A stretch of DNA of 64,000 nucleotides, taken from Paludibacteraceae bacterium. GTDB taxonomy: Bacteria; Bacteroidota; Bacteroidia; Bacteroidales; Paludibacteraceae. The position numbers were made by a program, and so were the translations under genes. Below are positions 1-64,000 of the stretch, piece by piece (the first letter of the stretch is position 1; each line of letters starts with the position of its first letter). Location of the stretch: NCBI GenBank assembly GCA_017387515.1, contig JAFOFC010000052.1, positions 2,773 to 66,772 on the forward strand, read 5' to 3'. The notes under the pieces were generated by a model that saw nothing but the letters and a program-made list of their open reading frames with translations, did no database searches and was not told the origin of the DNA.

Positions 1-1100
1 GCACCGTCTGCAGTTGCTTTAGCAATAGCTTCGGCAATAGCGCGAGAACCAGCGGTAAAGTTGTCAAATTCAAATACACCAGCAGGGCCGTTCCACAAAA
101 TGGTTTTAGCACCTTCGATAGCAGCTGCAAATGCTTTTTGAGTGTCAGGACCAGCGTCCAAACCTTCCCAACCTTCTGGGATAGCGTTAGCAGGAACAAC
201 TTGGGTGTTAGCGTCGTTAGAGAAATCGTCAGCAGCAACACAGTCGGTACCCAATACCAAGTTTACGCCTTTTGCTTTAGCTTGTTCAATAATATCCAAT
301 GCCAATTGCAATTTGTCGTCTTCGCAGATAGATTTACCAATTTGACCACCTTGTGCTTTAGCGAAAGTATAAGTCATACCACCGCAAAGAATTAGGTTGT
401 CTACTTTGTCCATCAAGTTTTCGATGATACCGATTTTGGTAGAAACTTTAGAACCACCCATAATAGCGGTGAAAGGACGTTTGATGTTGCTCAAAATGTT
501 ATCAACAGCTTGTACTTCTTTTTCCATCAAGTAGCCCAACATTTTGTTGTCTGCGTCAAAGTAATCAGCAATAACAGCAGTAGAAGCGTGTTTGCGGTGA
601 GCAGTACCAAATGCATCGTTTACGTAGCAATCTGCGTAAGAAGCCAATGTTTTAGCAAATTCTTTTTGAGAAGCTTTCATGGCTTTTTTAGCATCTTCGT
701 AAGCAGGATCTTCTTTGTCGATGCCTACAGGTTTGCCTTCTTCTTCGCCGTAGAAACGTAAGTTTTCTAGCAACAAAGCTTCGCCAGGTTGCAAAGCAGC
801 AGCAGCGTCAGCAGCTTTAGCGCAGTCGTCAGCAAAATTTACTTTAACGCCCAATTTTTCTGCTACAGCGTCTACAATTTGGCTCAACGAATATTTAGCA
901 TTCACTTTGCCTTTTGGTTTGCCCATGTGCGACATAATGATTACGCTACCACCGTCTGCCAAGATTTTTTTCAAGGTAGGAAGTGCGCCACGAATACGGG
1001 TGTCGTCGGTAATTTTACCGTTTTCATCCAAAGGTACGTTGAAGTCAACGCGAACAATTGCCTTTTTGCCGGCAAAGTTGAAATTGTCAATAGTTTGCAT
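1..1100 (-). CDS. pgk: phosphoglycerate kinase; about the first 366 codons, with the 3' end running off the left window edge
   Basis: Not in the supplied ORF track because it is open at the window edge. My translation of the reverse strand from the ATG at 1100-1098 reads [64 protein letters not shown]...[14 protein letters not shown]...[16 protein letters not shown]...[13 protein letters not shown]. These are classic PGK motifs, and the frame stays open to position 1. Confidence 0.9.
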
Positions 1101-1126
1101 GATGTTTATTGTTTAGTGTTTAATGT

Positions 1127-1615
1127 TTAATGTGCGTTTTTTTGTGGAATAGCCATTAAAATAACCCAAAAATCGCCTCGCTGTGCAATGCCTACATAGG
1201 TCATCTTTCTGTTTAGCAGGTTTTTGCAAGATTGAGGATTGTTTAACCAATGGTCTAATACCATGTCAAAATTTCCCTTTAAATAGGCTATGTTTTCAAC
1301 GCAAGCTTTGGCTTGGTAATCGTTGGCTATTAGTCGGTCTTCTGTAGTAGTAGCATCTGTGCCCACGTGGCTTAAATAAATGTACTCGTTTTTGCCTTTG
1401 TTAGCGGCCGATAGTTGAGCGGCATAGATGCGAGCAATATCTGCCAAATCGTCGTCCCATAATAATTTAGAGGCGGGACGCATCATTTCATTGCCACAAT
1501 TGCAACCCTCATCGCGTAAATCGTTTAGCGATTGTAAGGCTGCTTTTTGGTCAAATTGGGCAAACGCAACGGTGCAAACAAACAAGGCAATTAGTAATGT
1601 ATAGATACGTGTCAT
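1127..1615 (-). CDS. secreted CAP/SCP (YkwD-like) domain protein
   Basis: 162-aa ORF with an N-terminal signal peptide (MTRIYTLLIALFVCTVAFAQ). The layout is CAP-like: LWDDDLADIARIYAAQLS...YLSHVG...ENIAY...VLDHWLNNPQSCKNLL...YVGIA. It lies 26 bp upstream of pgk on the same strand. Confidence 0.55.
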   Translation of the reverse strand: MTRIYTLLIALFVCTVAFAQFDQKAALQSLNDLRDEGCNCGNEMMRPASKLLWDDDLADIARIYAAQLSAANKGKNEYIYLSHVGTDATTTEDRLIANDYQAKACVENIAYLKGNFDMVLDHWLNNPQSCKNLLNRKMTYVGIAQRGDFWVILMAIPQKNAH

Positions 1616-1676
1616 GTAATCTTATCAATATGAGTAGCAAAGATACATATTTTTTTTTATATATAATAGGTGATAT

Positions 1677-1710
1677 AAAAAAAGAGGGCGACAAATATAG
1701 TTCGCCCTCT
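1677..1710 (-). terminator. putative intrinsic terminator after the 1735-2784 gene
   Basis: Hairpin AGAGGGCGAAC/GTTCGCCCTCT (1683-1710). On the minus strand it is followed by a T run, seen as a plus-strand A run at 1677-1683. Confidence 0.5.
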
Positions 1711-1734
1711 CAATAAGATTGTTTTATTAAGAAA

Positions 1735-2784
1735 TTACCAACTGTAGCTTAAACCTTGGGTAAAGCAGTAAGTAAGGTGGGTAGAATAGGTAGGAACTTG
1801 TCCGCCGTCCCATAAGAATTCAAAACGAGTAACGGCCGATAGCTTTTTCCAAATGCGAACATTAAGGCCAATTTTGGCAGTAATCAGTGGAAGCGCCCTT
1901 GGATTCATACAACCTTCAAAGTCGTATTTTTGGTGTCTTGCCGCTTCGTCTGTCATAATCACCTCTTCTGGAATAAGTTGGTTGTCTAATCTGTATTTGT
2001 CTATTTTGGCCAATAAGGCATCCATGCTAGGATCTTCTTTAAATTGAGGCCATAATGGTTGGGCTATCATGGCGTGTATATTAAGGGCAATGCGGTCCCA
2101 TTCGCCACCAAAGTGTACCGAAGCCATTAAACGAGTATCCCATTGCATTCTGTAACCAGCAGCATCGGCACCAACGTACTCTTTTACTTTTTGTACATCT
2201 TCGTCGTTGCCCAAAATGGTGGGTAGGTAGTTGTTGTAAAGGTCTAAGTTGGTAGGTTGTTTAATAACGCGCCAGTACTGCATACCCGCCATTAAACCCA
2301 CGCTAGGTTCAATAAACATGTTGGGGTGCTCGCGCAAGGGTTGCCATGTAACGCTGGCACCTAGCATGGCGCGGTCGTGCAAGTCGCGGCAATAATCGTA
2401 TTGGTACGTAGCAAAAACAGAAAAGAATTGCTTGGTTTTTTCGCGTTTGTCTTTTTCTATGTTAAACTGAAAAAAATCACCACCCAAATAGAAGAAACCT
2501 TTGTTACCATTGTCGTAAATATCGGTAGTATTGTATGCCACGTTACCCGCAAAACGCAATTTATGTTTGGTAAAGGCGTAAATTAATTCAATGTTGGCAT
2601 CTAATTCTACTTTAAAATTGTCGGTTTGCTCTACTTTTAAAAGCGCTTCGGCGGTACCGTGTAGTTTGTTAACTTTTACCGAATCCAACAAGGTTTTAGT
2701 GGCTAGGTAACTTTGTGCACTTGCTGTGCCAAGGGATAGAACGCTTCCTAGTGCCCAAATGGCAATGATTTTTTTCCAATTCAT
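1735..2784 (-). CDS. hypothetical outer-membrane beta-barrel-like protein
   Basis: 349-aa ORF with a signal peptide (…LSLGTASAQS), alternating amphipathic segments and a C-terminal aromatic residue (…GLSYSW) typical of OM barrels. I do not recognise a specific family. Confidence 0.4.
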   Translation of the reverse strand: MNWKKIIAIWALGSVLSLGTASAQSYLATKTLLDSVKVNKLHGTAEALLKVEQTDNFKVELDANIELIYAFTKHKLRFAGNVAYNTTDIYDNGNKGFFYLGGDFFQFNIEKDKREKTKQFFSVFATYQYDYCRDLHDRAMLGASVTWQPLREHPNMFIEPSVGLMAGMQYWRVIKQPTNLDLYNNYLPTILGNDEDVQKVKEYVGADAAGYRMQWDTRLMASVHFGGEWDRIALNIHAMIAQPLWPQFKEDPSMDALLAKIDKYRLDNQLIPEEVIMTDEAARHQKYDFEGCMNPRALPLITAKIGLNVRIWKKLSAVTRFEFLWDGGQVPTYSTHLTYCFTQGLSYSW

Positions 2785-2964
2785 GTTAAGAGATCTAAAA
2801 GATTTTTTTTATATTTGCACGATATACTTGGTGCAAAAACAATAGTCTAGTTTAGGTGCGCAAAAGTACACATTTTTATGTACGTAGCATCTTCCTAAAT
2901 ACTAATTTGCATTAAAAAAACAAAAAACAATCAATAACCTTATAATCTGAACCTTACCTTTACT

Positions 2965-5640
2965 ATGAAAAGAACACTACGACTTGTGTTATGGGCTGTT
3001 CTAGCCTTGTTTTGTACGCTTCCCATGCGTGCTGCCGACCCCGAAAAGAAAATTGTATTGCAAGCTTTTTGGTGGGATTTTGAAAATTGGAATTTTGTTA
3101 GTTCCTATGCCAACTATTTAACAGAACTTGCTCCCCGCTTAAAAGAAGCCGGCATCAATGCCGTTTGGGTACCACCTTTTGTAAAAAACAAACAAGGTGC
3201 TTCGTTCACCGTGGGTTATTCTCCTTTTGATGCGTACGATTTGGGCGATAAATACCAAAAGGGAGCTACCACAACCCACTTTGGAACCAAAGACGACATA
3301 CTCCGTATGATAGCCGTGATGCACGCCAATGGCATTGAAGTGATAGCCGATGTGGTTCTTAATCACGTGGACGGTGCAGGTGGCGAAAACGGTGCTGCTG
3401 GTGGTGAAGACCCTAAAGCGTACGATGGTACGTACAAGAACTTCCGTTACGTATGTTACGAAACACCTTATGTAGATGGTGGTCAAACCGATTATTGGAA
3501 TCGTAAAGGCCGTTGGCCCAAAAACTGGCATAATTTTCATGCCAACGAAGGTCATTTAAGCAATGATGGTGATTGGTGTGCAGGCTGGTTTGGACCAGAC
3601 GTTTGTTACTACGAAGGTGCCTACGGACAAAGTTCAAATGTAAAAGGATATAATCCTGTACAGGATAAAAACTACATGCGCGACCAAGCACGTGCTTGGC
3701 TTATGTGGTTTAAAAAACAAACCGCAATAGATGGTATTCGTTGGGATGCTGTGAAACACTTCCCAGAATGGGCGCAACAAGACTTTTTGTATAATTTGAT
3801 GTATGTCTTGCCCGATTGGTGTAAAGGTGGTCAGGATATGTTTAATGTAGGCGAATTTATAGGTAGTAAAGGTGAAATAGATGGCTATTGTCAGAAGGTA
3901 CAATATGCAAATGGTGGTAGCGAGTTTATGATGGGTGGTTACGATGTACCTTTGCGTGGCGCTATAAAAAATGGTGTGATAGACGGAAATGGTGGCGGAA
4001 ATATTGGTGCTGTGGTTGGCGAACAAATTGGCATGCGTTACAACGATTATGCCGACGGTCAACGTGTGCATCGCTCTTTAAATTATATCAATAGCCATGA
4101 TACTTTCCGTCCTACATATAATTATGATAGCCCCCAAAAAGAACAAACTGGTTGGGATACTGACAATGAAATGGGCGGACACGCAGATCCTTATAACCAA
4201 CGCATGGGTATGGCGTATGCCACCATTATGGCTATGGATGGAAACATCAGTGTCTTTATGGAAGACTTGTTTGAGTTTAGTAACGAAAATCGTTGGAATC
4301 ACATGCCTGCCGACGAAAAGTCGCTTCCCATGCGTAATTATCTTAAAAACTTAATTTGGTGCCACCAAAACCTTGCCTTTAAATATGGTGATTATAAAGT
4401 ACGTTGGCAAGACGAAGATTTGTTGGTAATTGAACGTTCGGGCAAGGCTATTATTGCTATTACCGATGATGGCGCCAATGCTCACGATGTGTGGATTGAT
4501 ACCGACTTTAGAAATGTACAATTAAAAGATTATTCTGGTGGTACAAGTGGTGAACGTACAGCGTATGGCGATGGTCGTTTCAACGTGCGTGTTACCCCTG
4601 CCGATGGAAAAGGAGGTTTAGGTTACGCAGTTTGGGCTCCTATTTATGAATCTAACTATCAACCATATCGTAATAAAGTAACCCAACAAGAATGGGAAAT
4701 GGCCGATGATTTGGGCGATAGCCACTGTAACTCGTTGGGTCAAGGCGGGGCATTGCCAGAAAAATCTTGCGAGCAACGTTTGGTAGGTAAAATTTACGTA
4801 GAAAAAGGCAAAAAAATTAGCTATAACGTTTATCAAGAAAAAACAGGTAACGATGTAACCTTTGCACTTTACGACCTAGATGGCAATCAATTACACAAAA
4901 AGAACAGCACCAAAACCATTACAGGTAGCTATACACCTACCTATACCGGTTGGGTGGCCATGAAGGTATGGAATACGGTTAATACCAATGCAGGCCAAAA
5001 ATGTTGGGTAAATGTAGCTTATCAAGCACCTGCCACGGTTACAGGTACCATGAGCGACCGCGCTGATACCCGTGCTAGCATCTGGACCGGTAATGCAGGT
5101 AATACCAACTGGAATGATTGTGGTAACTGGGAACAAGGAAAGGTGCCCAACGCATCATCTACCGTGGTGATTCCCGATAATGGCGATGTTCAACCTGTTG
5201 TTACTGGCAATGTAACCATTAAAAAGTTGTTGGTAGAAAACGGAACGGGTTCATCTTCTAACCCCGATATTGTGGTTAATGGCAAGTTAACCGTATCATC
5301 GTCAGAAAGCAAAGCCGGCACAACGTATGTATGTGGTAAAGGTACCATCAACTTAGGTACCCAAACGGGTAAGTTCGAAACGGGTAAACTAACCGATATA
5401 GACGAGTCGCAACTATACGCCGACTTAAGCATTTTCCCAAATCCAGCCACATCGGTATTGTATATTCAATCGGGCGAATTGCCACAAGGCGAAGCCTATA
5501 TTTACAATATAAGCGGTAAATTGTGCAAAACCGTTATGCTACAAGGCGAAGAGATTACTGCAGTAGAGGTAGCCGATTTGTCGGCAGGTGTGTACATTTT
5601 GCGATTAGGTACCCAAACCCAACGCTTCATCAAACAATAA
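2965..5640 (+). CDS. GH13 alpha-amylase with a PPC-like beta-sandwich region and a T9SS C-terminal sorting domain
   Basis: 891-aa ORF with a signal peptide. GH13 conserved regions are present: DVVLNHV, GIRWDAVKHF, NVGEFIGS and YINSHDTFR. The C-terminus has FPNPATSVLYIQS...GVYILRL...RFIKQ. Confidence 0.85.
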   Translation: MKRTLRLVLWAVLALFCTLPMRAADPEKKIVLQAFWWDFENWNFVSSYANYLTELAPRLKEAGINAVWVPPFVKNKQGASFTVGYSPFDAYDLGDKYQKGATTTHFGTKDDILRMIAVMHANGIEVIADVVLNHVDGAGGENGAAGGEDPKAYDGTYKNFRYVCYETPYVDGGQTDYWNRKGRWPKNWHNFHANEGHLSNDGDWCAGWFGPDVCYYEGAYGQSSNVKGYNPVQDKNYMRDQARAWLMWFKKQTAIDGIRWDAVKHFPEWAQQDFLYNLMYVLPDWCKGGQDMFNVGEFIGSKGEIDGYCQKVQYANGGSEFMMGGYDVPLRGAIKNGVIDGNGGGNIGAVVGEQIGMRYNDYADGQRVHRSLNYINSHDTFRPTYNYDSPQKEQTGWDTDNEMGGHADPYNQRMGMAYATIMAMDGNISVFMEDLFEFSNENRWNHMPADEKSLPMRNYLKNLIWCHQNLAFKYGDYKVRWQDEDLLVIERSGKAIIAITDDGANAHDVWIDTDFRNVQLKDYSGGTSGERTAYGDGRFNVRVTPADGKGGLGYAVWAPIYESNYQPYRNKVTQQEWEMADDLGDSHCNSLGQGGALPEKSCEQRLVGKIYVEKGKKISYNVYQEKTGNDVTFALYDLDGNQLHKKNSTKTITGSYTPTYTGWVAMKVWNTVNTNAGQKCWVNVAYQAPATVTGTMSDRADTRASIWTGNAGNTNWNDCGNWEQGKVPNASSTVVIPDNGDVQPVVTGNVTIKKLLVENGTGSSSNPDIVVNGKLTVSSSESKAGTTYVCGKGTINLGTQTGKFETGKLTDIDESQLYADLSIFPNPATSVLYIQSGELPQGEAYIYNISGKLCKTVMLQGEEITAVEVADLSAGVYILRLGTQTQRFIKQ
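5413..5637 (+). other. T9SS type-A C-terminal sorting domain of amylase 1
   Basis: The last ~75 aa read LSIFPNPATSVLYIQS...IYNISGKLCKTV...GVYILRLGTQTQRFIKQ. This fits the canonical PNP / G-x-Y / K-x-x-K pattern. Confidence 0.75.
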
Positions 5641-5672
5641 TAAGGAAGATTTCGTAAAAAAGGAAGATTTAG

Positions 5673-5844
5673 CACTAACGGATAGTCATAAAGCGATCCT
5701 TCCCACTTCGTGGGTCCTTCCCTTTTGGGGAGCGAATGTTGCTTTATAATTCGTACTAACGGATAGTCATCAGCGATCCTTCCCACTTCGTGGGCCCCTT
5801 CCCTTTTCGGGAGCCAATGTCGCTTTATGACTATCCGTTAGTAC
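5673..5844 (+). repeat. tandem 80-bp duplicated element with 18-bp terminal inverted repeats, in the amylase 3' region
   Basis: Copy 1 starts at 5673 (CACTAACGGATAGTCATAAAGCGATCCTTCCCACTTCGTGGGTCC...) and copy 2 at 5753 (GTACTAACGGATAGTCATCAGCGATCCTTCCCACTTCGTGGGCCC...). Copy 2 ends in ATGACTATCCGTTAGTAC, the exact reverse complement of its own first 18 nt. Confidence 0.8.
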
Positions 5845-5867
5845 TTCTTTTTGTTGTAGTTATGCAT

Positions 5868-5901
5868 AAAAAAATCCTTGTGATTCACAAGGATTTTTTT
5901 T
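5868..5901. terminator. bidirectional intrinsic terminator between amylase 1 and panB
   Basis: Hairpin ATCCTTGTGA/TTCACAAGGAT (5874-5893) is flanked by an A run upstream and a T run downstream, between convergent genes. Confidence 0.7.
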
Positions 5902-5902
5902 G

Positions 5903-6724
5903 TTAATATTGTTCTTTTTCGTTTGGAAAATCGCCGCTTTTTACGTCGGCTACGTAGTTGCCAACCGCTTCGGTTATCACGCTAAATACATCCGCGTACC
6001 TGCGCAAGAATCTAGGAGAGAACCCTTGTGTAATGCCCAACATGTCGTGCATTACCAATACCTGACCATCTACACCGCCACCAGCACCAATGCCAATAAT
6101 AGGAATGTTTACACTCTCTGCTACTTTTTGTGCCAATGCAGCAGGAATTTTTTCCAAAACAATGGCAAAACAGCCTGCTTCTTCTAGCAACTTAGCATCG
6201 GCAATTAGTTTTTGTGCTTCGCTTTCTTCTTTGGCGCGCACAGCGTAAGTGCCATATTTATTAATGGATTGAGGCATCAATCCCAAGTGTCCCATTACAG
6301 GAATGCCAGCCGAAAGAATACGTTGTACCGATTCAATAATTTCTTCGCCACCTTCCATTTTAATACAGTCAGCACCTGTTTCTTTCATGATGCGGATGGC
6401 CGACGAAAGCGCTTCTAACGAGTTTCCTTGGTAGGTACCAAAAGGCATATCGCATACAACCAAGGCACGTTTTACGGCTTTGGCAACGCTTTTTGCCATA
6501 AAAATCATTTCGTCCAAGGTAATGGGTAGGGTGGTAGTGTTACCGCACATCACATTCGATGCCGAGTCGCCTACCAATAAAACATCCACACCAGCTTGGT
6601 CTAAAATAGAGGCCATAGAAAAATCGTATGCTGTTAGCATGCTAATTTTTTCGCCCCTTTGTTTCATTTCCGATAAGCGATGGGTAGTTACCTTACGCAT
6701 ATCGTCACTTTTATGTACAGACAT
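5903..6724 (-). CDS. panB: 3-methyl-2-oxobutanoate hydroxymethyltransferase
   Basis: 273-aa ORF with [33 protein letters not shown]...CDMPFGTYQ...KMEGG...[10 protein letters not shown], the typical PanB signature. Confidence 0.9.
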
Positions 6725-6800
6725 TTCTTTATAGTTTAAGTTTCAGGCGCAAAGATAGTAATTTTTGGTGAATCGGTAAATCGGTGAATCGGTGAATTTT

Positions 6801-6879
6801 GCGAGTAAGCGAGAGCAGAACAAATTTATTTGTTATGCCGAGCGTGAGCAAAATCATGAGGGCGAAGCCCGAATAATCG
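6801..6879 (-). repeat. intergenic ~75-bp mosaic module, copy C
   Basis: The reverse complement reads GATTATTCGGGCTTCGCCCTCATGATTTTGCTCACGCTCGGCATAACAAATAAATTTGTTCTGCTCTCGC. It aligns with the copies at 28195-28270 and 39369-45. It is flanked by 8-mer arrays at 6767-6797 (GGTGAATC units) and 6887-6913 (CGATTAGT units). Confidence 0.7.
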
Positions 6880-6934
6880 AAAAAAACGATTAGTCGATTA
6901 GTCGATTCATCGGAGCTTTGCTTGCAAAGCGACT

Positions 6935-7639
6935 TTAATTAGATAAATAGTACGTAATGGACGACACCACTCTTACGCGTTTGATGTGTGGGGTATTGCT
7001 GTCGCGGTTTTCGATAGAGAATGAACCTTGGCTTGCGCGCTTAATCTTACCCAACTCGCTCTCGGAGTCTTTGGCAAATTTTTCAGCGGTTTCGCGGGCA
7101 TTTTTGGTGGCTTCCTCTACCATCGAAGGTTTTAAATCATTCAATCCCTCAAATTTAAATTCCGTTGGGTTCTCCCAACTTTCTGAAGCATTCACCACAA
7201 TACCTTCTTTTATAAGTTCGGCTTGTTTGCCCATCAGTTCAATTACTTTGTCAACCTGGTTGGTACATACGGTTATAACGCTTTTGCATACGTAGCGATA
7301 CAAACGGTCATTGCCGTACTCGTTGGCAAATTTATCGGATACATTAGGTGCCGATACAGAAATCTCGGCATCTGTTATGCCGCCTTTTTTTAAGAATTCC
7401 AACACTTTCTTGTTTTTTGCCTCTACTTGTGCATTCACAGCAGGTAAGTCATCGCCCATTACCTTGAATACGATGGGCCAAATGGCTTTATCGGCTTTTA
7501 CTTCGCGCTCGCAAAGTCCTTTTACATCTACCGTGCGTGTGTACGACATGTATTTGTTTACTGCTACAGGAATCATGATTCCCATAACTATCAGGCCTAT
7601 CATTACGCTAATGCCTGCATAAATTTTTCCTTTGTCCAT
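6935..7639 (-). CDS. SIMPL (DUF541) domain protein with an N-terminal membrane anchor
   Basis: 234-aa ORF with one N-terminal TM helix. The layout is SIMPL-like: ...VDVKGLCEREVKADKAIW...ITDAEISVSAPNV...EEATKNARETAEKFAKDSESELGKIKRASQGSFSI. Confidence 0.6.
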   Translation of the reverse strand: MDKGKIYAGISVMIGLIVMGIMIPVAVNKYMSYTRTVDVKGLCEREVKADKAIWPIVFKVMGDDLPAVNAQVEAKNKKVLEFLKKGGITDAEISVSAPNVSDKFANEYGNDRLYRYVCKSVITVCTNQVDKVIELMGKQAELIKEGIVVNASESWENPTEFKFEGLNDLKPSMVEEATKNARETAEKFAKDSESELGKIKRASQGSFSIENRDSNTPHIKRVRVVSSITYYLSN

Positions 7640-7666
7640 GTTTTTGTTGTTTATACGTTGAATTGT

Positions 7667-7701
7667 GATTCGGTCACTGAGCTTGTCGAAGTGCCCGAAT
7701 C
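7667..7701 (+). repeat. conserved-loop hairpin repeat, copy 1
   Basis: GATTCGG-T-CAC TGAGCTTGTCGAA GTG-C-CCGAATC. The arms are perfectly complementary apart from a T/C mismatch, and the loop is identical to the copies at 27230-65 and 43583-611. Confidence 0.75.
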
Positions 7702-7788
7702 AGAGCTTCGTTCATGAAGTCACTAACAAAAGTAGCACTAATTTGCCATATCGTGCCCATTGTGTTAATTTTTTAGTTATTTTTAAAT

Positions 7789-7875
7789 AAGATAAACGGC
7801 ACCTCGGCAATGACCGATTGTGTTATCTTTACTCGCATTCGCTCGTGAAGATAAACGGCACCTCGGCAATGACCG
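7789..7875 (+). repeat. 28-bp perfect direct repeat, two copies with a 59-bp period
   Basis: AAGATAAACGGCACCTCGGCAATGACCG occurs at 7789-7816 and 7848-7875. The spacer contains ATTCGCTCGTGAAG, which resembles the CTTCGCTCATGAAG motif of the mosaic module. Confidence 0.85.
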
Positions 7876-7992
7876 CAAACTGCGTTTGCTTTTACGTCAA
7901 TATTTTCTGCACTAATTTTATGCAAGCATACATTATTGCATAAAATATTGCCTAAAAAACTTCGTTTTTTTGTCATTGCTCTCGGTTTGTAT

Positions 7993-8000
7993 TATCTTTG
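7993..8000 (+). promoter_or_regulatory. putative Bacteroidota -7 promoter box (TAnnTTTG)
   Basis: TATCTTTG lies 17 nt upstream of the ATG at 8017. The call rests only on the consensus match and position. Confidence 0.35.
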
Positions 8001-8016
8001 TAAAAAATATACCTTT

Positions 8017-8349
8017 ATGAATACACAAAACGATACCAGCTGTTTAGAATACGATGACCAAGCAGCCATTGCGTTCATTATGAAACGTTTACCAGAAAAT
8101 CTTCGTGCTATTATAGAAGACGATGACGTACAATACCTATTGGACCTTATGTACGAATATTACGAAGAAAACAATCTGTTAGACGAAGAAACCGACGAAA
8201 CGGTAGAAATTGCCGAAGACGATTTGATTCAGTACATTTTACGCGCAGCTAAAAAAGACGGTATTTGTGCCGATAAATTTACCGAAGAAACGGTACAAAC
8301 TTTGCTAGACATCGAGTTTGAATATTCCAAGTCGTTAGGCGTTTATTAA
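8017..8349 (+). CDS. small acidic hypothetical protein (110 aa)
   Basis: The track ORF starts at 7936. I prefer the ATG at 8017 (MNTQNDTSCLEYDD...), which lies downstream of the TAnnTTTG box. The upstream 27 codons overlap repeat DNA. The protein is rich in D/E. Its stop abuts the GTG start of the next gene. Confidence 0.4.
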   Translation: MNTQNDTSCLEYDDQAAIAFIMKRLPENLRAIIEDDDVQYLLDLMYEYYEENNLLDEETDETVEIAEDDLIQYILRAAKKDGICADKFTEETVQTLLDIEFEYSKSLGVY

Positions 8350-9384
8350 GTGAAACAAGTAAGCGTTATATTGCTAAATTACAATGGGCAAAAACATTTA
8401 AAGAAGTTTTTGCCCTCTGTGGTTGAATATACTCCTGCTTATTTGGCCGATATTATTGTGGCCGATAATGCCTCTACAGATGGTTCGGTAGAATGGGTAA
8501 AAGAAAATTATCCCCAAGTAAAAACCATGGTTTTTGAAAAAAACTTTGGTTTTGCCGATGGTTACAACATTGCCATAGGTAGGGTTAAAACTCCTTATGT
8601 GGTATTGCTCAATACCGATGTTGAGGTTACTAAAAGTTGGTTGCACCCTATGTTGCGTTATTTTGAAGACCATTCTAAGGTGGTGGCGGTACAGCCCAAA
8701 GTGCTTCAATACAAAAAGAAAACCCACTTTGAATATGCCGGAGCATGCGGAGGCTTTATGGATATTTTTGGGTATCCTTTTTGTCGTGGACGTATTTTTG
8801 ATACCCTAGAGAAAGACAGTGGCCAATACGATGATGCCCGTAAGGTGTTTTGGGCTACTGGCGCGTGCTTAATGGTAAGAAGGGTAGATTTTGTAGATTA
8901 TGGTGGGTTTGACGAAAGCTTCTTTGCTCATCAAGAAGAAATTGACCTTTGTTGGCGCATCAACGCTAGAGGTAGAGAGGTGGCTGTGGTCCCTCAATCG
9001 GTGGTATATCACCTAGGTGGTGGTACGCTGTCTATGCAAGATGCCCGTAAAACCTACCTTAACTTTAGAAATAACCATTTGTTGCTCTATAAAAATCTAT
9101 CGTTTGGTCGTTGGGTAGTACTGGCCTTTATGCGTTTCTTTTTAGATTACTTAGCAGCGTTTATGTTTTTGCTAAAAGGGAAAAGAGCCGATGCCAAGGC
9201 TATTGCCAAAGCGCGCGTAGACTTTTTGCGCATGAAAAAGAAAGTGCGCCCCTTGCGTAAAAAGAATATGGAGCACACCATTTGTCCAAGCATCCCCATG
9301 GTGTATCATGGGTCGTTGCTAGTGCAATATCATTTGCTACGTAAAAGTAAATTTTCTCAGTTGCGATTTAGCAGTAAAGCCTGA
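8350..9384 (+). CDS. family 2 glycosyltransferase
   Basis: 344-aa ORF with a GTG start directly after the upstream stop. It has VSVILLNYNGQKHL, ADNASTDGS, LLNTDVEV and AHQEEIDLCWR, consistent with a GT2 (rhamnosyltransferase-like) fold. Confidence 0.8.
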   Translation: MKQVSVILLNYNGQKHLKKFLPSVVEYTPAYLADIIVADNASTDGSVEWVKENYPQVKTMVFEKNFGFADGYNIAIGRVKTPYVVLLNTDVEVTKSWLHPMLRYFEDHSKVVAVQPKVLQYKKKTHFEYAGACGGFMDIFGYPFCRGRIFDTLEKDSGQYDDARKVFWATGACLMVRRVDFVDYGGFDESFFAHQEEIDLCWRINARGREVAVVPQSVVYHLGGGTLSMQDARKTYLNFRNNHLLLYKNLSFGRWVVLAFMRFFLDYLAAFMFLLKGKRADAKAIAKARVDFLRMKKKVRPLRKKNMEHTICPSIPMVYHGSLLVQYHLLRKSKFSQLRFSSKA

Positions 9385-11012
9385 GCATTCTGCATAGCGG
9401 CATCGGTAATGCTAGTGCCGCTAAGCATTTTAGCAATAGCCGTTACCCGCTGTTCGTCAGACAGTAAACTTACGTTGGTAAGAATTTCTTCTCCCTCTAC
9501 TTTATGAACAAAATAGTGCTGGTTACCCAAGGCTGCAATTTGTGGCAAGTGGGTAATGCAGATTATTTGGGCCGAATGGCTCATTTTTTGTAGCATGCTA
9601 CCCATAAGCGATGCTGTTTCGCCCGATATACCCGTATCAATTTCGTCAAAAATAAGCGTAGGAAGTTGGGTAGCATTGGCTAGTAGGTATTTGATGCAAA
9701 GCATAAAACGTGCAATCTCGCCACCCGATGCAATTTTACCAGCGGGTTGTGGGGTAGTAGTAGGTGTAGGGGCATACAAAAACTCTACCACATCTTTTCC
9801 CATAGAGGTAAACGCTGGTTGTTCTTGCACGCTTACTTGTACGGTAGCGTGTTGCATACCCAATTGTTTTAGCTGCTCTTTTAATACTTCTGCTATGGGT
9901 TGTGCCACCTTTTGGCGAATTTGGTGTAACTCGTTAGCCAATTTTTGCGTAGTAGCCAACGCCGCAGTTTGCTCTTTTTTTAGGGCCTCTATGTGTTGGT
10001 CGGCTTGGCTTATTTGTTGCAGTTGTGCTTCTAATTGGTTGCGCAAGTCAATTAGTTCTTCTACGGTTTTTACCTTGTGTTTTTGTAGTAGCGAGTATAG
10101 CGTATCCAAGCGTTCGCGGTTGGCTTCTAATTGTGCAGGGTTGGCCTCGATGCGTTCGGCACCGCTGCTAATGTCGCTAGCAATGTCTTTTATTTCAATG
10201 TAGGAACTTTCTAATCGTGCAGCCCAATCCTGGTAGTCGGTGGCAAACGATGCGATGCTACCCACTTTGTTGCTGGCATCTTTTAGCCTGCTTACCACGC
10301 CATTTTCGTCTTGCAATAACGCTTCTATGTATAGTAAACTATTTTTTATGTCGTGCGCATGTTCCAATAGTTCGTTTTCTGCTTCTAATGCTTCTAATTC
10401 GCCAGCTTGCAGTTTTGCTTTGTCTAGTTGGTTAAATTGAAATTGCAAATAATCGTACTCTTCTTGTGCCTTGGCAGCTAGTTGCTCAGCTTCTTCTACT
10501 TGTTTGCAGGTATTTTTGTAGTGATGGTACGCTTGTTGGTAGGCTTGTAACAATTCGTCGTTTTTGGCGTAGGTGTCTACAACTTTTAGCTGAAATTTAC
10601 CATCCCTAAGCAGTAAGTTTTCGTGTTGCGAGTGAATGTCAATAAATAAGGCACTCAAGGTTTTTAATACGCTAGCACTAACGGGCGAGTCGTTTAAAAA
10701 TTGCCTGGTTTTACCCGAACGATACAGTTCGCGGCGCAAAACACATTCGTCGCTATAATCCAAATCGTTTTCTTCAAAAAACGGTGCTAATTGGTACGAT
10801 TTTATTTGGAAAACCGCTTCGATGATGCACTTTTCTTCGCCTTCGCTAATGTACTTTGCATCCGACCTAGCACCTAGTACCAAGTTGAGCGCACCCAAAA
10901 GGATAGATTTACCGGCGCCAGTTTCGCCTGTTATTACAGAGAACCCTTGGCTAAAGTCAAGGTTAATTTCCTTTATAAGTACAAAGTTTTTTATGTATAA
11001 CGACTGAAGCAT
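9357..11012 (-). CDS. recN: DNA repair protein RecN
   Basis: 551-aa ORF with N-terminal LYIKNFVLIKEINLDFSQGFSVITGETGAGKSILLGAL, long coiled-coil segments, and C-terminal ASGGEIARFMLCIK...LIFDEIDTGISG. Confidence 0.9.
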   Translation of the reverse strand: MLQSLYIKNFVLIKEINLDFSQGFSVITGETGAGKSILLGALNLVLGARSDAKYISEGEEKCIIEAVFQIKSYQLAPFFEENDLDYSDECVLRRELYRSGKTRQFLNDSPVSASVLKTLSALFIDIHSQHENLLLRDGKFQLKVVDTYAKNDELLQAYQQAYHHYKNTCKQVEEAEQLAAKAQEEYDYLQFQFNQLDKAKLQAGELEALEAENELLEHAHDIKNSLLYIEALLQDENGVVSRLKDASNKVGSIASFATDYQDWAARLESSYIEIKDIASDISSGAERIEANPAQLEANRERLDTLYSLLQKHKVKTVEELIDLRNQLEAQLQQISQADQHIEALKKEQTAALATTQKLANELHQIRQKVAQPIAEVLKEQLKQLGMQHATVQVSVQEQPAFTSMGKDVVEFLYAPTPTTTPQPAGKIASGGEIARFMLCIKYLLANATQLPTLIFDEIDTGISGETASLMGSMLQKMSHSAQIICITHLPQIAALGNQHYFVHKVEGEEILTNVSLLSDEQRVTAIAKMLSGTSITDAAMQNAQALLLNRN

Positions 11013-11013
11013 A

Positions 11014-11910
11014 TTATTTCAATGCGTCCATGCGGTATTGTAGGGTTGGCGCTAAATAGCTCATAATATCGTAGGCATTCTTTCTTTCGGTAGGAGTTGC
11101 CTTGGAGTAAATATTAATCAGCTCGTCTAGTTTAGTTTCTACAAATTCGCCAACAATGATGTTAGAGGGACGTTCTTTATAGATTTCTTTTAAGATGGTT
11201 AGTTGTTCGTTTATTCTGGTTCTACTCTTATCGGGCGATAGGGTCATCTCGTCCAAGCCCAATCGGTGGTAGGTGTATAAATATTCTCTATAAGGTTTAG
11301 CTATATCATCTACAATACTAGTAATAAGCGCGTAGCGATTGCGGCCATCTTCAAAAGCACGCCAGCCAGTAGTATTGGTGCTTTGTGCTTGATTTACAAT
11401 GTCTTCTGCTTTTTTATAGAAAGGAGTGCCACTCATAAGGGCAAACGAATCGCAGTCTGTGCCAATGATGATGTAGGCATAGTAGGCTAACATTTCGGTT
11501 AAGTTGTTGCCAAACGATGTCTCGTCAAAGGTTAGTGCATCGCCCTCGTAATAAGAGAACTCTACTTTTTGGTCTTTAAAACTAAAAATAGGCGATTTGT
11601 AATTGGTGTTATGAACGGGGCGTGTAGATTGTACCTGCAGCTCGCCAGCAAAACTATTGCCACTTTGGTTGCTAATAATAAGGTAAACGCTGCATTCAAT
11701 GCGCTCTTCGGTAAGGTATTCAAAATCGGTCCAACGGCGTTCGTTCATAAACTCGGTAATGGCCTTCTCTAGCGACTCAAATACAGAACGATTGGTTCCT
11801 TGTATTTGTTCGGCATTCACTGTTACCTTGCAATTGAGTTCTTGCGCCGATAGGGTAGCGCAAGCCAAACACCCAAGCAAAAACAGTATTATTTGTTTAG
11901 CCATTCGCAT
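11014..11910 (-). CDS. DUF4835-family protein (labelled T9SS-associated PorD in some annotations; unverified here)
   Basis: 298-aa ORF with a signal peptide followed by AQELNCKVTVNAEQIQGTNRSVFESLEKAITEFMNERRWT. It occupies the conserved position between coaBC and recN. Confidence 0.55.
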   Translation of the reverse strand: MRMAKQIILFLLGCLACATLSAQELNCKVTVNAEQIQGTNRSVFESLEKAITEFMNERRWTDFEYLTEERIECSVYLIISNQSGNSFAGELQVQSTRPVHNTNYKSPIFSFKDQKVEFSYYEGDALTFDETSFGNNLTEMLAYYAYIIIGTDCDSFALMSGTPFYKKAEDIVNQAQSTNTTGWRAFEDGRNRYALITSIVDDIAKPYREYLYTYHRLGLDEMTLSPDKSRTRINEQLTILKEIYKERPSNIIVGEFVETKLDELINIYSKATPTERKNAYDIMSYLAPTLQYRMDALK

Positions 11911-13088
11911 AAGTTTTCTACAATATCGGCAGCCACTGCTTGTTTGCTTTTGGCAGGGAATGCCTTGGTTTGTCCGTTGCGGTCGATGATGGTAATTTGG
12001 TTGTTATCGTAACCAAAGCACGTTCCTGGATTGCGAAGCGAGTTGAGTACAATAAAATCTAAGTTTTTGCGCGCTAACTTGCTAGCGGCATTGGCCGCCT
12101 CGTTGTCGGTTTCTAGCGCAAATCCTACCAATACTTGGTGTTCTTTTTTTGCCTTGCCCAGGGCAGCGGCAATGTCTTGGGTAGGTTGTAGTTCAATGCA
12201 CATACCACTGTCACCTCGTTTTATTTTGCTGTCAGCTTTGGTGGCAGGGGTAAAGTCGGCTACAGCAGCGCACAAAATAGCAGCGTCGGTTTGCAAAAAT
12301 GCTGCTGTGCTTGCTTGGTACATTTGGGCAGCCGATTCTACCGATGTAACCGCAATGTTGGGGTGTTGTGCCTTGATCTGAACAGGACCCGATACTAGGG
12401 TAACTTTTGCACCCATTTGTGCACATGTTTCGGCAATGGCATAGCCCATCTTACCACTAGAGTAGTTGCCTATAAAACGTACAGGGTCTATTTTTTCGTA
12501 GGTAGGACCTGCTGTAATTAAGATGTGTTTGCCTGCTAAAGGCAAGTTGTCTTGCAATTTGTCAGCAACAAATTGGGCAATAACCTCTGGCTCTGCCATG
12601 CGTCCCTTGCCTTCTAAACCACTTGCTAAAAAACCACTAGCAGGCTCTATCATGTGTACACCACGATTACGCAAGGTTTGTAAGTTCTCTTGTGTAGCTA
12701 CATGTGCGTACATGTCCAAATCCATGGCTGGTGCTGCAAATACTGGGCATCTAGCCGATAGATAGGTAGTTGTAAGTAAATTATCGGCCATGCCATGGGC
12801 CATTTTGGCCAAGGTATTAGCCGTTGCAGGAGCAATGATGTAGGCATCGGCCCACAATCCTAACGATACGTGGCTATTCCATCTGCCATCGGTAGGGTCA
12901 AAAAAATCTACCAATACAGGGTTGCGCGAAAGGGTAGCCAAGGTAAGGGGAGTGATAAATTCTTTGGCCTTCTCGGTCATTATCACTTTTACTTCGGCAC
13001 CACGTTTCACCAACTCACGTACCAAGATAGCTGTTTTATAGGCAGCTATCCCGCCGGTTACTCCTACTATAATGTGTTTACCTTGCAA
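11889..13088 (-). CDS. coaBC: bifunctional phosphopantothenoylcysteine decarboxylase / phosphopantothenate-cysteine ligase
   Basis: 399-aa ORF with IIVGVTGGIAAYK and APAMDLDM in the flavoprotein half, and ITAGPTYEKIDPVRFIGNYSSGKMG in the CoaB half. Confidence 0.9.
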   Translation of the reverse strand: MQGKHIIVGVTGGIAAYKTAILVRELVKRGAEVKVIMTEKAKEFITPLTLATLSRNPVLVDFFDPTDGRWNSHVSLGLWADAYIIAPATANTLAKMAHGMADNLLTTTYLSARCPVFAAPAMDLDMYAHVATQENLQTLRNRGVHMIEPASGFLASGLEGKGRMAEPEVIAQFVADKLQDNLPLAGKHILITAGPTYEKIDPVRFIGNYSSGKMGYAIAETCAQMGAKVTLVSGPVQIKAQHPNIAVTSVESAAQMYQASTAAFLQTDAAILCAAVADFTPATKADSKIKRGDSGMCIELQPTQDIAAALGKAKKEHQVLVGFALETDNEAANAASKLARKNLDFIVLNSLRNPGTCFGYDNNQITIIDRNGQTKAFPAKSKQAVAADIVENLCEWLNK

Positions 13089-13090
13089 CC

Positions 13091-13444
13091 TTATTTAATT
13101 TTGGCAGGGTTGCGGAAATAGGTTTTGTCTTCGATGTACTCTTGGGTTGCCAACAATACAGGTTTAGGCAAACGTTCGTAGTATTTCGAAATTTCGGTTT
13201 GTTCGCGGTTGTCAAACACTTCTGCTTCCAAATTGTCAACAGCATTACCAGAGAATTCTTCCAATTTGCGTTTCAATTCGTCTTTCATTTCCACGCTAAT
13301 TTGGTTAGCACGTTTACCAATAATGGCAACGGTTTCGTACACATTTTCGGTGTTTTCGCACAAGCTATTTACATCGCGTGTAATGGTGTTGATGGGAGCG
13401 TTTGATTTTTTGTAATCCATAATGTTATTTAATAGAGTTTTCAA
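13091..13444 (-). CDS. rpoZ: DNA-directed RNA polymerase omega subunit (Bacteroidota type)
   Basis: 117-aa ORF with YETVAIIGKRANQISVEMKDEL. It sits in the conserved position between bamD and coaBC. Confidence 0.65.
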   Translation of the reverse strand: MKTLLNNIMDYKKSNAPINTITRDVNSLCENTENVYETVAIIGKRANQISVEMKDELKRKLEEFSGNAVDNLEAEVFDNREQTEISKYYERLPKPVLLATQEYIEDKTYFRNPAKIK

Positions 13445-14255
13445 TTATTTTTTGCAAATGTTCTGCCATTTTTTCTACCTCTTTTTGGTGCTTGGTATTG
13501 GGATGCTCTTGCATAAAATAGTAGCATTCATCGCGTGCGTCTTCGCTACGCTCCAATATTTTTTCTTGCACACTCTTAATGGCTTCGTGGTATTTCGATT
13601 TTACGATGATAAACGCCAACTCGTCTATGTATTTAGAGTCGGGGTAATCGTTCATGGCATTTTGGGCGGTGATAATGGCAGCACGATAGTTATTGCCTCT
13701 GTAATCGCCTAAGTTGTAATATAATTTTGCGTTTAAATATTCTCTTTCGGCCAATTTGTCGTACAATTCCGCTTGGCATTGACGTGCGCTATCGGCTTGG
13801 CTGTGATAAGGGAACTGCTCAATAAAAAGCTGAAAATGCTCAATGGCTTTCATGGTTGGACGTTGGTCCAATTCGGGTTCGGGCGATTCCAAATATTCAG
13901 AATAAGCCAACATAAACAAGCACTCGGGGTAATTCTTACCGCGTAAATAGGTGTTTACGTAGGTTTGGTAATAATGAGCCGATGCAATGTAATCTTTACG
14001 CTTAAAATAGCTGGTCGATAATAAGTATAGAATATTTTCCGACTTTTCGGTACCCTTGTATTGGGTAGATATGTCTTCTAGTAGGCGAATGGTTTTTTTA
14101 TAGTCTCCTTTTTCGTAGTATTCCAAAGCAGCCTTGTATTTCAATTCGCCGTCTTTACTTTTAAGCAGCTGGTTGTAATACTTATCGGCCATAGCGGGTG
14201 TACACACACTCCATATAACCATGGTTACTATAAAAACAAATGCCTTTCTCATCAA
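13425..14255 (-). CDS. bamD: outer membrane protein assembly factor BamD (TPR lipoprotein)
   Basis: 276-aa ORF with a signal peptide and TPR-like repeats (YYEKGDYKKTIRLLE..., YYNLGDYRGN...). Gene order supports the call. Confidence 0.75.
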   Translation of the reverse strand: MMRKAFVFIVTMVIWSVCTPAMADKYYNQLLKSKDGELKYKAALEYYEKGDYKKTIRLLEDISTQYKGTEKSENILYLLSTSYFKRKDYIASAHYYQTYVNTYLRGKNYPECLFMLAYSEYLESPEPELDQRPTMKAIEHFQLFIEQFPYHSQADSARQCQAELYDKLAEREYLNAKLYYNLGDYRGNNYRAAIITAQNAMNDYPDSKYIDELAFIIVKSKYHEAIKSVQEKILERSEDARDECYYFMQEHPNTKHQKEVEKMAEHLQKIIENSIK

Positions 14256-14295
14256 GGTAGCAAAGGTAATAAAAAAATATGAACTTTGCGAATGC

Positions 14296-15489
14296 TTATT
14301 TCCATTTATAGGTAGATTTAGAAGTAAACCTACGTTTGATGTGCAGAAATAAGTTAATAAGTGGTAAAAGTATGTCTAAAAGCGTTACGCCAAAGTAAAA
14401 TTTCTTTTCGCCCAATTGTTTGGCAGTGGCATTGATAACGCTTACTTGTGCTATGTTTCTAAGCAAGAATACTACGGTGGCTAGCAATAAACCAAACGGA
14501 TAATAAACGCAGGCTGTAGCTAGTAACGAAACGTAAAATCCCAAACGGCTTAGCAGTTCTATGCCAATAAAACATTTGTTTCCAAAGCGATAGTAGTTAG
14601 AGGTAGACAAGTGTCTGGCCTTTTGCATGCACCATTGTGTAAAACTTTCTTTTGGGGTAGAAAGAGTAACCGATTGGGCGTCTATTTCGATGCGGGTATT
14701 GCCTTTTTTGCTATTCTCGTTTACAAATAAATCGTCGTCGCCCGATTGTAGGTTAAGGTGTTTGCTAAAGCCTGCTGTTTGATAAAAAAACTGCTGACGA
14801 TACCCCATGTTTCTGCCAACGCCCATGTAGGCTCTTTTACCCAATGCTAAGTTAAGGTATTGCATGCCAATGGTAAGGGTATCAAAACGAATTAATAAGT
14901 TTAAGAATCCTTTTTGATAGCAGTAAGCACCATATCCTAATACCATTTGCGTGTTGTCGGTAAAGTTGCGCACCATTAACTGTAGCCAATCTTTGCTGCG
15001 CGGATAGCAATCGGCGTCTGTAAAAATTAAAACATCGTGCGATGCCGATTTAATTCCCAATGTTACCGCCATTTTTTTTGAATCAATAAATTTGGCACGC
15101 TCTGGAATAAAGGTGGTTTTTAAATGAGGATACTTATAGCTCATTAAACGAAGCAAATCTTCGGTATCGTCAAAAGAACGATCGTTTACCACTATTACCT
15201 CGTAGTCGGGGTAATCTTGTTCTAGTACGGTTGGTAAATATTGTTCTAGGTTAATGCTTTCGTTGCGTGCGCAAATAATTACCGAAACGGGTGGGTAGTT
15301 GTTGTTAAAAGCTACCTTGCCTTTTCTAACTTTACGTGCGTATCTAAAAATACGGGTGTATATGCCTAGGTAGTACACCCATTGTAGTAAAAGGCATACC
15401 ACCAAACAAATAGTAACAACCTGAATGCTCAGGTTGTTTAGCCAAATTTCTTGTAAGAATTCCCAAGTATTTAACAAATATGCACTCAT
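14296..15489 (-). CDS. membrane-bound family 2 glycosyltransferase
   Basis: 397-aa ORF with an N-terminal TM helix, VSVIICARNE...VIVVNDRSFDDT...FTDADCYP, and several C-terminal TM helices. Confidence 0.7.
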   Translation of the reverse strand: MSAYLLNTWEFLQEIWLNNLSIQVVTICLVVCLLLQWVYYLGIYTRIFRYARKVRKGKVAFNNNYPPVSVIICARNESINLEQYLPTVLEQDYPDYEVIVVNDRSFDDTEDLLRLMSYKYPHLKTTFIPERAKFIDSKKMAVTLGIKSASHDVLIFTDADCYPRSKDWLQLMVRNFTDNTQMVLGYGAYCYQKGFLNLLIRFDTLTIGMQYLNLALGKRAYMGVGRNMGYRQQFFYQTAGFSKHLNLQSGDDDLFVNENSKKGNTRIEIDAQSVTLSTPKESFTQWCMQKARHLSTSNYYRFGNKCFIGIELLSRLGFYVSLLATACVYYPFGLLLATVVFLLRNIAQVSVINATAKQLGEKKFYFGVTLLDILLPLINLFLHIKRRFTSKSTYKWK

Positions 15490-15498
15490 TATAAAGCC

Positions 15499-16653
15499 TT
15501 AGAAATTGTCAGAAAAATATGCTTTGGGTAGTTGGCGTAAATTGTATTGCGAACTCATTACTTCTCCGTAAGCACCGGCCGATCGCAACGCAATAATATC
15601 ACCACGTTTTACTTCGTTTAAGCTTACTTCTTTGCCAAATACATCCGACGATTCGCAAATAGGACCCACTACATCGTAGGTTTGTTCGGGTAGGTTGCTG
15701 CTTAGGTTTTCTATGCGATGATAGGCATCGTACATAGCAGGACGAATTAACTCGGTAAAGCCAGCGTCTAGGATGGCAAATTTCTTTACTTCGCCTTCTT
15801 TTACGTACAATACGCGGCTAATCAAGCTGCCGCATTGGCCTACTACAGCACGTCCCAATTCAAAGTGAATGGCTTGTCCCTCTCTGCGTTCTACCAATTG
15901 GTTAAATACGGCAAAGTAGTTAGCAAAATCGGGTATGTTAATGTGGTTAGGGTGATGATAATCAATACCCAAACCTCCGCCAAAGTTCATATTGGGGAAT
16001 GTAAAGCCTTGTGCCTCTAGTGCATCTTGCAATTCGTTGGCTTTGATGCACAAGTCTTTAAATGCCGACATATCGGTAATTTGCGAACCAATGTGAAAGT
16101 GTAACCCTACTACCTCTATGTTGGCAAGGCTTTGTGCTTCTTTTAGTACGCCAGCAATTTGGCTTAAGTTAATGCCAAATTTGTTTTCTGATAATCCCGT
16201 GGTAATTTTAGCATGGGTATGCGCATCTACGTTGGGGTTTACCCTAAACTCAACACGTGCTGTTTTGTTTTGTGCCGCTGCCAATTCGTTAATGATGTGC
16301 AATTCGGCAGTCGATTCTACATTAAAACAGAAAATGTCTGCCTTAAGGCCAAGATTAATTTCCCAATCGGCTTTGCCTACACCTGCAAATACAATTTTAT
16401 TGGCAGGGAATCCTGCATCAAGGGCCGCTTGTACCTCGCCACCGCTTACGCAATCTGCGCCAAAGCCGCAGCTAGCAATTTCTTGTAAAATACGGGGATT
16501 GGCATTGGCTTTAATGGCATAGTGTTGGCAAAAACCGTATTGCTCGGTTTCTTTTTTTATGGCCTCTAGGGTCTTTTTTAGTAGGGCCATATCGTAAAAA
16601 TAGAATGGAGTTTGCACTCCATTCCATTTATCAATCGGAAAGTTTCCTTTCAT
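15499..16653 (-). CDS. lysA: diaminopimelate decarboxylase
   Basis: 384-aa ORF with YAIKANANPRIL, HFHIGSQI, GGGLGIDY, EPGRA-like ELGRAVVG and CESSD. Confidence 0.9.
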   Translation of the reverse strand: MKGNFPIDKWNGVQTPFYFYDMALLKKTLEAIKKETEQYGFCQHYAIKANANPRILQEIASCGFGADCVSGGEVQAALDAGFPANKIVFAGVGKADWEINLGLKADIFCFNVESTAELHIINELAAAQNKTARVEFRVNPNVDAHTHAKITTGLSENKFGINLSQIAGVLKEAQSLANIEVVGLHFHIGSQITDMSAFKDLCIKANELQDALEAQGFTFPNMNFGGGLGIDYHHPNHINIPDFANYFAVFNQLVERREGQAIHFELGRAVVGQCGSLISRVLYVKEGEVKKFAILDAGFTELIRPAMYDAYHRIENLSSNLPEQTYDVVGPICESSDVFGKEVSLNEVKRGDIIALRSAGAYGEVMSSQYNLRQLPKAYFSDNF

Positions 16654-16657
16654 AATC

Positions 16658-17977
16658 TTAGTTGAATAAGTTTTGGCTAAGTGCGTTTAGTGCACGTTGT
16701 TTGTTGTCGGCTTGAATCAAGAACGATACGTTGTAGTTGCTACCACCGTAAGAAATCATACGAATTGGAATATCTTTAAGTGCATTTACAATTTGTGCTT
16801 GGAAACCAACGTTTTCGCTGTTCATATCGCCTACTACGCAAATAATTACCATGTCTTTTTCTACGGTAACCGTGCCAAAGGTTTTTAGCTCGTTTACAAT
16901 TTCGTCCAAGTGTTTGGTGTTGTCAATGGTAACCGATACGCCCACTTCTGAGGTGGTAACCATGTCGATAGCTGTTTTGTGGTTAGCAAAACATTCAAAT
17001 ACCTTGCTTAAAAAGCCGTGTGCCAACAACATACGTCCCGATTTAATTTTGATGGCAGTGATGTTGTCTTTAGCGGCAACCGCTTCAATTTTATGAGGGG
17101 TAAGTTCGGTCGAAATCATGGTGCCAGGAGCCTGAGGGTCCATGGTGTTCAACAAACGAACAGGAATGTTTTCTAATTTAGCAGGCAAAATGCAGGTTGG
17201 GTGCAAGATTTTAGCACCAAAGTAGGCCAATTCTGCTGCTTCTTCAAAGTGCAATTTAGCCACTGGTTTGGTATTTTCTACAAAACGAGGGTCGTTGTTG
17301 TGCATACCATCAATATCGGTCCAGATTTGAATTTCGCTTGCTTTTACAGCAGCACCCACCAACGATGCGGTATAGTCGCTACCACCACGTTGTAGGTTGT
17401 CAATTTCGTTGTAAGCATTGCGGCAAATAAAACCTTGGGTAATGTAAATTTCGGTATCGGTAGGCAATTTTGCCAACTCTTTGGTTAGGTGCTCGCGAAT
17501 GTATGCAGCGTCTGGTTCGTTGTTTTTGTCAATGCGCATGTAATCCAAAGCAGGTAGTAATACCGATTTGCGACCAATTTCTTGCAAATATAGGTTTACC
17601 ATTGCTGTCGACATTAATTCGCCTTGTGCTAGGATGATTTTTTCGTCGAACAACAAGAATACATTTTGCTTGGTAAAGTTGCGTAACAATTCAAAGTTTT
17701 GTTTTACGCAAGCAGTAGCTTGTGCTTTGAAATTGTCGGTGCTGTACAATTCGTCTATAACAGCAGCGTATTTCTTTTCTAGTTGGTTGATTACTTCGTT
17801 AGCACTTACGGGATTCTTTTTGTACAAGTAGTCTGCAATTTCTACCAACGTATTGGTAGTTCCCGACATAGCCGACAAAACTACAATTTTTTGTTGACCG
17901 TCGGCAATTAGTGCTGCTACTTCTTTCATGCGTTGTGCAGAACCTACGGATGTTCCGCCAAATTTTAATACTTTCAT
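16658..17977 (-). CDS. lysC: aspartate kinase
   Basis: 439-aa ORF with MKVLKFGGTSVGSAQRM, VVLSAMSGTTN, RGGSDYTA, DIDGMHNNDPR and C-terminal ACT-like repeats. Confidence 0.9.
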   Translation of the reverse strand: MKVLKFGGTSVGSAQRMKEVAALIADGQQKIVVLSAMSGTTNTLVEIADYLYKKNPVSANEVINQLEKKYAAVIDELYSTDNFKAQATACVKQNFELLRNFTKQNVFLLFDEKIILAQGELMSTAMVNLYLQEIGRKSVLLPALDYMRIDKNNEPDAAYIREHLTKELAKLPTDTEIYITQGFICRNAYNEIDNLQRGGSDYTASLVGAAVKASEIQIWTDIDGMHNNDPRFVENTKPVAKLHFEEAAELAYFGAKILHPTCILPAKLENIPVRLLNTMDPQAPGTMISTELTPHKIEAVAAKDNITAIKIKSGRMLLAHGFLSKVFECFANHKTAIDMVTTSEVGVSVTIDNTKHLDEIVNELKTFGTVTVEKDMVIICVVGDMNSENVGFQAQIVNALKDIPIRMISYGGSNYNVSFLIQADNKQRALNALSQNLFN

Positions 17978-18063
17978 GATGTGTTAGTTTAAATCCGCAC
18001 AAAAATACAGATTTTTCTTGAATATTAGGAATAAATATAGGTAGTTTCTTATAGGGGTAGGTA

Positions 18064-18100
18064 TAAAAAACAATGGGTTACCACGCCTGGTAACCCATTG
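18064..18100 (-). terminator. intrinsic terminator after the META-domain gene
   Basis: Perfect hairpin CAATGGGTTACCA/TGGTAACCCATTG (18071-18100), followed on the minus strand by TTTTTTA. Confidence 0.75.
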
Positions 18101-18232
18101 CCCCATCTTAATTCTTAATCTTTTTCTTACGAAGAAAACTAATATGTCACAAAGGTAATTGTTTTTTATATTGCTGTCAAGTATTTGTCTTAAAAAGATA
18201 TTATTAATAACAAATATTAACATTGCAATGTT

Positions 18233-18661
18233 TTATTGTTTTCTTTCAAAACGTAAAATGGTTTGGTCTTGATTGTTTTTTAGCAACAATTCTTTTGCGT
18301 TGTATTCAATGCTGTTTACCAAACCAAGGGTCATTAATAATTCGTCTTCTACCTCCATGTTAGCGCAAAGCATTTTGGTGCTACCCATGTTGTCAAAACG
18401 CAATGCATCAACGTTGGTAGAATCGGTAATCATGCTACCAAAAAAGCTGTTGCAACCTGCGTTGCCGTAAATGCGGCTTTCGTTTTGATCAAATCCAATA
18501 AATGGAGTAGTAATGCCTTCGGCTAGTTCTATGGTTTTACCGTTCATTTCCACCAAGTCCCATTCGCCAAAAACATTGGTAGCGTTGTAATTGTGTTTGT
18601 TGCAAGCCATAAGGGTAGTAGCCATAATTGCTACAAAAAATAACATCTTTTTCATCTTCAT
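18233..18661 (-). CDS. META-domain (HslJ-like) lipoprotein
   Basis: 142-aa ORF with a lipobox (LMACN) and W-x-L-x-x-M-N-G...F-x-x-x-x-R-I-x-G-N-A-G-C-N-S-F-F-G...STKMLC. Confidence 0.7.
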   Translation of the reverse strand: MKMKKMLFFVAIMATTLMACNKHNYNATNVFGEWDLVEMNGKTIELAEGITTPFIGFDQNESRIYGNAGCNSFFGSMITDSTNVDALRFDNMGSTKMLCANMEVEDELLMTLGLVNSIEYNAKELLLKNNQDQTILRFERKQ

Positions 18662-18675
18662 TCTTGTTATGTGGT

Positions 18676-18714
18676 TAAAAAAAGTAGTTGTAAGGATTGC
18701 CCCTACAACTACTT
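18676..18714 (-). terminator. intrinsic terminator after nifJ
   Basis: Hairpin AGTAGTTGTAGGGG/CCTTACAACTACT on the minus strand, followed by TTTTTTT. Confidence 0.65.
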
Positions 18715-18737
18715 TGACGTTATAAACTTGTTAAGGT

Positions 18738-21700
18738 TTAATCGTTAGACCATTGTTTTTCCATGCGTTTGTAGCTGTTGTAACGCCATTTAGCGTTGTC
18801 TTCGGCTGCTTGGAACAATTCTTCGGCTTCTGCAGGGTATTGTTTCATTACAGATGCATAACGAACTTCGCCTTTCAAGAAGTCTTTAAAGCCATCCCAG
18901 TTAGGCTCTTTGCTGTCTAGGCTGAATGGGTTTTTGCCTTCGGCTTCTAGCGCTGGGTTGTAGCGCCACAAGTGCCAGTAACCGCATTTAACAGCTTCTT
19001 CTTGTTCTGCTTGTGCTTTGCCCATGCCTTTTTTCAAGCCGTGGTTAATACAAGGAGCATAAGCAATAATCAAAGAAGGACCAGGATATGCTTCTGCTTC
19101 GCGAATCGCTTTTAAGCATTGTGCTTGGTCGGCACCCATAGCAATTTGTGCTACGTATACATAACCATAGGTAGTAGCAATCATACCCAAGTCTTTTTTA
19201 CGTACGCGTTTGCCGGCAGCAGCAAATTTAGCGATAGCACCTACAGGAGTAGCTTTAGACGATTGACCACCGGTGTTAGAGTAAACTTCGGTATCCAATA
19301 CTAGGATGTTTACGTCTTTGCCCGATGCAATTACGTGGTCTAGACCACCGTAACCAATATCGTAAGAAGCACCGTCGCCACCAATAATCCATTGGCTGCG
19401 TTTAATTAGGTATCCTTTCAATTCAGCAATGCCTTTGCAGATATCGCAGCTGCAAGCTTCTACAGCAGGAATAATCTTTTCTGCCAATTCTTTGGTTTTT
19501 TCGGCATTGTTTTGGTTTTCGATCCATTCTGCAAATAGGCCTTTTAGTTCGTCAGAGCAGCAGTCGCAAGTTTGACCTTTGGTCATAAGGTCGGTTAGGC
19601 GAGCTTTCATTTTTTCGTTGGCTAGTTCCATACCCAAACCAAATTCGCAGAAGTCTTCGAACAACGAGTTAGCCCAAGCAGGACCTTGGCCTTTTTCGTT
19701 GGTGGTGTAAGGAGTAGAAGGAACTGAACCCGAATAGATAGACGAACAACCGGTAGCGTTGGCTACAATTTGACGGTCGCCAAATAGTTGAGAAATCAAT
19801 TTAACGTAAGGAGTTTCGCCGCAACCCGAGCAAGCACCCGAGAATTCAAACAATGGAGTTGCAAATTGCGAGTTCTTAACGTTAGCGTTGATATCTACTA
19901 AGTTTTGTTTAGATTTTACGTTTTCTACGCAGTAATCCCAGTTAGCAGCTTCGGCCAATTGGCTTTCCAAGCTAACCATTTTAAGCGCAGGACCACCCAA
20001 TTTTGGATTACCAGGACATACGTCAACGCAGTTGCCGCAACCCAAGCAGTCCATTACACCTACTTGCATGCGGAATTTCATGCCTTTCATAGCAGCAGGA
20101 GCTTTGATATCAATCATGGTAGCGTTTAGGCCAGCAGCTTCTTGGTCGTCTAGTACAAATGGACGGATACAAGCGTGAGGACAAACGTAAGCACATTTGT
20201 TACATTGAATACAGTTGTCGGCATTCCATACAGGAACAAAGGCTGCAACACCACGTTTTTCGTATTTAGCAGTGCCAGCGTACCAAGTACCGTCTTCAAT
20301 ACCTTTAAATGCAGATACAGGCAACAAGTCGCCGTCTTGTGCATTGATAGGACGTACAACGTTGTTGATAAAGTCTGGATCGTTGTTAGCTACAGCAGCG
20401 TCATCGGCTAGGTTAGCCCATGCTGCATCGATGGTTAATTGTTTGTATTCGCCACCGCGGTCTACTGCAGCATTGTTTTTGTCAACAATGTCTTGACCTT
20501 TTTTACCGTACGATTTAACAATGAATTTCTTCATTTGTTCTACGGCCAAATCTACTGGAATTACACCGGTAATACGGAAGAATGCCGATTGCAAAATGGT
20601 GTTGGTACGGTTGCCCAAACCAATTTCTTGTGCAATTTGAGTAGCGTTGATGTAGTAAACGGTAATGTCGTTTTGAGCAAAGTAACGTTTTACTTTGTTT
20701 GGCAAGTTTTTAGCCAATTCTTCTTCGTTCCAAACGGTGTTCAAAAGGAATGTACCGCCTTTTTGCAAACCGCGGGTAACGTCGTACATACGCAAGTAAG
20801 CTTGTACGTGGCAAGCTACAAAGTTAGGTGTATTTACCAAGTAGGTGCTGCGAATAGCGTTGTCGCCAAAACGCAAGTGCGAACAGGTAAAACCACCCGA
20901 CTTTTTAGAGTCGTAAGAGAAGTATGCTTGGCAATATTTGTTGGTGTTGTCACCAATAATTTTAACCGAGTTTTTGTTAGCACCAACGGTACCGTCAGCA
21001 CCTAAACCGTAGAATTTAGCTTCGAACATGCCTTCGCCACCAACAGCCACTTCTTCTTTTTTAGGAAGAGAGGTAAAGGTAACGTCGTCTTCAATACCAA
21101 TGTTGAATTGGTTTTTAGGCTCGTTCATAGCCAAGTTTTCGTATACAGCCAAAATTTGAGCAGGAGTGGTGTCTTTCGATCCCAAACCATAGCGACCACC
21201 TACTACAAGTGGAGCGTTTTCTTGGTTGTAAAGAATGTCTTTTACATCTAGGTACAAAGGTTCGCCGTTTGCACCAGGTTCTTTGGTACGGTCCAAAACA
21301 GCAATGCGTTTAGCCGATTTTGGAAGTGCAGCCAAGAAGTGTTTAGCAGAGAATGGACGATACAAGTGAACAGCAACCAAACCTACTTTTTCGCCTTTTG
21401 CCATCAAGTAGTCGATGGTTTCGCGAATAGCTTCGGTAACCGAACCCATAGCAATAATTACGCGGTCTGCGTCTTCGGCACCATAGTAGTTAAACAAACC
21501 ATAGTTACGGCCAGTAATTTTGCTGATTTCGTTCATGTATTCTTCTACAATAGCAGGAACATTGTTGTAATAGGTGTTGCTGCTTTCGCGGTGTTGGAAG
21601 AAGTGGTCGGGGTTTTCGGCCATACCACGCATAACAGGAGCATTTGGATTCAATGCGCGAGCGCGGAATTCTGCCAATGCTTGTTGGTCGATAAGTGGAG

Positions 21701-22280
21701 CCAAATCTTCGTTTTCTAATGCTTCAATTTTTTGGATTTCGTGCGATGTACGGAATCCGTCAAAGAAGTTAACAAAAGGAACGCGCGATTTGATGGTAGC
21801 CAAGTGTGCAACACCAGCCAAGTCCATTACTTCTTGAACAGATCCTTCTGCCAACATAGCAAAACCGGTTTGACGGCATGCCATAACGTCTTGGTGGTCG
21901 CCAAAGATACACAATGCGTGTGATGCTAATGTACGAGCTGATACGTGGAATACGCAAGGCAACAACTCGCCTGCAATTTTGTACATATTAGGAATCATTA
22001 GCAACAAACCTTGCGATGCAGTGTAGGTGGTAGTAAGCGCACCTGCTTGCAACGAACCGTGTACTGCACCAGCGGCACCGCCTTCTGATTGCATTTCTTG
22101 TACCAAGACTGTTTCGCCAAAGATGTTTTTACGTCCGGCGGCAGCCCATTCGTCTACGTATTCGGCCATGGTGGACGAAGGCGTAATGGGGTAGATGGCA
22201 GCCACTTCAGAGAACATATACGAGATATGTGCAGCGGCTTGGTTTCCATCACATGTTAGAAATTTCTTTTCTTTTGCCAT
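18738..22280 (-). CDS. nifJ: pyruvate:ferredoxin (flavodoxin) oxidoreductase
   Basis: 1180-aa single-chain PFOR with two ferredoxin-type CxxCxxCxxxCP motifs (CIQCNKCAYVCP, CLGCGNCVDVCP) and the TPP-binding GGDGxxYDIG motif (GGDGASYDIGYGGLDH). Confidence 0.95.
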   Translation of the reverse strand: MAKEKKFLTCDGNQAAAHISYMFSEVAAIYPITPSSTMAEYVDEWAAAGRKNIFGETVLVQEMQSEGGAAGAVHGSLQAGALTTTYTASQGLLLMIPNMYKIAGELLPCVFHVSARTLASHALCIFGDHQDVMACRQTGFAMLAEGSVQEVMDLAGVAHLATIKSRVPFVNFFDGFRTSHEIQKIEALENEDLAPLIDQQALAEFRARALNPNAPVMRGMAENPDHFFQHRESSNTYYNNVPAIVEEYMNEISKITGRNYGLFNYYGAEDADRVIIAMGSVTEAIRETIDYLMAKGEKVGLVAVHLYRPFSAKHFLAALPKSAKRIAVLDRTKEPGANGEPLYLDVKDILYNQENAPLVVGGRYGLGSKDTTPAQILAVYENLAMNEPKNQFNIGIEDDVTFTSLPKKEEVAVGGEGMFEAKFYGLGADGTVGANKNSVKIIGDNTNKYCQAYFSYDSKKSGGFTCSHLRFGDNAIRSTYLVNTPNFVACHVQAYLRMYDVTRGLQKGGTFLLNTVWNEEELAKNLPNKVKRYFAQNDITVYYINATQIAQEIGLGNRTNTILQSAFFRITGVIPVDLAVEQMKKFIVKSYGKKGQDIVDKNNAAVDRGGEYKQLTIDAAWANLADDAAVANNDPDFINNVVRPINAQDGDLLPVSAFKGIEDGTWYAGTAKYEKRGVAAFVPVWNADNCIQCNKCAYVCPHACIRPFVLDDQEAAGLNATMIDIKAPAAMKGMKFRMQVGVMDCLGCGNCVDVCPGNPKLGGPALKMVSLESQLAEAANWDYCVENVKSKQNLVDINANVKNSQFATPLFEFSGACSGCGETPYVKLISQLFGDRQIVANATGCSSIYSGSVPSTPYTTNEKGQGPAWANSLFEDFCEFGLGMELANEKMKARLTDLMTKGQTCDCCSDELKGLFAEWIENQNNAEKTKELAEKIIPAVEACSCDICKGIAELKGYLIKRSQWIIGGDGASYDIGYGGLDHVIASGKDVNILVLDTEVYSNTGGQSSKATPVGAIAKFAAAGKRVRKKDLGMIATTYGYVYVAQIAMGADQAQCLKAIREAEAYPGPSLIIAYAPCINHGLKKGMGKAQAEQEEAVKCGYWHLWRYNPALEAEGKNPFSLDSKEPNWDGFKDFLKGEVRYASVMKQYPAEAEELFQAAEDNAKWRYNSYKRMEKQWSND

Positions 22281-22323
22281 TTGTATTGAAATTAAATGTG
22301 AATATTAATTGTTCATTATTGGG

Positions 22324-23838
22324 TTAGCCATTCATAGAGGCTAAAAATTCTTCGTTCGATTGGGTTCCTTCAATGCGCAATTTTAAGAACTCCATGGCTT
22401 CTACCGAGTTCATGTCGGATAGATGACGGCGCAATACCCACATGCGGTTAAGGATGCCATCTTCTAACAACAAATCGTCGCGACGGGTACCCGATGCCAT
22501 GATGTCGATGGCGGGGAAAATACGGCGGTTTGATAATTTGCGATCCAATTGCAACTCCATGTTGCCCGTACCCTTAAATTCTTCAAAAATAACATCGTCC
22601 ATTTTAGAGCCCGTTTCGGTTAGGGCAGTGGCAATAATGGTTAAGCTACCTCCGTTTTCGATGTTACGAGCCGCACCAAAGAAACGTTTGGGTTTGTGTA
22701 AAGCGTTGGCATCTACACCGCCCGATAATACCTTACCCGAAGCAGGAGCGGTAGTGTTATAAGCACGTGCTAATCGGGTAATAGAGTCTAGCAAGATAAC
22801 TACATCATGACCGCATTCTACCAAACGTTTGGCTTTTTCGTGTACAATCGATGCTACTTTTACGTGTTTTTCGGCTGGCTCGTCAAAGGTTGATGATACT
22901 ACTTCGGCTTTTACGCTGCGGGCCATGTCGGTTACCTCTTCGGGGCGTTCGTCAATTAGCAAAATAATCATGTACACCTCGGGGTGGTTTTCTAAAATGG
23001 CGTTGGCCAATTCTTTTAGTAAAACCGTTTTACCTGTTTTGGGTTGTGCTACAATTAGTCCACGTTGGCCTTTGCCTATGGGGCTAAACAAATCTACAAT
23101 GCGGGTAGATAGGGTAGCGTTCTTTCCATGACTTAAATCAAATTTTTCGTCGGGGAATAGGGGGGTAAGGTGTTCAAATGGAACACGATCGCGTACGTAC
23201 GATGGGTCGCGTCCGTTGATTTTTTCTACCCTTACCAAAGGAAAATATTTTTCGCCTTCTTTGGGTGGACGGATAGGACCATCTACGGTATCGCCAGTTT
23301 TTAGCCCAAACAATCTAATTTGCGATTGCGATACATACACATCGTCGGGCGATGGAAAGTAATCGTATTCGGGCGAACGCAAAAAACCATAACCGTCTTG
23401 TACTATTTCTAGCACACCTGTGCCACGAATAATATCGTCAAACTCGTAAGGTTTTTCGCTCTTGTCGGTACGTTCTGCTTTTTCTTGCTTATCGTTTTTG
23501 TCAAATTTTTCAACCTTTTCTGCCTTCTCTGCTTGCTCGGTTGCTTCTTGTTTGGCTGCTTTTTCTTGGCGAAGCAATTTGGCGGCAATGGTTTCCATTT
23601 CAACGCCTTCTAGTTCAGTATCGATAGAAGGAGTAGGCTCTTCTGCTACTTTTTTGCGTCTGCCACGAGTAGGTTTTGGAGTATCTGTAGGAGTTTCGGT
23701 AGCAACTTCTGTTTCTGTTGTGTTGGCTACTTGTACATTTATGTTAGGATCTGTAACCGACCCTGGCAAAGCTACTTTTTGGGCAGTACTACGTTTAATA
23801 CGTTCGCGTTTTTTCTTTTCAACAACTTCTTCGGCCAT
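22324..23838 (-). CDS. rho: transcription termination factor Rho with a K/E/T-rich N-terminal extension
   Basis: OB-fold region [15 protein letters not shown], Walker [25 protein letters not shown] and the C-terminal RRDDLLL region. The track ORF starts with GTG at 23928. That codon lies 1 nt downstream of a TAATTTTG -7 box, so I prefer the ATG at 23838 ([10 protein letters not shown]..., 504 aa). Confidence 0.85.
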
Positions 23839-23929
23839 AAAACGATGTTTTGCTTGTGCAAAAGAGGAATAATGATTATTGTTTTGGATAAGAGCAAGAA
23901 CAGCAGTTGGGTCCTTGCTATAGAACACG

Positions 23930-23937
23930 CAAAATTA
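23930..23937 (-). promoter_or_regulatory. putative -7 promoter box (TAATTTTG on the minus strand) for rho
   Basis: Plus strand CAAAATTA at 23930-23937. It sits between the amylase-2 terminator and the rho coding region. Confidence 0.35.
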
Positions 23938-23969
23938 AAAATAAAATTGGCAATCACCAAAAAAAGCAT

Positions 23970-24002
23970 AAAAAAAAGGCAACCCGCAGGTTGCCCTTTT
24001 TT
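23970..24002 (-). terminator. intrinsic terminator after amylase 2 (bidirectional in appearance)
   Basis: GGCAACC-CGCA-GGTTGCC hairpin flanked by A8 and T6 runs. Confidence 0.7.
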
Positions 24003-24018
24003 GCATATTACTAAAATG

Positions 24019-26847
24019 TTACTTTTTAATCACTTTTTGTACCATGCTTTCGCCATCGGCAAATTGAATTTCTACTAAGTACATAGAAGCAGCCAAGTTG
24101 CTTAGGTCTAATAAGTTAGACGAGAAGCTAGCTACGGTTTTGCCAATTAGGTTGCGAACTACCACATTGCTTACTTCTTTGTTAGAAGCAATTACTGCTT
24201 TGCCAGTAGTTGGGTTAGGATAGATGGTAGTGCTTTCGGCAAGTGCGTCTTCTATCGAAGTGGTTTGGCCACCCATGGTGTACGATAGGGTTAGGGTACC
24301 ATCGCTGTTTTCTTTTAAGGTAAAGGTTGCAGTACCAGCTGGTACACCAACTTTTTCCCATTTGATTCCGTCGCCAAATGTCGTTTTTTCTAGGGTGGCT
24401 GTTGCTCCAGCTTCATTTGGTAGTACGTATTCTGCTACCATGTAGCAGCCAGAAAGGTCGCCTGTTTTGATGTAAATGTAAGAGGTTTTGTTAAAGGTAA
24501 CGGTTACTTTGCCATTAACAAATCTGTAATCGCCTAAATTGTTCCAATCATCACCACTGCCATAGTCTGCACCGTCAATGTAGCCAATTAGGTAATAGTC
24601 GCCAGCTAGGGTGCCGCCCGTGTTACCACCTTCTTCGTTTCCGCCAGTGTTTCCGCCAGTGTTGCCACCTGTGTTGCCTCCCGTATTACCGCCATTCTCA
24701 GGACAGTCTGTTCCATAGCCAATGTACATGGTGTCGTCATTAAATTTAAGTTTAATGTAAATGTTGTAGCAGCCATCTGCGTTGCAAATTACACTCGATA
24801 AGTCTGGTGTAAAGTCTTTACCTGCGTCGTGTTCTTCTATGTTAGCAATTACCCATTCAACACCGCTCGATGCGTCGAAGCATACAAATGAGTCGCCTTC
24901 TTTCATGGGAACAGATGCCATGTACTGTGTGCGTCCTTGGAAGTCAACTTCTCCTTGTGGTACTGCTTCGTAGTTGGTTTTGCCATTTACACGAATATAA
25001 TACCCTGTTCCTGTAATATTGCCCGTGTTGCCACCAGTATTGCCACCAGTATTGCCACCAGTGTTGTCGCCAGTATTACCACCAGTGTTGCCGCCGGTAT
25101 TGTTGCCTGATTGGTCGCATAAGCTACCTGCACCAATGTACATGGTGTCATCTTGGTATTTTAGTTTGATGTAAATATCGTAGCAGCCATCTACGTTACA
25201 AGTTGTTTTGCCGGTAGTGCTAGTTGCCGCGGTAAAGTTTTTACCCATATCGTATGCTTCTAGGGTAGTGATAGACCATTCGGCCTTATTTACTACGTCA
25301 TAGCATACAAAGGTGTCACCTTTTTTAAGTTCTACAGATGCTACGTATTGTGTACGGTCTTGGAAGTCTAATACACCAGTAGCAAATGCGGTATAGTCGG
25401 TTTTTCCATTAACACGGATAGCAAATTGAGATGAACTGACGGTGGTATCGCTGTTGTCAAAGTCAGAACCGCCTGTATTGCCGCCAGTGTTATCGCCTGT
25501 ATTGCCACCAGTGTTACCGCCAGTATTACCGCCAGAAACGTCTAGGTTTTTGCTAATATAGTAAGCCCATCCGTTACCTTTGCAAGCTAGTTTGTAGTCG
25601 CTACCTGGATCGGGCCAGTTGGCACCAATAAAGCAAATTAGCGTACCTTTTGTACCAGTGGTGGTACATTTGTAGTAGCTACCGCATGTACCTGCAGTTG
25701 AACTTGCAGATTCGCTGTGAACACCTGCCGCTTTACGAGCAGCAACCATGTTTTTAATGTCGTTTTTACATTTTACCCAGTGAGGCCAGAAAACGCAAGG
25801 AATACCAGGGGCAGAAAGGATGTAAGCGTTGGCTTTGTCCCAGTCGCCTGTAAATTTACTACCATCGCGGAAAGTATCGTGGTTGTCTACAAAGGTAACA
25901 GCACAGCGTTTCATTTGTTTACCTTGTATCATTTCTGTACTACCGCATAAACCTTGAGGAGCACCGATGCCTGCCATTGCGCCATAGTTGCGAGATGCAA
26001 GTGCGTTATTCAATGCAGCATATTTCATGGGGAAGTCAAATGCCATAGAGTTGGCGCCAGTGTCGTTAATCCAGTTTCTAACTGCGCCGTAATCACCGTC
26101 CCAGAATTCACCTACCGACATGTAAGCGCCTGCTGCTTGGTTATATGAATTGGTATATTGTCCTTTATAGCCTTTAACCAAGTCGTAACGCCAGCCATCA
26201 TAGCCAATTACATTTTTCATCCATTTTAGGTAAGCTTTAATGGCACTTTGAAGGTAGGTATTGCTGTGGTCCAAGTCGCGCGAAGCACAGTAACCACCTG
26301 ATGCATCGCAGTTGTAGTCGTATCCGCTGTCGGCATTACCACTAGGTCTAATTTGGCCACTTTCGCGACTTACTTCGTCGTTGTTGCAAATATAGGGACA
26401 AGGACTTGCATAAAGGTTAAATTTGCCATATGTGCCAAAGTCTTCATTGCAAAAATCGGCCCAATTGTAGTTGCCGTCTCGGTGGTTAATAACAATATCT
26501 GCTACGCAACGTTTGTTGGTGCCTTTTGCTTTGAATGCAGAAATAAAGTCTGTTAATTCTTTTTGACTTCCCCATACACTTGATTGGTTACTCCAGCATT
26601 TTGGGTGATAGCCGGTACCTCCACTAGATTGTGCAGATGGTGGAAGCCAAATAAGATCGAACGTAGCTGCTAGTTCGTCAACTTGCTTTTGTAAGTCGGT
26701 CCATTTGGTACGTCCGTAACCTTTGTCGGTGTACGAGTCCCAATAGAAACCTTGAAGCATTACGTCGGGAGCTTGAGCTGGTGCTTGTGCAAATGCACTT
26801 AAGCAACTTACTAAAAATAGCCCCACTAAGAAAGTAATTTTTTTCAT
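24019..26847 (-). CDS. multidomain GH13 alpha-amylase with three (GGNT)n linkers, a duplicated ~105-aa domain, a third beta-rich domain and a T9SS CTD
   Basis: 942-aa ORF with a signal peptide. GH13 regions are present: MLQGFYWDSY, DIVINHR, GWRYDLVKGY, VGEFWDG and FVDNHDTF. The C-terminus has IYPNPTTGKAVIAS...MYLVEIQ...VQKVIKK. Confidence 0.85.
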   Translation of the reverse strand: MKKITFLVGLFLVSCLSAFAQAPAQAPDVMLQGFYWDSYTDKGYGRTKWTDLQKQVDELAATFDLIWLPPSAQSSGGTGYHPKCWSNQSSVWGSQKELTDFISAFKAKGTNKRCVADIVINHRDGNYNWADFCNEDFGTYGKFNLYASPCPYICNNDEVSRESGQIRPSGNADSGYDYNCDASGGYCASRDLDHSNTYLQSAIKAYLKWMKNVIGYDGWRYDLVKGYKGQYTNSYNQAAGAYMSVGEFWDGDYGAVRNWINDTGANSMAFDFPMKYAALNNALASRNYGAMAGIGAPQGLCGSTEMIQGKQMKRCAVTFVDNHDTFRDGSKFTGDWDKANAYILSAPGIPCVFWPHWVKCKNDIKNMVAARKAAGVHSESASSTAGTCGSYYKCTTTGTKGTLICFIGANWPDPGSDYKLACKGNGWAYYISKNLDVSGGNTGGNTGGNTGDNTGGNTGGSDFDNSDTTVSSSQFAIRVNGKTDYTAFATGVLDFQDRTQYVASVELKKGDTFVCYDVVNKAEWSITTLEAYDMGKNFTAATSTTGKTTCNVDGCYDIYIKLKYQDDTMYIGAGSLCDQSGNNTGGNTGGNTGDNTGGNTGGNTGGNTGNITGTGYYIRVNGKTNYEAVPQGEVDFQGRTQYMASVPMKEGDSFVCFDASSGVEWVIANIEEHDAGKDFTPDLSSVICNADGCYNIYIKLKFNDDTMYIGYGTDCPENGGNTGGNTGGNTGGNTGGNEEGGNTGGTLAGDYYLIGYIDGADYGSGDDWNNLGDYRFVNGKVTVTFNKTSYIYIKTGDLSGCYMVAEYVLPNEAGATATLEKTTFGDGIKWEKVGVPAGTATFTLKENSDGTLTLSYTMGGQTTSIEDALAESTTIYPNPTTGKAVIASNKEVSNVVVRNLIGKTVASFSSNLLDLSNLAASMYLVEIQFADGESMVQKVIKK
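24022..24264 (-). other. T9SS type-A C-terminal sorting domain of amylase 2
   Basis: The last ~81 aa contain the YPNPTTG motif and end in KVIKK. Confidence 0.75.
24614..24693 (-). repeat. in-frame 12-nt tandem repeat encoding linker GGNTGGNTGGNTGGNTGGNEEGGNTGG
   Basis: Plus strand shows GTGTT(A/G/T)CC(A/G)CC-type units repeated head to tail. Confidence 0.85.
25010..25110 (-). repeat. in-frame 12-nt tandem repeat encoding linker GNNTGGNTGGNTGDNTGGNTGGNTGGNTGNITG
   Basis: About 8 consecutive 12-nt units (GTATTGCCACCA-like). Confidence 0.85.
25466..25538 (-). repeat. in-frame 12-nt tandem repeat encoding linker GGNTGGNTGGNTGDNTGGNTGG
   Basis: About 6 consecutive 12-nt units. Confidence 0.85.
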
Positions 26848-26946
26848 AGTTTATAAATTATTTAGGGTTTGATATAAACACATAATCGCTACAAAGATAC
26901 GAAGAATAATTTTAACACGCAAACGATGCAGGGAGTTTAACATTTT

Positions 26947-27127
26947 TGTTTAGGTGTTGAGTCGTTTAGTCGTTGAGGTGATGCAATCTGACGACATTTG
27001 GTGGAGGTCGGAAATAGATTTTTATGTGCAAAAACGTTAAGCAAAATGTGTTGTTTGAGCGAAGCGAGTTCACATTTTGTAGTTTTTGTATGTGAAAATC
27101 CCGACCGGAAACCAAGTCGGAAGATGA
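26947..27127 (+). repeat. ~181-bp dispersed intergenic element, copy 1
   Basis: Its reverse complement aligns end to end with 43657-43839. I count about 9 mismatches or indels, roughly 95% identity. Confidence 0.85.
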
Positions 27128-27229
27128 ATTGCCTAAACGAAGTAGGGACGCACGGCTCGTGCGTCCGTGGCCGAGTCATCGATTCAATTCGGGCCCTTTA
27201 ATATCTTTGGCTGCGCCTCGGCAAAGTTC

Positions 27230-27265
27230 AAAACTGGGCACTTCGACAAGCTCAGTGACCGTTTT
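27230..27265 (-). repeat. conserved-loop hairpin repeat, copy 2
   Basis: The minus strand reads AAAACGG-T-CAC TGAGCTTGTCGAA GTG-C-CCAGTTTT. Confidence 0.7.
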
Positions 27266-27312
27266 GCTTCTGCGCTCGGCTTGCACAAAGATTACTCCCT
27301 TCGGTTGTCAAC

Positions 27313-27335
27313 ACGTCGACAAGCTCAGGGACCGC
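27313..27335 (-). repeat. conserved-loop hairpin repeat, copy 3 (right arm degenerate)
   Basis: The minus strand reads GCGG-T-CCC TGAGCTTGTCGAC GTG..., with no complementary outer arm. Confidence 0.55.
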
Positions 27336-27440
27336 ATTGATTATGCAATTTAACGATTAAACGATTATGCGTTGCGCAGCAACAATCGACCTTCGACTTT
27401 TGACCTTCGACTTGTGACTTGCAACCTTCGACTTTTGGCG

Positions 27441-28169
27441 TTAATACTGTACATCGGTAAGATAGAGCCCGTGGGCGGGGGCAGAGGTGCCGGCTTGGCA
27501 GCGGTCTTTGCTTTCGATGATGCGCTTAAAATCGTCAATGGTGATTTTTTGCGTGCCTACTTGCAGTAGGGTGCCCACAATGGCACGTACCATGTTGCGT
27601 AAGAATCGGTTCGCTGTAATGGTAAATACCCATCGGTTGTCCGAAACTTGCGTCCATAGGGCATGTGTAATGGTGCAGTTGTTGGTTTTAACGTCGGTAT
27701 GTAGTTTGCTAAAGCTGGTAAAATCGATGTAATCAAACAGGGTGGCAGCCGCTTGGTTCATTAAATCAAAACGGATGTTGGGTTGTACTTGCAAACTTTG
27801 CGTGTTGATAAACGCGTCTTTGTGCGTGTGTACGTGGTATTCGTAGGTGCGCGAAAGGGCGTCGAAGCGGGCATGTAAATCGTTTTCGACGGGTTCTATT
27901 TTAAATACGGCAATGTCGGCAGGTAAGTACACATTGAGGCGTTTGGTAAGGTGTTCTGCATCCAACGTGCTTTCGGTATCAAAATGGGCAGTCATGTAGC
28001 GGGCGTGTACGCCAGCATCGGTACGTCCTGCGCCTGTTAAGGCAATGGGCGTGCGCATGAGCGTACTCATGGCATCTTCTAATACCTGTTGTATGCTAAT
28101 GCCATTGGGTTGGCGTTGCCATCCATGGTAGTTTGCACCGTTGTATTGAAAATAGATAAAATACCGCAT
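27441..28169 (-). CDS. truA: tRNA pseudouridine(38-40) synthase
   Basis: 242-aa ORF with YNGANYHGWQRQPN, GAGRTDAGVHA (catalytic Asp) and FLRNMVRAIVGTL. Confidence 0.9.
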   Translation of the reverse strand: MRYFIYFQYNGANYHGWQRQPNGISIQQVLEDAMSTLMRTPIALTGAGRTDAGVHARYMTAHFDTESTLDAEHLTKRLNVYLPADIAVFKIEPVENDLHARFDALSRTYEYHVHTHKDAFINTQSLQVQPNIRFDLMNQAAATLFDYIDFTSFSKLHTDVKTNNCTITHALWTQVSDNRWVFTITANRFLRNMVRAIVGTLLQVGTQKITIDDFKRIIESKDRCQAGTSAPAHGLYLTDVQY

Positions 28170-28194
28170 TTGTATGTTGCTTGTTAACTCCTAA

Positions 28195-28270
28195 TTATTC
28201 GCTTCGCTCATGATTTCAGGCATCGCCTCAGCATAACCAAACAAGTTTGTTTCTGCATTCGGCTCGCACT
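28195..28270 (+). repeat. intergenic ~75-bp mosaic module, copy A
   Basis: TTATTCGCTTCGCTCATGATTTCAGGCATCGCCTCAGCATAACCAAACAAGTTTGTTTCTGCATTCGGCTCGCAC. It contains the palindrome CAAAC-AA-GTTTG at 28238-28249. Confidence 0.7.
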
Positions 28271-28272
28271 GA

Positions 28273-28305
28273 AACTCCTAATTCCTAACTCCTAACTCCT
28301 AACTT
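28273..28305. repeat. 8-bp microsatellite array (AACTCCTA units)
   Basis: AACTCCTAATTCCTAACTCCTAACTCCTAACTT, immediately 3' of the pdxB stop codon. Confidence 0.8.
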
Positions 28306-29256
28306 TTAATAAACTATATTATCCCTCCTTATTGGATAATGGTTTCTAAAACTTTCAAAAAGTTCGGGATGGGCTTTAAGCGCATCGCTTTCGGCTTGAA
28401 CGCAATAGGGAATGCCTTTCTGCCCAGGAACTTCTATGGTAATTGTTTTTTGGATGCCGAAAAACTGACAAACGGCCTCTGCTGCCATGCGGGTGCCATT
28501 GGCCTTGCCATCTACCGAATAGCCAGCTATGTGTGGGGTGCCTATCTTTACCTTATTTAATAAAGGTAGCGAAATATTCGGTTCGTTTTCCCAACAATCT
28601 AGTACCACATCTCCGCTATAATTCAATAAGGCTTGTGTTTGGCAAACTTCGCCCCTTGCTGCATTGATAATAAGTGGATTATGCTTACATGCTTGTAGAA
28701 AAGAGGTGTTTACTAGGTGGTGCGTCTCGCTACTTAGTGGTACATGAAAGGTAATGATATCGCATTTTTCTTGCAACTCGCTTATTGTTTTAAACGGTAT
28801 GTTGGGTTCGTTAAGAGCCCTTGGCGGGTCGTTTAGTAATACCCTCATGCCTAACGATGTTGCCATTTTTGCCACTCGGCTACCTACGTTTCCAACTCCT
28901 ACTATCCCCAGGGTTTTATCGGCCAAATGGGTAGGGTATAAGGTGGTTAGTACGGCATGTATGTAATTTACTACGCTGTTGGCATTGCATCCAGGGCAAT
29001 TGGTCCAGGTAATGCCTTGTTGGGCGCAGTATTGGGTATCAATGTGGTCGTATCCAATGGTAGCGGTGGCTATAAATTTTACCTTGCTTCCTTCTAATAA
29101 GGCTTGGTTACAGTGGGTGCGTGTACGGATAATCAGTGCATCGGCATCTTTTACTGCTTGGGCGTCGATGTGGGTGGGCGCAAGGTATTCCACTTGCGCT
29201 ACATCATCCAAAAGTCCTCTTAAAAAGGGTATGTAGGCATCGGCAACGATTTTCAT
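28306..29256 (-). CDS. pdxB: 4-phosphoerythronate dehydrogenase (D-2-hydroxyacid dehydrogenase family)
   Basis: 316-aa ORF colinear with PdxB: MKIVADAYIPF...DADALIIRTRT...FIATATIGYDHID...GIVGVGNVGSR...ITFHVPL...INAARGEV...GTPHIAGYSVDGK. Confidence 0.8.
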   Translation of the reverse strand: MKIVADAYIPFLRGLLDDVAQVEYLAPTHIDAQAVKDADALIIRTRTHCNQALLEGSKVKFIATATIGYDHIDTQYCAQQGITWTNCPGCNANSVVNYIHAVLTTLYPTHLADKTLGIVGVGNVGSRVAKMATSLGMRVLLNDPPRALNEPNIPFKTISELQEKCDIITFHVPLSSETHHLVNTSFLQACKHNPLIINAARGEVCQTQALLNYSGDVVLDCWENEPNISLPLLNKVKIGTPHIAGYSVDGKANGTRMAAEAVCQFFGIQKTITIEVPGQKGIPYCVQAESDALKAHPELFESFRNHYPIRRDNIVY

Positions 29257-29259
29257 GGT

Positions 29260-31476
29260 TTAGTCGTTTAGGCGTTTAGTCGTTGAGTCGATTCTCGATG
29301 CTAAATCAATATCATTGTTTACTGTAATCGTATCGGGTAGTAAGGTGCTGTCATTCAGCATGATGCTGTCGCTAAATAGGATACTGTCGTTTAGCAATGT
29401 GCTGTCTGTAGGTAGACTTAATAGCAAGGGCGATGGTTTAACATATTGCACGCTTACCAATTGTTCGGGCTCGCCAAAGGTTAATTCGTCTAGTAAATAG
29501 GCACCCTCGCCTTGTTCTAGTAAAAATACCAAGTACTGAATATCACTTACCAAGGTGCGTTGATAGGCGGCATCGTACATATAGGTGTTGTAGGCAGCTT
29601 CGGGGTTGGTTTGGCTCATAATACCCAATAATTCGCCGTGTACGTTGTATACAGCCTGGCCCATGCGGCCATTGGGGGCATCGCAGGTAGTGTAAAAATC
29701 GGTGTAAATGGTATCGGTTGTAAGTGCCTGTGTATAAATACTATCTAGTGTAGGCAGTGGATCGTATAAATACGAAACCTGATTACGTTGATTAAGGGTG
29801 GCAAAAGCATCAATGCGAATACCATTGTTTAGTTCGTATCCTTTAATGGTACCAAATCCTAAGCGTAGGGTGTAATTGGCATCGGGTAGTACCAACGTGC
29901 TGTCTTTTTGGTATAGCCCCGCACGGTACAAGCGCTTAGAACGTTCTATGCTGGTATTGTGTTGTGCATATAGCAAATAATGCAAGCGTTGGCGTTGCTT
30001 AAATTGTTTGGCCATGGCAAGGAATGGGTCGCTTTCGCGTTGCTTTTCGGTAGGGTTATCTAGGTATTTAGTAAATCGTTTTTCGTTGGTAATAAACGAT
30101 TTTTTAAATACATAATCAACGTATTTTTGGGTATTTCCTTTGTATTTTTTGTCGATAATGCTATAAAATTCTGGAAAATACGTGGTGTCGCAAACCGTTC
30201 TGTAATAGTCGATTACTTGGGTAAACCAAGGTTTTTCTGTATCTTCTTGGTATTGTTGGTACAGTTGACTAATTTGTCGCAGCGTGATGGCTTCGTTTTC
30301 GTTGTTCATATCCAATAAGAGCAAAGCAATTTTTAGGGTAGTTACGTGCTCTGCTAGTGTGCTATGAATACGATATTGCTCTAAATGCGGACGCCTATTG
30401 GTGTAGGTATTGTGCAACAAGGGTAGTAGGTTGCCGTAGCGCAATGCCGTTTCAAAATGGGGGTGGTTGGCTGCCCAATAGGTAAAATCTTGTTCTTGTT
30501 GGTGCTTTAGTTGCATCAGTTGCATGCGCTCTAAGATACGACGATGGTTAGCCATGGCATCTATAGTGGCTTGCTTTTGAATGGGCTGATGTTGTGCAAT
30601 GAATTGCCAAACTGTGGTCTGAATGCTATCGTCAGCCCATTGTTCAGCTAGTTCGTCGGTTAGTAAATAACGGTTGGTTGCGTTGGGGTAACCTAAATAG
30701 AACACGGGATCGCCTATACGTTTAGGCGTTTCTGCTATCGTGGCGTGCGATAGGTGCTGTGCGGGCTGATTAAACGTAGAATAAGCCGCTGGGGTGTTGT
30801 CGCGGGCGGTGTAAATGCGCAGTAAGCAAAAATCGGCCAACTGGCGTTGGGTGGCCCATGGGGTTTGTAAGGTGCTAGTAGCTAAATAGTGCTGAGGTAC
30901 ATAAACCAATCTAAGGTCGTCGTATCGGGTGTACTCGTATAAAAAATAGTGCTCGTTGCTGTTTTTTTCTATTTGAACAATGTTGCCAGGTTTGCTGGGA
31001 TAACTTAGGTAAATAGATTGGCAGATAGAGTCAACTTGTTGTTTTCTAATGCCCTCGTTGTAATGGTCGGTGATGCCTTGCATAACCTGGTCGGTTACAT
31101 CAACGGTGCGTTTAAGTTGTAAGGCATACAGGTTGCTAAGTGGAATTTCATCGTTAGGCGATAGGGCGGTAAAGCCCTTTTTAAGGCTGTCTGATTGCTC
31201 TATAAACGATGCAAACGGGGTATAATTGGTAAGTAGTAATCCTTCTGACGATAAAATAATGCCGCTGTGTCCGTTAGAAAGATATACTACTTGATCTTTT
31301 AACGAACTGTCTTGCTCGCTATAAATGTCTTCTGCTTCTAACTCGCCGCCTGCCTCGTCTATTAGGGCAAATAGCGAGTCGGGTATGGCGGTGGGTAACC
31401 ACATTCCTTGGTTAGCCAAAATAATGTTACAGGCTAATAAACAAATAGTTAGGATGTATGCTTTAATTTTTTGCAT
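29260..31476 (-). CDS. peptidase S46 (DPP7/DPP11-like) homologue with a substituted catalytic His and Ser; a likely pseudo-peptidase
   Basis: I prefer the start at the ATG at 31476 (MQKIKAYILTICLLACNIILANQGMWLP; signal peptide plus the S46 GMWL motif). The protein is colinear with S46 throughout (SLKDQVVYL..GLLLTN; LADFCLLRIY; LPDANYTLRLGFGTIKGY; GELLGI; DIQYLVFLL). The positions of TNHHC and GGNSGSP read TNYTP (31216-31230) and NGRMGQA (about 29651-29682). Confidence 0.7.
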   Translation of the reverse strand: MQKIKAYILTICLLACNIILANQGMWLPTAIPDSLFALIDEAGGELEAEDIYSEQDSSLKDQVVYLSNGHSGIILSSEGLLLTNYTPFASFIEQSDSLKKGFTALSPNDEIPLSNLYALQLKRTVDVTDQVMQGITDHYNEGIRKQQVDSICQSIYLSYPSKPGNIVQIEKNSNEHYFLYEYTRYDDLRLVYVPQHYLATSTLQTPWATQRQLADFCLLRIYTARDNTPAAYSTFNQPAQHLSHATIAETPKRIGDPVFYLGYPNATNRYLLTDELAEQWADDSIQTTVWQFIAQHQPIQKQATIDAMANHRRILERMQLMQLKHQQEQDFTYWAANHPHFETALRYGNLLPLLHNTYTNRRPHLEQYRIHSTLAEHVTTLKIALLLLDMNNENEAITLRQISQLYQQYQEDTEKPWFTQVIDYYRTVCDTTYFPEFYSIIDKKYKGNTQKYVDYVFKKSFITNEKRFTKYLDNPTEKQRESDPFLAMAKQFKQRQRLHYLLYAQHNTSIERSKRLYRAGLYQKDSTLVLPDANYTLRLGFGTIKGYELNNGIRIDAFATLNQRNQVSYLYDPLPTLDSIYTQALTTDTIYTDFYTTCDAPNGRMGQAVYNVHGELLGIMSQTNPEAAYNTYMYDAAYQRTLVSDIQYLVFLLEQGEGAYLLDELTFGEPEQLVSVQYVKPSPLLLSLPTDSTLLNDSILFSDSIMLNDSTLLPDTITVNNDIDLASRIDSTTKRLND
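29320..29409 (-). repeat. in-frame 18-nt tandem repeat (5 units) in the C-terminal tail of the S46-like protein
   Basis: It encodes TDSTLL-NDSILF-SDSIML-NDSTLL-PDTITV. Downstream, 29261-29292 holds the 8-mer array TAGTCGTT TAGGCGTT TAGTCGTT GAGTCGAT. Confidence 0.75.
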
Positions 31477-31515
31477 AATGTTATTCTTGAACATGCAAAA
31501 ATAGTGATTTTTTTG

Positions 31516-31523
31516 TAGTTTTG
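31516..31523 (+). promoter_or_regulatory. putative -7 promoter box (TAGTTTTG)
   Basis: It lies 10 nt upstream of the ATG at 31533, which would give a very short leader. Confidence 0.25.
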
Positions 31524-31532
31524 TACGCAACT

Positions 31533-33404
31533 ATGGTAAGTTATTTGCAAATAGAAGGATTGACAAAACGTTTTGGTGCTACGCTGATGTACCAAGATGT
31601 TAGTATGGAGTTGTCGGAGGGGCAACGAGTGGCAATCGTGGCTAAAAATGGAGCGGGTAAAACCACGTTGCTTAATATCATTGCAGGAAAAGAACCTTAC
31701 GAGGCTGGGCTTATTACCTTTAGGAACGATTTGCGTATAGCTTATCTGGATCAAAATCCCACGTACCCAGCGCATTATACGGTATTAGAAGCATTTTGTT
31801 CGGTGCCCAATCAAATGGCCAATTTAATTGCCCGTTACGAGGCGTTGTTGGCAAAGGGCGAGGCTGTGTATCAAACCGACGAGTTTCAGCAGGTGCTTAC
31901 CGAAATGGACCACCACAAGGCATGGGAATACGAGCAACGTGCCAAACAAATTTTGTCCAAACTTAATATTACCGATTTTAATCAGCAGGTAGCTACTTTA
32001 TCGGGTGGGCAGTTAAAACGTTTAGCCTTGGCCAATGCGTTGATTAGTGAACCCGATTTGTTGATTCTGGACGAACCTACCAACCACTTGGATTTAGAAA
32101 TGACAGAGTGGTTAGAAGATTATCTAAATAAATCGTCGCTTACGTTACTGATGGTTACCCACGATAGGTATTTTTTAGACCGTGTTTGTACCGAAATTAT
32201 AGAGATAGATAACCAACAACTGTATCGTTACAAGGGTAATTACTCGTATTATTTAGAAAAACACCAAGAGCGTGATGAACAGCGCAATGCCGAACTAGCT
32301 CGTGCTAACAACTTGTTTCGTAAAGAGTTAGATTGGATGCGTAGGCAACCACAAGCCCGTGGTACCAAAGCAAAAAGTAGAATAGACGATTTTTATAAGT
32401 TGCAAGATAAGGTGCGCCAAAAAACCACCGATGGGCAAGTGCGTTTAGAAGTTAAATCGGCTTATTTAGGTTCTAAAATCTTCGAGGCGCAATACATTTG
32501 CAAATCATTTGGCGAAAAACGCATTTTAAAAGACTTTTACTACCAATTTAGTAAGGGCGAAAAAATGGGCATAGTGGGTGCTAATGGAACCGGAAAATCT
32601 ACCTTTGTAAAGTTACTATTAGGTTTGGTAAAACCCGATAGCGGTGCTTTTGATATTGGCGAAACGGTAAAATTTGGTTACTACAGCCAAGAAGGATTGC
32701 AGTTTAACGACCAAATGAAAGTGATAGATGTGGTGCGCGATATTGCCGAAGAAATAGATTTAGGTGGTGGTAAACGCCTATCGGCATCGCAGTTTTTAAC
32801 GCACTTTTTGTTTACGCCCGAAACACAAAACAACTACGTGTATAAGTTGAGTGGGGGCGAAAGACGTCGCTTGCATTTGTGCACCGTGTTGATGCAAAAT
32901 CCTAACTTTTTGGTGCTAGACGAACCTACCAACGATTTAGACATTGTAACGCTTAACTTGCTTGAAGAATATTTGCAAACTTTTGCCGGATGTGTAATTG
33001 TGGTGTCGCACGACCGCTACTTTATGGATAAGGTGGTAGACCATCTATTGGTGTTTAAAGGCGATGCACAGGTGCAAGATTTTCCGGGCAACTACACCGA
33101 TTATCGTTTTTGGCGCGAAGAACAGGCAAAAGTAAAAGCCCAAGAAAAAAAGAAGGTTGTGGTAGAGGTGGTAGCTCCTAAAACGGAACATAAACGCAAA
33201 TTAACCTATGCTGAGCAGCAAGAATTTAAGCAATTAGAAAACGAAATAGCCCAATTGGAAGCCGAAAAATCAGCCTTAGAAGAGGCGTTTGCCAGTGGTA
33301 ATTTAACATCCGATGAACTGCAAGCAAAGGCGGCTCGCATGAACGAACTATTGCCCTTGTTAGACCAAAAAGAAATGCGATGGCTCGAATTGTCGGAAGT
33401 GTAA
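31533..33404 (+). CDS. ABC-F family ATPase (Uup/EttA-like translation factor type)
   Basis: Two ABC cassettes (GAGKTTLLNIIAG, LSGGQLKRLALA, LILDEPTNHLD; GANGTGKSTFVKLL, LSGGERRRLHL, LVLDEPTNDLD) and a C-terminal coiled coil, with no TM domain. I prefer the ATG at 31533 (MVSYLQIEGL...) over the TTG at 31521. Confidence 0.9.
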   Translation: MVSYLQIEGLTKRFGATLMYQDVSMELSEGQRVAIVAKNGAGKTTLLNIIAGKEPYEAGLITFRNDLRIAYLDQNPTYPAHYTVLEAFCSVPNQMANLIARYEALLAKGEAVYQTDEFQQVLTEMDHHKAWEYEQRAKQILSKLNITDFNQQVATLSGGQLKRLALANALISEPDLLILDEPTNHLDLEMTEWLEDYLNKSSLTLLMVTHDRYFLDRVCTEIIEIDNQQLYRYKGNYSYYLEKHQERDEQRNAELARANNLFRKELDWMRRQPQARGTKAKSRIDDFYKLQDKVRQKTTDGQVRLEVKSAYLGSKIFEAQYICKSFGEKRILKDFYYQFSKGEKMGIVGANGTGKSTFVKLLLGLVKPDSGAFDIGETVKFGYYSQEGLQFNDQMKVIDVVRDIAEEIDLGGGKRLSASQFLTHFLFTPETQNNYVYKLSGGERRRLHLCTVLMQNPNFLVLDEPTNDLDIVTLNLLEEYLQTFAGCVIVVSHDRYFMDKVVDHLLVFKGDAQVQDFPGNYTDYRFWREEQAKVKAQEKKKVVVEVVAPKTEHKRKLTYAEQQEFKQLENEIAQLEAEKSALEEAFASGNLTSDELQAKAARMNELLPLLDQKEMRWLELSEV

Positions 33405-33470
33405 AACTGTTGCTTGTCGCTTGTTACTCATTGCTTTAACTATTAGAAACTTAACCTTTTATAAAATGAT

Positions 33471-34766
33471 ATGAAAAAAACATGCTTATTTTTACTAGGC
33501 TTATGCCTAATAGGATTTTGTGCTTGTGCCACTCCCGATGAGCCCAATGCACCCGATGATCCTACTAATCCTGATACGCCATCAGATCCGTCAGATCCAT
33601 CAAAGCCAGATGGTCCGCTTCCTCCTGTTGCAGAAAAATTTGTGGTAACCATTCAAGATGACATAGTGGGTGGTACGGTTTCTGTTTACGCCAATGGCGA
33701 GGCGGTTACATCAGAAACACGTTTAGACCCAAAAACCATGGTAACGGTGGTGATGATTCCCGATGATGACCATATTTTAACGGGATCAAACATTGCCAAA
33801 GGTTGTGCTGCGCGCGACTCGTTTAAATTAACTAAGGATACCGTGGTACGCCCTGTGTTTGAAACAATTGTAGCAGATATTCCTTCTAAAACTCATACCA
33901 TTTGCAATTACAATATTCGTTTTTATAATGGAAGTAACGACGAACATAATACAGAAGGACGATCGTGGTTGGTGCGCAAAGAAAAAGTGTTTGAGATGAT
34001 TACTTCGCACAATATGGATGTATGCGGATTAGAAGAAGTTACAAGGAACCAAACGTCTGATATAATAACCACGTTAACCGATTATGAATATGTAGGGTAT
34101 GGTAGGGATAATGGAAAAGAAAATAGCGCAAAAGGCAGTGGCGAGCAAACGGGTATGTTATATAAAAAATCTAAATACGTTAAGTTAGATCAAGGTAGAT
34201 TCTTCTTGTCAAAAACGCCACATAAGGTTAGTAAATTATCGGATAGTTCTTATAATCGTTTGGTAATGTGGGTAAAACTTAAGGTGCGTGGTACCGATGA
34301 GGTGTTCTATTTCTTTGCTACTCACTTTGACCATAATTACAAACAAAAAAACATAGATGTACGTTCGGCACAAGCCGATATTGCCATAAATATGGTGCCA
34401 CAAATTGCCGGTGAATATCCTTATTTCTTTGTAGGTGATTTTAATTGTGAAATTACCGAGCCTGCATACGATAAACTGTCAACGTTTTGGACCGATGCCT
34501 TTGTAGCGATGGGCGATGAAGTTCAAGGTGGTTACTTGTGTAACGACGAACAACAAACGGCTTATCCTACCCAATGCGAATGGCCAGGTAATACCTATAC
34601 CGGTTTGTATAGTTCTAGTGATAAATCGCCCAAACGCATCGACTTAGTGCTATTTGACGATGCCCGTGCTACGGTAAGTTCGTACATGGCCGATAACGAT
34701 AACTTGGGCTTGGAACTGTATCCATCCGACCACTTGCCCGTTATTACAGAAATGGAGTTTAAGTAA
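33471..34766 (+). CDS. endonuclease/exonuclease/phosphatase (EEP) family lipoprotein
   Basis: 431-aa ORF with a lipobox (LIGFCAC) and a Pro/Asp-rich linker PDEPNAPDDPTNPDTPSDPSDPSKPDGPLPP, followed by a beta-rich domain. EEP motifs are present: CGLEEV, ATHFDH, VGDFNC and SDHLPV. Confidence 0.75.
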   Translation: MKKTCLFLLGLCLIGFCACATPDEPNAPDDPTNPDTPSDPSDPSKPDGPLPPVAEKFVVTIQDDIVGGTVSVYANGEAVTSETRLDPKTMVTVVMIPDDDHILTGSNIAKGCAARDSFKLTKDTVVRPVFETIVADIPSKTHTICNYNIRFYNGSNDEHNTEGRSWLVRKEKVFEMITSHNMDVCGLEEVTRNQTSDIITTLTDYEYVGYGRDNGKENSAKGSGEQTGMLYKKSKYVKLDQGRFFLSKTPHKVSKLSDSSYNRLVMWVKLKVRGTDEVFYFFATHFDHNYKQKNIDVRSAQADIAINMVPQIAGEYPYFFVGDFNCEITEPAYDKLSTFWTDAFVAMGDEVQGGYLCNDEQQTAYPTQCEWPGNTYTGLYSSSDKSPKRIDLVLFDDARATVSSYMADNDNLGLELYPSDHLPVITEMEFK

Positions 34767-34792
34767 TATAAACCACTTGGTACTTTTCCTGT

Positions 34793-34813
34793 CGGTCCCT
34801 GAGCTTGTCGAGT
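34793..34813 (+). repeat. conserved-loop hairpin repeat, copy 4 (truncated)
   Basis: TCGG-T-CCC TGAGCTTGTCGAG without a complementary right arm. It is followed by a partial mosaic module at 34811-34870. Confidence 0.5.
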
Positions 34814-34904
34814 TTCTTGAGCAGCGAGAGCAGAAGCAATGCTTGCATTGATTATGCCGAGTCGCAAAAGAAATATTCAAGGGCCCGATAGGAACAATAT
34901 TCAA

Positions 34905-36443
34905 CTAAAATATACTTTTGTCCGCTTTATAGGCAGGACTTTGAACGTCTAAGAATTTGAGCACACTATGAAAAACGTAGTGTTGGTCAATTTCTTGGAC
35001 GTTTTTAATTTTTCTGTTGGCCGATGAAGTCCATACGATAAACGGAATTTCGTACTGCTCACGGGGTGCCATGGCCATGGGTACGCCGTGCATATACAGC
35101 CCACCTTCGCCTAGTGATTCGCCATGGTCAGATACGTAGAGCAAGGCCGTTTCAAATGTGCTAACCGATTTTAATTGATCAATGACATTGTGCAGTAGGT
35201 AATCGGTGTATACAATGGTATTGTCGTAGGCGTTGAGCAGTTCTTGGTGGGTACAATGCGCTAATTCTACTTGATTGCAAACAGGTGTAAAGGTCTCAAA
35301 TTCAGCAGGGTATTTTTTGTTGTACTCGGGTCCATGGCTGGTGCTAGTGTGCAACACAATCAATACTTTGTTGCTGTTGCTTTGTTCTATTGCCTTGGTT
35401 AATTGAGGCAGTAGCATGTGGTCGTAGTTGCAATATTCGGTGCAACCTTGTTGCAATGCCGTGGCGTTGTAATATTTTTGGATGTGTACAGGCGGTTCGC
35501 CCCAATTGGTGCTGCGCCAAGTAACATCCACCCCTGTGCGGTATAAGTAGTTAGGTAAAATTTCGTACAAATCATCGCTTTCTTGGCTGTCTAAAATGGC
35601 TTTTACGCCTGCGGTGGTGTAGGTGGCATTGGATTTAGCCAGCAGTGCCGTAATGTTGGGGGTGTTTGTTAGTAATGGATTGGTGTTTCGGCTGTATCCA
35701 TATAGTGAGAAATGATCACGTCGAGCCGATTCGCCAATTACCAAAACCAAGGCTTTTTTGCTGTTGTCGGTAATGACGGCATCGGGCAATAAAATTTCTT
35801 TGGCATTGGCTTTTTTTTGCTGATTGTACCATCTAATGGAATTAACGGTGTAAGACCAAGGTAGTAATAATGAGCCAATTACCGGTGCGTGTTTGTCTAT
35901 CCATGTAAAATTTTTGGTATTGCCACCTGCTACCAATAAAATGCTGCCAATGGTAATGCCTAAAGTGGCAAAAAAGCGTTTAAACCCACCCGTTTTTACC
36001 TTAACGGCGAATATATAAAGGGTAGGAAGTATGCCCAATACCAACCCATAACCCAGCATCGCCCACGAAAAGAATCCCGAAGCCTCGCTGTACTGCGTAT
36101 TCCAAAAGTTACCCATCATGGTATCGTCCAACATGACGTTGTACGTATTGATAAAATACAAACTCATGGCGTTGCACATAAAAAAGGCGGCAACCAGTAT
36201 TTTACCAATCAATCCACCCAAAAATAGCAGCAAGGTAAATGCCAAAAAGTTGGCAAGGAACATAATGAGCACTAGGCTTAGTACGATAAAAAAACTATTC
36301 CACCCGCTTGATATATTGTCTAAAACATATTGGTAAAACGGAGCATGAAATAGTATTACGTTTAGCAAACTAAGGGTAGAAGCAAATGTAGTTAATTTTT
36401 GCTCTTTAAGGGCATTTATGATGTTTTGTATGCTTGCATTCAT
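34905..36443 (-). CDS. phosphoethanolamine transferase (EptA/sulfatase-like, membrane)
   Basis: Five N-terminal TM helices and then a sulfatase-type domain: LVIGESARRDHFSLYGYSRNTNP, HTSTSHGPEY and SDHGESLGEGGLYMHG. I prefer the ATG at 36443 (MNASIQNI...), which removes the overlap with the upstream gene. Confidence 0.8.
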   Translation of the reverse strand: MNASIQNIINALKEQKLTTFASTLSLLNVILFHAPFYQYVLDNISSGWNSFFIVLSLVLIMFLANFLAFTLLLFLGGLIGKILVAAFFMCNAMSLYFINTYNVMLDDTMMGNFWNTQYSEASGFFSWAMLGYGLVLGILPTLYIFAVKVKTGGFKRFFATLGITIGSILLVAGGNTKNFTWIDKHAPVIGSLLLPWSYTVNSIRWYNQQKKANAKEILLPDAVITDNSKKALVLVIGESARRDHFSLYGYSRNTNPLLTNTPNITALLAKSNATYTTAGVKAILDSQESDDLYEILPNYLYRTGVDVTWRSTNWGEPPVHIQKYYNATALQQGCTEYCNYDHMLLPQLTKAIEQSNSNKVLIVLHTSTSHGPEYNKKYPAEFETFTPVCNQVELAHCTHQELLNAYDNTIVYTDYLLHNVIDQLKSVSTFETALLYVSDHGESLGEGGLYMHGVPMAMAPREQYEIPFIVWTSSANRKIKNVQEIDQHYVFHSVLKFLDVQSPAYKADKSIF

Positions 36444-36451
36444 GGATTTGG

Positions 36452-36766
36452 TTATAACATGCCTAATTCTAGCAGGGCTTCTTCGCTCATGCGGCTGCGG
36501 TCCCATTCGGGTTCAAAAACCAAGTTGACTTTTACGCTTTTTACACCCTCTACGCTGGCTACTTTTTGCTCAACATCTTCTACAATAAAGTCGGCCATGG
36601 GGCACGAAGGAGCCGTTAAGGTCATATCAATGTTTACGTTTTGCTCTTCGTCAATGTTTAGTTCGTAAATAAGGCCTAAATCGTATACATTTACCGGAAT
36701 TTCGGGGTCGTATACGGTTTTAAGCATGGTAACAATTTTTTCTTCTAGGGCTAAAAATTCGTTCAT
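36452..36766 (-). CDS. DUF59 / SufT-like Fe-S cluster assembly protein
   Basis: 104-aa ORF with VYDPEIPVNVYDLGLIYE...MTLTAPSCPMADFI...VKVNLVFEPEWD. Confidence 0.75.
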   Translation of the reverse strand: MNEFLALEEKIVTMLKTVYDPEIPVNVYDLGLIYELNIDEEQNVNIDMTLTAPSCPMADFIVEDVEQKVASVEGVKSVKVNLVFEPEWDRSRMSEEALLELGML

Positions 36767-37536
36767 ATCTTTTTAGGTAAATAATCGGTTTGTATGTTGC
36801 TCATAGAACCCCATAGGCTGTGGCGTGCTTGTGGGTTCATTTTTTCTAGCAAGGCCATTACCTGGCTCATGTCGCTGCGGTGCGAATCGCTTTCGTACGG
36901 GCAGTTTTTTACGGGTTTTACAAAGCCACGGATGCGTGCCATTTCTTTAATTTCGCTTTCGGCTATTAGGCACATGGGGCGAATAATATCCACGTCTACG
37001 TGGTTCATTTTGAGGTAGGGTGGCATGGTAGAAAAAGCCCCCTGAAAGGTTAAATTCATCAGTAGGGTAGCCAAAATATCGTCTTGATGATGGCCTAAGG
37101 CTATTTTGGTGCAGCCTAACTCTTTAGCCAATTCAAAAAGCTTTTTTCGGCGGTTCCAAGCGCATAAAAAACAAGGCGATTTGCGTGTATCGGTGCTGGC
37201 GTCAAAACTGCCCGTTACGTGGTGAAACGGTATGTTGAATTGTTTGCAATAATTTCTTAAATACTCAATATCAGATTGATACGGCACGTTGCTCATGCTT
37301 ACATGCGCAGCCACTACCTCAAACTTTGGCTTAAAAATAGCAGCACGTTTGGCAAACAGTTCCACCAAAGCCAGTGAATCCTTCCCGCCCGATAGCCCAA
37401 TAAGCACCTTATCGCCATCGGCAATAAGGCCATAATCTTTCAGTGCCTTACCAAACTTTTGGTGCAACTTAAAGATTATTCTGCTATCCTGTGGGGTTAA
37501 TTCTTCCATGTTCTTAACGTGCTTGCAAAAGTACAA
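36763..37536 (-). CDS. ttcA: PP-loop ATPase, tRNA 2-thiocytidine synthetase TtcA family
   Basis: 257-aa ORF with LIGLSGGKDSLAL (PP-loop), CFLCAWNRRKKLF and ALGHHQDDILATLLMNL. It overlaps the next gene by 4 nt. Confidence 0.75.
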   Translation of the reverse strand: MYFCKHVKNMEELTPQDSRIIFKLHQKFGKALKDYGLIADGDKVLIGLSGGKDSLALVELFAKRAAIFKPKFEVVAAHVSMSNVPYQSDIEYLRNYCKQFNIPFHHVTGSFDASTDTRKSPCFLCAWNRRKKLFELAKELGCTKIALGHHQDDILATLLMNLTFQGAFSTMPPYLKMNHVDVDIIRPMCLIAESEIKEMARIRGFVKPVKNCPYESDSHRSDMSQVMALLEKMNPQARHSLWGSMSNIQTDYLPKKI

Positions 37537-37601
37537 TAAATTTTGCTAATTATTGGTTCCTATCTCTAAATCTTCTTCACAACAAAAACTGCCAAAACAT
37601 A

Positions 37602-38309
37602 TTATTCTTTGTTTAGTAGTGACTCAATATCTTTGCTGAATTTGTATGTGTATTTTTCGCTGAAAAGGTGGCCGGTGTAGTACACTTCCAATAAGCCGTT
37701 GGCAAAATTTACATCCTGAATCCACATATCATCCACCTCTTGTGGCAATTTAAAACTACCCAAATAAGTGCCGTCTGATAATGAATAGAAGTCTAAACAA
37801 CGAAGTCTATTGTCTGTTTCCCAATTGTAGTTGCGGTGCTCAGGAGTAAGTAGAGCTATGTAACTATCGGTTACATAACCAATGCAAGTGGTGCAAATAC
37901 AGTTTGTTAAATCCAAAGACACGTTTTCGTTGCCTAAGTTTCTAAAGTCTTTATAACAAGCTACTTTGCCATCGGCATGAACCACTATAAATTTTGGAAT
38001 ACGATGAAACATAAGCACAGCATCACCCTTTGCATTTACTTTTTGACCATTGCAAACTACGTCCCAATATTCCATAAATGTGGTGTCTATTTCAAGCATT
38101 TCAGCAAAACCATCAATAGGAATTCTTTCTGCAGGGGCAGAGATAACTGGAGTTTGTCTTCTGTTTTCTTCAAAGTATTCGTGAGCAACAGTTTCTACTG
38201 TTAAGCCTTCTATAAATACACGATTGGGTTCTTCTTCGTATGAATAATCGCGACATGAAGTCATGAATGTTGCCAATGCAACGGCTGATAATAATAAGTA
38301 TTTTTTCAT
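37602..38309 (-). CDS. hypothetical lipoprotein
   Basis: 235-aa ORF with a lipobox (FMTSC). I do not recognise a family. It lies 12 nt downstream of the HTH gene on the same strand. Confidence 0.4.
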   Translation of the reverse strand: MKKYLLLSAVALATFMTSCRDYSYEEEPNRVFIEGLTVETVAHEYFEENRRQTPVISAPAERIPIDGFAEMLEIDTTFMEYWDVVCNGQKVNAKGDAVLMFHRIPKFIVVHADGKVACYKDFRNLGNENVSLDLTNCICTTCIGYVTDSYIALLTPEHRNYNWETDNRLRCLDFYSLSDGTYLGSFKLPQEVDDMWIQDVNFANGLLEVYYTGHLFSEKYTYKFSKDIESLLNKE

Positions 38310-38321
38310 AATTACTTGATT

Positions 38322-38528
38322 TTATTCTTTTACGTACTCTAAAATATCGGATGGTTGGCAGTCTAGTGCCTCGCAAATAGCCTCAAGCGTACCAAAACGT
38401 ATGGCCTTGGCTTTGCCTGTTTTTAGGATGGACAAGTTGGCTTGAGTGATGCCCACTTTCTCTGCCAATTCTCCAAGCGAGATTTTTCGCTTGGCCATCA
38501 TTACATCTAAATTTACAATTATTGGCAT
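38322..38528 (-). CDS. small XRE/Cro-type HTH transcriptional regulator (YozG-like)
   Basis: 68-aa ORF with NLDVMMAKRKISLGELAEKVGITQANLSILKTGKAKAIRFGTLEAICEALDCQPSDIL. Confidence 0.85.
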   Translation of the reverse strand: MPIIVNLDVMMAKRKISLGELAEKVGITQANLSILKTGKAKAIRFGTLEAICEALDCQPSDILEYVKE

Positions 38529-38532
38529 GGTG

Positions 38533-39258
38533 TTAAATAGTTAACGATTGTTCTTCTTTTAATAAAATAGAGTGCTTTAACATTTCGTTAAAAAGCAATA
38601 TAAGAAGGGCTACAATAATATCACCTAACAACAAATTAGGCATAATAAAATTCCAACCCACAATAGAAATGTGTGATGCTGTATAATAATGCGAAAACAA
38701 GCATAATGCATTGCTAAGTAACCCTGAAATAAGTAAATAGATACCTAGGCGAGTAAGCCGTTTTGATTGTTTATGTGTAAATATGCGTTCGCGGGTAAAA
38801 TTCCATAAAACGGTACAGGTTGATACTAAAATTAGGATGGTTAACACAAAGAGAAGAAGAGCAAAAATACTTTCAATAATGATGTAGGTAGTAAATACTT
38901 TTCTTATTTCATGTCTATTTTCTGAGGTCATTTTTAACCATACCATCGACATGCCAGATTCTTCTGTTTTTACTGTTAGATACGATGGTGCAGCCTTATC
39001 GTTTAATTGCACCGTTCCTAAATCGATAGTTGGTGAAACTTTTGCCGAATCGGTAGCCTCAATCCTACATGCCATAGGGAATGCAAATTCGGGTTTGGCA
39101 GGAGGAACCGCAGGCGAAGTTATCATAGGAGCTAACATGGCACCATGTTGTTTGAATGTGTTTCCTATTGCCAAAAGTAATAGCAAAACAGAAAGTACTT
39201 TAAAATATCTCATTTTATTTTCCATAATTATAAGTTTGTTAGTTAATAATTTGCGCAC
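38533..39258 (-). CDS. DUF2975-like multi-pass membrane protein
   Basis: Four predicted TM helices and a C-terminal ...LKEEQSLTI tail, typical of DUF2975 partners of YozG-like HTH genes. The start is uncertain, with Met candidates at 39258, 39225 and 39213. Confidence 0.6.
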   Translation of the reverse strand: MRKLLTNKLIIMENKMRYFKVLSVLLLLLAIGNTFKQHGAMLAPMITSPAVPPAKPEFAFPMACRIEATDSAKVSPTIDLGTVQLNDKAAPSYLTVKTEESGMSMVWLKMTSENRHEIRKVFTTYIIIESIFALLLFVLTILILVSTCTVLWNFTRERIFTHKQSKRLTRLGIYLLISGLLSNALCLFSHYYTASHISIVGWNFIMPNLLLGDIIVALLILLFNEMLKHSILLKEEQSLTI

Positions 39259-39368
39259 GAACTAATTAGTTTCACGATGCAAAGATACATACTTTTCTTG
39301 AAAAACAAAATAAATTTATTGAAAAACGATAAATATTTGTTTTGAAACGAAATTTTATGGGGTGTGGG

Positions 39369-39445
39369 TTATTCGCTTCGCTCATGAAGTTGCTCACGTT
39401 CGGCAAAACCAAGTAAACTTGTTTTTGCGCTCACTTAATCGCAAC
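39369..39445 (+). repeat. intergenic ~75-bp mosaic module, copy B
   Basis: TTATTCGCTTCGCTCATGAAGTTGCTCACGTTCGGCAAAACCAAGTAAACTTGTTTTTGCGCTCACTTAATCGCAAC, with the palindrome CAAGT-AA-ACTTG at 39410-39421. It is followed by short tandem units (CTTTCTC x2, ATCAA(C/T)T x2) at 39445-39478. Confidence 0.7.
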
Positions 39446-39484
39446 TTTCTCCTTTCTCCTTTATCAACTATCAATTATTTTTCG

Positions 39485-39492
39485 TATATTTG
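39485..39492 (+). promoter_or_regulatory. putative -7 promoter box (TATATTTG) for mutAB
   Basis: It lies 46 nt upstream of the ATG at 39538. Confidence 0.4.
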
Positions 39493-39537
39493 TGGCTCGT
39501 ATGTAAATATTTAAGGACACTGTTAAAAACAAATAGT

Positions 39538-41397
39538 ATGACACAAAAGAAACTTAATTTTTTGGCCGACTTTCCTGCTATTTCTACGCAAGAATGGATG
39601 GACAAAATTACTGCCGACCTTAAAGGCGCAGACTTTACCAAAAAGTTGGTTTGGAGAACTCCAGAAGGCTTTAATGTAATGCCTTTTTATCGTCAAGAAG
39701 ACTTGGCATCGTTGCAAACCACTCAATCGGCTCCTGGCGAATTCCCATTCGTTCGTGGTACCAAAGAAAACAACCAATGGTTGGTACGTCAAGACATCAA
39801 CGCTAAAGCATGCGTAAAAAGCGCTAATGCCAAAGCATTGGACGTTCTTAACAAAGGCATTGACTCACTTTGCTTCCAATTGGGCAAAGAACTATCGGCC
39901 GAAACCATCGAAACCCTTTTGGCTGGTATCAAAGCTGATGCTATTGAATTGAACTTTAAAGTATGCGTACGCAAAGCGCCCGAATTGGCAAGCTTGCTTA
40001 TTGCTTACTTCAAAAAAGAAGGTTACAACTTGGCAGAACTAAAAGGTTCTATTTGCTGCGACCCTATCAACGCTATGCTAACCAAAGGCAAAGCATTGAG
40101 CGCAGAAGAAGTAACCGAAATTGCTAAAAATGCTGTAGAAGCTGCTGTAGAATTGCCTAAATACCGCATGATTGGTGTAAACGCTGTTAGCTTGAACAAC
40201 GCAGGTGTTTACTGCTCGCAAGAATTAGGCTATGCCTTGGCTTGGGGTAACCAATACCTAGAAATGCTTACCGAAGCAGGTATGGACGTAGACGCTGCTG
40301 CTAAATCTATCAAATTTGCGTTTGGTATTGGCGGTAACTACTTTATGGAAATTGCTAAATTCCGTGCAGCTCGTTTGTTGTGGGCTAAAATTGTAGAAGC
40401 ATACGCTCCTAAATGCTTGTGCGCTGCCAAAATGAAAGCTCATGCTGTAACCAGCACGTACAATAAAACCGTATACGATGCACACGTAAACTTGCTACGT
40501 ACCCAAACCGAAGCCATGAGTGCTGCGTTGGGTGGGGTAGATTCTATTACTGTGTTGCCTTTTGATGTTACTTACCAAGCTTCGGACGATTTTTCTGAAC
40601 GTATTGCACGCAACCAACAATTGCTATTGAAAGAAGAGTCTAACTTTGACAAAGTAATTGACCCTGCTGCTGGTTCTTACTACATCGAAAACCTAACCGC
40701 TATGGTAGCAGAACAAGCTTGGAATTTGTTCTTGCAAGTACAAAACGAAGGTGGTTTCTTTGCTGCTGTTAGCGCTGGTTCTATTCAAAAAGCCGTTGCC
40801 GAAAACGCTGCTAAACGTGCTAAAGACGTGGCATCGCGCAAAGAAATTTTGTTGGGTACCAACCAATTCCCTAACTTTAACGAAATGGCTGCTTCAAAAA
40901 TCAGCAAAGAAGCTTGCGCTTGCAAATGCGGTTGCGCTACCGAAGCTGGTTTGGATAAATTGCCTGCTGGTCGTGCTGCCGAAGCCTTTGAAAGCTTGCG
41001 CTTAGCTACCGAAGCTGCTGCAAAACGTCCTAAAGCCTTTATGCTTACCATTGGTAACTTGGCTATGCGTTTGGCTCGTTCGCAATTCTCTTGCAACTTC
41101 TTTGCATGCGCTGGTTACGAAGTTATCGATAACCTTGGCTTTGCTACTGTAGAAGAAGGTGTAGCTGCTGCTCAAGCTGCTGGTGCCGATATCATTGTTC
41201 TTTGCTCTAGCGACGATGAATACGCCGAATTGGCAGTTCCTGCATTTAAAGCTATTGATGGCAAACAAATCTTTGTAGTAGCAGGTGCTCCTGCTTGCAT
41301 GGAAGATTTACAAGCTGCAGGCATCGAGAACTTTATTCATGTACGTGTAAACGTGCTTGAAACCTTGAAAGCATTCAATAAACAATTAGGCATTTAA
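39538..41397 (+). CDS. mutA: methylmalonyl-CoA mutase small (beta) subunit
   Basis: I prefer the start MTQKKLNFLADFP... at 39538. The mutase-fold region includes FAFGIGGNYFMEIAKFRAARLLWAKIVEAY. The C-terminal B12-domain-like region lacks the DxHxxG motif, as expected for the beta subunit. Confidence 0.85.
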   Translation: MTQKKLNFLADFPAISTQEWMDKITADLKGADFTKKLVWRTPEGFNVMPFYRQEDLASLQTTQSAPGEFPFVRGTKENNQWLVRQDINAKACVKSANAKALDVLNKGIDSLCFQLGKELSAETIETLLAGIKADAIELNFKVCVRKAPELASLLIAYFKKEGYNLAELKGSICCDPINAMLTKGKALSAEEVTEIAKNAVEAAVELPKYRMIGVNAVSLNNAGVYCSQELGYALAWGNQYLEMLTEAGMDVDAAAKSIKFAFGIGGNYFMEIAKFRAARLLWAKIVEAYAPKCLCAAKMKAHAVTSTYNKTVYDAHVNLLRTQTEAMSAALGGVDSITVLPFDVTYQASDDFSERIARNQQLLLKEESNFDKVIDPAAGSYYIENLTAMVAEQAWNLFLQVQNEGGFFAAVSAGSIQKAVAENAAKRAKDVASRKEILLGTNQFPNFNEMAASKISKEACACKCGCATEAGLDKLPAGRAAEAFESLRLATEAAAKRPKAFMLTIGNLAMRLARSQFSCNFFACAGYEVIDNLGFATVEEGVAAAQAAGADIIVLCSSDDEYAELAVPAFKAIDGKQIFVVAGAPACMEDLQAAGIENFIHVRVNVLETLKAFNKQLGI

Positions 41398-41430
41398 TAA
41401 TAAGGTGTAGCATTTAAAAATGAAAATTGT

Positions 41431-43557
41431 ATGAAACCAAATTTTAATACCATAGACATTAAAAACGTTGCTGCATCTCAATATGCCGGTAACAACGAAA
41501 GCAACTGGACTACATCGGAACAAATTCCTGTAAAACCAGTTTATACCCAAGAAGATATCAAAGATTTTGATTTCTTGAACTATGCTGCAGGTCTTCCTCC
41601 TTTCTTGCGTGGACCTTATAGCGGTATGTATCCTATGCGTCCTTGGACCATCCGTCAATACGCAGGTTTCTCTACTGCAGAAGAATCAAACGCATTCTAT
41701 CGTCGTAACTTGGCATCGGGCCAAAAAGGTCTTTCGGTGGCATTCGACTTGGCTACTCACCGTGGCTACGACGCCGATCACGAACGCGTTGTAGGTGACG
41801 TAGGTAAAGCAGGTGTATCTATCTGCTCGGTAGAAGACATGAAAGTATTGTTCGACGGTATTCCATTGAACAAAATGTCAGTATCGATGACCATGAACGG
41901 TGCGGTGCTTCCTATCTTGGCGTTCTACATCAACGCAGGTTTGGAACAAGGCGCTAAACTAGAAGAAATGGCTGGTACCATTCAAAACGATATCTTAAAA
42001 GAATTTATGGTGCGTAATACCTATATTTATCCTCCTAAATTCTCGATGAAGATTATTGCTGATATCTTTGAATATACCTCTAAAAACATGCCTAAATTTA
42101 ACTCGATTTCTATTTCGGGTTACCACATGCAAGAAGCTGGTGCTACTGCCGACATCGAGTTGGCTTACACCTTGGCCGATGGTTTGGAATACTTGCGTGC
42201 TGGTGTAAACGCAGGCATGGATATCGACGCATTTGCTCCTCGTTTGTCTTTCTTCTGGGCAATTGGTACCAACCACTTTATGGAAATTGCTAAAATGCGT
42301 GCTGCTCGTATGTTGTGGGCTCGCATCGTAAAACAATTCAATCCTAAAAACCCAAAATCGTTGGCATTGCGTACACACTGCCAAACTTCGGGTTGGTCGC
42401 TAACCGAGCAAGATCCATTTAACAACGTAGGTCGTACTTGTATCGAAGCTATGGGTGCTGCTTTGGGTCACACCCAATCGTTGCACACTAACGCATTGGA
42501 CGAAGCCATTGCACTTCCTACCGACTTCTCGGCTCGTATTGCTCGTAATACCCAAATTTACATCCAAGAAGAAACCAAAATCTGTAAAGAAATTGACCCA
42601 TGGGCTGGTTCTTACTACATCGAATCGTTGACCAACGAATTGGCAGAAAAAGCTTGGGCTCACATCGAAGAAATTGAAAAATTGGGTGGTATGGCTGCTG
42701 CTATCGAAACCGGTATTCCAAAAATGCGTATCGAAGAAGCGGCTGCTCGTACTCAATCTCGTATCGACTCGGGTGCTCAAACCATCGTGGGTGTTAATAA
42801 ATACCGTTTGGATCACGAAGATCCTATCGATATCTTGGAAGTAGACAATACCGCTGTACGTAAACAACAAATTGAACGTTTGCAAGCTTTGCGCGCTAAC
42901 CGTAACGAAGCCGATGTTAAGAAAGCATTGGAAGCCATTACCGAATGCGTTAAAACTGGCAAAGGCAACTTGTTGGAATTAGCAGTAGAAGCTGCTCGTG
43001 TTCGTGCTTCGTTGGGCGAAATCTCTGACGCTTGCGAAGTGGTAGTAGGACGTTATAAAGCAACCATTAGAACTATTTCAGGCGTGTATAGCTCAGAAAC
43101 TAAAAACAACGACGAGTTCAAAAAAGCCCTTGAACTTACTGGCGAATTCGCTAAAAAAGAAGGTCGTCAACCTCGTATCATGATTGCAAAAATGGGTCAA
43201 GACGGTCACGACCGTGGTGCTAAAGTTGTAGCAACTGGTTTTGCCGACTGTGGCTTTGACGTAGACATGGGTCCTTTGTTCCAAACTCCAGCCGAAGCTG
43301 CTAAACAAGCAGTAGAAAACGACGTTCACGTACTTGGTGTTTCGTCTTTGGCTGCTGGTCACAAAACATTGGTTCCTCAAGTAATGGAAGAATTGAAAAA
43401 ACTAGGTCGCGAAGACATCATCGTTATTGCTGGTGGTGTTATTCCTGCACAAGACTATGAATACTTGTACAATGCAGGCGTAGCTGCTATCTTTGGTCCT
43501 GGTACTTCTGTTATGAAATCGGCCATCGAAATCATGAACATCCTATTGGAAGATTAA
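41431..43557 (+). CDS. mutB: methylmalonyl-CoA mutase large (alpha) subunit
   Basis: 708-aa ORF with [68 protein letters not shown] and the B12-binding [13 protein letters not shown] motif. Confidence 0.95.
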
Positions 43558-43580
43558 TTTATTTCTTTTCCGATACCCAA

Positions 43581-43619
43581 AAGCGGTCCCTGAGCTTGTC
43601 GAAGGGCCCGCTTTTTTTA
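43581..43619 (+). terminator. intrinsic terminator after mutB, built from conserved-loop hairpin repeat copy 5
   Basis: GCGG-T-CCC TGAGCTTGTCGAA GGG-C-CCGC followed by TTTTTTT, 24 nt after the mutB stop. Confidence 0.75.
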
Positions 43620-43656
43620 TTTTCATCGCATCGCCTCACCGAATTTCTTTCGGCGC

Positions 43657-43839
43657 TTCATCTTCCGACTTGGTTTCCGGTCGGGATTTACACATACAAA
43701 AACTACAAAATGTGAACTCGCTTCGCTCAAACAACACATTTTGCTTCACGTTTTTGCACATATAAATCTTTTTCCGACCTCCACCAAATGTCGTCAGATT
43801 GAATCGCCTCAACGCCTAAACGACTAAACACCTAAACAA
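43657..43839 (-). repeat. ~183-bp dispersed intergenic element, copy 2 (inverted relative to copy 1)
   Basis: It aligns with the reverse complement of 26947-27127 at about 95% identity. Confidence 0.85.
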
Positions 43840-43855
43840 CTATACATTGACTCTC

Positions 43856-43897
43856 CGATTAGTCGATTAGTCGATTAGTCGATTCACCGATTCACCA
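43856..43897. repeat. 8-bp microsatellite arrays (CGATTAGT x3-4, then CGATTCAC x2)
   Basis: CCGATTAGTCGATTAGTCGATTAGTCGATTCACCGATTCACC. The same units occur in both orientations at 6767-6797 and 6887-6913. Confidence 0.85.
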
Positions 43898-44064
43898 TTC
43901 GCGAAGCGAATTTATTACATCAACGTTACAAAACGACTACGTGGAAACTTTTTGCGTAAAATAGTTTCTTTGGAAAGTGTTGATAATCAGTGTAATGTTG
44001 TAAATAAATATTTTTTAAACAAATTTTTAACACTTAGTTAAGTACTACAAAATCGCATTTATTA

Positions 44065-44072
44065 TATTTTTG
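44065..44072 (+). promoter_or_regulatory. putative -7 promoter box (TATTTTTG) for the tetR-like gene
   Basis: It lies 12-21 nt upstream of the candidate starts, GTG at 44084 and ATG at 44093. Confidence 0.35.
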
Positions 44073-44083
44073 CGCTCGTTATA

Positions 44084-44713
44084 GTGCAGAAAATGGACTC
44101 TTTGGTACGTTCAAATATTATAAAGGTAGCCGAATCGCTTTTTGTTAAGTATGGCATAAAGTCGATTAAGGTGGATGATATATGCAACGAATTGCATATG
44201 TCTAAAAAAACCTTTTATACCGAATTTGAAAACAAAGAGGCGCTAATAGAAATTGTGTGGGATAACATTTGTAAAAAAGGTCCAGAACGCTTTCATAATA
44301 TCAGCGAGATTGATACGTGCGATAATATCATCGACTTGTGGATGCAAGGCCCCTCGCTTGCAGCACGCGAACACAATAAAAAATACGAAATCTTTGTGTA
44401 CGATTTGCTTAAATATTACCCAGAGATTCATCGTAAACAAGCAGTTCAAAGAGAAAAACAAATTTGCGATACGCTTCGTAGAGTGCTTACTAGAGGTATA
44501 GAACAAGGTCTGTTTCGTTCCGATTTAAATATTGACTATTTAATTCCTCTTTGTAATGGTTGGAACGACATGGCTATTGAGGCTTTTTTAAAAATGCCAA
44601 AAAGCGAACATAAAAACTATTTGCGCTTTTTATTGGACGCGTTTATGCATTTGGTATGTAGTGAAGAAGGCTTAGCCTACTACCTAAATAATCACTATCA
44701 ACTAGAAAAATAA
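44084..44713 (+). CDS. TetR/AcrR family transcriptional regulator
   Basis: 209-aa ORF with an N-terminal HTH: IIKVAESLFVKYGIKSIKVDDICNELHMSKKTFYTEFENKEALI. It is directly upstream of the efflux genes. Confidence 0.8.
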   Translation: MQKMDSLVRSNIIKVAESLFVKYGIKSIKVDDICNELHMSKKTFYTEFENKEALIEIVWDNICKKGPERFHNISEIDTCDNIIDLWMQGPSLAAREHNKKYEIFVYDLLKYYPEIHRKQAVQREKQICDTLRRVLTRGIEQGLFRSDLNIDYLIPLCNGWNDMAIEAFLKMPKSEHKNYLRFLLDAFMHLVCSEEGLAYYLNNHYQLEK

Positions 44714-44733
44714 TTAGTATTATATAATAAGGT

Positions 44734-46020
44734 ATGAAAAGAAGATTGATTGTATGTTTGCTGCCCTTGTTTTGGGCGTTGACCGCAATGGCGCAACTAC
44801 CCGAAACCATGTTGCTTAGTTTAGAGGGAGCAAAACAGTATGCTGTAGAACACAACAGAACCGTGCAAAATGCTGGTTTAAGCGTAAAACAAGCCGAAGC
44901 GGCTCGTTGGCAAACCATTGCTAGTATGTTGCCTCAGGTATCGGGTTCGTTAGATTACGCGAATATGTGTGGATACGAAATAAAATTGGCAGGTATGCCT
45001 ATCCCCATGAATCCAACGGGTAGTTTGTCTTTGCAAGCTTCTATGACCATTGGTGGCCAACAAATAGTAGGTTCGCTTATTTCTAATTTAGCCATAGAAA
45101 TGCAAGATGTGGCCAAGGCTAAAACGGTTCAAGCCATTGAGGCTAACGTTACCAATGTGTATGTAAACATTTTAGCCACTACCGAAACCGTTGATTTATT
45201 GCGCAAAAACTTGGGTAACTTGCAAAGTTTATACAAAATGACCCAAAATGCGGTAGAGGTAGGTGCTGCCGAACAAATTGATGCCGATCAACTTTCGGTG
45301 CAAGTAGCATCGATGGAAAGCGCCATCAATACCACCGAACGTACTGTTGAGGTGTTGTTTAGTTCGCTACGTTTGTTATTGGGGGTATCGGCCGATGAGG
45401 TAATTGATCTTACCGACGATTTGGATAACATTCTAAATGCCGACGAGGCCATGAAACTATTGTCTACCGAATTGGTGTTAGAAGAAAACTACGATTATGC
45501 GTTGTCTAAAAAGCAAGCCGAACTAGCCCAAAAGCAAGTAACGCTTAAAGCTATGGAATATGTGCCTACCCTTACTGGTTTTTATCAATACAGCGGTAAA
45601 ACTTACTTTGGCCAAGCCGAAGGCATGAACATGACCCCTCCTAATACCGTAGGGGTAACATTGAGTGTGCCTATTTGGTCTAGTGGTGTGCGTGCTGCTG
45701 GTGTTACCGAAAAGAAATTGGCTGCTCAAGCGGCTCAAAATACCTTGGCAGATACCGAAGATCAACTAAAAGTACAAGACCGTCAGTACCGTTACGATTT
45801 GGTATCGGCTTACGATAATTACCAAATTCAAAAACGTAACATCGAAGTTACGCAACGTGTATTTGATAATATGGCTAAAAAATTTGAATACGGTTATGCG
45901 TCGTCGTTAGATGTAACCAACACCAGTACTAATTTGATTAGTGCTCAACAAAATTACATTCAGGCGCTTACATCGATGGTACAAGCCCATGTTAATCTTA
46001 AAAACTTATTAAATAAATAG
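44734..46020 (+). CDS. TolC-family outer membrane efflux protein
   Basis: 428-aa ORF with a signal peptide and the two-repeat OEP pattern (LSLEGAKQYAVEHNRTVQNA...; ...NYIQALTSMVQAHVNLKNLL). Confidence 0.85.
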   Translation: MKRRLIVCLLPLFWALTAMAQLPETMLLSLEGAKQYAVEHNRTVQNAGLSVKQAEAARWQTIASMLPQVSGSLDYANMCGYEIKLAGMPIPMNPTGSLSLQASMTIGGQQIVGSLISNLAIEMQDVAKAKTVQAIEANVTNVYVNILATTETVDLLRKNLGNLQSLYKMTQNAVEVGAAEQIDADQLSVQVASMESAINTTERTVEVLFSSLRLLLGVSADEVIDLTDDLDNILNADEAMKLLSTELVLEENYDYALSKKQAELAQKQVTLKAMEYVPTLTGFYQYSGKTYFGQAEGMNMTPPNTVGVTLSVPIWSSGVRAAGVTEKKLAAQAAQNTLADTEDQLKVQDRQYRYDLVSAYDNYQIQKRNIEVTQRVFDNMAKKFEYGYASSLDVTNTSTNLISAQQNYIQALTSMVQAHVNLKNLLNK

Positions 46021-46023
46021 TCC

Positions 46024-46671
46024 ATGAAAAAGTATTTCATTATAGCAGCTATGGCATTGGTGTCGCTATCGGCATCGGCACAAGTAGCTTTTGGTATTAA
46101 GGCAGGTTTTGTAACCTCTTTGGGCTTTGAACAAAATTGGAGCGCCATCAACTTTGATAATTTAAAAATTAAAACCGATCAGGCTTATGGTTTTGATGCG
46201 GGTTTGATGTTGCGTGTAGGTTATCGTTTTTATGGTCAAATAGAAGCTAACTACCATTTTGTTACATCGCTAAATTCTATTGGTCAATCGATAGAAGATA
46301 CATGGAACGGTGTTCCTACCGAACAACAGTTAACCGAACAATCGATTAATATTCCTGTGATGGCCGGTGTTAAGTTGGTAGAAACCAAAAACTTTAACTT
46401 GCGTTTAATGGTGGGCCCAACCTTTAACTTTAATATTGGTAAAAACGGTGCAATACAAGCCCAAGGCGTTGATTCAGAACTAAAAACCTGTTCGTTTGGT
46501 CTAGATTGTGGTATTGGTATGGATATTTGGGTGTTCTCGCTAGATGCCCGTTACCGTTTGGTACAACCAGGCTATGCGTATAAAGTAGAAGACATGGTGT
46601 TAAATACCAGCCCTATCAACTCGTTCGAGGTGTCGTTGGGATGGAAAATTTTTGATAAAACAAAACGATAA
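46024..46671 (+). CDS. small outer-membrane beta-barrel protein (porin-family / OMP_b-brl_2-like)
   Basis: 215-aa ORF with a signal peptide, then AQVAFGIKAGF... and alternating beta-strand patterns, ending in ...FEVSLGWKIF. It starts 4 nt after the TolC stop. Confidence 0.55.
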   Translation: MKKYFIIAAMALVSLSASAQVAFGIKAGFVTSLGFEQNWSAINFDNLKIKTDQAYGFDAGLMLRVGYRFYGQIEANYHFVTSLNSIGQSIEDTWNGVPTEQQLTEQSINIPVMAGVKLVETKNFNLRLMVGPTFNFNIGKNGAIQAQGVDSELKTCSFGLDCGIGMDIWVFSLDARYRLVQPGYAYKVEDMVLNTSPINSFEVSLGWKIFDKTKR

Positions 46672-46682
46672 AATAAATAGAT

Positions 46683-47696
46683 ATGAATAAGATTGTAACG
46701 ATTTTGGCTTCGATGGCATTGGTAGTATCGATGGCATCGTGTACCGAAGAACAAACTACTGTTCAAGAAGTTGAAAAGGTAGAAAAGGTGCAAGTAATGA
46801 AATTAGCTACCACCGAGATTGAGCGTGAAGTAATTTTACCAACTACACTAGAAGGATACGACAATATGAAAGTATCTTCTTCTGTGAGCGGTATTATCGA
46901 CGAAATCTTAGTAAAAGTAGGCGATAGAGTGTCTAAAGGTCAGTTGTTGGTAAAAATGGATCCTACTCAATATACAACTACCAAACTTACCTATGCTAAT
47001 TTGGGTGTAGAAATGAGCCGTATGGAAGCGTTGAAAGCCGCTGGTAGCATTTCGCAACAAATTTATGACCAAACTAAAACCCAATACGAACAAGTAAAGG
47101 AACAATTGGCCCTTTACGAGAGCAATACGTTTGTACGCGCCGATTTTGCAGGTGTTATTTCGGCTAAAAACTTTGAAAATGGTGAGCTTTGCGCAGGTCA
47201 ACCCATTCTTCAACTTACTCAAATTAATAAGTTGAAAGCATTTGTTAATGTGCAAGAAAACTACTTCCCTTACCTTAAAAAAGGGATGAAGTTAAACATT
47301 ACTTCAGAGATTTATCCCGATAAGGTATTTGAAGCTATCATCGAAACGGTATTCCCAACCATCGATCCTTCTTCACATACTTTCTCTGTAAGAATACAGA
47401 TACCTAATGCATCAGAAACCTTGCGTCCTGGTATGTACGTATCTACCTCTATTTCTGTAGGTAAAGTAAAAGGTATGTTGGTTCCTTATCAATCAGTGTT
47501 GAAACTAATTGGTTCTAACGAACGTTATGTGTTTGTAAACGATGGTGGTAAGGCAAAACGCGTAATCGTTACTTTGGGTAAACGTTTTGACCGCGATGTA
47601 GAGATTATCTCTGATGAATTAAAAGAAGGTGACGAACTAATTGTGGTTGGTCAAGGTCGTTTGGTAGACGGCGTAAAATTGGAAATTGTTAAATAA
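46683..47696 (+). CDS. RND efflux periplasmic adaptor (membrane fusion protein)
   Basis: 337-aa lipoprotein (SMASC) with a biotinyl-lipoyl-like hairpin (VSGIIDEILVKVGDRVSKGQLLVKMD) and a coiled-coil hairpin, followed by beta-barrel and MP domains. Confidence 0.85.
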   Translation: MNKIVTILASMALVVSMASCTEEQTTVQEVEKVEKVQVMKLATTEIEREVILPTTLEGYDNMKVSSSVSGIIDEILVKVGDRVSKGQLLVKMDPTQYTTTKLTYANLGVEMSRMEALKAAGSISQQIYDQTKTQYEQVKEQLALYESNTFVRADFAGVISAKNFENGELCAGQPILQLTQINKLKAFVNVQENYFPYLKKGMKLNITSEIYPDKVFEAIIETVFPTIDPSSHTFSVRIQIPNASETLRPGMYVSTSISVGKVKGMLVPYQSVLKLIGSNERYVFVNDGGKAKRVIVTLGKRFDRDVEIISDELKEGDELIVVGQGRLVDGVKLEIVK

Positions 47697-47705
47697 TAAG
47701 CAGTT

Positions 47706-50700
47706 ATGAGTATTTACAAGACGGCGATAAATAAACCCGTTACCACTATACTTATCTTTATAGCGGTAATGATCATTGGTGCGTTTTCGTATATAAAACT
47801 GCCCATTGACCAAATGCCAGAAATGGACCCTCCATACATCATGGTAATGTGTACCTACCCAGGTGCCAATGCTACCGAAATGGAGACAAACATTACTAAG
47901 GTACTAGAAAATAGTTTGAACTCGGTAGACGGGTTAAAAGAAATTACTTCTAAATCAAAAGACAATATTTCTGTGGTAACCCTAGAACTAGAGTGGGGTA
48001 CCAATATGGACGAGGCGGTAAACGACGTTCGTTCGTACATTGATATTGTAAAAGATAACCTGCCCGATGGAACATCAAACCCCTTTATCTTTAAGTTTAG
48101 TTCTAGTTCTATGCCTATTATTCAATATGCGATTACAGCAGAAGAATCGTATCCAGGGCTAGAAAAATTATTAGACGACGAGGTAATTCCATTGCTAAAC
48201 CAAGTAGACGGGGTGGGTAATATCTCTATGTCTGGTCAACCCGAACGTTACGTGTACGTAGATATTGATCAGGCTAAATTAGATGCTTATCATATTCCAC
48301 TAGAACTAGTTGGTAGTGCAATTAGCGCAAACAACTTGAACATGGCATCGGGTAGCGTTAAAATGCTTGACGAACAATACCAAGTGCAAGTACGTAGTGA
48401 ATACTTAGAAAGTGCTGAAATAGAGAATGTTGTAGTAACTACTACTCCTCAAGGTAAGCAAATCTACGTACGCGATTTGGCTACCGTGCGCGATACCATC
48501 AAAGACCTTACCCTAGACGAAAAAATTAACAGCCGCGACGGGGTACGTTTGGTCATTATGAAACAATCGGGTGCCAATACCGTGCAAATTTGCCGCGAGT
48601 TGAATAAGAAAATGGAGCAAATTAAGAGTCAATTGCCTCCCGATATTCACATTGATGTGGTGTACGACTCATCAGAAGATATTCAAAACTCTATCGACTC
48701 ATTGATTGAATCTATTTTGTATGCGCTACTATTTGTGGTATTGGTAGTGTTGTTCTTCTTGGGTCGTTGGCGTGCAACCTTGATTATTAGTGCTACCATT
48801 CCTATTGCCTTGATTGTGGCATTTATCTACTTGTTGTTTGTAGGTAGTTCGTTGAATATCATTTCTTTGTGTTCGCTTACTATTGCTATTGGTATGGTGG
48901 TAGACGACGCCATTGTGGTATTGGAAAATATTACCTCTCACATAGAACGTGGTTCTAACCCTCGCGAGGCGGCTATTTATGCTACCAACGAGGTGTGGGT
49001 ATCCGTTATTGCAACTACATTAGTTATTGTGGCTGTGTTCGTGCCTCTAACCATGCTTACCGGTTTTGCTGGTATTATGTTTAAAGAATTGGGCTGGATT
49101 GTTACCATTGTAGTATGTACTTCTACGGTAGTGGCCATTACCTTAACCCCTATGCTTTCTTCTAAGCTATTACGTGCTAAAAAAGTACGTGTAGAAAACG
49201 GCAAACTAATAGAAGAATCGGTTCAAGCTGGCTGGTATCAAAAATACGTGGTAGGCATGTTAGACAAAGTGGATGCTTTCTATGCTAAGGCATTGGGTGC
49301 TTGCTTGCGCCATAAAGCCTTAACTTTGGTAACGGTATTTGCTTTATTTATAGCGTCGATGATTCCAGCGTATTTAGGCTTTGTAGGTACCGACTTTATG
49401 CAAAAAACCGACAACGGTCGTTTAACTGTAAAGGTGGAATTGCAACGTTCTACCCGTGTAGAAGAAACTGCTGCATTGGCTCGTCAGTTAGAAGCACGTA
49501 TTATGGAATTAGTGCCAGAGGTACGTATGTTGTCTTCTACTACTGGTTCGCCTGACGATGCTGGTTTCTCGGCCTTGATTAACAATACCTCTAACAACAA
49601 GCTACAAATGACGGTGGTTTGTTCTAAAAAACACGAACGTGAACGTAGTATATTTACTATCGCAGAGGAGATTCGTAAAGAATTGGCTCAATACCCACAA
49701 ATTTTAGACTATAGCTGCGAATTGGCAGGTGGTTTTGGTGGCGGTGGGGTATCTACCGTAGATATTGAGGTGTATGGTTACGATTTTGATGCTACCAACC
49801 TTTTTGCTGAACAAATTAAGCGTACCGTTAAAGACCTAGAAGGTGCACGCGACGTTACGGTAAGCCGCGACGAAGACCGTCCCGAGTTAAAAGTGGTGGT
49901 AGATAAAGAAAAAGCTGCCCGTCATGGATTAAATTCGGCAACCGTAGCTACTTATGTACGTAGCCGTATTAATGGTTATACCGCTGGTTACTTAAAAGAA
50001 GACGGCGATGAATACGATATTTTGGTTCGTTTGTCGGAATCAGACCGTAACTCGATATCGGATATAGAAAACTTAACCATACCTACTCAAACAGGTAAGT
50101 TGATAAAACTAAGCGAGTTAGCCAGTGTAGAAGAATACTTGGCTCCACCCGAAATTGAACGTAAAACGCGTCAACGTATGCTAACCATTAAGGTAACTCC
50201 TCACGAAGTATCGTTGGGTGAATTAGCAGCGGCTATCCAGGCCGTGGTAGATCCTATGGAACGTCCTGCTGGTGTAACCGTTCGTTATGGTGGTGATTAC
50301 GAAGAACAACAAGAAAGCTTTGCCGATATAGGTTTGTTGTTTGCCTTGATTATCATCTTGGTGTACGTGGTGATGGCTTCGCAATTTGAATCGTTAAGCA
50401 AACCTTTCATCATCATGATGTCTGTGCCATTTGCTATCTCGGGTGTAATTATATCGCTTTGGGTAACAAGTACTTCGCTCGATATGATTGGTGCATTAGG
50501 TATTGTTATGTTGGTGGGTATTGTGGTTAAAAACGGTATTGTGCTAGTAGACTACATTAACCTAATGCGCGACCGTGGCTACGAACTGAACGAGGCTATT
50601 CAACTATCGGGTCAATCGCGTTTGCGCCCTGTGTTGATGACTGCCTTTACCACCCTATTGGGTATGGTGCCCATGGCAGTAAGTAGTGGCGAAGGTTCAG

Positions 50701-50879
50701 AAATGTGGCAACCATTGGGTATTGTGGTAATTGGTGGTTTGTTGGTATCTACCTTGGTAACCCTAATTGTAGTACCCGTAATGTATGGCATTATGTCGCG
50801 CCACGGCGAACGCGATAAAGAAGAGCAACAACGTCGTGATTACATATTTATGCAAATAGACGAAAACTTAGAAAAATAG
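47706..50879 (+). CDS. RND (AcrB/HAE1-type) efflux transporter permease
   Basis: 1057-aa ORF with a 12-TM, two-large-loop architecture. It has N-terminal KPVTTILIFIAVMIIG, plus GMVVDDAIVVLENI and VGIVVKNGIVLVDY. Confidence 0.95.
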   Translation: MSIYKTAINKPVTTILIFIAVMIIGAFSYIKLPIDQMPEMDPPYIMVMCTYPGANATEMETNITKVLENSLNSVDGLKEITSKSKDNISVVTLELEWGTNMDEAVNDVRSYIDIVKDNLPDGTSNPFIFKFSSSSMPIIQYAITAEESYPGLEKLLDDEVIPLLNQVDGVGNISMSGQPERYVYVDIDQAKLDAYHIPLELVGSAISANNLNMASGSVKMLDEQYQVQVRSEYLESAEIENVVVTTTPQGKQIYVRDLATVRDTIKDLTLDEKINSRDGVRLVIMKQSGANTVQICRELNKKMEQIKSQLPPDIHIDVVYDSSEDIQNSIDSLIESILYALLFVVLVVLFFLGRWRATLIISATIPIALIVAFIYLLFVGSSLNIISLCSLTIAIGMVVDDAIVVLENITSHIERGSNPREAAIYATNEVWVSVIATTLVIVAVFVPLTMLTGFAGIMFKELGWIVTIVVCTSTVVAITLTPMLSSKLLRAKKVRVENGKLIEESVQAGWYQKYVVGMLDKVDAFYAKALGACLRHKALTLVTVFALFIASMIPAYLGFVGTDFMQKTDNGRLTVKVELQRSTRVEETAALARQLEARIMELVPEVRMLSSTTGSPDDAGFSALINNTSNNKLQMTVVCSKKHERERSIFTIAEEIRKELAQYPQILDYSCELAGGFGGGGVSTVDIEVYGYDFDATNLFAEQIKRTVKDLEGARDVTVSRDEDRPELKVVVDKEKAARHGLNSATVATYVRSRINGYTAGYLKEDGDEYDILVRLSESDRNSISDIENLTIPTQTGKLIKLSELASVEEYLAPPEIERKTRQRMLTIKVTPHEVSLGELAAAIQAVVDPMERPAGVTVRYGGDYEEQQESFADIGLLFALIIILVYVVMASQFESLSKPFIIMMSVPFAISGVIISLWVTSTSLDMIGALGIVMLVGIVVKNGIVLVDYINLMRDRGYELNEAIQLSGQSRLRPVLMTAFTTLLGMVPMAVSSGEGSEMWQPLGIVVIGGLLVSTLVTLIVVPVMYGIMSRHGERDKEEQQRRDYIFMQIDENLEK

Positions 50880-50885
50880 TAAGCC

Positions 50886-51179
50886 ATGAAATCTGTATTT
50901 ATTGTATTTAACCAAGCCAATACCGAACGTGTAGAGTACATGTTGGATATGTTAAAAATTAGTGGCTTTACCTTTTTTGAACAAGTGCAAGGTCGTGGTA
51001 CCAATGGGGGCGAACCCCGTCGTGGTACCCATACTTGGCCCGAAATGAACTCGGCCATTATGACCGTTATCGAAGACGAAAAAGTGCCCGAATTATTAAG
51101 CGTAGTGCGCAAATTAGATGCCCGAAACAAAGAAGTAGGGGTGCGTGCTTTTGTTTGGAACATAGAACAAACCGTTTAA
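50886..51179 (+). CDS. small P-II-like (GlnB-fold-like) transporter-associated protein
   Basis: 97-aa ORF starting 7 nt after the RND stop. It follows a beta-alpha-beta, Gly/Arg-rich loop, beta-alpha-beta pattern and aligns by eye with GlnB (MKSVFIVFNQANTERVEYMLDMLKISGFTFFEQVQGRGTNGGEPRRGTH...). I recall a PG0541-type family at this position in Porphyromonas. Confidence 0.55.
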   Translation: MKSVFIVFNQANTERVEYMLDMLKISGFTFFEQVQGRGTNGGEPRRGTHTWPEMNSAIMTVIEDEKVPELLSVVRKLDARNKEVGVRAFVWNIEQTV

Positions 51180-51204
51180 ATAAGGCTTTATAAGTCAATG
51201 TTTT

Positions 51205-51242
51205 AAGCGCCAACTGCTGTTTAAGGTAGTTGGCGCTTTTGT
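51205..51242 (+). terminator. intrinsic terminator closing the efflux operon
   Basis: AAGCGCCAACT ... AGTTGGCGCTT hairpin followed by TTTGTT. Confidence 0.65.
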
Positions 51243-51400
51243 TACAATAATATTACAAAACGATTAAGAAATAGCGGTGGATTTTTGCTTTTGCTCTTCT
51301 TTTATCAACAATCAATTAGTTAGGCACAATAATTTAGCCTCTGTTCCGTTATAATATCGTATTTTTAACCCCAAATTGTAAATTAACTAATTTATATACA

Positions 51401-54400
51401 ATGAGAAAGCAGTTTAATCTACTATCATTAACGTTATTTGTTCTTTTCAGTTTTGCTGTTGCTTCGGTAAATGCGCAAACTGTTCCCGGAACTGCAAAGC
51501 CGGGCTATCAATTACCTAATGCTAGTTTTGAGGATTGGAGCGGTCCTGAATTTAGCGGAGAAAAGACTATGCCAGACTGGCATGGTTCAAATATCTCGCA
51601 AGCAGGGCAAAATGTAGCCGTTGTGCATCCTAGTTCAGATGCTCATTCGGGTTCTAAATCCGTTCAATTAAGAGATACATTTGTTGGGCTGGGAAGTATT
51701 GGTGCGGTATCTCCTTCGTGGATAACGTTGGGTACTCCATGGTCTTACTTGCCAAGTATAACAGAGGTAGACAAGGCTACGGCTGGTACAGATGGTGGAA
51801 TTGCTTTTAGATATCGTCCCGATGCTATGACCGTGTGGATAAAACGAAAATCGGATGGAAAAGAAAATATCCACTTGGTATATTATTCGTGGAGTAAACA
51901 ATCTGTGGGTACAAAATACTTAGGAAAAGGAGGAGGTTGTACTTCTACCGATCCACACTACAATGAAGAGTCGGATATTCGCCAAGAGCAAGATGGTAAT
52001 ACGTGTGGCACTGATATATTCGCGAATCACATTGCTGACGGCGAAATTATTACCAAAGCTCAATACGATAAATGGACACAGATTACAGTGCCTATTAAGT
52101 ACACTAAAAATGATATCCCCGAGATGATGAATATCATTTTATCGGCATCTAACTATCCACAAGGAAGAACTAATTCGGGCATGGTGGATGGAAACTATAT
52201 GTTGGTGGATGATATACAACTTATTTACAGTTCAAAGGTTGATGTGTTGAAGTTAGGCGGGGAACCTTTGTATGGTTTTAACAAGGATAAATACGAATAT
52301 GTCGTAGAACTTGGCGACAAGGCTACTGCTAAGGATATTCCCGATGTAAGTTGTGAGCGTAGCGGTCGTTCTTTGCAAGGTAGTGAAATCACCATCCAAA
52401 AAGCATCAGATATAGGAAAATCTACCATTATTACGGTAAAGGCAGAAGATGGTTCTTCTACTACTACCTACACCGTTACTTTTGTGCGTAACTTGTCGGT
52501 TAACTCGCTAGCAGAAGCTATTTATGTAAACGGAGAGGCTATTCCTGGTTTTAATGGCAATGTAACCGATTACGATGTTACCGTGCCTTACGGAACCAAC
52601 CAGGCTCCAGCAATTACCGTAACCAAAGCCGAAGAGGCTCAAACGGTAGAGGTGGAATCGTGCAGCAACTTCCCTTGCGTTGCCAAGGTAAAAGTGTATG
52701 CCGAAAACCTAAATATAAGCACCACGTATACCCTTAACTTAAAATGGGGTAAACTTACCGATAATACCTTACAAAACATTTTAATTAACGGAAATCCTAT
52801 TACTGGATTTAATCCTACCCAAAACAGGTATACGGTAGAAATTCCTTTGGGAACTACGCAAGACCCAACTATTCAAGCGGTTTCTAACTATCCCGATGGT
52901 GCGCAAACTATTCAAATTACCAACAACGGATTAAATGGATCATCGTCTACGGTAAAAGTAACACCACAAGAAGGCGATCCTCGTACCTACATCATTACCT
53001 ACAAAATTACCGAATCTAGCTATTCGTACTTAAAAAATATTATGCTAGATGGTGTAGGCATAGAAGGCTTTGAACCTAGCAAAACCGATTACAACATTGC
53101 ATTGCCCGTAGGTACTACTACCTTGCCAACCATTACTTGGGAACAAGGCGATGCTTACCAAACCGTTGTGCCTACCTATAATGGCGTAAATGGCGTATCT
53201 CGTATTACCGTTACCGCACAAAACAAACAAAATAGTACCAACTATCGTTTGTCGTTTACGGTTCAAAAATCTACCAACAATAAACTGAATAATTTATTGG
53301 TAGACGGGGTGGCTATTTCTGGTTTTGATCCTAATGTAACCGATTATACCTACAACGTAAATCCTGCAGCAACCTCTCGTCCTGTAGTTACTTGGGAGGC
53401 TGGCGATGCTTACCAAGTGGTTACCAAGAACCCTGCATCAGAAGCTACCGCTACCATCGAAGGGGTAACCAAGGTAACGGCTCGCGCTCAAGATGATTCT
53501 AGAACGGTTTACAACATTACCTTTACACAACAACTATCCGATAATGCTAAATTGGCCGATTTGAGTGTTGAAGGTAATACCTTGTCGCCTGTATTTAGTG
53601 CAGACCAAACCGATTATACATGCGAGTTACAACGTGGTACAACCGTATTGCCTGCTATTAACGTTGTAAAAGGCGATGCAACCCAAAGTGTACGTATCGA
53701 AGAAAATGGTGTAAACGGCACCGCTAAAATTACCGTTAAGGCGCAAAAAGGAAATAGCATGGTGTACACCATTGCCTTCTCGGTACCAACATCGTCCGAT
53801 GTAACCCTAAAAGACATTTTGGTAGGTGGTGAGTCGGTTCAAGGTTTTGATCCTGCTACCTTAACCTATACCATTACCTTGCCTGCTGGTACTACCGCTT
53901 TGCCTAGCATCGAAGCGGTTAAAAACGATGCTGCGCAACGTGTTATCATAAACAAAGGCGGTGTAAATGGCACTACTACCTTGCGCGTAGTGGCCGAAAA
54001 CGGTGCAGAACAAACCTATAACCTAGTGTTTAGCGTAGAAAAATCGTTGAATGCTACCCTTAAAAATATTGTTGTAGGCGATGTTGATCTACCTGGTTTT
54101 GACCCAGACGTGTTGGATTATACCTATGTGTTATCGTCTGACGTAACCCGTTGCCCAATTGTAGAGGCCGAAGGTTATGCTGGTCAAACCATTACCATTA
54201 CCATGCCTCAATTGTTGGGTACTGCACGCATCGAGGTGCAACCCGAGGTAGGCGGTAAAAACGTATATACCATTCGTTTTGTCAACCAAATGTCGGATAA
54301 CAATCAGCTAGCCGATATTCAAGTAAATGGTAGTACAATTGCAGGTTTTGATGCCGCTGTAACCAACTACCAAGTAGAATTGCCTTTGGGAACTACCGCG

Positions 54401-57400
54401 CTTCCTGTAGTAACCTATACCAAAGCCGATGCTAACCAAACCGTGCAATTGATTCAGCCTGCTTTGACTGGGCCTACTCAATTGGTGGTAAAAGCCGAAA
54501 ATGGAAGCATCAATACCTACACCATTAACTTTAGCGTAGCACATTCTGATAATGCTCTTTTGGATGCTATTTACCTAGATGGTAACTTGATAAACGAATT
54601 TGCTGCTACTACGTTGAATTACCAAATTACCTTGCCAGCAGGTACTACTACCTTACCCGTTGTAACCTATAAAAAAGGCGACGAGGCGCAACGTGTTATA
54701 GCTTCTATGCCACAAGCAGCGGGCGTTACTACCTTGCAAGTAATTTCTGAAGACGGTACGCAAACCAATACTTATACCATTACCATGGCAGTGGCACCAT
54801 TTGACGATGCTACCTTAAAGAATATTTTGGCCGATGGTGTTACTATAGACGGATTTAATCCTGATGTTACTGCTTACACCCTTAACGTAGTAAATGGCAA
54901 TGCAGCTCCTGCTATTACCTATCAAAAACAAGATGCTACCCAACAAGTGGTAGTAAACAACCAAGGTTTGTTGGGCTGTACCCTTACCGTTACGGCACAA
55001 AGTGGTGCTACCAGTACCTATGTGATTAACTATAACGTTGTTCCTAACGGTAAAGCCTTGTTAAAAGATATTCAAACCTATAAAGCATCGTCGTTTGTTT
55101 CTATAGATGGCTTTGATGCTGCTACCTTTGAATACAACATTACCTTGCCTTGGCGTACAACAAGCTTGCCTGTTATTAACCCAGTTGCCGGTGCAAAAGG
55201 TCAGGTTATTACCTTAACCGAAGGTTCTGTTAACGGTACTACTACCATTCATGTATTGGCCGACGATGGTTCTGAAACTACTTATCAATTGCACTTTGCT
55301 GTAGAACAAAGCAACAATGCTTCGCTTAGCAATATTTTAATTGGTGGTAACTACTTAGAAGAGTTTAAAGCAGACCAATTGGATTATGTGGTAACGTTGC
55401 CTTACGGAACCACACAAGCACCCGTTATAGAGTACGAAAATGCTACCAAAGATGGGGTTGCCATTACCGAACAACAAATTGTACTAACTGCTGGAGGTAT
55501 AAAAGGTGTGTCTAGCATTCAAGTAACCTCGCAAGACGGTTCTGCTACCCAAACCTATACCATTCGCTTTAACGTAGCCGAATCGGATAAACCCAATCAG
55601 TTGGCTCGCTTAATTGCGGGTAGCGTACCTGTTACTTTGCAAGATGGTGTATTTAACTACGATGTTACCTTGCCATACGGCACCACTTCTTTGCCAGATT
55701 TGCTATACGATAAAAACTACCAAGAACAAGAGGTTAGGGTAGCCAAAATGGGTTATGGTTATCAAATTACCGTGGTATCTAATATGCCTGGTGTTGATGA
55801 TGTGGTGTACAACCTGCATTGCAAAGTGGCTCCATCGCCTCAATCGTTGTTGGGCGTTGAATTGAAAAACGGTGCTACCTTGTATCCTGCATTCGATCCT
55901 AATGTAACCCAATACATTGCCAAAGTAAACGAGAAAGAAGATGCTACCGCATTGTACGATGATGTATTGAATAATGTTAAGATAGTAGAATCTACCGATA
56001 AAAAATTTGTGGTTACCTTAACCAGCAAAACTAATCCTTCTAGTAGCATTACCCACACCATTTATTACTACTACCAAAACGATGTGGTTCCTAATGGTGA
56101 GTTTACCCAGTGGACAACCCCTATAAATAACGGAGATAGGGGAGCTGTAAAACCAACAGGCTGGAATGTGCCTGCAGACGCAGATAGCGGTGGAGGTGTA
56201 GGAACCTATACTGGCACTGAGGTAGTTAAAACTAATAACAGTGTTGTTGGTCTTAAAACAACCCGATATTGGGACCTAGGTTGGGCTGGTAGTATTATTC
56301 CGGCGTTTATGACCACAGGTACTGTTACCGGTGCTTTAGAAGTTAGTGCTGGTACTCATTTTGAGGTGTCGGGTGGTGTTACCTTCCGCAATACGCCACA
56401 AGCCATTACAATAGGTTATAATTTCCCTACTAAAAAAGGCGATGGTGCGTTGTTCGGTATTCGTTTTTATGCGGGTACAACCGAGTACAAGTACGATTAC
56501 ATCGTACAAACGCAAACTTCAAACTATACAGAATATACTAAGCAATTAGACTTAGATGGTAAAAATATTACCTATATGAATCTTATTGTCAATGCAACCA
56601 ATCAATTTAAAGGTGATAATGGTACAAATAAGCATGGTGCTAGGATTAATATTGATTACATTCGCTTGGTTTACAACAAGTCGCTTACTAGCATGACGGT
56701 TAATGGGGTACAGGCTACCCGCAATGGTAATAGCTTTGCTGCAACCATCGATACTGAATTCTTTGGAACGCCAGCAACTACGTTCAAAGGCGAAGTGCCC
56801 GACCAAGCTTACGAGGTAATTTGGGGAGAAGAAAAGAATGGCGTACGCACAGCCACTGTTCGTTGCTATGCAGAAGATACCTCTTATAACGATTATACTT
56901 TGACTGTTACCCGTAAGCAATCTACCGATAATACCTTAAAAGAATTGGTAGTAGCAGGTGCAGAATCGATGGTATTTAACCCTGCTACCTTGCAATACGA
57001 TGTGGTGTTGCCTTATGAACAAAATACCTTGCCCGATGTATCGGCAGCAGCCAATTCAAATTATGCTACAGTAGCCATTAGCGGTGTTAATAACCTAAAC
57101 ACTACCAATGCATCAACCCTTAGCGTTGTGGTAACTCCCGATAAGGCCGATGCTGCTGCTAAAGAATACAAAGTGAAATTTACCAAGCTGGCTCCTAGCA
57201 GCGATGCTACTTTAAAGAACTTGGTAGTAGAAGGCTACGACATTGCTTACGATGCTGCTAATCTTACATATAACGTAACCTTACCTGCTGGTACAACTGT
57301 AATGTCTGCAGTAAGTTTTGAAAAACAATTGGACGACCAAAACGTAGTAATGACCTTGGGTACCACCACCACCTTGTTGGTAACAGCTCAAGATGGAACT

Positions 57401-60400
57401 ACCCAACAAACCTATCAAGTGGTATTTAACGTAGAAGCAGCTGCTCCTACTACCGCTCAACTAAGCTTGTTAGAGGTAGATAATGCGTTGCCACTGCAAC
57501 CTACATTTAGCAGCGAAGAGTACAATTATACCACCTCGCTAACCGATAACAACCCTGCTGCGGTTGTTTATGGTAAAGTAGCAACCGATAAATTGGTTAT
57601 GCAATTAACCGACCAGATGGCAACCTTGGTACTGGATAATTTAAATGGTGTTACCCACCAATACCAAGTATCGTATGCCAAATTACCTTCTAACAATGCT
57701 TTATTGCAAGATATTTTGGCAGATGGTGCAAGCGTAGAACACTTTGCTTCTGCCAACTTTGATTACGAAGTACCATGCACCGAAGGACAGGTAATTGATT
57801 TGGAACCCGTATTGATGGAAGAAGGTCAAACCATGACCATAACCTTTGATCAAGTGGCTCAGATGTATAGCATTGTAGTTACATCGCCCGATAAATCGGT
57901 AGAACGAACCTATACCGTTACCTTGGTAGTTCCTACCAATAATGCCGATTTGGCAGGTATCTTGATAAACGGTGTGATGATTGACGACTTTAACAAGGAT
58001 CAATTAGCATATACCGTTAATCTACCTGTAGAAAATCCTAAATGGAGCGAACCTGCTATGCCAAGCATCGAAGCCATTGCTGGTGCCAAAGGTCAAACCG
58101 TTGAGGTGGAAGTAAACGATCTAAACGAGGTAACCTATATTACGGTTACAGCACAAGATGGTAAAACACAAAAAGTATACGAGTTGGCTATTAATGCTAA
58201 ACCTTCTAATAATGCTTATTTAGCATCGATTGCCGCTAATTACGACGTGTTGCCTCTGTTTGAGCCTACTCAGTTGACTTATTCAATAGAAGTTGCAGCC
58301 TCTGAAGAACGTCCTGAAATTACCTATCAAAAAGGTGATGGCTTCCAACAAGTAAACGAAGTAGAAGAAGGTGATAAATACTTACTAGAAGTAACCGCTC
58401 AAGATGGTACTACTAAAAATGTGTACGAAATTACCTTTGTAACCGTTTACAACAACAACGCACAACTAGCCGGTATTACGTTAGATGGTGAATTGCTATC
58501 AGGTTTTGAACCTAATACATACGAATACAATGTAGAGTTGCCTGTAGGTACCACTGTATTGCCTATAATTGGTGTAATTAACGGTGCCGATGGCCAAACC
58601 ACCCAAGTGGTAACCAATGGCGTAAACGGCGATGCTGTTATTACCGTTACCGCCGATGATGGTCAAACTAGCAAAGATTATACCATTCATTTCTCGGTAA
58701 AACAATCGGATGTAGATACCTTGTTGGATATTCAAGTAGATGGTGAAAGTATTTTTGTTCCTGATCAATATGAATACACCGTTCCATTAGAAGTAGGTAC
58801 GCGCGTATGGCCTGTTGTTACCTGGACAGCGGGCGATGCTTACCAAACGGTAACTCCTGCCGAAAACGAATTGGATACATGGAACAAAGTGGTTACCTTG
58901 GTTACTTTGGCGCAAGATGGCTTGCACAGTAAAACGTATACCGTAAACTTGCAAGTTGCCAAATCAAACAACGCTGCCTTAAAAGACATTCAATTGGATA
59001 ACGAATCGTACGCAGGTTTTAACCCCGAAACTACCGATTACACCATAGAATTGCCTATTGGTACTACTACCTATCCAGAAGTAACCTATACCGAAGGCGA
59101 TGCTTACCAAAGCGTAGAAAAAGTAGTAAACGGCAATGTGGTTACCTTGTATGTAGTGGCAGAAGATGGTAGTGACCGTACCTATACGCTAACATTTGAA
59201 ATTTTGCACTCTAGCAATGCAAACTTGAATGGTATTTATGTAAATGACGAGTTAATAGATAACTTTGATCCTGCTACCCTAGAATACGATTATGTACTAC
59301 CTTATGGCACTACCGAAATGCCCGAAGTAACCTACGAAAAAGGCGATAAGTGGCAAGTAGTGGCTACCAATAGCGGTGGTATAAATGGTAACTATACCCT
59401 TCACGTAGTAGCCGAAGATGGTATTAGCGAGAAAGTATACATTATTTACTTTAGCGTGGCTAAATCTGATAATGCGTTGCTAAGTGATATTTTGGTAGAT
59501 GGTACATCGATAGCAGATTTTGATGCTGAAGTATATACCTATAACGTAGGCATTCCTTATGGCGAAACCGTTATTCCTACTATAGAAGGCGTAGCAAGCA
59601 TGGAAACGCAAATTGTAGAAGAAGTGCAAGCTACTTCTGTTAACGAGGTTTCTACTATTACCGTAACGGCCGAAGATGGCACCACCCAAAAACAATATAC
59701 CATTAGCTGGTACAACAAACCTTCTACCAACAATAAATTGAACATGATTTATTTGGATGGTGAATCGTTGGATAAGTTTGATAAAGAAGAATGGGAATAC
59801 CATGTAACCCTTCCTTACGGAACAACCCAATTGCCTACCATTACATGGGATAAAGGCGACGAAGACCAAACCGTCAACTTGAGTATAGAAGATAAGTTGG
59901 CTCTAATTACCGTAACGGCTCAAAATGGCGACCAATTTGATTACTATATCTATTTCACCATTGAAAAATCGGCCGAAAATCGTTTGAAAAATATCTATAT
60001 TAATGGTAAACAACTAGAGGGCTTTGATCCTGAACAAACAGAGTATGATTTTGTATACCCTGCAGGAACTCCAGTAGAAGATGTGCCAACCCTAGAAGAT
60101 GTTACTTACGAAGTGTTCGATCCTATCGAAACGGTAACGCCAATGAGCAATGATTTAACCTTGATTTTGCGTGTAACGGCCGAAAATGGTGATATTAGAA
60201 CCTATGTAATTACCCAAAGCATAGCCCTACACGATAATAGCTATTTGGCTGATATTCAAATTAACGGCGAATCGTTGCCAGACTTTGAACCCGAAAAATT
60301 AGAGTACGTATACAAGTTGCCATTTGGTTCAACTTCGGTACCCGAAGATATTGTCTATATTAGTGAAGACCCAACACAACGCGTTACCATCGCTATTAAC

Positions 60401-60781
60401 CAATTGGGCATGCCTACCGAAATTTTCGTAACTGCCGAAGATGGTAGCAAGTCGGTATACCGCATCCACTTTATGGTTGATGACTTTGATCCTACTACCG
60501 CACCTACGGCCGATAATGTATGCATTACTAGCCAACCAGACGGTAGCTGGAAATTTACCACCAATTGTGCCAATGTTACCCTTTACTTGGTAACCTTAGA
60601 TGGTAAAGTGTTGGTACAAGCTCCACTAGAATTGGTAGACGTAAATGTACCCGATATTTGTAGTCCAGAAGCAGAAGGCTATGTGTACGATGCAGGAATC
60701 GACAATATTATTGCCTACTACTTTATGCACAACATGAAAACCGTAGTATTAAGTGGTAAATTTAGGGTATCGCACTATTAA
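51401..60781 (+). CDS. 3126-aa secreted repeat protein: signal peptide, PCMD-like domain, ~15 cadherin-like repeats, second PCMD-like domain, ~15 cadherin-like repeats, unique C-terminal domain
   Basis: Single uninterrupted ORF of 9381 nt with signal peptide MRKQFNLLSLTLFVLFSFAVASVNAQ. It is flanked by terminators at 51205-51242 and 60806-60838. Subfeatures give the domain evidence. Confidence 0.85.
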   Translation: MRKQFNLLSLTLFVLFSFAVASVNAQTVPGTAKPGYQLPNASFEDWSGPEFSGEKTMPDWHGSNISQAGQNVAVVHPSSDAHSGSKSVQLRDTFVGLGSIGAVSPSWITLGTPWSYLPSITEVDKATAGTDGGIAFRYRPDAMTVWIKRKSDGKENIHLVYYSWSKQSVGTKYLGKGGGCTSTDPHYNEESDIRQEQDGNTCGTDIFANHIADGEIITKAQYDKWTQITVPIKYTKNDIPEMMNIILSASNYPQGRTNSGMVDGNYMLVDDIQLIYSSKVDVLKLGGEPLYGFNKDKYEYVVELGDKATAKDIPDVSCERSGRSLQGSEITIQKASDIGKSTIITVKAEDGSSTTTYTVTFVRNLSVNSLAEAIYVNGEAIPGFNGNVTDYDVTVPYGTNQAPAITVTKAEEAQTVEVESCSNFPCVAKVKVYAENLNISTTYTLNLKWGKLTDNTLQNILINGNPITGFNPTQNRYTVEIPLGTTQDPTIQAVSNYPDGAQTIQITNNGLNGSSSTVKVTPQEGDPRTYIITYKITESSYSYLKNIMLDGVGIEGFEPSKTDYNIALPVGTTTLPTITWEQGDAYQTVVPTYNGVNGVSRITVTAQNKQNSTNYRLSFTVQKSTNNKLNNLLVDGVAISGFDPNVTDYTYNVNPAATSRPVVTWEAGDAYQVVTKNPASEATATIEGVTKVTARAQDDSRTVYNITFTQQLSDNAKLADLSVEGNTLSPVFSADQTDYTCELQRGTTVLPAINVVKGDATQSVRIEENGVNGTAKITVKAQKGNSMVYTIAFSVPTSSDVTLKDILVGGESVQGFDPATLTYTITLPAGTTALPSIEAVKNDAAQRVIINKGGVNGTTTLRVVAENGAEQTYNLVFSVEKSLNATLKNIVVGDVDLPGFDPDVLDYTYVLSSDVTRCPIVEAEGYAGQTITITMPQLLGTARIEVQPEVGGKNVYTIRFVNQMSDNNQLADIQVNGSTIAGFDAAVTNYQVELPLGTTALPVVTYTKADANQTVQLIQPALTGPTQLVVKAENGSINTYTINFSVAHSDNALLDAIYLDGNLINEFAATTLNYQITLPAGTTTLPVVTYKKGDEAQRVIASMPQAAGVTTLQVISEDGTQTNTYTITMAVAPFDDATLKNILADGVTIDGFNPDVTAYTLNVVNGNAAPAITYQKQDATQQVVVNNQGLLGCTLTVTAQSGATSTYVINYNVVPNGKALLKDIQTYKASSFVSIDGFDAATFEYNITLPWRTTSLPVINPVAGAKGQVITLTEGSVNGTTTIHVLADDGSETTYQLHFAVEQSNNASLSNILIGGNYLEEFKADQLDYVVTLPYGTTQAPVIEYENATKDGVAITEQQIVLTAGGIKGVSSIQVTSQDGSATQTYTIRFNVAESDKPNQLARLIAGSVPVTLQDGVFNYDVTLPYGTTSLPDLLYDKNYQEQEVRVAKMGYGYQITVVSNMPGVDDVVYNLHCKVAPSPQSLLGVELKNGATLYPAFDPNVTQYIAKVNEKEDATALYDDVLNNVKIVESTDKKFVVTLTSKTNPSSSITHTIYYYYQNDVVPNGEFTQWTTPINNGDRGAVKPTGWNVPADADSGGGVGTYTGTEVVKTNNSVVGLKTTRYWDLGWAGSIIPAFMTTGTVTGALEVSAGTHFEVSGGVTFRNTPQAITIGYNFPTKKGDGALFGIRFYAGTTEYKYDYIVQTQTSNYTEYTKQLDLDGKNITYMNLIVNATNQFKGDNGTNKHGARINIDYIRLVYNKSLTSMTVNGVQATRNGNSFAATIDTEFFGTPATTFKGEVPDQAYEVIWGEEKNGVRTATVRCYAEDTSYNDYTLTVTRKQSTDNTLKELVVAGAESMVFNPATLQYDVVLPYEQNTLPDVSAAANSNYATVAISGVNNLNTTNASTLSVVVTPDKADAAAKEYKVKFTKLAPSSDATLKNLVVEGYDIAYDAANLTYNVTLPAGTTVMSAVSFEKQLDDQNVVMTLGTTTTLLVTAQDGTTQQTYQVVFNVEAAAPTTAQLSLLEVDNALPLQPTFSSEEYNYTTSLTDNNPAAVVYGKVATDKLVMQLTDQMATLVLDNLNGVTHQYQVSYAKLPSNNALLQDILADGASVEHFASANFDYEVPCTEGQVIDLEPVLMEEGQTMTITFDQVAQMYSIVVTSPDKSVERTYTVTLVVPTNNADLAGILINGVMIDDFNKDQLAYTVNLPVENPKWSEPAMPSIEAIAGAKGQTVEVEVNDLNEVTYITVTAQDGKTQKVYELAINAKPSNNAYLASIAANYDVLPLFEPTQLTYSIEVAASEERPEITYQKGDGFQQVNEVEEGDKYLLEVTAQDGTTKNVYEITFVTVYNNNAQLAGITLDGELLSGFEPNTYEYNVELPVGTTVLPIIGVINGADGQTTQVVTNGVNGDAVITVTADDGQTSKDYTIHFSVKQSDVDTLLDIQVDGESIFVPDQYEYTVPLEVGTRVWPVVTWTAGDAYQTVTPAENELDTWNKVVTLVTLAQDGLHSKTYTVNLQVAKSNNAALKDIQLDNESYAGFNPETTDYTIELPIGTTTYPEVTYTEGDAYQSVEKVVNGNVVTLYVVAEDGSDRTYTLTFEILHSSNANLNGIYVNDELIDNFDPATLEYDYVLPYGTTEMPEVTYEKGDKWQVVATNSGGINGNYTLHVVAEDGISEKVYIIYFSVAKSDNALLSDILVDGTSIADFDAEVYTYNVGIPYGETVIPTIEGVASMETQIVEEVQATSVNEVSTITVTAEDGTTQKQYTISWYNKPSTNNKLNMIYLDGESLDKFDKEEWEYHVTLPYGTTQLPTITWDKGDEDQTVNLSIEDKLALITVTAQNGDQFDYYIYFTIEKSAENRLKNIYINGKQLEGFDPEQTEYDFVYPAGTPVEDVPTLEDVTYEVFDPIETVTPMSNDLTLILRVTAENGDIRTYVITQSIALHDNSYLADIQINGESLPDFEPEKLEYVYKLPFGSTSVPEDIVYISEDPTQRVTIAINQLGMPTEIFVTAEDGSKSVYRIHFMVDDFDPTTAPTADNVCITSQPDGSWKFTTNCANVTLYLVTLDGKVLVQAPLELVDVNVPDICSPEAEGYVYDAGIDNIIAYYFMHNMKTVVLSGKFRVSHY
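51479..52237 (+). other. PCMD-like domain 1 (aa ~27-279)
   Basis: It begins QLPNASFEDWSG and ends GNYMLVDDIQLIYSSK. This is the N- and C-terminal pattern I associate with the Bacteroides putative carbohydrate metabolism domain (PF13201). Confidence 0.5.
52238..56074 (+). repeat. protein-level tandem array 1: ~15 units of ~85 aa (cadherin-like beta-sandwich type)
   Basis: A recurrent pattern, for example LKDILVGGESVQGFDPATLTYTITLPAGTTALPSIEAVKNDAAQRVIINKGGVNGTTTLRVVAENGAEQTYNLVFSV. The units are divergent at the DNA level. Confidence 0.7.
56075..56680 (+). other. PCMD-like domain 2 (aa ~1559-1760)
   Basis: It begins QNDVVPNGEFTQWTT and ends GARINIDYIRLVYNK, the same terminal signatures as domain 1. 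Confidence 0.45.
56681..60481 (+). repeat. protein-level tandem array 2: ~15 units of ~85 aa (cadherin-like beta-sandwich type)
   Basis: For example LAGITLDGELLSGFEPNTYEYNVELPVGTTVLPIIGVINGADGQTTQVVTNGVNGDAVITVTADDGQTSKDYTIHFSV. Confidence 0.7.
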
Positions 60782-60805
60782 TCGGATTGATTAACAGTAT
60801 ATAAA

Positions 60806-60838
60806 AAAGCCGAAAATTTTGATTTTCGGCTTTTTTTA
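60806..60838 (+). terminator. intrinsic terminator after the giant gene
   Basis: AGCCGAAAAT-TTTG-ATTTTCGGCT hairpin followed by T7. Confidence 0.8.
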
Positions 60839-60839
60839 T

Positions 60840-60847
60840 TATTTTTG
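60840..60847 (+). promoter_or_regulatory. putative -7 promoter box (TATTTTTG) for the CotH-like gene
   Basis: It lies 37 nt upstream of the ATG at 60884, immediately after the terminator. Confidence 0.35.
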
Positions 60848-60883
60848 TCCAGATAATCAATTATACATTCTAATACTAAACCA

Positions 60884-62767
60884 ATGAAAAAATCATTACT
60901 TCTATTATTAACCTTATTGGTTGCAGCAACCACTTTTGCTGTAGACATTCCAAAAGGGACATTTTATTACGACAACTCCATTACTAAGTTTGAAACGGTA
61001 AAGTTTGCTTATGGCGATAGGGATGCTAAAGGTACCGTGTTGGTAACTTTGACGCATCAAGGAAATGACATTTGGTCGTATACCGTTCCATCGACTGTTG
61101 AGGATGTGTACCGCTATATTTTTTTAGAAACGGCATTGCAAGATGGCGTACATAATTACACGTTCTCCGAATTTAAAGATTGGATTGCCAATGAACGTGG
61201 CGAAATTAGAACCGCTACTACCGATGAAACCATTACCTCTGGTTATACTTTTGTGCCCGAAAATAACTTAGAACGTAATTGGTACCAAGGAGAGTGGGTA
61301 AATAACAATGGCGAGGCTCTAACCCCTAAACCAACACCCGAATTGCCTCAGGCCAATTGCAAACCACATTCTAATACGTTGCCCGTATTTTATTTGAATA
61401 CCAAAAATGGTGTGGCTATTGAATCTAAAGAAGTATACGTAGAAGGAAGCTTGTATATTGACGCATCGAACAGTCAAGGTTATGAATCGGCGGGCAGTGC
61501 TGCAAGTCCTCTGGTAACCGAGGTTAAAGGACGTGGCAACTGGACATGGCGTGGTTTTGATAAAAAACCTTATCGTATTAAAATGGACAAAAAAGCATCG
61601 CTTTTAAACATGACCACCGATAAGAGTTATAACTTATTGGCCCATGCCGACGATAACTATGGCTTTTTGCGTAACACAGCTGGTTTTGCGTTGAGCCGTT
61701 ATTTTGGTATGCGTTATACGCCTACACAAGAACCAGTAGAGTTGGTATTAAACGGCAAATACAATGGCTTGTATTTCTTAACCGATCATATTAAAGTGTC
61801 TAGTAATCGTGTAAAGATAACCGAGCAAGACGATAACGAAACCGATCCTACTGCAGTTACTGGTGGATGGTTGTTAGAAATAGATAACTACGACGAAGAT
61901 CCCCATATTACCATCTATAAAAAAGATGAATACGGCGAACCCATGTGGTTTACCTACAAATCGCCCGAAGAATTGTCGTACCAACAAGAAGCTTACATAA
62001 CCAACTTCTTAAACATGGTCAACGACGCCATTTATGCCGAAGATAAAAGCAGCACCGAATGGGAAAAATACGTTGATATGGATACCTTGGTAAATTACTA
62101 CCTAATTTACGAAATTTTGGGTAATAGAGAAGGATTCCACGGTAGTTGTTATTTGCACAAAGACAGAGGTGCTAATACCAAATTGATTTTTGGCCCTGTA
62201 TGGGACTTTGGTAATACCCTTTGGAATATGGATAATACCTTTATATACGAAGATTATCCTTATGGTATTAAGTGGATTGACGAGATTGCCAAATTCCCTC
62301 GTTTCCAAGCTGCCGTACGTAAACGTTGGCAAGAAACCCGTGGCGATTTGGTGCCCTACTTGCGCAAAGAGGTAAATGCCTTTATCGATAAAATTGTGTA
62401 TGCATCGCAATGCGACTGTAAAAAATGGCCCGAATACGGCAATGCCAATGTGTTAGAACGCAAAGATGCCTTTATGAAATTGATTACCGACCGTTTGGCT
62501 TGGTTGGATACCCAATTTGGTCACGTAGGTGTAACCGAAGAGCAAAACGAAACCTTGAGCGTATTCCCTAATCCTACTCGTGGCAATGTGCAAATTGCCT
62601 CGCAAGATGCCGTTGAACAAGTAGAATTGTGCGATTTGTCGGGTAAAGTAATTGAAACCTTTACAGGAAATGTAACCAAGTTGCAACTAAATGCGGCTAA
62701 AGGTACTTACCTATTAAAAGTTTATACAGATCAAGAAGTACAAGTTCGCAAATTAATTATTTACTAA
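60884..62767 (+). CDS. CotH-family (atypical kinase-like) protein with an N-terminal beta-rich region and a T9SS CTD
   Basis: 627-aa ORF with a signal peptide. The CotH-like core includes KGRGNWTWRGFDKKPYRIKMDKK...YNLLAHADDNYGFLRNTAGFALSRYFGMRYTPTQEPVELVLNGKYNGLYFLTDHIKV...FGPVWDFG. The C-terminus has VFPNPTRGNVQIAS...GTYLLKVY...RKLIIY. Confidence 0.75.
   Translation: MKKSLLLLLTLLVAATTFAVDIPKGTFYYDNSITKFETVKFAYGDRDAKGTVLVTLTHQGNDIWSYTVPSTVEDVYRYIFLETALQDGVHNYTFSEFKDWIANERGEIRTATTDETITSGYTFVPENNLERNWYQGEWVNNNGEALTPKPTPELPQANCKPHSNTLPVFYLNTKNGVAIESKEVYVEGSLYIDASNSQGYESAGSAASPLVTEVKGRGNWTWRGFDKKPYRIKMDKKASLLNMTTDKSYNLLAHADDNYGFLRNTAGFALSRYFGMRYTPTQEPVELVLNGKYNGLYFLTDHIKVSSNRVKITEQDDNETDPTAVTGGWLLEIDNYDEDPHITIYKKDEYGEPMWFTYKSPEELSYQQEAYITNFLNMVNDAIYAEDKSSTEWEKYVDMDTLVNYYLIYEILGNREGFHGSCYLHKDRGANTKLIFGPVWDFGNTLWNMDNTFIYEDYPYGIKWIDEIAKFPRFQAAVRKRWQETRGDLVPYLRKEVNAFIDKIVYASQCDCKKWPEYGNANVLERKDAFMKLITDRLAWLDTQFGHVGVTEEQNETLSVFPNPTRGNVQIASQDAVEQVELCDLSGKVIETFTGNVTKLQLNAAKGTYLLKVYTDQEVQVRKLIIY
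62555..62764 (+). other. T9SS type-A C-terminal sorting domain of the CotH-like protein
   Basis: LSVFPNPTRGNVQIAS...LCDLSGKVIETF...GTYLLKVYTDQEVQVRKLIIY. Confidence 0.75.
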
Positions 62768-63805
62768 TTATAAGGCTGGCGCTTGCGTGGCGCGATACCT
62801 TTCTATTAAACGCGATACGGGATACTTACTCAATTCCGTATCGCTTATTTTTTGCATAGCTTGTAAAAGGTCGTTCTCTTGTGTAAGGTGGATTTTTACA
62901 AATCTAGCCTCTATAATTTGGTGGCTCAACACGTGCTTGTACGTAGGCGAAATGTGTACAATATCTCCTTTAAGTGCAGCAACTGTGGGGTGTTGGAGTA
63001 GTTCTAGCTCTGATAGTGGTTCTTCTATCAGCATAGGTTCGTAAAGCCCTTGCCAAATGTCTTTTTGGGTGCGTTGTTGTAGGTAGGTATAGTGGTCGTT
63101 CCAAATATCCAAGTACCAAAAGAATCGTTTGCGTTGAGCGGTCTTTTTGCTCTTGATGGGCAAGATGTCAGTTTGGTGGGTTCTGTAGGCAATGCATTGT
63201 TCGGCAAAGGGGCAATCCTCGCAACTGGGCGATTGTGGCGTGCATTGTATGGCGCCAAAGTCCATCATGGCTTGGTTGTATGTGGCAGGGGCGGTTTGGT
63301 CTAGTTGCTCTTGGGCTAGTTGATTAAATAATTTTTTGCCAGTTGTGCTGTCAATTGGTGTGTCGATGCCAAAAATACGGGCCAATACACGATATACATT
63401 GCCGTCTACTACGGCATAGGGGGCATGGCTAGCAAACGATGCAATGGCAGCTGCCGTATAGGCTCCAATGCCAGGTAACGATAGTAAGGTAGGGTAGTCG
63501 GAGGGAAATACCCCGCCAAATTGTTCTGCTACTATTTGGGCGGTTTTGTGCATGTTGCGCGCACGGCTGTAATACCCCAGTCCTTGCCAAAGACGAAGTA
63601 CCTCTGTTTCTGTGGCTTGCGCTAAATGTTGTACGGTAGGAAATGCTTGAGTAAACCTATAAAAATACGCCATGCCTTGAGCTACACGTGTTTGTTGCAA
63701 GATAATTTCAGACACCCAAATGGTGTATGCGTCAGTGGTTTCTCGCCAGGGAAGCATTCGTTTGTTCTCTTTATACCAATCTAATAATGTGCAACTTATA
63801 TTCAT
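62768..63805 (-). CDS. mutY: A/G-specific adenine DNA glycosylase
   Basis: 345-aa ORF with LPWRETTDAYTIWVSEIILQQTRV, an HhH-GPD region (LPGIGAYTAAAIASFA), a 4Fe-4S cluster loop (CTPQSPSCEDCPFAEQC) and a C-terminal NUDIX-like domain. Confidence 0.9.
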   Translation of the reverse strand: MNISCTLLDWYKENKRMLPWRETTDAYTIWVSEIILQQTRVAQGMAYFYRFTQAFPTVQHLAQATETEVLRLWQGLGYYSRARNMHKTAQIVAEQFGGVFPSDYPTLLSLPGIGAYTAAAIASFASHAPYAVVDGNVYRVLARIFGIDTPIDSTTGKKLFNQLAQEQLDQTAPATYNQAMMDFGAIQCTPQSPSCEDCPFAEQCIAYRTHQTDILPIKSKKTAQRKRFFWYLDIWNDHYTYLQQRTQKDIWQGLYEPMLIEEPLSELELLQHPTVAALKGDIVHISPTYKHVLSHQIIEARFVKIHLTQENDLLQAMQKISDTELSKYPVSRLIERYRATQAPAL

Positions 63806-63906
63806 ATGTAACCCTTAAAATGTGCTATAAAAGTACATTAAAAGATTCAAATTGAAAAAAAATAATTTTTCTTTGCTGAAATTGTGGTAGTTATAAAGAA
63901 AAACAC

Positions 63907-63914
63907 TATATTTG
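63907..63914 (+). promoter_or_regulatory. putative -7 promoter box (TATATTTG)
   Basis: It lies 59 nt upstream of the ATG at 63973. Confidence 0.4.
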
Positions 63915-63972
63915 CACTCTGTTTTGCTGAAAGCAAATGTTGTTGTAAATAATTGATAAAAAAATACATAAT

Positions 63973-64000
63973 ATGACAAAAGCTGAAATTGTAAACGAGA
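63973..64000 (+). CDS. 5' end of a gene, possibly an HU-family DNA-binding protein (only 9 codons in the window)
   Basis: ATG ACA AAA GCT GAA ATT GTA AAC GAG gives MTKAEIVNE. This resembles the MTKA(D/E)(I/V)(I/V)NE start of Bacteroidota HU proteins. Too little sequence is present to be sure. Confidence 0.3.

Follow-up and report, generated by a model that had tools for sequence, protein, structure and literature searches.

The AgI/II proteins of streptococci (P1/SpaP of S. mutans, SspB of S. gordonii) place a central lectin-like head between repeat regions of matched length. The head sits on a stalk of two intertwined repeat regions (PMC12701859). An alpha-helix and a polyproline helix are wound together in the AgI/II stalk, with 3-4 repeats from each side. 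The N-terminal part of the protein returns to the C-terminal region, an arrangement named an 'intramolecular lock' in the title of a study cited in PMC12701859. Centrally placed adhesive domains also occur in Bacteroidetes, where Monzon et al. noted them as unexplained and cited the AgI/II fold-back (PMC8286594).

Fibrillar adhesins in the sense of Monzon et al. 2021 combine tandem stalk domains, an adhesive domain and a cell-surface anchor. Together with the Periscope proteins (Sgo_0707, SasG, Rib), they present a putative binding domain on a long stalk array of beta-sandwich domains. Periscope proteins differ in repeat number between lineages through tandem amplification, which takes place within one array of near-identical DNA repeats.

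The Bacteroidota have two further groups of proteins that bear comparison. PCMD proteins of ~300 aa comprise a signal peptide, a PCMD domain and a Por_Secre_tail, and others join PCMD to SprB repeats. The crystal structures 3hbz (BT_2081) and 3s30 (BVU_0247) are presumably the representative structures of PCMD (PF13201). We know of no established biochemical function for this domain. SprB of Flavobacterium is a giant T9SS adhesin with a Sec signal peptide, thousands of residues of repeats, a type-B CTD and a dedicated SprF partner.

The window analysed here is a 64,000-nt stretch of contig JAFOFC010000052.1 from a gut Paludibacteraceae bacterium. It encodes a giant protein that, like AgI/II, has a central domain between two repeat regions of matched length, yet has no sequence relationship to AgI/II (A repeats, V domain, P repeats, C123) and no AgI/II-related Pfam family among its matches. 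With fibrillar adhesins and Periscope proteins it shares a long beta-sandwich stalk array and putative binding domains, and with the PCMD proteins the order of an N-terminal domain, a stalk and a putative C-terminal sorting domain. Its signal peptide and its thousands of residues of repeats, again in a member of the Bacteroidota, recall SprB. Our literature search found no paper describing this family.

Layout of the giant protein

The protein is encoded on the forward strand, as are all features described below. The ORF (51401..60781, +) is single and uninterrupted as originally predicted, with 9381 nt corresponding to 3126 codons and a stop. Of 80 loci that carry the gene, nearly all likewise have it as one ORF, and full-length orthologues are 37-97 % identical to the 3126-aa protein. 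The chain consists of a signal peptide, an N-domain, 15 repeat units (arm A), an M-domain, another 15 units (arm B) and a C-terminal domain.

The signal peptide spans residues 1-25 (51401..51475, +). Direct reading of the N-terminus, MRKQFNLLSLTLFVLFSFAVASVNA followed by QT, agrees with the SPI type assigned before; there is no lipobox Cys, and cleavage is predicted between VNA and QT. We read the product as an exported protein of ~340 kDa that would take the Sec route.

Terminators had been claimed on both sides of the gene, and both were located. Downstream, a scan identified an intrinsic terminator (60803..60846, +) with a 15-bp stem, a 4-nt loop and a T-rich tail, in which stem and T-run occupy 60803-60836. 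Upstream, the sequence GCGCCAACT-N12-AGTTGGCGC, then TTTTGTT, reads as a terminator-like hairpin (~51208..51244, +) with a 9-bp GC-rich stem, and would end the preceding efflux/P-II unit. The scan missed this hairpin because its loop is 12 nt long and the scanner accepts loops of up to 8 nt.

N-domain and M-domain

The N-domain (residues 26-279; 51476..52237, +) is a PCMD-like beta-sandwich with an insertion of ~40 aa that contains two invariant Cys and an EESDIR motif. Among the three non-repeat domains that were aligned, it is the best conserved. Scanned alone, it matches PF13201 PCMD over profile positions 27-234 of 234 (28.9 bits, E 1.2e-6); the margin over the gathering threshold of 28 is small, and the whole-protein Pfam scan did not report the family. 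PCMD is also matched by 6 of 18 orthologous N-domains (best E 4.2e-10). The AF2 model of the domain (pLDDT 90.2) was compared with the PDB in Foldseek, where the top matches are 3hbz (E 2.4e-7) and 3s30 (E 2.7e-7) with a TM of ~0.5.

The M-domain (residues 1560-1760; 56078..56680, +) is a beta-sandwich of the PCMD superfamily that does not have the N-type insertion. It begins at about residue 1556-1560, in line with residue 1559, where the start of a second module had been placed; the arithmetic midpoint of the protein is 1563. The segment alone (~1556-1764) has no Pfam match, with PF13201 absent even at E <= 10, and just 2 of 22 orthologous M-domains match PCMD (best E 3.2e-4). Its profile does retrieve proteins that themselves score PF13201 at 37-68 bits, and hhalign aligns the N-domain with it over the full length of the M segment (98.8 %, E 7.4e-17). 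The AF2 model (pLDDT 86) has CBM4-2, CBM70, CBM29 and CBM16 as its top Foldseek matches. Searches of PDB sequences with the N-domain and M-domain profiles returned no match, leaving the fold search as the informative one.

We conclude that the N-domain and M-domain are homologous, CBM-type beta-sandwiches of the PCMD superfamily. The original prediction had called both segments PCMD-like. For the N-domain this holds by a direct match to PF13201; for the M-domain the direct match fails and the relationship emerges from profile searches. Judged from their predicted folds, both are plausible binding domains, and the very high conservation of the N-domain makes it a candidate for binding a defined ligand.

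The two domains are nevertheless separate types. N-type and M-type sequences are cleanly distinguished in 176 of 176 complete proteins (margins >= 228 and >= 51 bits), and the motif EE[ST]D[IV] is found in 170/176 N-domains and 0/176 M-domains. The described PCMD proteins, including those of structures 3hbz and 3s30, belong to the same superfamily, but they contain a single PCMD, lack paired arms and have an identifiable T9SS type-A tail. Unlike AgI/II, the giant protein carries at its N-terminus another domain of the head type, homologous to the central one.

The repeat arms

Arm A (residues 280-1559; 52238..56077, +) is composed of 15 cadherin-like units of ~84 aa (A1-A15), of which A15 is degenerate. 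Arm B (residues 1761-3029; 56681..60487, +) also has 15 such units (B1-B15), with B1 and B4 degenerate. An iterated HMM detected 14 strong units and one weak unit in residues 279-1559, and 15 units, B1 and B4 being weak, in residues 1761-3029. The weak units were recognised with position-specific profiles made from orthologues. Linkers between units measure 2-4 residues.

Summed over the whole protein, the Pfam family PF12733 Cadherin-like scores 112.7 bits (threshold 24.2, E 1.2e-32). Together with the HMM, this bears out the ~15 PF12733 units per half that had been proposed, and in the same scan no individual unit came through the 0.01 per-stretch filter. A relative (P0090) shows 12 PF12733 stretches at the looser limit of E <= 1. 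Protein identity among the units of this gene is 10-49 %. Within the gene, TRF detected no repeat whose period approaches 255 nt; the units are therefore diverged at the DNA level, again as suggested from the sequence alone.

Arm lengths are matched across the family

Arm lengths were analysed in 176 complete relatives. The 15+15 form accounts for 132 of them, and sizes run from 6+6 to 29+27, with variants that include 7+7, 11+11, 19+19, 20+20, 25+25 and 26+26. The unit numbers of arms A and B are correlated with a raw r of 0.98 and a slope of 0.98, independent contrasts give r = 0.982, and the 39 contrasts that exceed 1.5 units agree in sign between the arms without exception. Imbalance between the arms has a median of 0.19 unit and a maximum of 2.6; P0083 is 29+27, and P0129 is off by ~2.6 units. 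The arms are held at equal unit number family-wide, over a five-fold length range.

The two-module organisation is thus real and conserved in >170 relatives. Repeat numbers do vary, but together and within this organisation, not freely. The original prediction had noted near-equal halves in the one protein and missed that they are a rule of the family.

Size changes arise independently in each arm, as amplifications or losses, yet the two arms agree in their period and extent. In P0162, a 3-unit period runs through a5-a16 (copies up to 83 % identical) and through b9-b20 (up to 86 %), and in P0083 both arms have a 2-unit period (88-91 % and 75-90 % identity). The highest identity between any A unit and any B unit is only 41-46 %. 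Periscope proteins resemble the family in their lineage-variable repeat number, but there one array changes, whereas here two arrays change in step, and even the recent amplifications of the relatives (83-91 % protein identity) affect both arms at once. The common 15+15 form is also stable and its units are DNA-diverged, which sets it outside the Periscope definition. To our knowledge, compensatory copy-number change of two separate repeat arrays in one protein has not been described.

Unit number varies in the zones A5-A7 and B9-B11, each of which lies 8-10 units from the M-domain and 4 from the outer end. In effect this mirror placement counts as one observation, which chance alone would produce with a probability of ~0.1. 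Divergence peaks beside the M-domain (A9-A15, B1-B7) and is lowest at the outer ends. The units missing from a 14+13 clade, A9/A10 and B3/B4, do not form mirror pairs.

Origin of the two halves

Two origins had been proposed for the halves, duplication of an intact module of ~1560 aa and fusion of two tandem paralogues. Neither is supported by the relatives and the units. Double-centred hhalign scores among 30 position-specific profiles show no Ai-Bi diagonal at any offset (permutation p = 0.84), so unit i of the first half does not pair with unit i of the second; A1 and B1 are the sole same-position units that resemble each other. A two-gene version split at the module border is found in 0 of 80 loci. 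Four loci are split (L002, L057, L066, L071), but at arbitrary positions that look like frameshifts. Short relatives carry repeated cassettes of a PCMD-like domain and one unit, which indicates that the ancestral duplicated piece was probably the domain with its first unit. The arrays probably grew later by local tandem duplication.

Equal halves could in principle be functionless, left behind by repeated whole-module duplication, by gene conversion or unequal crossing-over between the halves, or by collapse of repeats in the assembly. In favour of this explanation, the protein has internal repeats, and its N- and M-domains did arise by duplication. The N and M types are, however, distinct in every complete protein, so their split is old and single. 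Equal arms are not the by-product of one duplication, because these types are distinct, the motif is confined to the N-domain and no Ai-Bi diagonal exists. Amplified blocks are moreover arm-specific, and identity between A and B units does not exceed the 41-46 % given above. The gene contains no DNA-level repeat able to mislead an assembler, and the same architecture recurs in hundreds of independent assemblies, which rules out an assembly artefact or recent slippage. We consider functionless halves highly improbable.

Co-evolution of the arms and a proposed hairpin stalk

The arms were compared by mirror-tree analysis, in which the register i+j=16 has a residual correlation of +0.099 and the other 29 cyclic registers range from -0.108 to -0.003. 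It comes first among the 30 registers in two clades taken separately (n = 18 and n = 106), and does so in 200/200 bootstraps. Partial correlations obtained with a different alignment and distance give 0.109 for it against <= 0.063 for the others, with A11-B5 as the second strongest pair overall. After regressing out unit similarity and rate, the value is 0.124 against -0.004 +/- 0.029. Chain neighbours, used as a positive control, reach 0.11-0.17. We conclude that the arms co-evolve in antiparallel orientation, Ai with B(16-i), through an effect that is small (~0.1-0.12) and depends on correct unit orthology. The N-domain has its strongest residual correlation with the C-terminal domain (0.17). 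When mean-field DCA was pooled over 1980 unit pairs, the registers were not distinguished: the top-10 mean was 0.878 in i+j=16 and 0.847 in i=j.

The equal arm numbers in the relatives suggest that the chain folds back into a two-stranded hairpin stalk with the M-domain at its apex, a reading to which we give an even chance. The chain would turn at the M-domain and arm A would pack against arm B. Ig-like domains measure about 4 nm per unit, and at an assumed ~4 nm per unit the stalk would reach a length of roughly 60 nm. The faster-evolving M-domain would serve at the apex as a ligand-binding head, probably for a glycan. At the base, the highly conserved N-domain would come to lie beside the C-terminal anchor or export domain. 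An arm that gained units would fall out of register with its partner, and the gain would be tolerated only after the partner arm had lengthened by the same number. AF2 models were made for the N-domain and M-domain singly.

The principle would be that of the streptococcal AgI/II proteins, in which two repeat regions associate as one stalk and the chain's N-terminal part comes back to the C-terminal region, but executed in beta-sandwich repeats. Where the AgI/II stalk has 3-4 repeats per side, the arms here have 6-29 domains each. AgI/II proteins are Gram-positive and sortase-anchored, and the hairpin of the giant protein is one that we infer, not a solved structure.

The original prediction pictured one very long linear fibre, a picture called into question by the co-evolution data, which favour two paired arms. 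A single-stranded fibre of ~125 nm would hold two lectin-like heads, the N-domain at its tip and the M-domain at mid-length, with the arms apart, or would be cleaved at A15/M into equal fibres. Equal arms would then be selected for another geometry, for example binding tiers at h and 2h. The linkers of 2-4 residues are typical of rod-like arrays, DCA gave no clear inter-arm contacts, and [PCMD + stalk + T9SS tail] proteins with an N-terminal head are common among the relatives, all of which would suit such a fibre. We nonetheless regard it as rather unlikely, since it predicts neither register-specific Ai-B(16-i) co-evolution nor mirror-placed variable zones and offers no reason for sub-unit balance over a five-fold length range. 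It also leaves unexplained why divergence peaks around the M-domain and why conservation is highest at the N end, which such a fibre would expose most.

Antiparallel pairing could instead take place between two chains, with each arm A on the partner's arm B, M facing M and N facing the partner's C-terminal end. The chains would sit on neighbouring cells or be released, would overlap head-to-tail, and could form a cadherin-style trans-dimer for cell-cell cohesion. Such a dimer predicts the i+j=16 register, mirror symmetry and equal arms that let M meet M, and the residual link between the N-domain and the C-terminal domain is in keeping with it. A hairpin within one molecule, however, is the simpler case entropically, and AgI/II provides a precedent for it. 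Full overlap of two chains also tolerates unequal arms, at the cost of an M-M offset, so the 0.19-unit balance is less naturally explained. We consider this pairing unlikely, whether the chains are cell-bound or released, and prefer the hairpin within one chain.

C-terminal domain and secretion

The protein ends in a domain of 97 aa (residues 3030-3126; 60488..60778, +) that is conserved in 109 orthologues and had been overlooked before. Of its columns, 16 are invariant, one of them a Cys, and a second Cys is nearly so. Six tests for a recognisable T9SS C-terminal domain gave no significant match. Pfam and NCBIfam scans of the query and 12 orthologues at E <= 10 returned no Por_Secre_tail, CHU_C, TIGR04183 or TIGR04131, and hhalign gave 16.7 % against 30 Por_Secre_tail sequences and 6.9 % against the CTD of the CotH-like neighbour. 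A search of PDB sequences with the domain profile returned nothing informative. The adjacent CotH-like protein itself carries a Por_Secre_tail (E 4e-10), which implies a T9SS in this genome. The C-terminal domain may be a divergent T9SS signal, or may direct export or anchoring as a signal of unrecognised type.

In this region the giant protein also departs from SprB, which has another repeat type, a type-B CTD and its dedicated SprF; here no CTD type is detectable and no neighbour gene is conserved. A conserved operon partner was sought in 80 loci, and the best flanking gene cluster is present in only 15 of them. The efflux and CotH neighbours are common only to the closest relatives.

We read the giant protein as a putative cell-surface fibre. 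Among the parts of a fibrillar adhesin, the stalk array is present, the CBM-like domains are candidate binding domains on the basis of their fold, and no recognised anchor was found.

Distribution and implications

A scan of GTDB species-representative genomes yielded 314 confirmed loci. The 80 loci that were fetched come mostly from uncultured Paludibacteraceae in the guts of ruminant, horse, pig, chicken and human. Some orthologues bear the precomputed Pfam labels PF27200.1 and PF21930.3.

The family may provide the first self-pairing hairpin stalk made from two beta-sandwich repeat arrays and maintained by compensatory 'matched-arm' amplification, a claim that we hold at slightly less than an even chance. 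If true, stalk height would range from ~25 to ~120 nm with the register kept. This would account for adhesive-type domains that often lie mid-protein in Bacteroidota, and would give a testable answer to the remark of Monzon et al. Matched arms around a central domain would then be a purely genomic signature for finding fold-back surface fibres elsewhere. As the family is widespread, the giant protein is probably among the main surface structures of these little-studied gut bacteria.

Gene organisation and genomic context

The giant protein is encoded by one uninterrupted ORF of 3126 aa (51401..60781, + strand) and starts with an SPI-type signal peptide (…FAVASVNA|QT) without a lipobox. A terminator-like hairpin followed by TTTTGTT (~51208-51244) lies 3' of the upstream efflux and P-II genes and a strong terminator (60803-60836) lies 3' of the giant gene, which is thus a transcription unit of its own. 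The original prediction of a single secreted ORF with terminators on both sides therefore holds.

The upstream genes (44084-51179, + strand) form an RND efflux operon encoding a TetR regulator, an outer-membrane efflux protein, a small OMP beta-barrel, an HlyD-type adaptor and an AcrB-type pump. Directly after the pump is a gene for a 97-aa P-II-like protein (PF00543, E 2.8e-9) that has a homologue in 0 of 80 related loci, 7 of which keep the pump. Downstream (60884-62767, + strand) is a 627-aa CotH kinase-like protein (PF08757, E 6.5e-33), an unusual secreted protein for gut Bacteroidales. It carries a Por_Secre_tail (E 4e-10), and the source organism therefore has a T9SS. Adjacency of the CotH-like gene to the giant gene is confined to the closest relatives (loci L006, L030 and L032), and conservation of the efflux and CotH-like neighbours does not extend beyond the closest relatives. 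Comparison of the flanks of related loci revealed no neighbour gene conserved across the family.

The giant protein has a clear Sec signal peptide and ends in a distinct, conserved domain (residues 3030-3126) that the original prediction overlooked. Across the family, this C-terminal domain is recognisable as no T9SS signal in Pfam, NCBIfam, hhalign and PDB profile searches. Small PCMD relatives, like the CotH-like neighbour, are T9SS cargo.

A whole-protein search retrieved 886 homologues, with more than 100 clusters at 3085-3200 aa, 37-97 % identity and ~100 % coverage; the few named ones come from Paludibacteraceae or Bacteroidia MAGs. Scanning GTDB species-representative genomes confirmed 314 loci. 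The 80 that were fetched derive mostly from Paludibacteraceae, Ca. Enterocola and Ca. Colicola in the guts of ruminants, horse, pig, chicken and human, and nearly all carry a single ORF. Locus L002, from a sheep-rectum Paludibacteraceae MAG, has another gene encoding an N-type domain (19283-20732) ~230 bp past the first; the two look like tandem paralogues, and the first copy (9922-19054) is split into ORFs of 401 aa and 2642 aa. Loci L037, L040, L053, L056, L064, L066 and L078 carry a Paludibacteraceae-type gene on contigs titled Acutalibacteraceae, Flexilinea, Segatella copri, Dialister, Erysipelotrichaceae, Bacteroides uniformis and Acidaminococcaceae. Mis-binning or mislabelling seems likely because all belong to one 'cleanbin' series. 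Some orthologues (P0001, P0004, P0092 and others) bear precomputed Pfam labels PF27200.1 and PF21930.3, which our local Pfam copy did not reproduce.

Repeat arms and non-repeat domains

An HMM refined iteratively on the protein's own sequence resolved 15 + 15 units of ~84 aa joined by linkers of 2-4 residues. A15, B1 and B4 were weak and were picked up by position-specific orthologue profiles. Independently of this HMM, Pfam scored the whole protein at 112.7 bits for PF12733 (Cadherin-like beta sandwich); the proposed ~15 cadherin-like units per half are confirmed. The units share 10-49 % protein identity, and TRF detected nothing in the gene's DNA that repeats at a period of about 255 nt, in line with the nucleotide-level divergence noted earlier.

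Both non-repeat segments had been described as PCMD-like. For the N-domain (residues 26-279, scanned alone) this stands marginally, at 28.9 bits against a PF13201 cut-off of 28, and 6/18 orthologous N-domains match PCMD (best E 4e-10). The M-domain (~residues 1556-1764) has no Pfam match of its own, 2/22 of its orthologues match PCMD, and its membership holds at the superfamily level only. Alignments of N and M orthologues match each other from end to end (hhalign 98.8 %, E 7.4e-17), and an M-domain profile run against 1.84 billion representatives retrieved, at E 1e-13 to 1e-9, ~300-aa proteins that themselves consist of PF13201 and Por_Secre_tail. The AF2 models are confident (pLDDT 90.2 for the N-domain, 86.2 for the M-domain), and among PDB structures they align best with 3hbz (BT_2081) and 3s30 (BVU_0247), then CBM16, CBM4, CBM22 and gingipain adhesin domains for the former, and with CBM4-2, CBM70, CBM29 and CBM16 for the latter. 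Because of this homology, the PCMD links and the fold matches, we place both in the PCMD superfamily, as jelly-roll sandwiches of CBM type; judged from the fold, they are putative ligand-binding domains.

The N-domain possesses an insertion of ~40 aa, absent from the M-domain, with two invariant Cys and an equally invariant EESDIR motif (C157…EESDIR…N177-x-C179 in alignment A1 numbering; protein residues ~175-205, within 51476-52237). It could form a disulfide-bridged loop for ligand or metal binding. Among the three aligned non-repeat domains, conservation is highest in the N-domain and lowest in the M-domain.

Origin of the two modules

The two modules had been explained by an ancient duplication of a whole ~1560-aa module, for which unit i of one half would pair with unit i of the other, or by fusion of tandem paralogues. 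Neither was borne out. The 30 unit-position profiles built from the 132 proteins of 15+15 layout lack an Ai-Bi diagonal, whatever the offset (permutation p = 0.84), which leaves duplication of a finished module unsupported. Likeness is greatest between neighbouring units within an arm, and the only cross-arm pair standing out is A1 and B1, each of which immediately follows a PCMD-like domain. Gene fusion is also unsupported, since the few ORF splits lie at arbitrary positions and none of the 80 loci is split at the module border.

Shorter relatives consist of repeated cassettes: P0216, P0220, P0233 and P0245 (750-1270 aa) contain two or three repeats of a PCMD-like domain plus one cadherin-like unit, suggesting that the giant proteins grew out of this two-domain cassette as their elementary block. 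N-type and M-type domains separate cleanly in 176/176 complete proteins, and the motif EE[ST]D[IV] occurs in 170/176 N-domains and 0/176 M-domains. Together with the missing diagonal, the A1-B1 likeness and the cassette relatives, this indicates one ancient duplication, probably of a domain and its first unit, after which each array grew and turned over through local tandem duplication.

The arms match in length

In complete proteins (n = 176), which begin with an N-domain, contain a single M-domain and finish with the C-terminal domain, arms A and B are nearly equal in length. The 15+15 layout accounts for 132/176. There are seven proteins of 15+14; four each of 11+11 and 14+15; three each of 6+6, 14+13 and 16+15; two each of 10+9, 19+19, 20+20 and 25+25; and single cases of 7+7, 8+7, 10+8, 10+10, 10+11, 12+13, 13+15, 14+12, 15+16, 24+23, 26+26 and 29+27, several of the off-by-one counts reflecting weak detection of the degenerate B4 and no real difference. 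Measured in residues, the imbalance has a median of 0.19 unit, a 95th percentile of 1.14 and a maximum of 2.6. This maximum belongs to P0129 (11+11), in which ~170 unassigned residues (1431-1603) directly after the M-domain may represent an inserted domain or a pair of highly degenerate units.

The lengths of the two arms are correlated (r = 0.98, slope 0.98), and so are their Felsenstein contrasts, computed on an NJ tree built from the non-repeat domains (r = 0.982, against a permutation maximum of 0.32 in 10,000). Of the contrasts exceeding 1.5 units, 39/39 agree in sign between the arms and are similar in size. Labelling every unit by position profiles revealed that length variants gain or lose A5-A7-like units in arm A and B9-B11-like units in arm B, while the ends (A1-A4, A8/A11-A15, B1-B8, B12-B15) are conserved. 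Because the units differ, the changes are separate events in each arm. Recent amplifications are arm-specific in sequence (A versus B units share at most 41-46 % identity) and have the same period and age in both arms: P0162 has 3-unit blocks in a5-a16 (<=83 % identity) and b9-b20 (<=86 %), and in P0083 and P0087 both arms contain 2-unit blocks. The simplest explanation of such matched amplification is that selection keeps the arms equal; that the equality is non-functional or an artefact is very improbable.

Antiparallel co-evolution of the arms

The variable zones are mirror-placed about the M-domain, each 8-10 units from it and 4 units from the outer end. In P0162, the amplified a5-a16 of 24 units maps onto b20-b9 in register i+j=N+1 if arm B has 24 units; with the 23 detected, the map is off by one unit. 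Divergence is mirror-symmetric as well, highest beside the M-domain (A9-A15 and B1-B7, p-distance 0.54-0.69) and lowest at the outer ends (A1-A8, 0.45-0.52; B8-B15, 0.51-0.58).

A mirror-tree analysis compared unit distance matrices of the 132 proteins of 15+15 layout after removal of the common phylogenetic signal. Ai and B(16-i) correlate at a mean of +0.099, against values from -0.108 to -0.003 for the remaining 29 cyclic registers (parallel as well as antiparallel). Register i+j=16 has 14/15 cells positive; it comes out on top in two clades analysed separately (n=18, n=106) and in 200/200 bootstraps. It is not driven by M-adjacent units (mean without A13-A15, 0.092), was reproduced with hmmalign alignment, BLOSUM distance and partial correlations (0.109 versus <=0.063, A11-B5 being the second strongest pair overall), and persists after regression on unit similarity and rate (0.124 versus -0.004 +/- 0.029). 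Chain neighbours, the positive control, give 0.11-0.17. The strongest residual partner of the N-domain is the C-terminal domain, a weak signal of 0.17.

Two results count against pairing: pooled DCA did not discriminate registers, and the units lost in the 14+13 clade are not each other's mirror partners. An arrangement in which the arms do not pair, either a linear fibre or a polyprotein that is cleaved, we consider rather unlikely. An antiparallel dimer between chains predicts the same register as pairing within one chain; we regard it as unlikely.

A proposed hairpin stalk

We favour, with about even confidence, a fold-back hairpin stalk with an apical M-domain head. The chain would fold back at the M-domain, and arms A and B would form a two-stranded stalk of ~60 nm in the 15+15 form, assuming ~4 nm per unit. 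The faster-evolving M-domain would be the putative apical binding head, as its fold suggests, and the highly conserved N-domain would sit at the stalk base beside the C-terminal domain. In the streptococcal AgI/II adhesins, two repeat regions likewise associate into a stalk that carries a head, and the N-terminus is locked to the C-terminal region (PMC12701859, PMC8286594); the proposed stalk would follow the same principle but be built from beta-sandwich repeats. Monzon et al. 2021 remarked, as a surprising finding, that Bacteroidetes proteins often have their adhesive domains in the middle (PMC8286594).

Our literature search found no paper on the giant-protein family or on PF13201. The giant protein is a putative surface protein resembling fibrillar adhesins and as such of a known kind; what is new is that two repeat arrays match through compensatory change across the whole family and that they co-evolve in a specific register.
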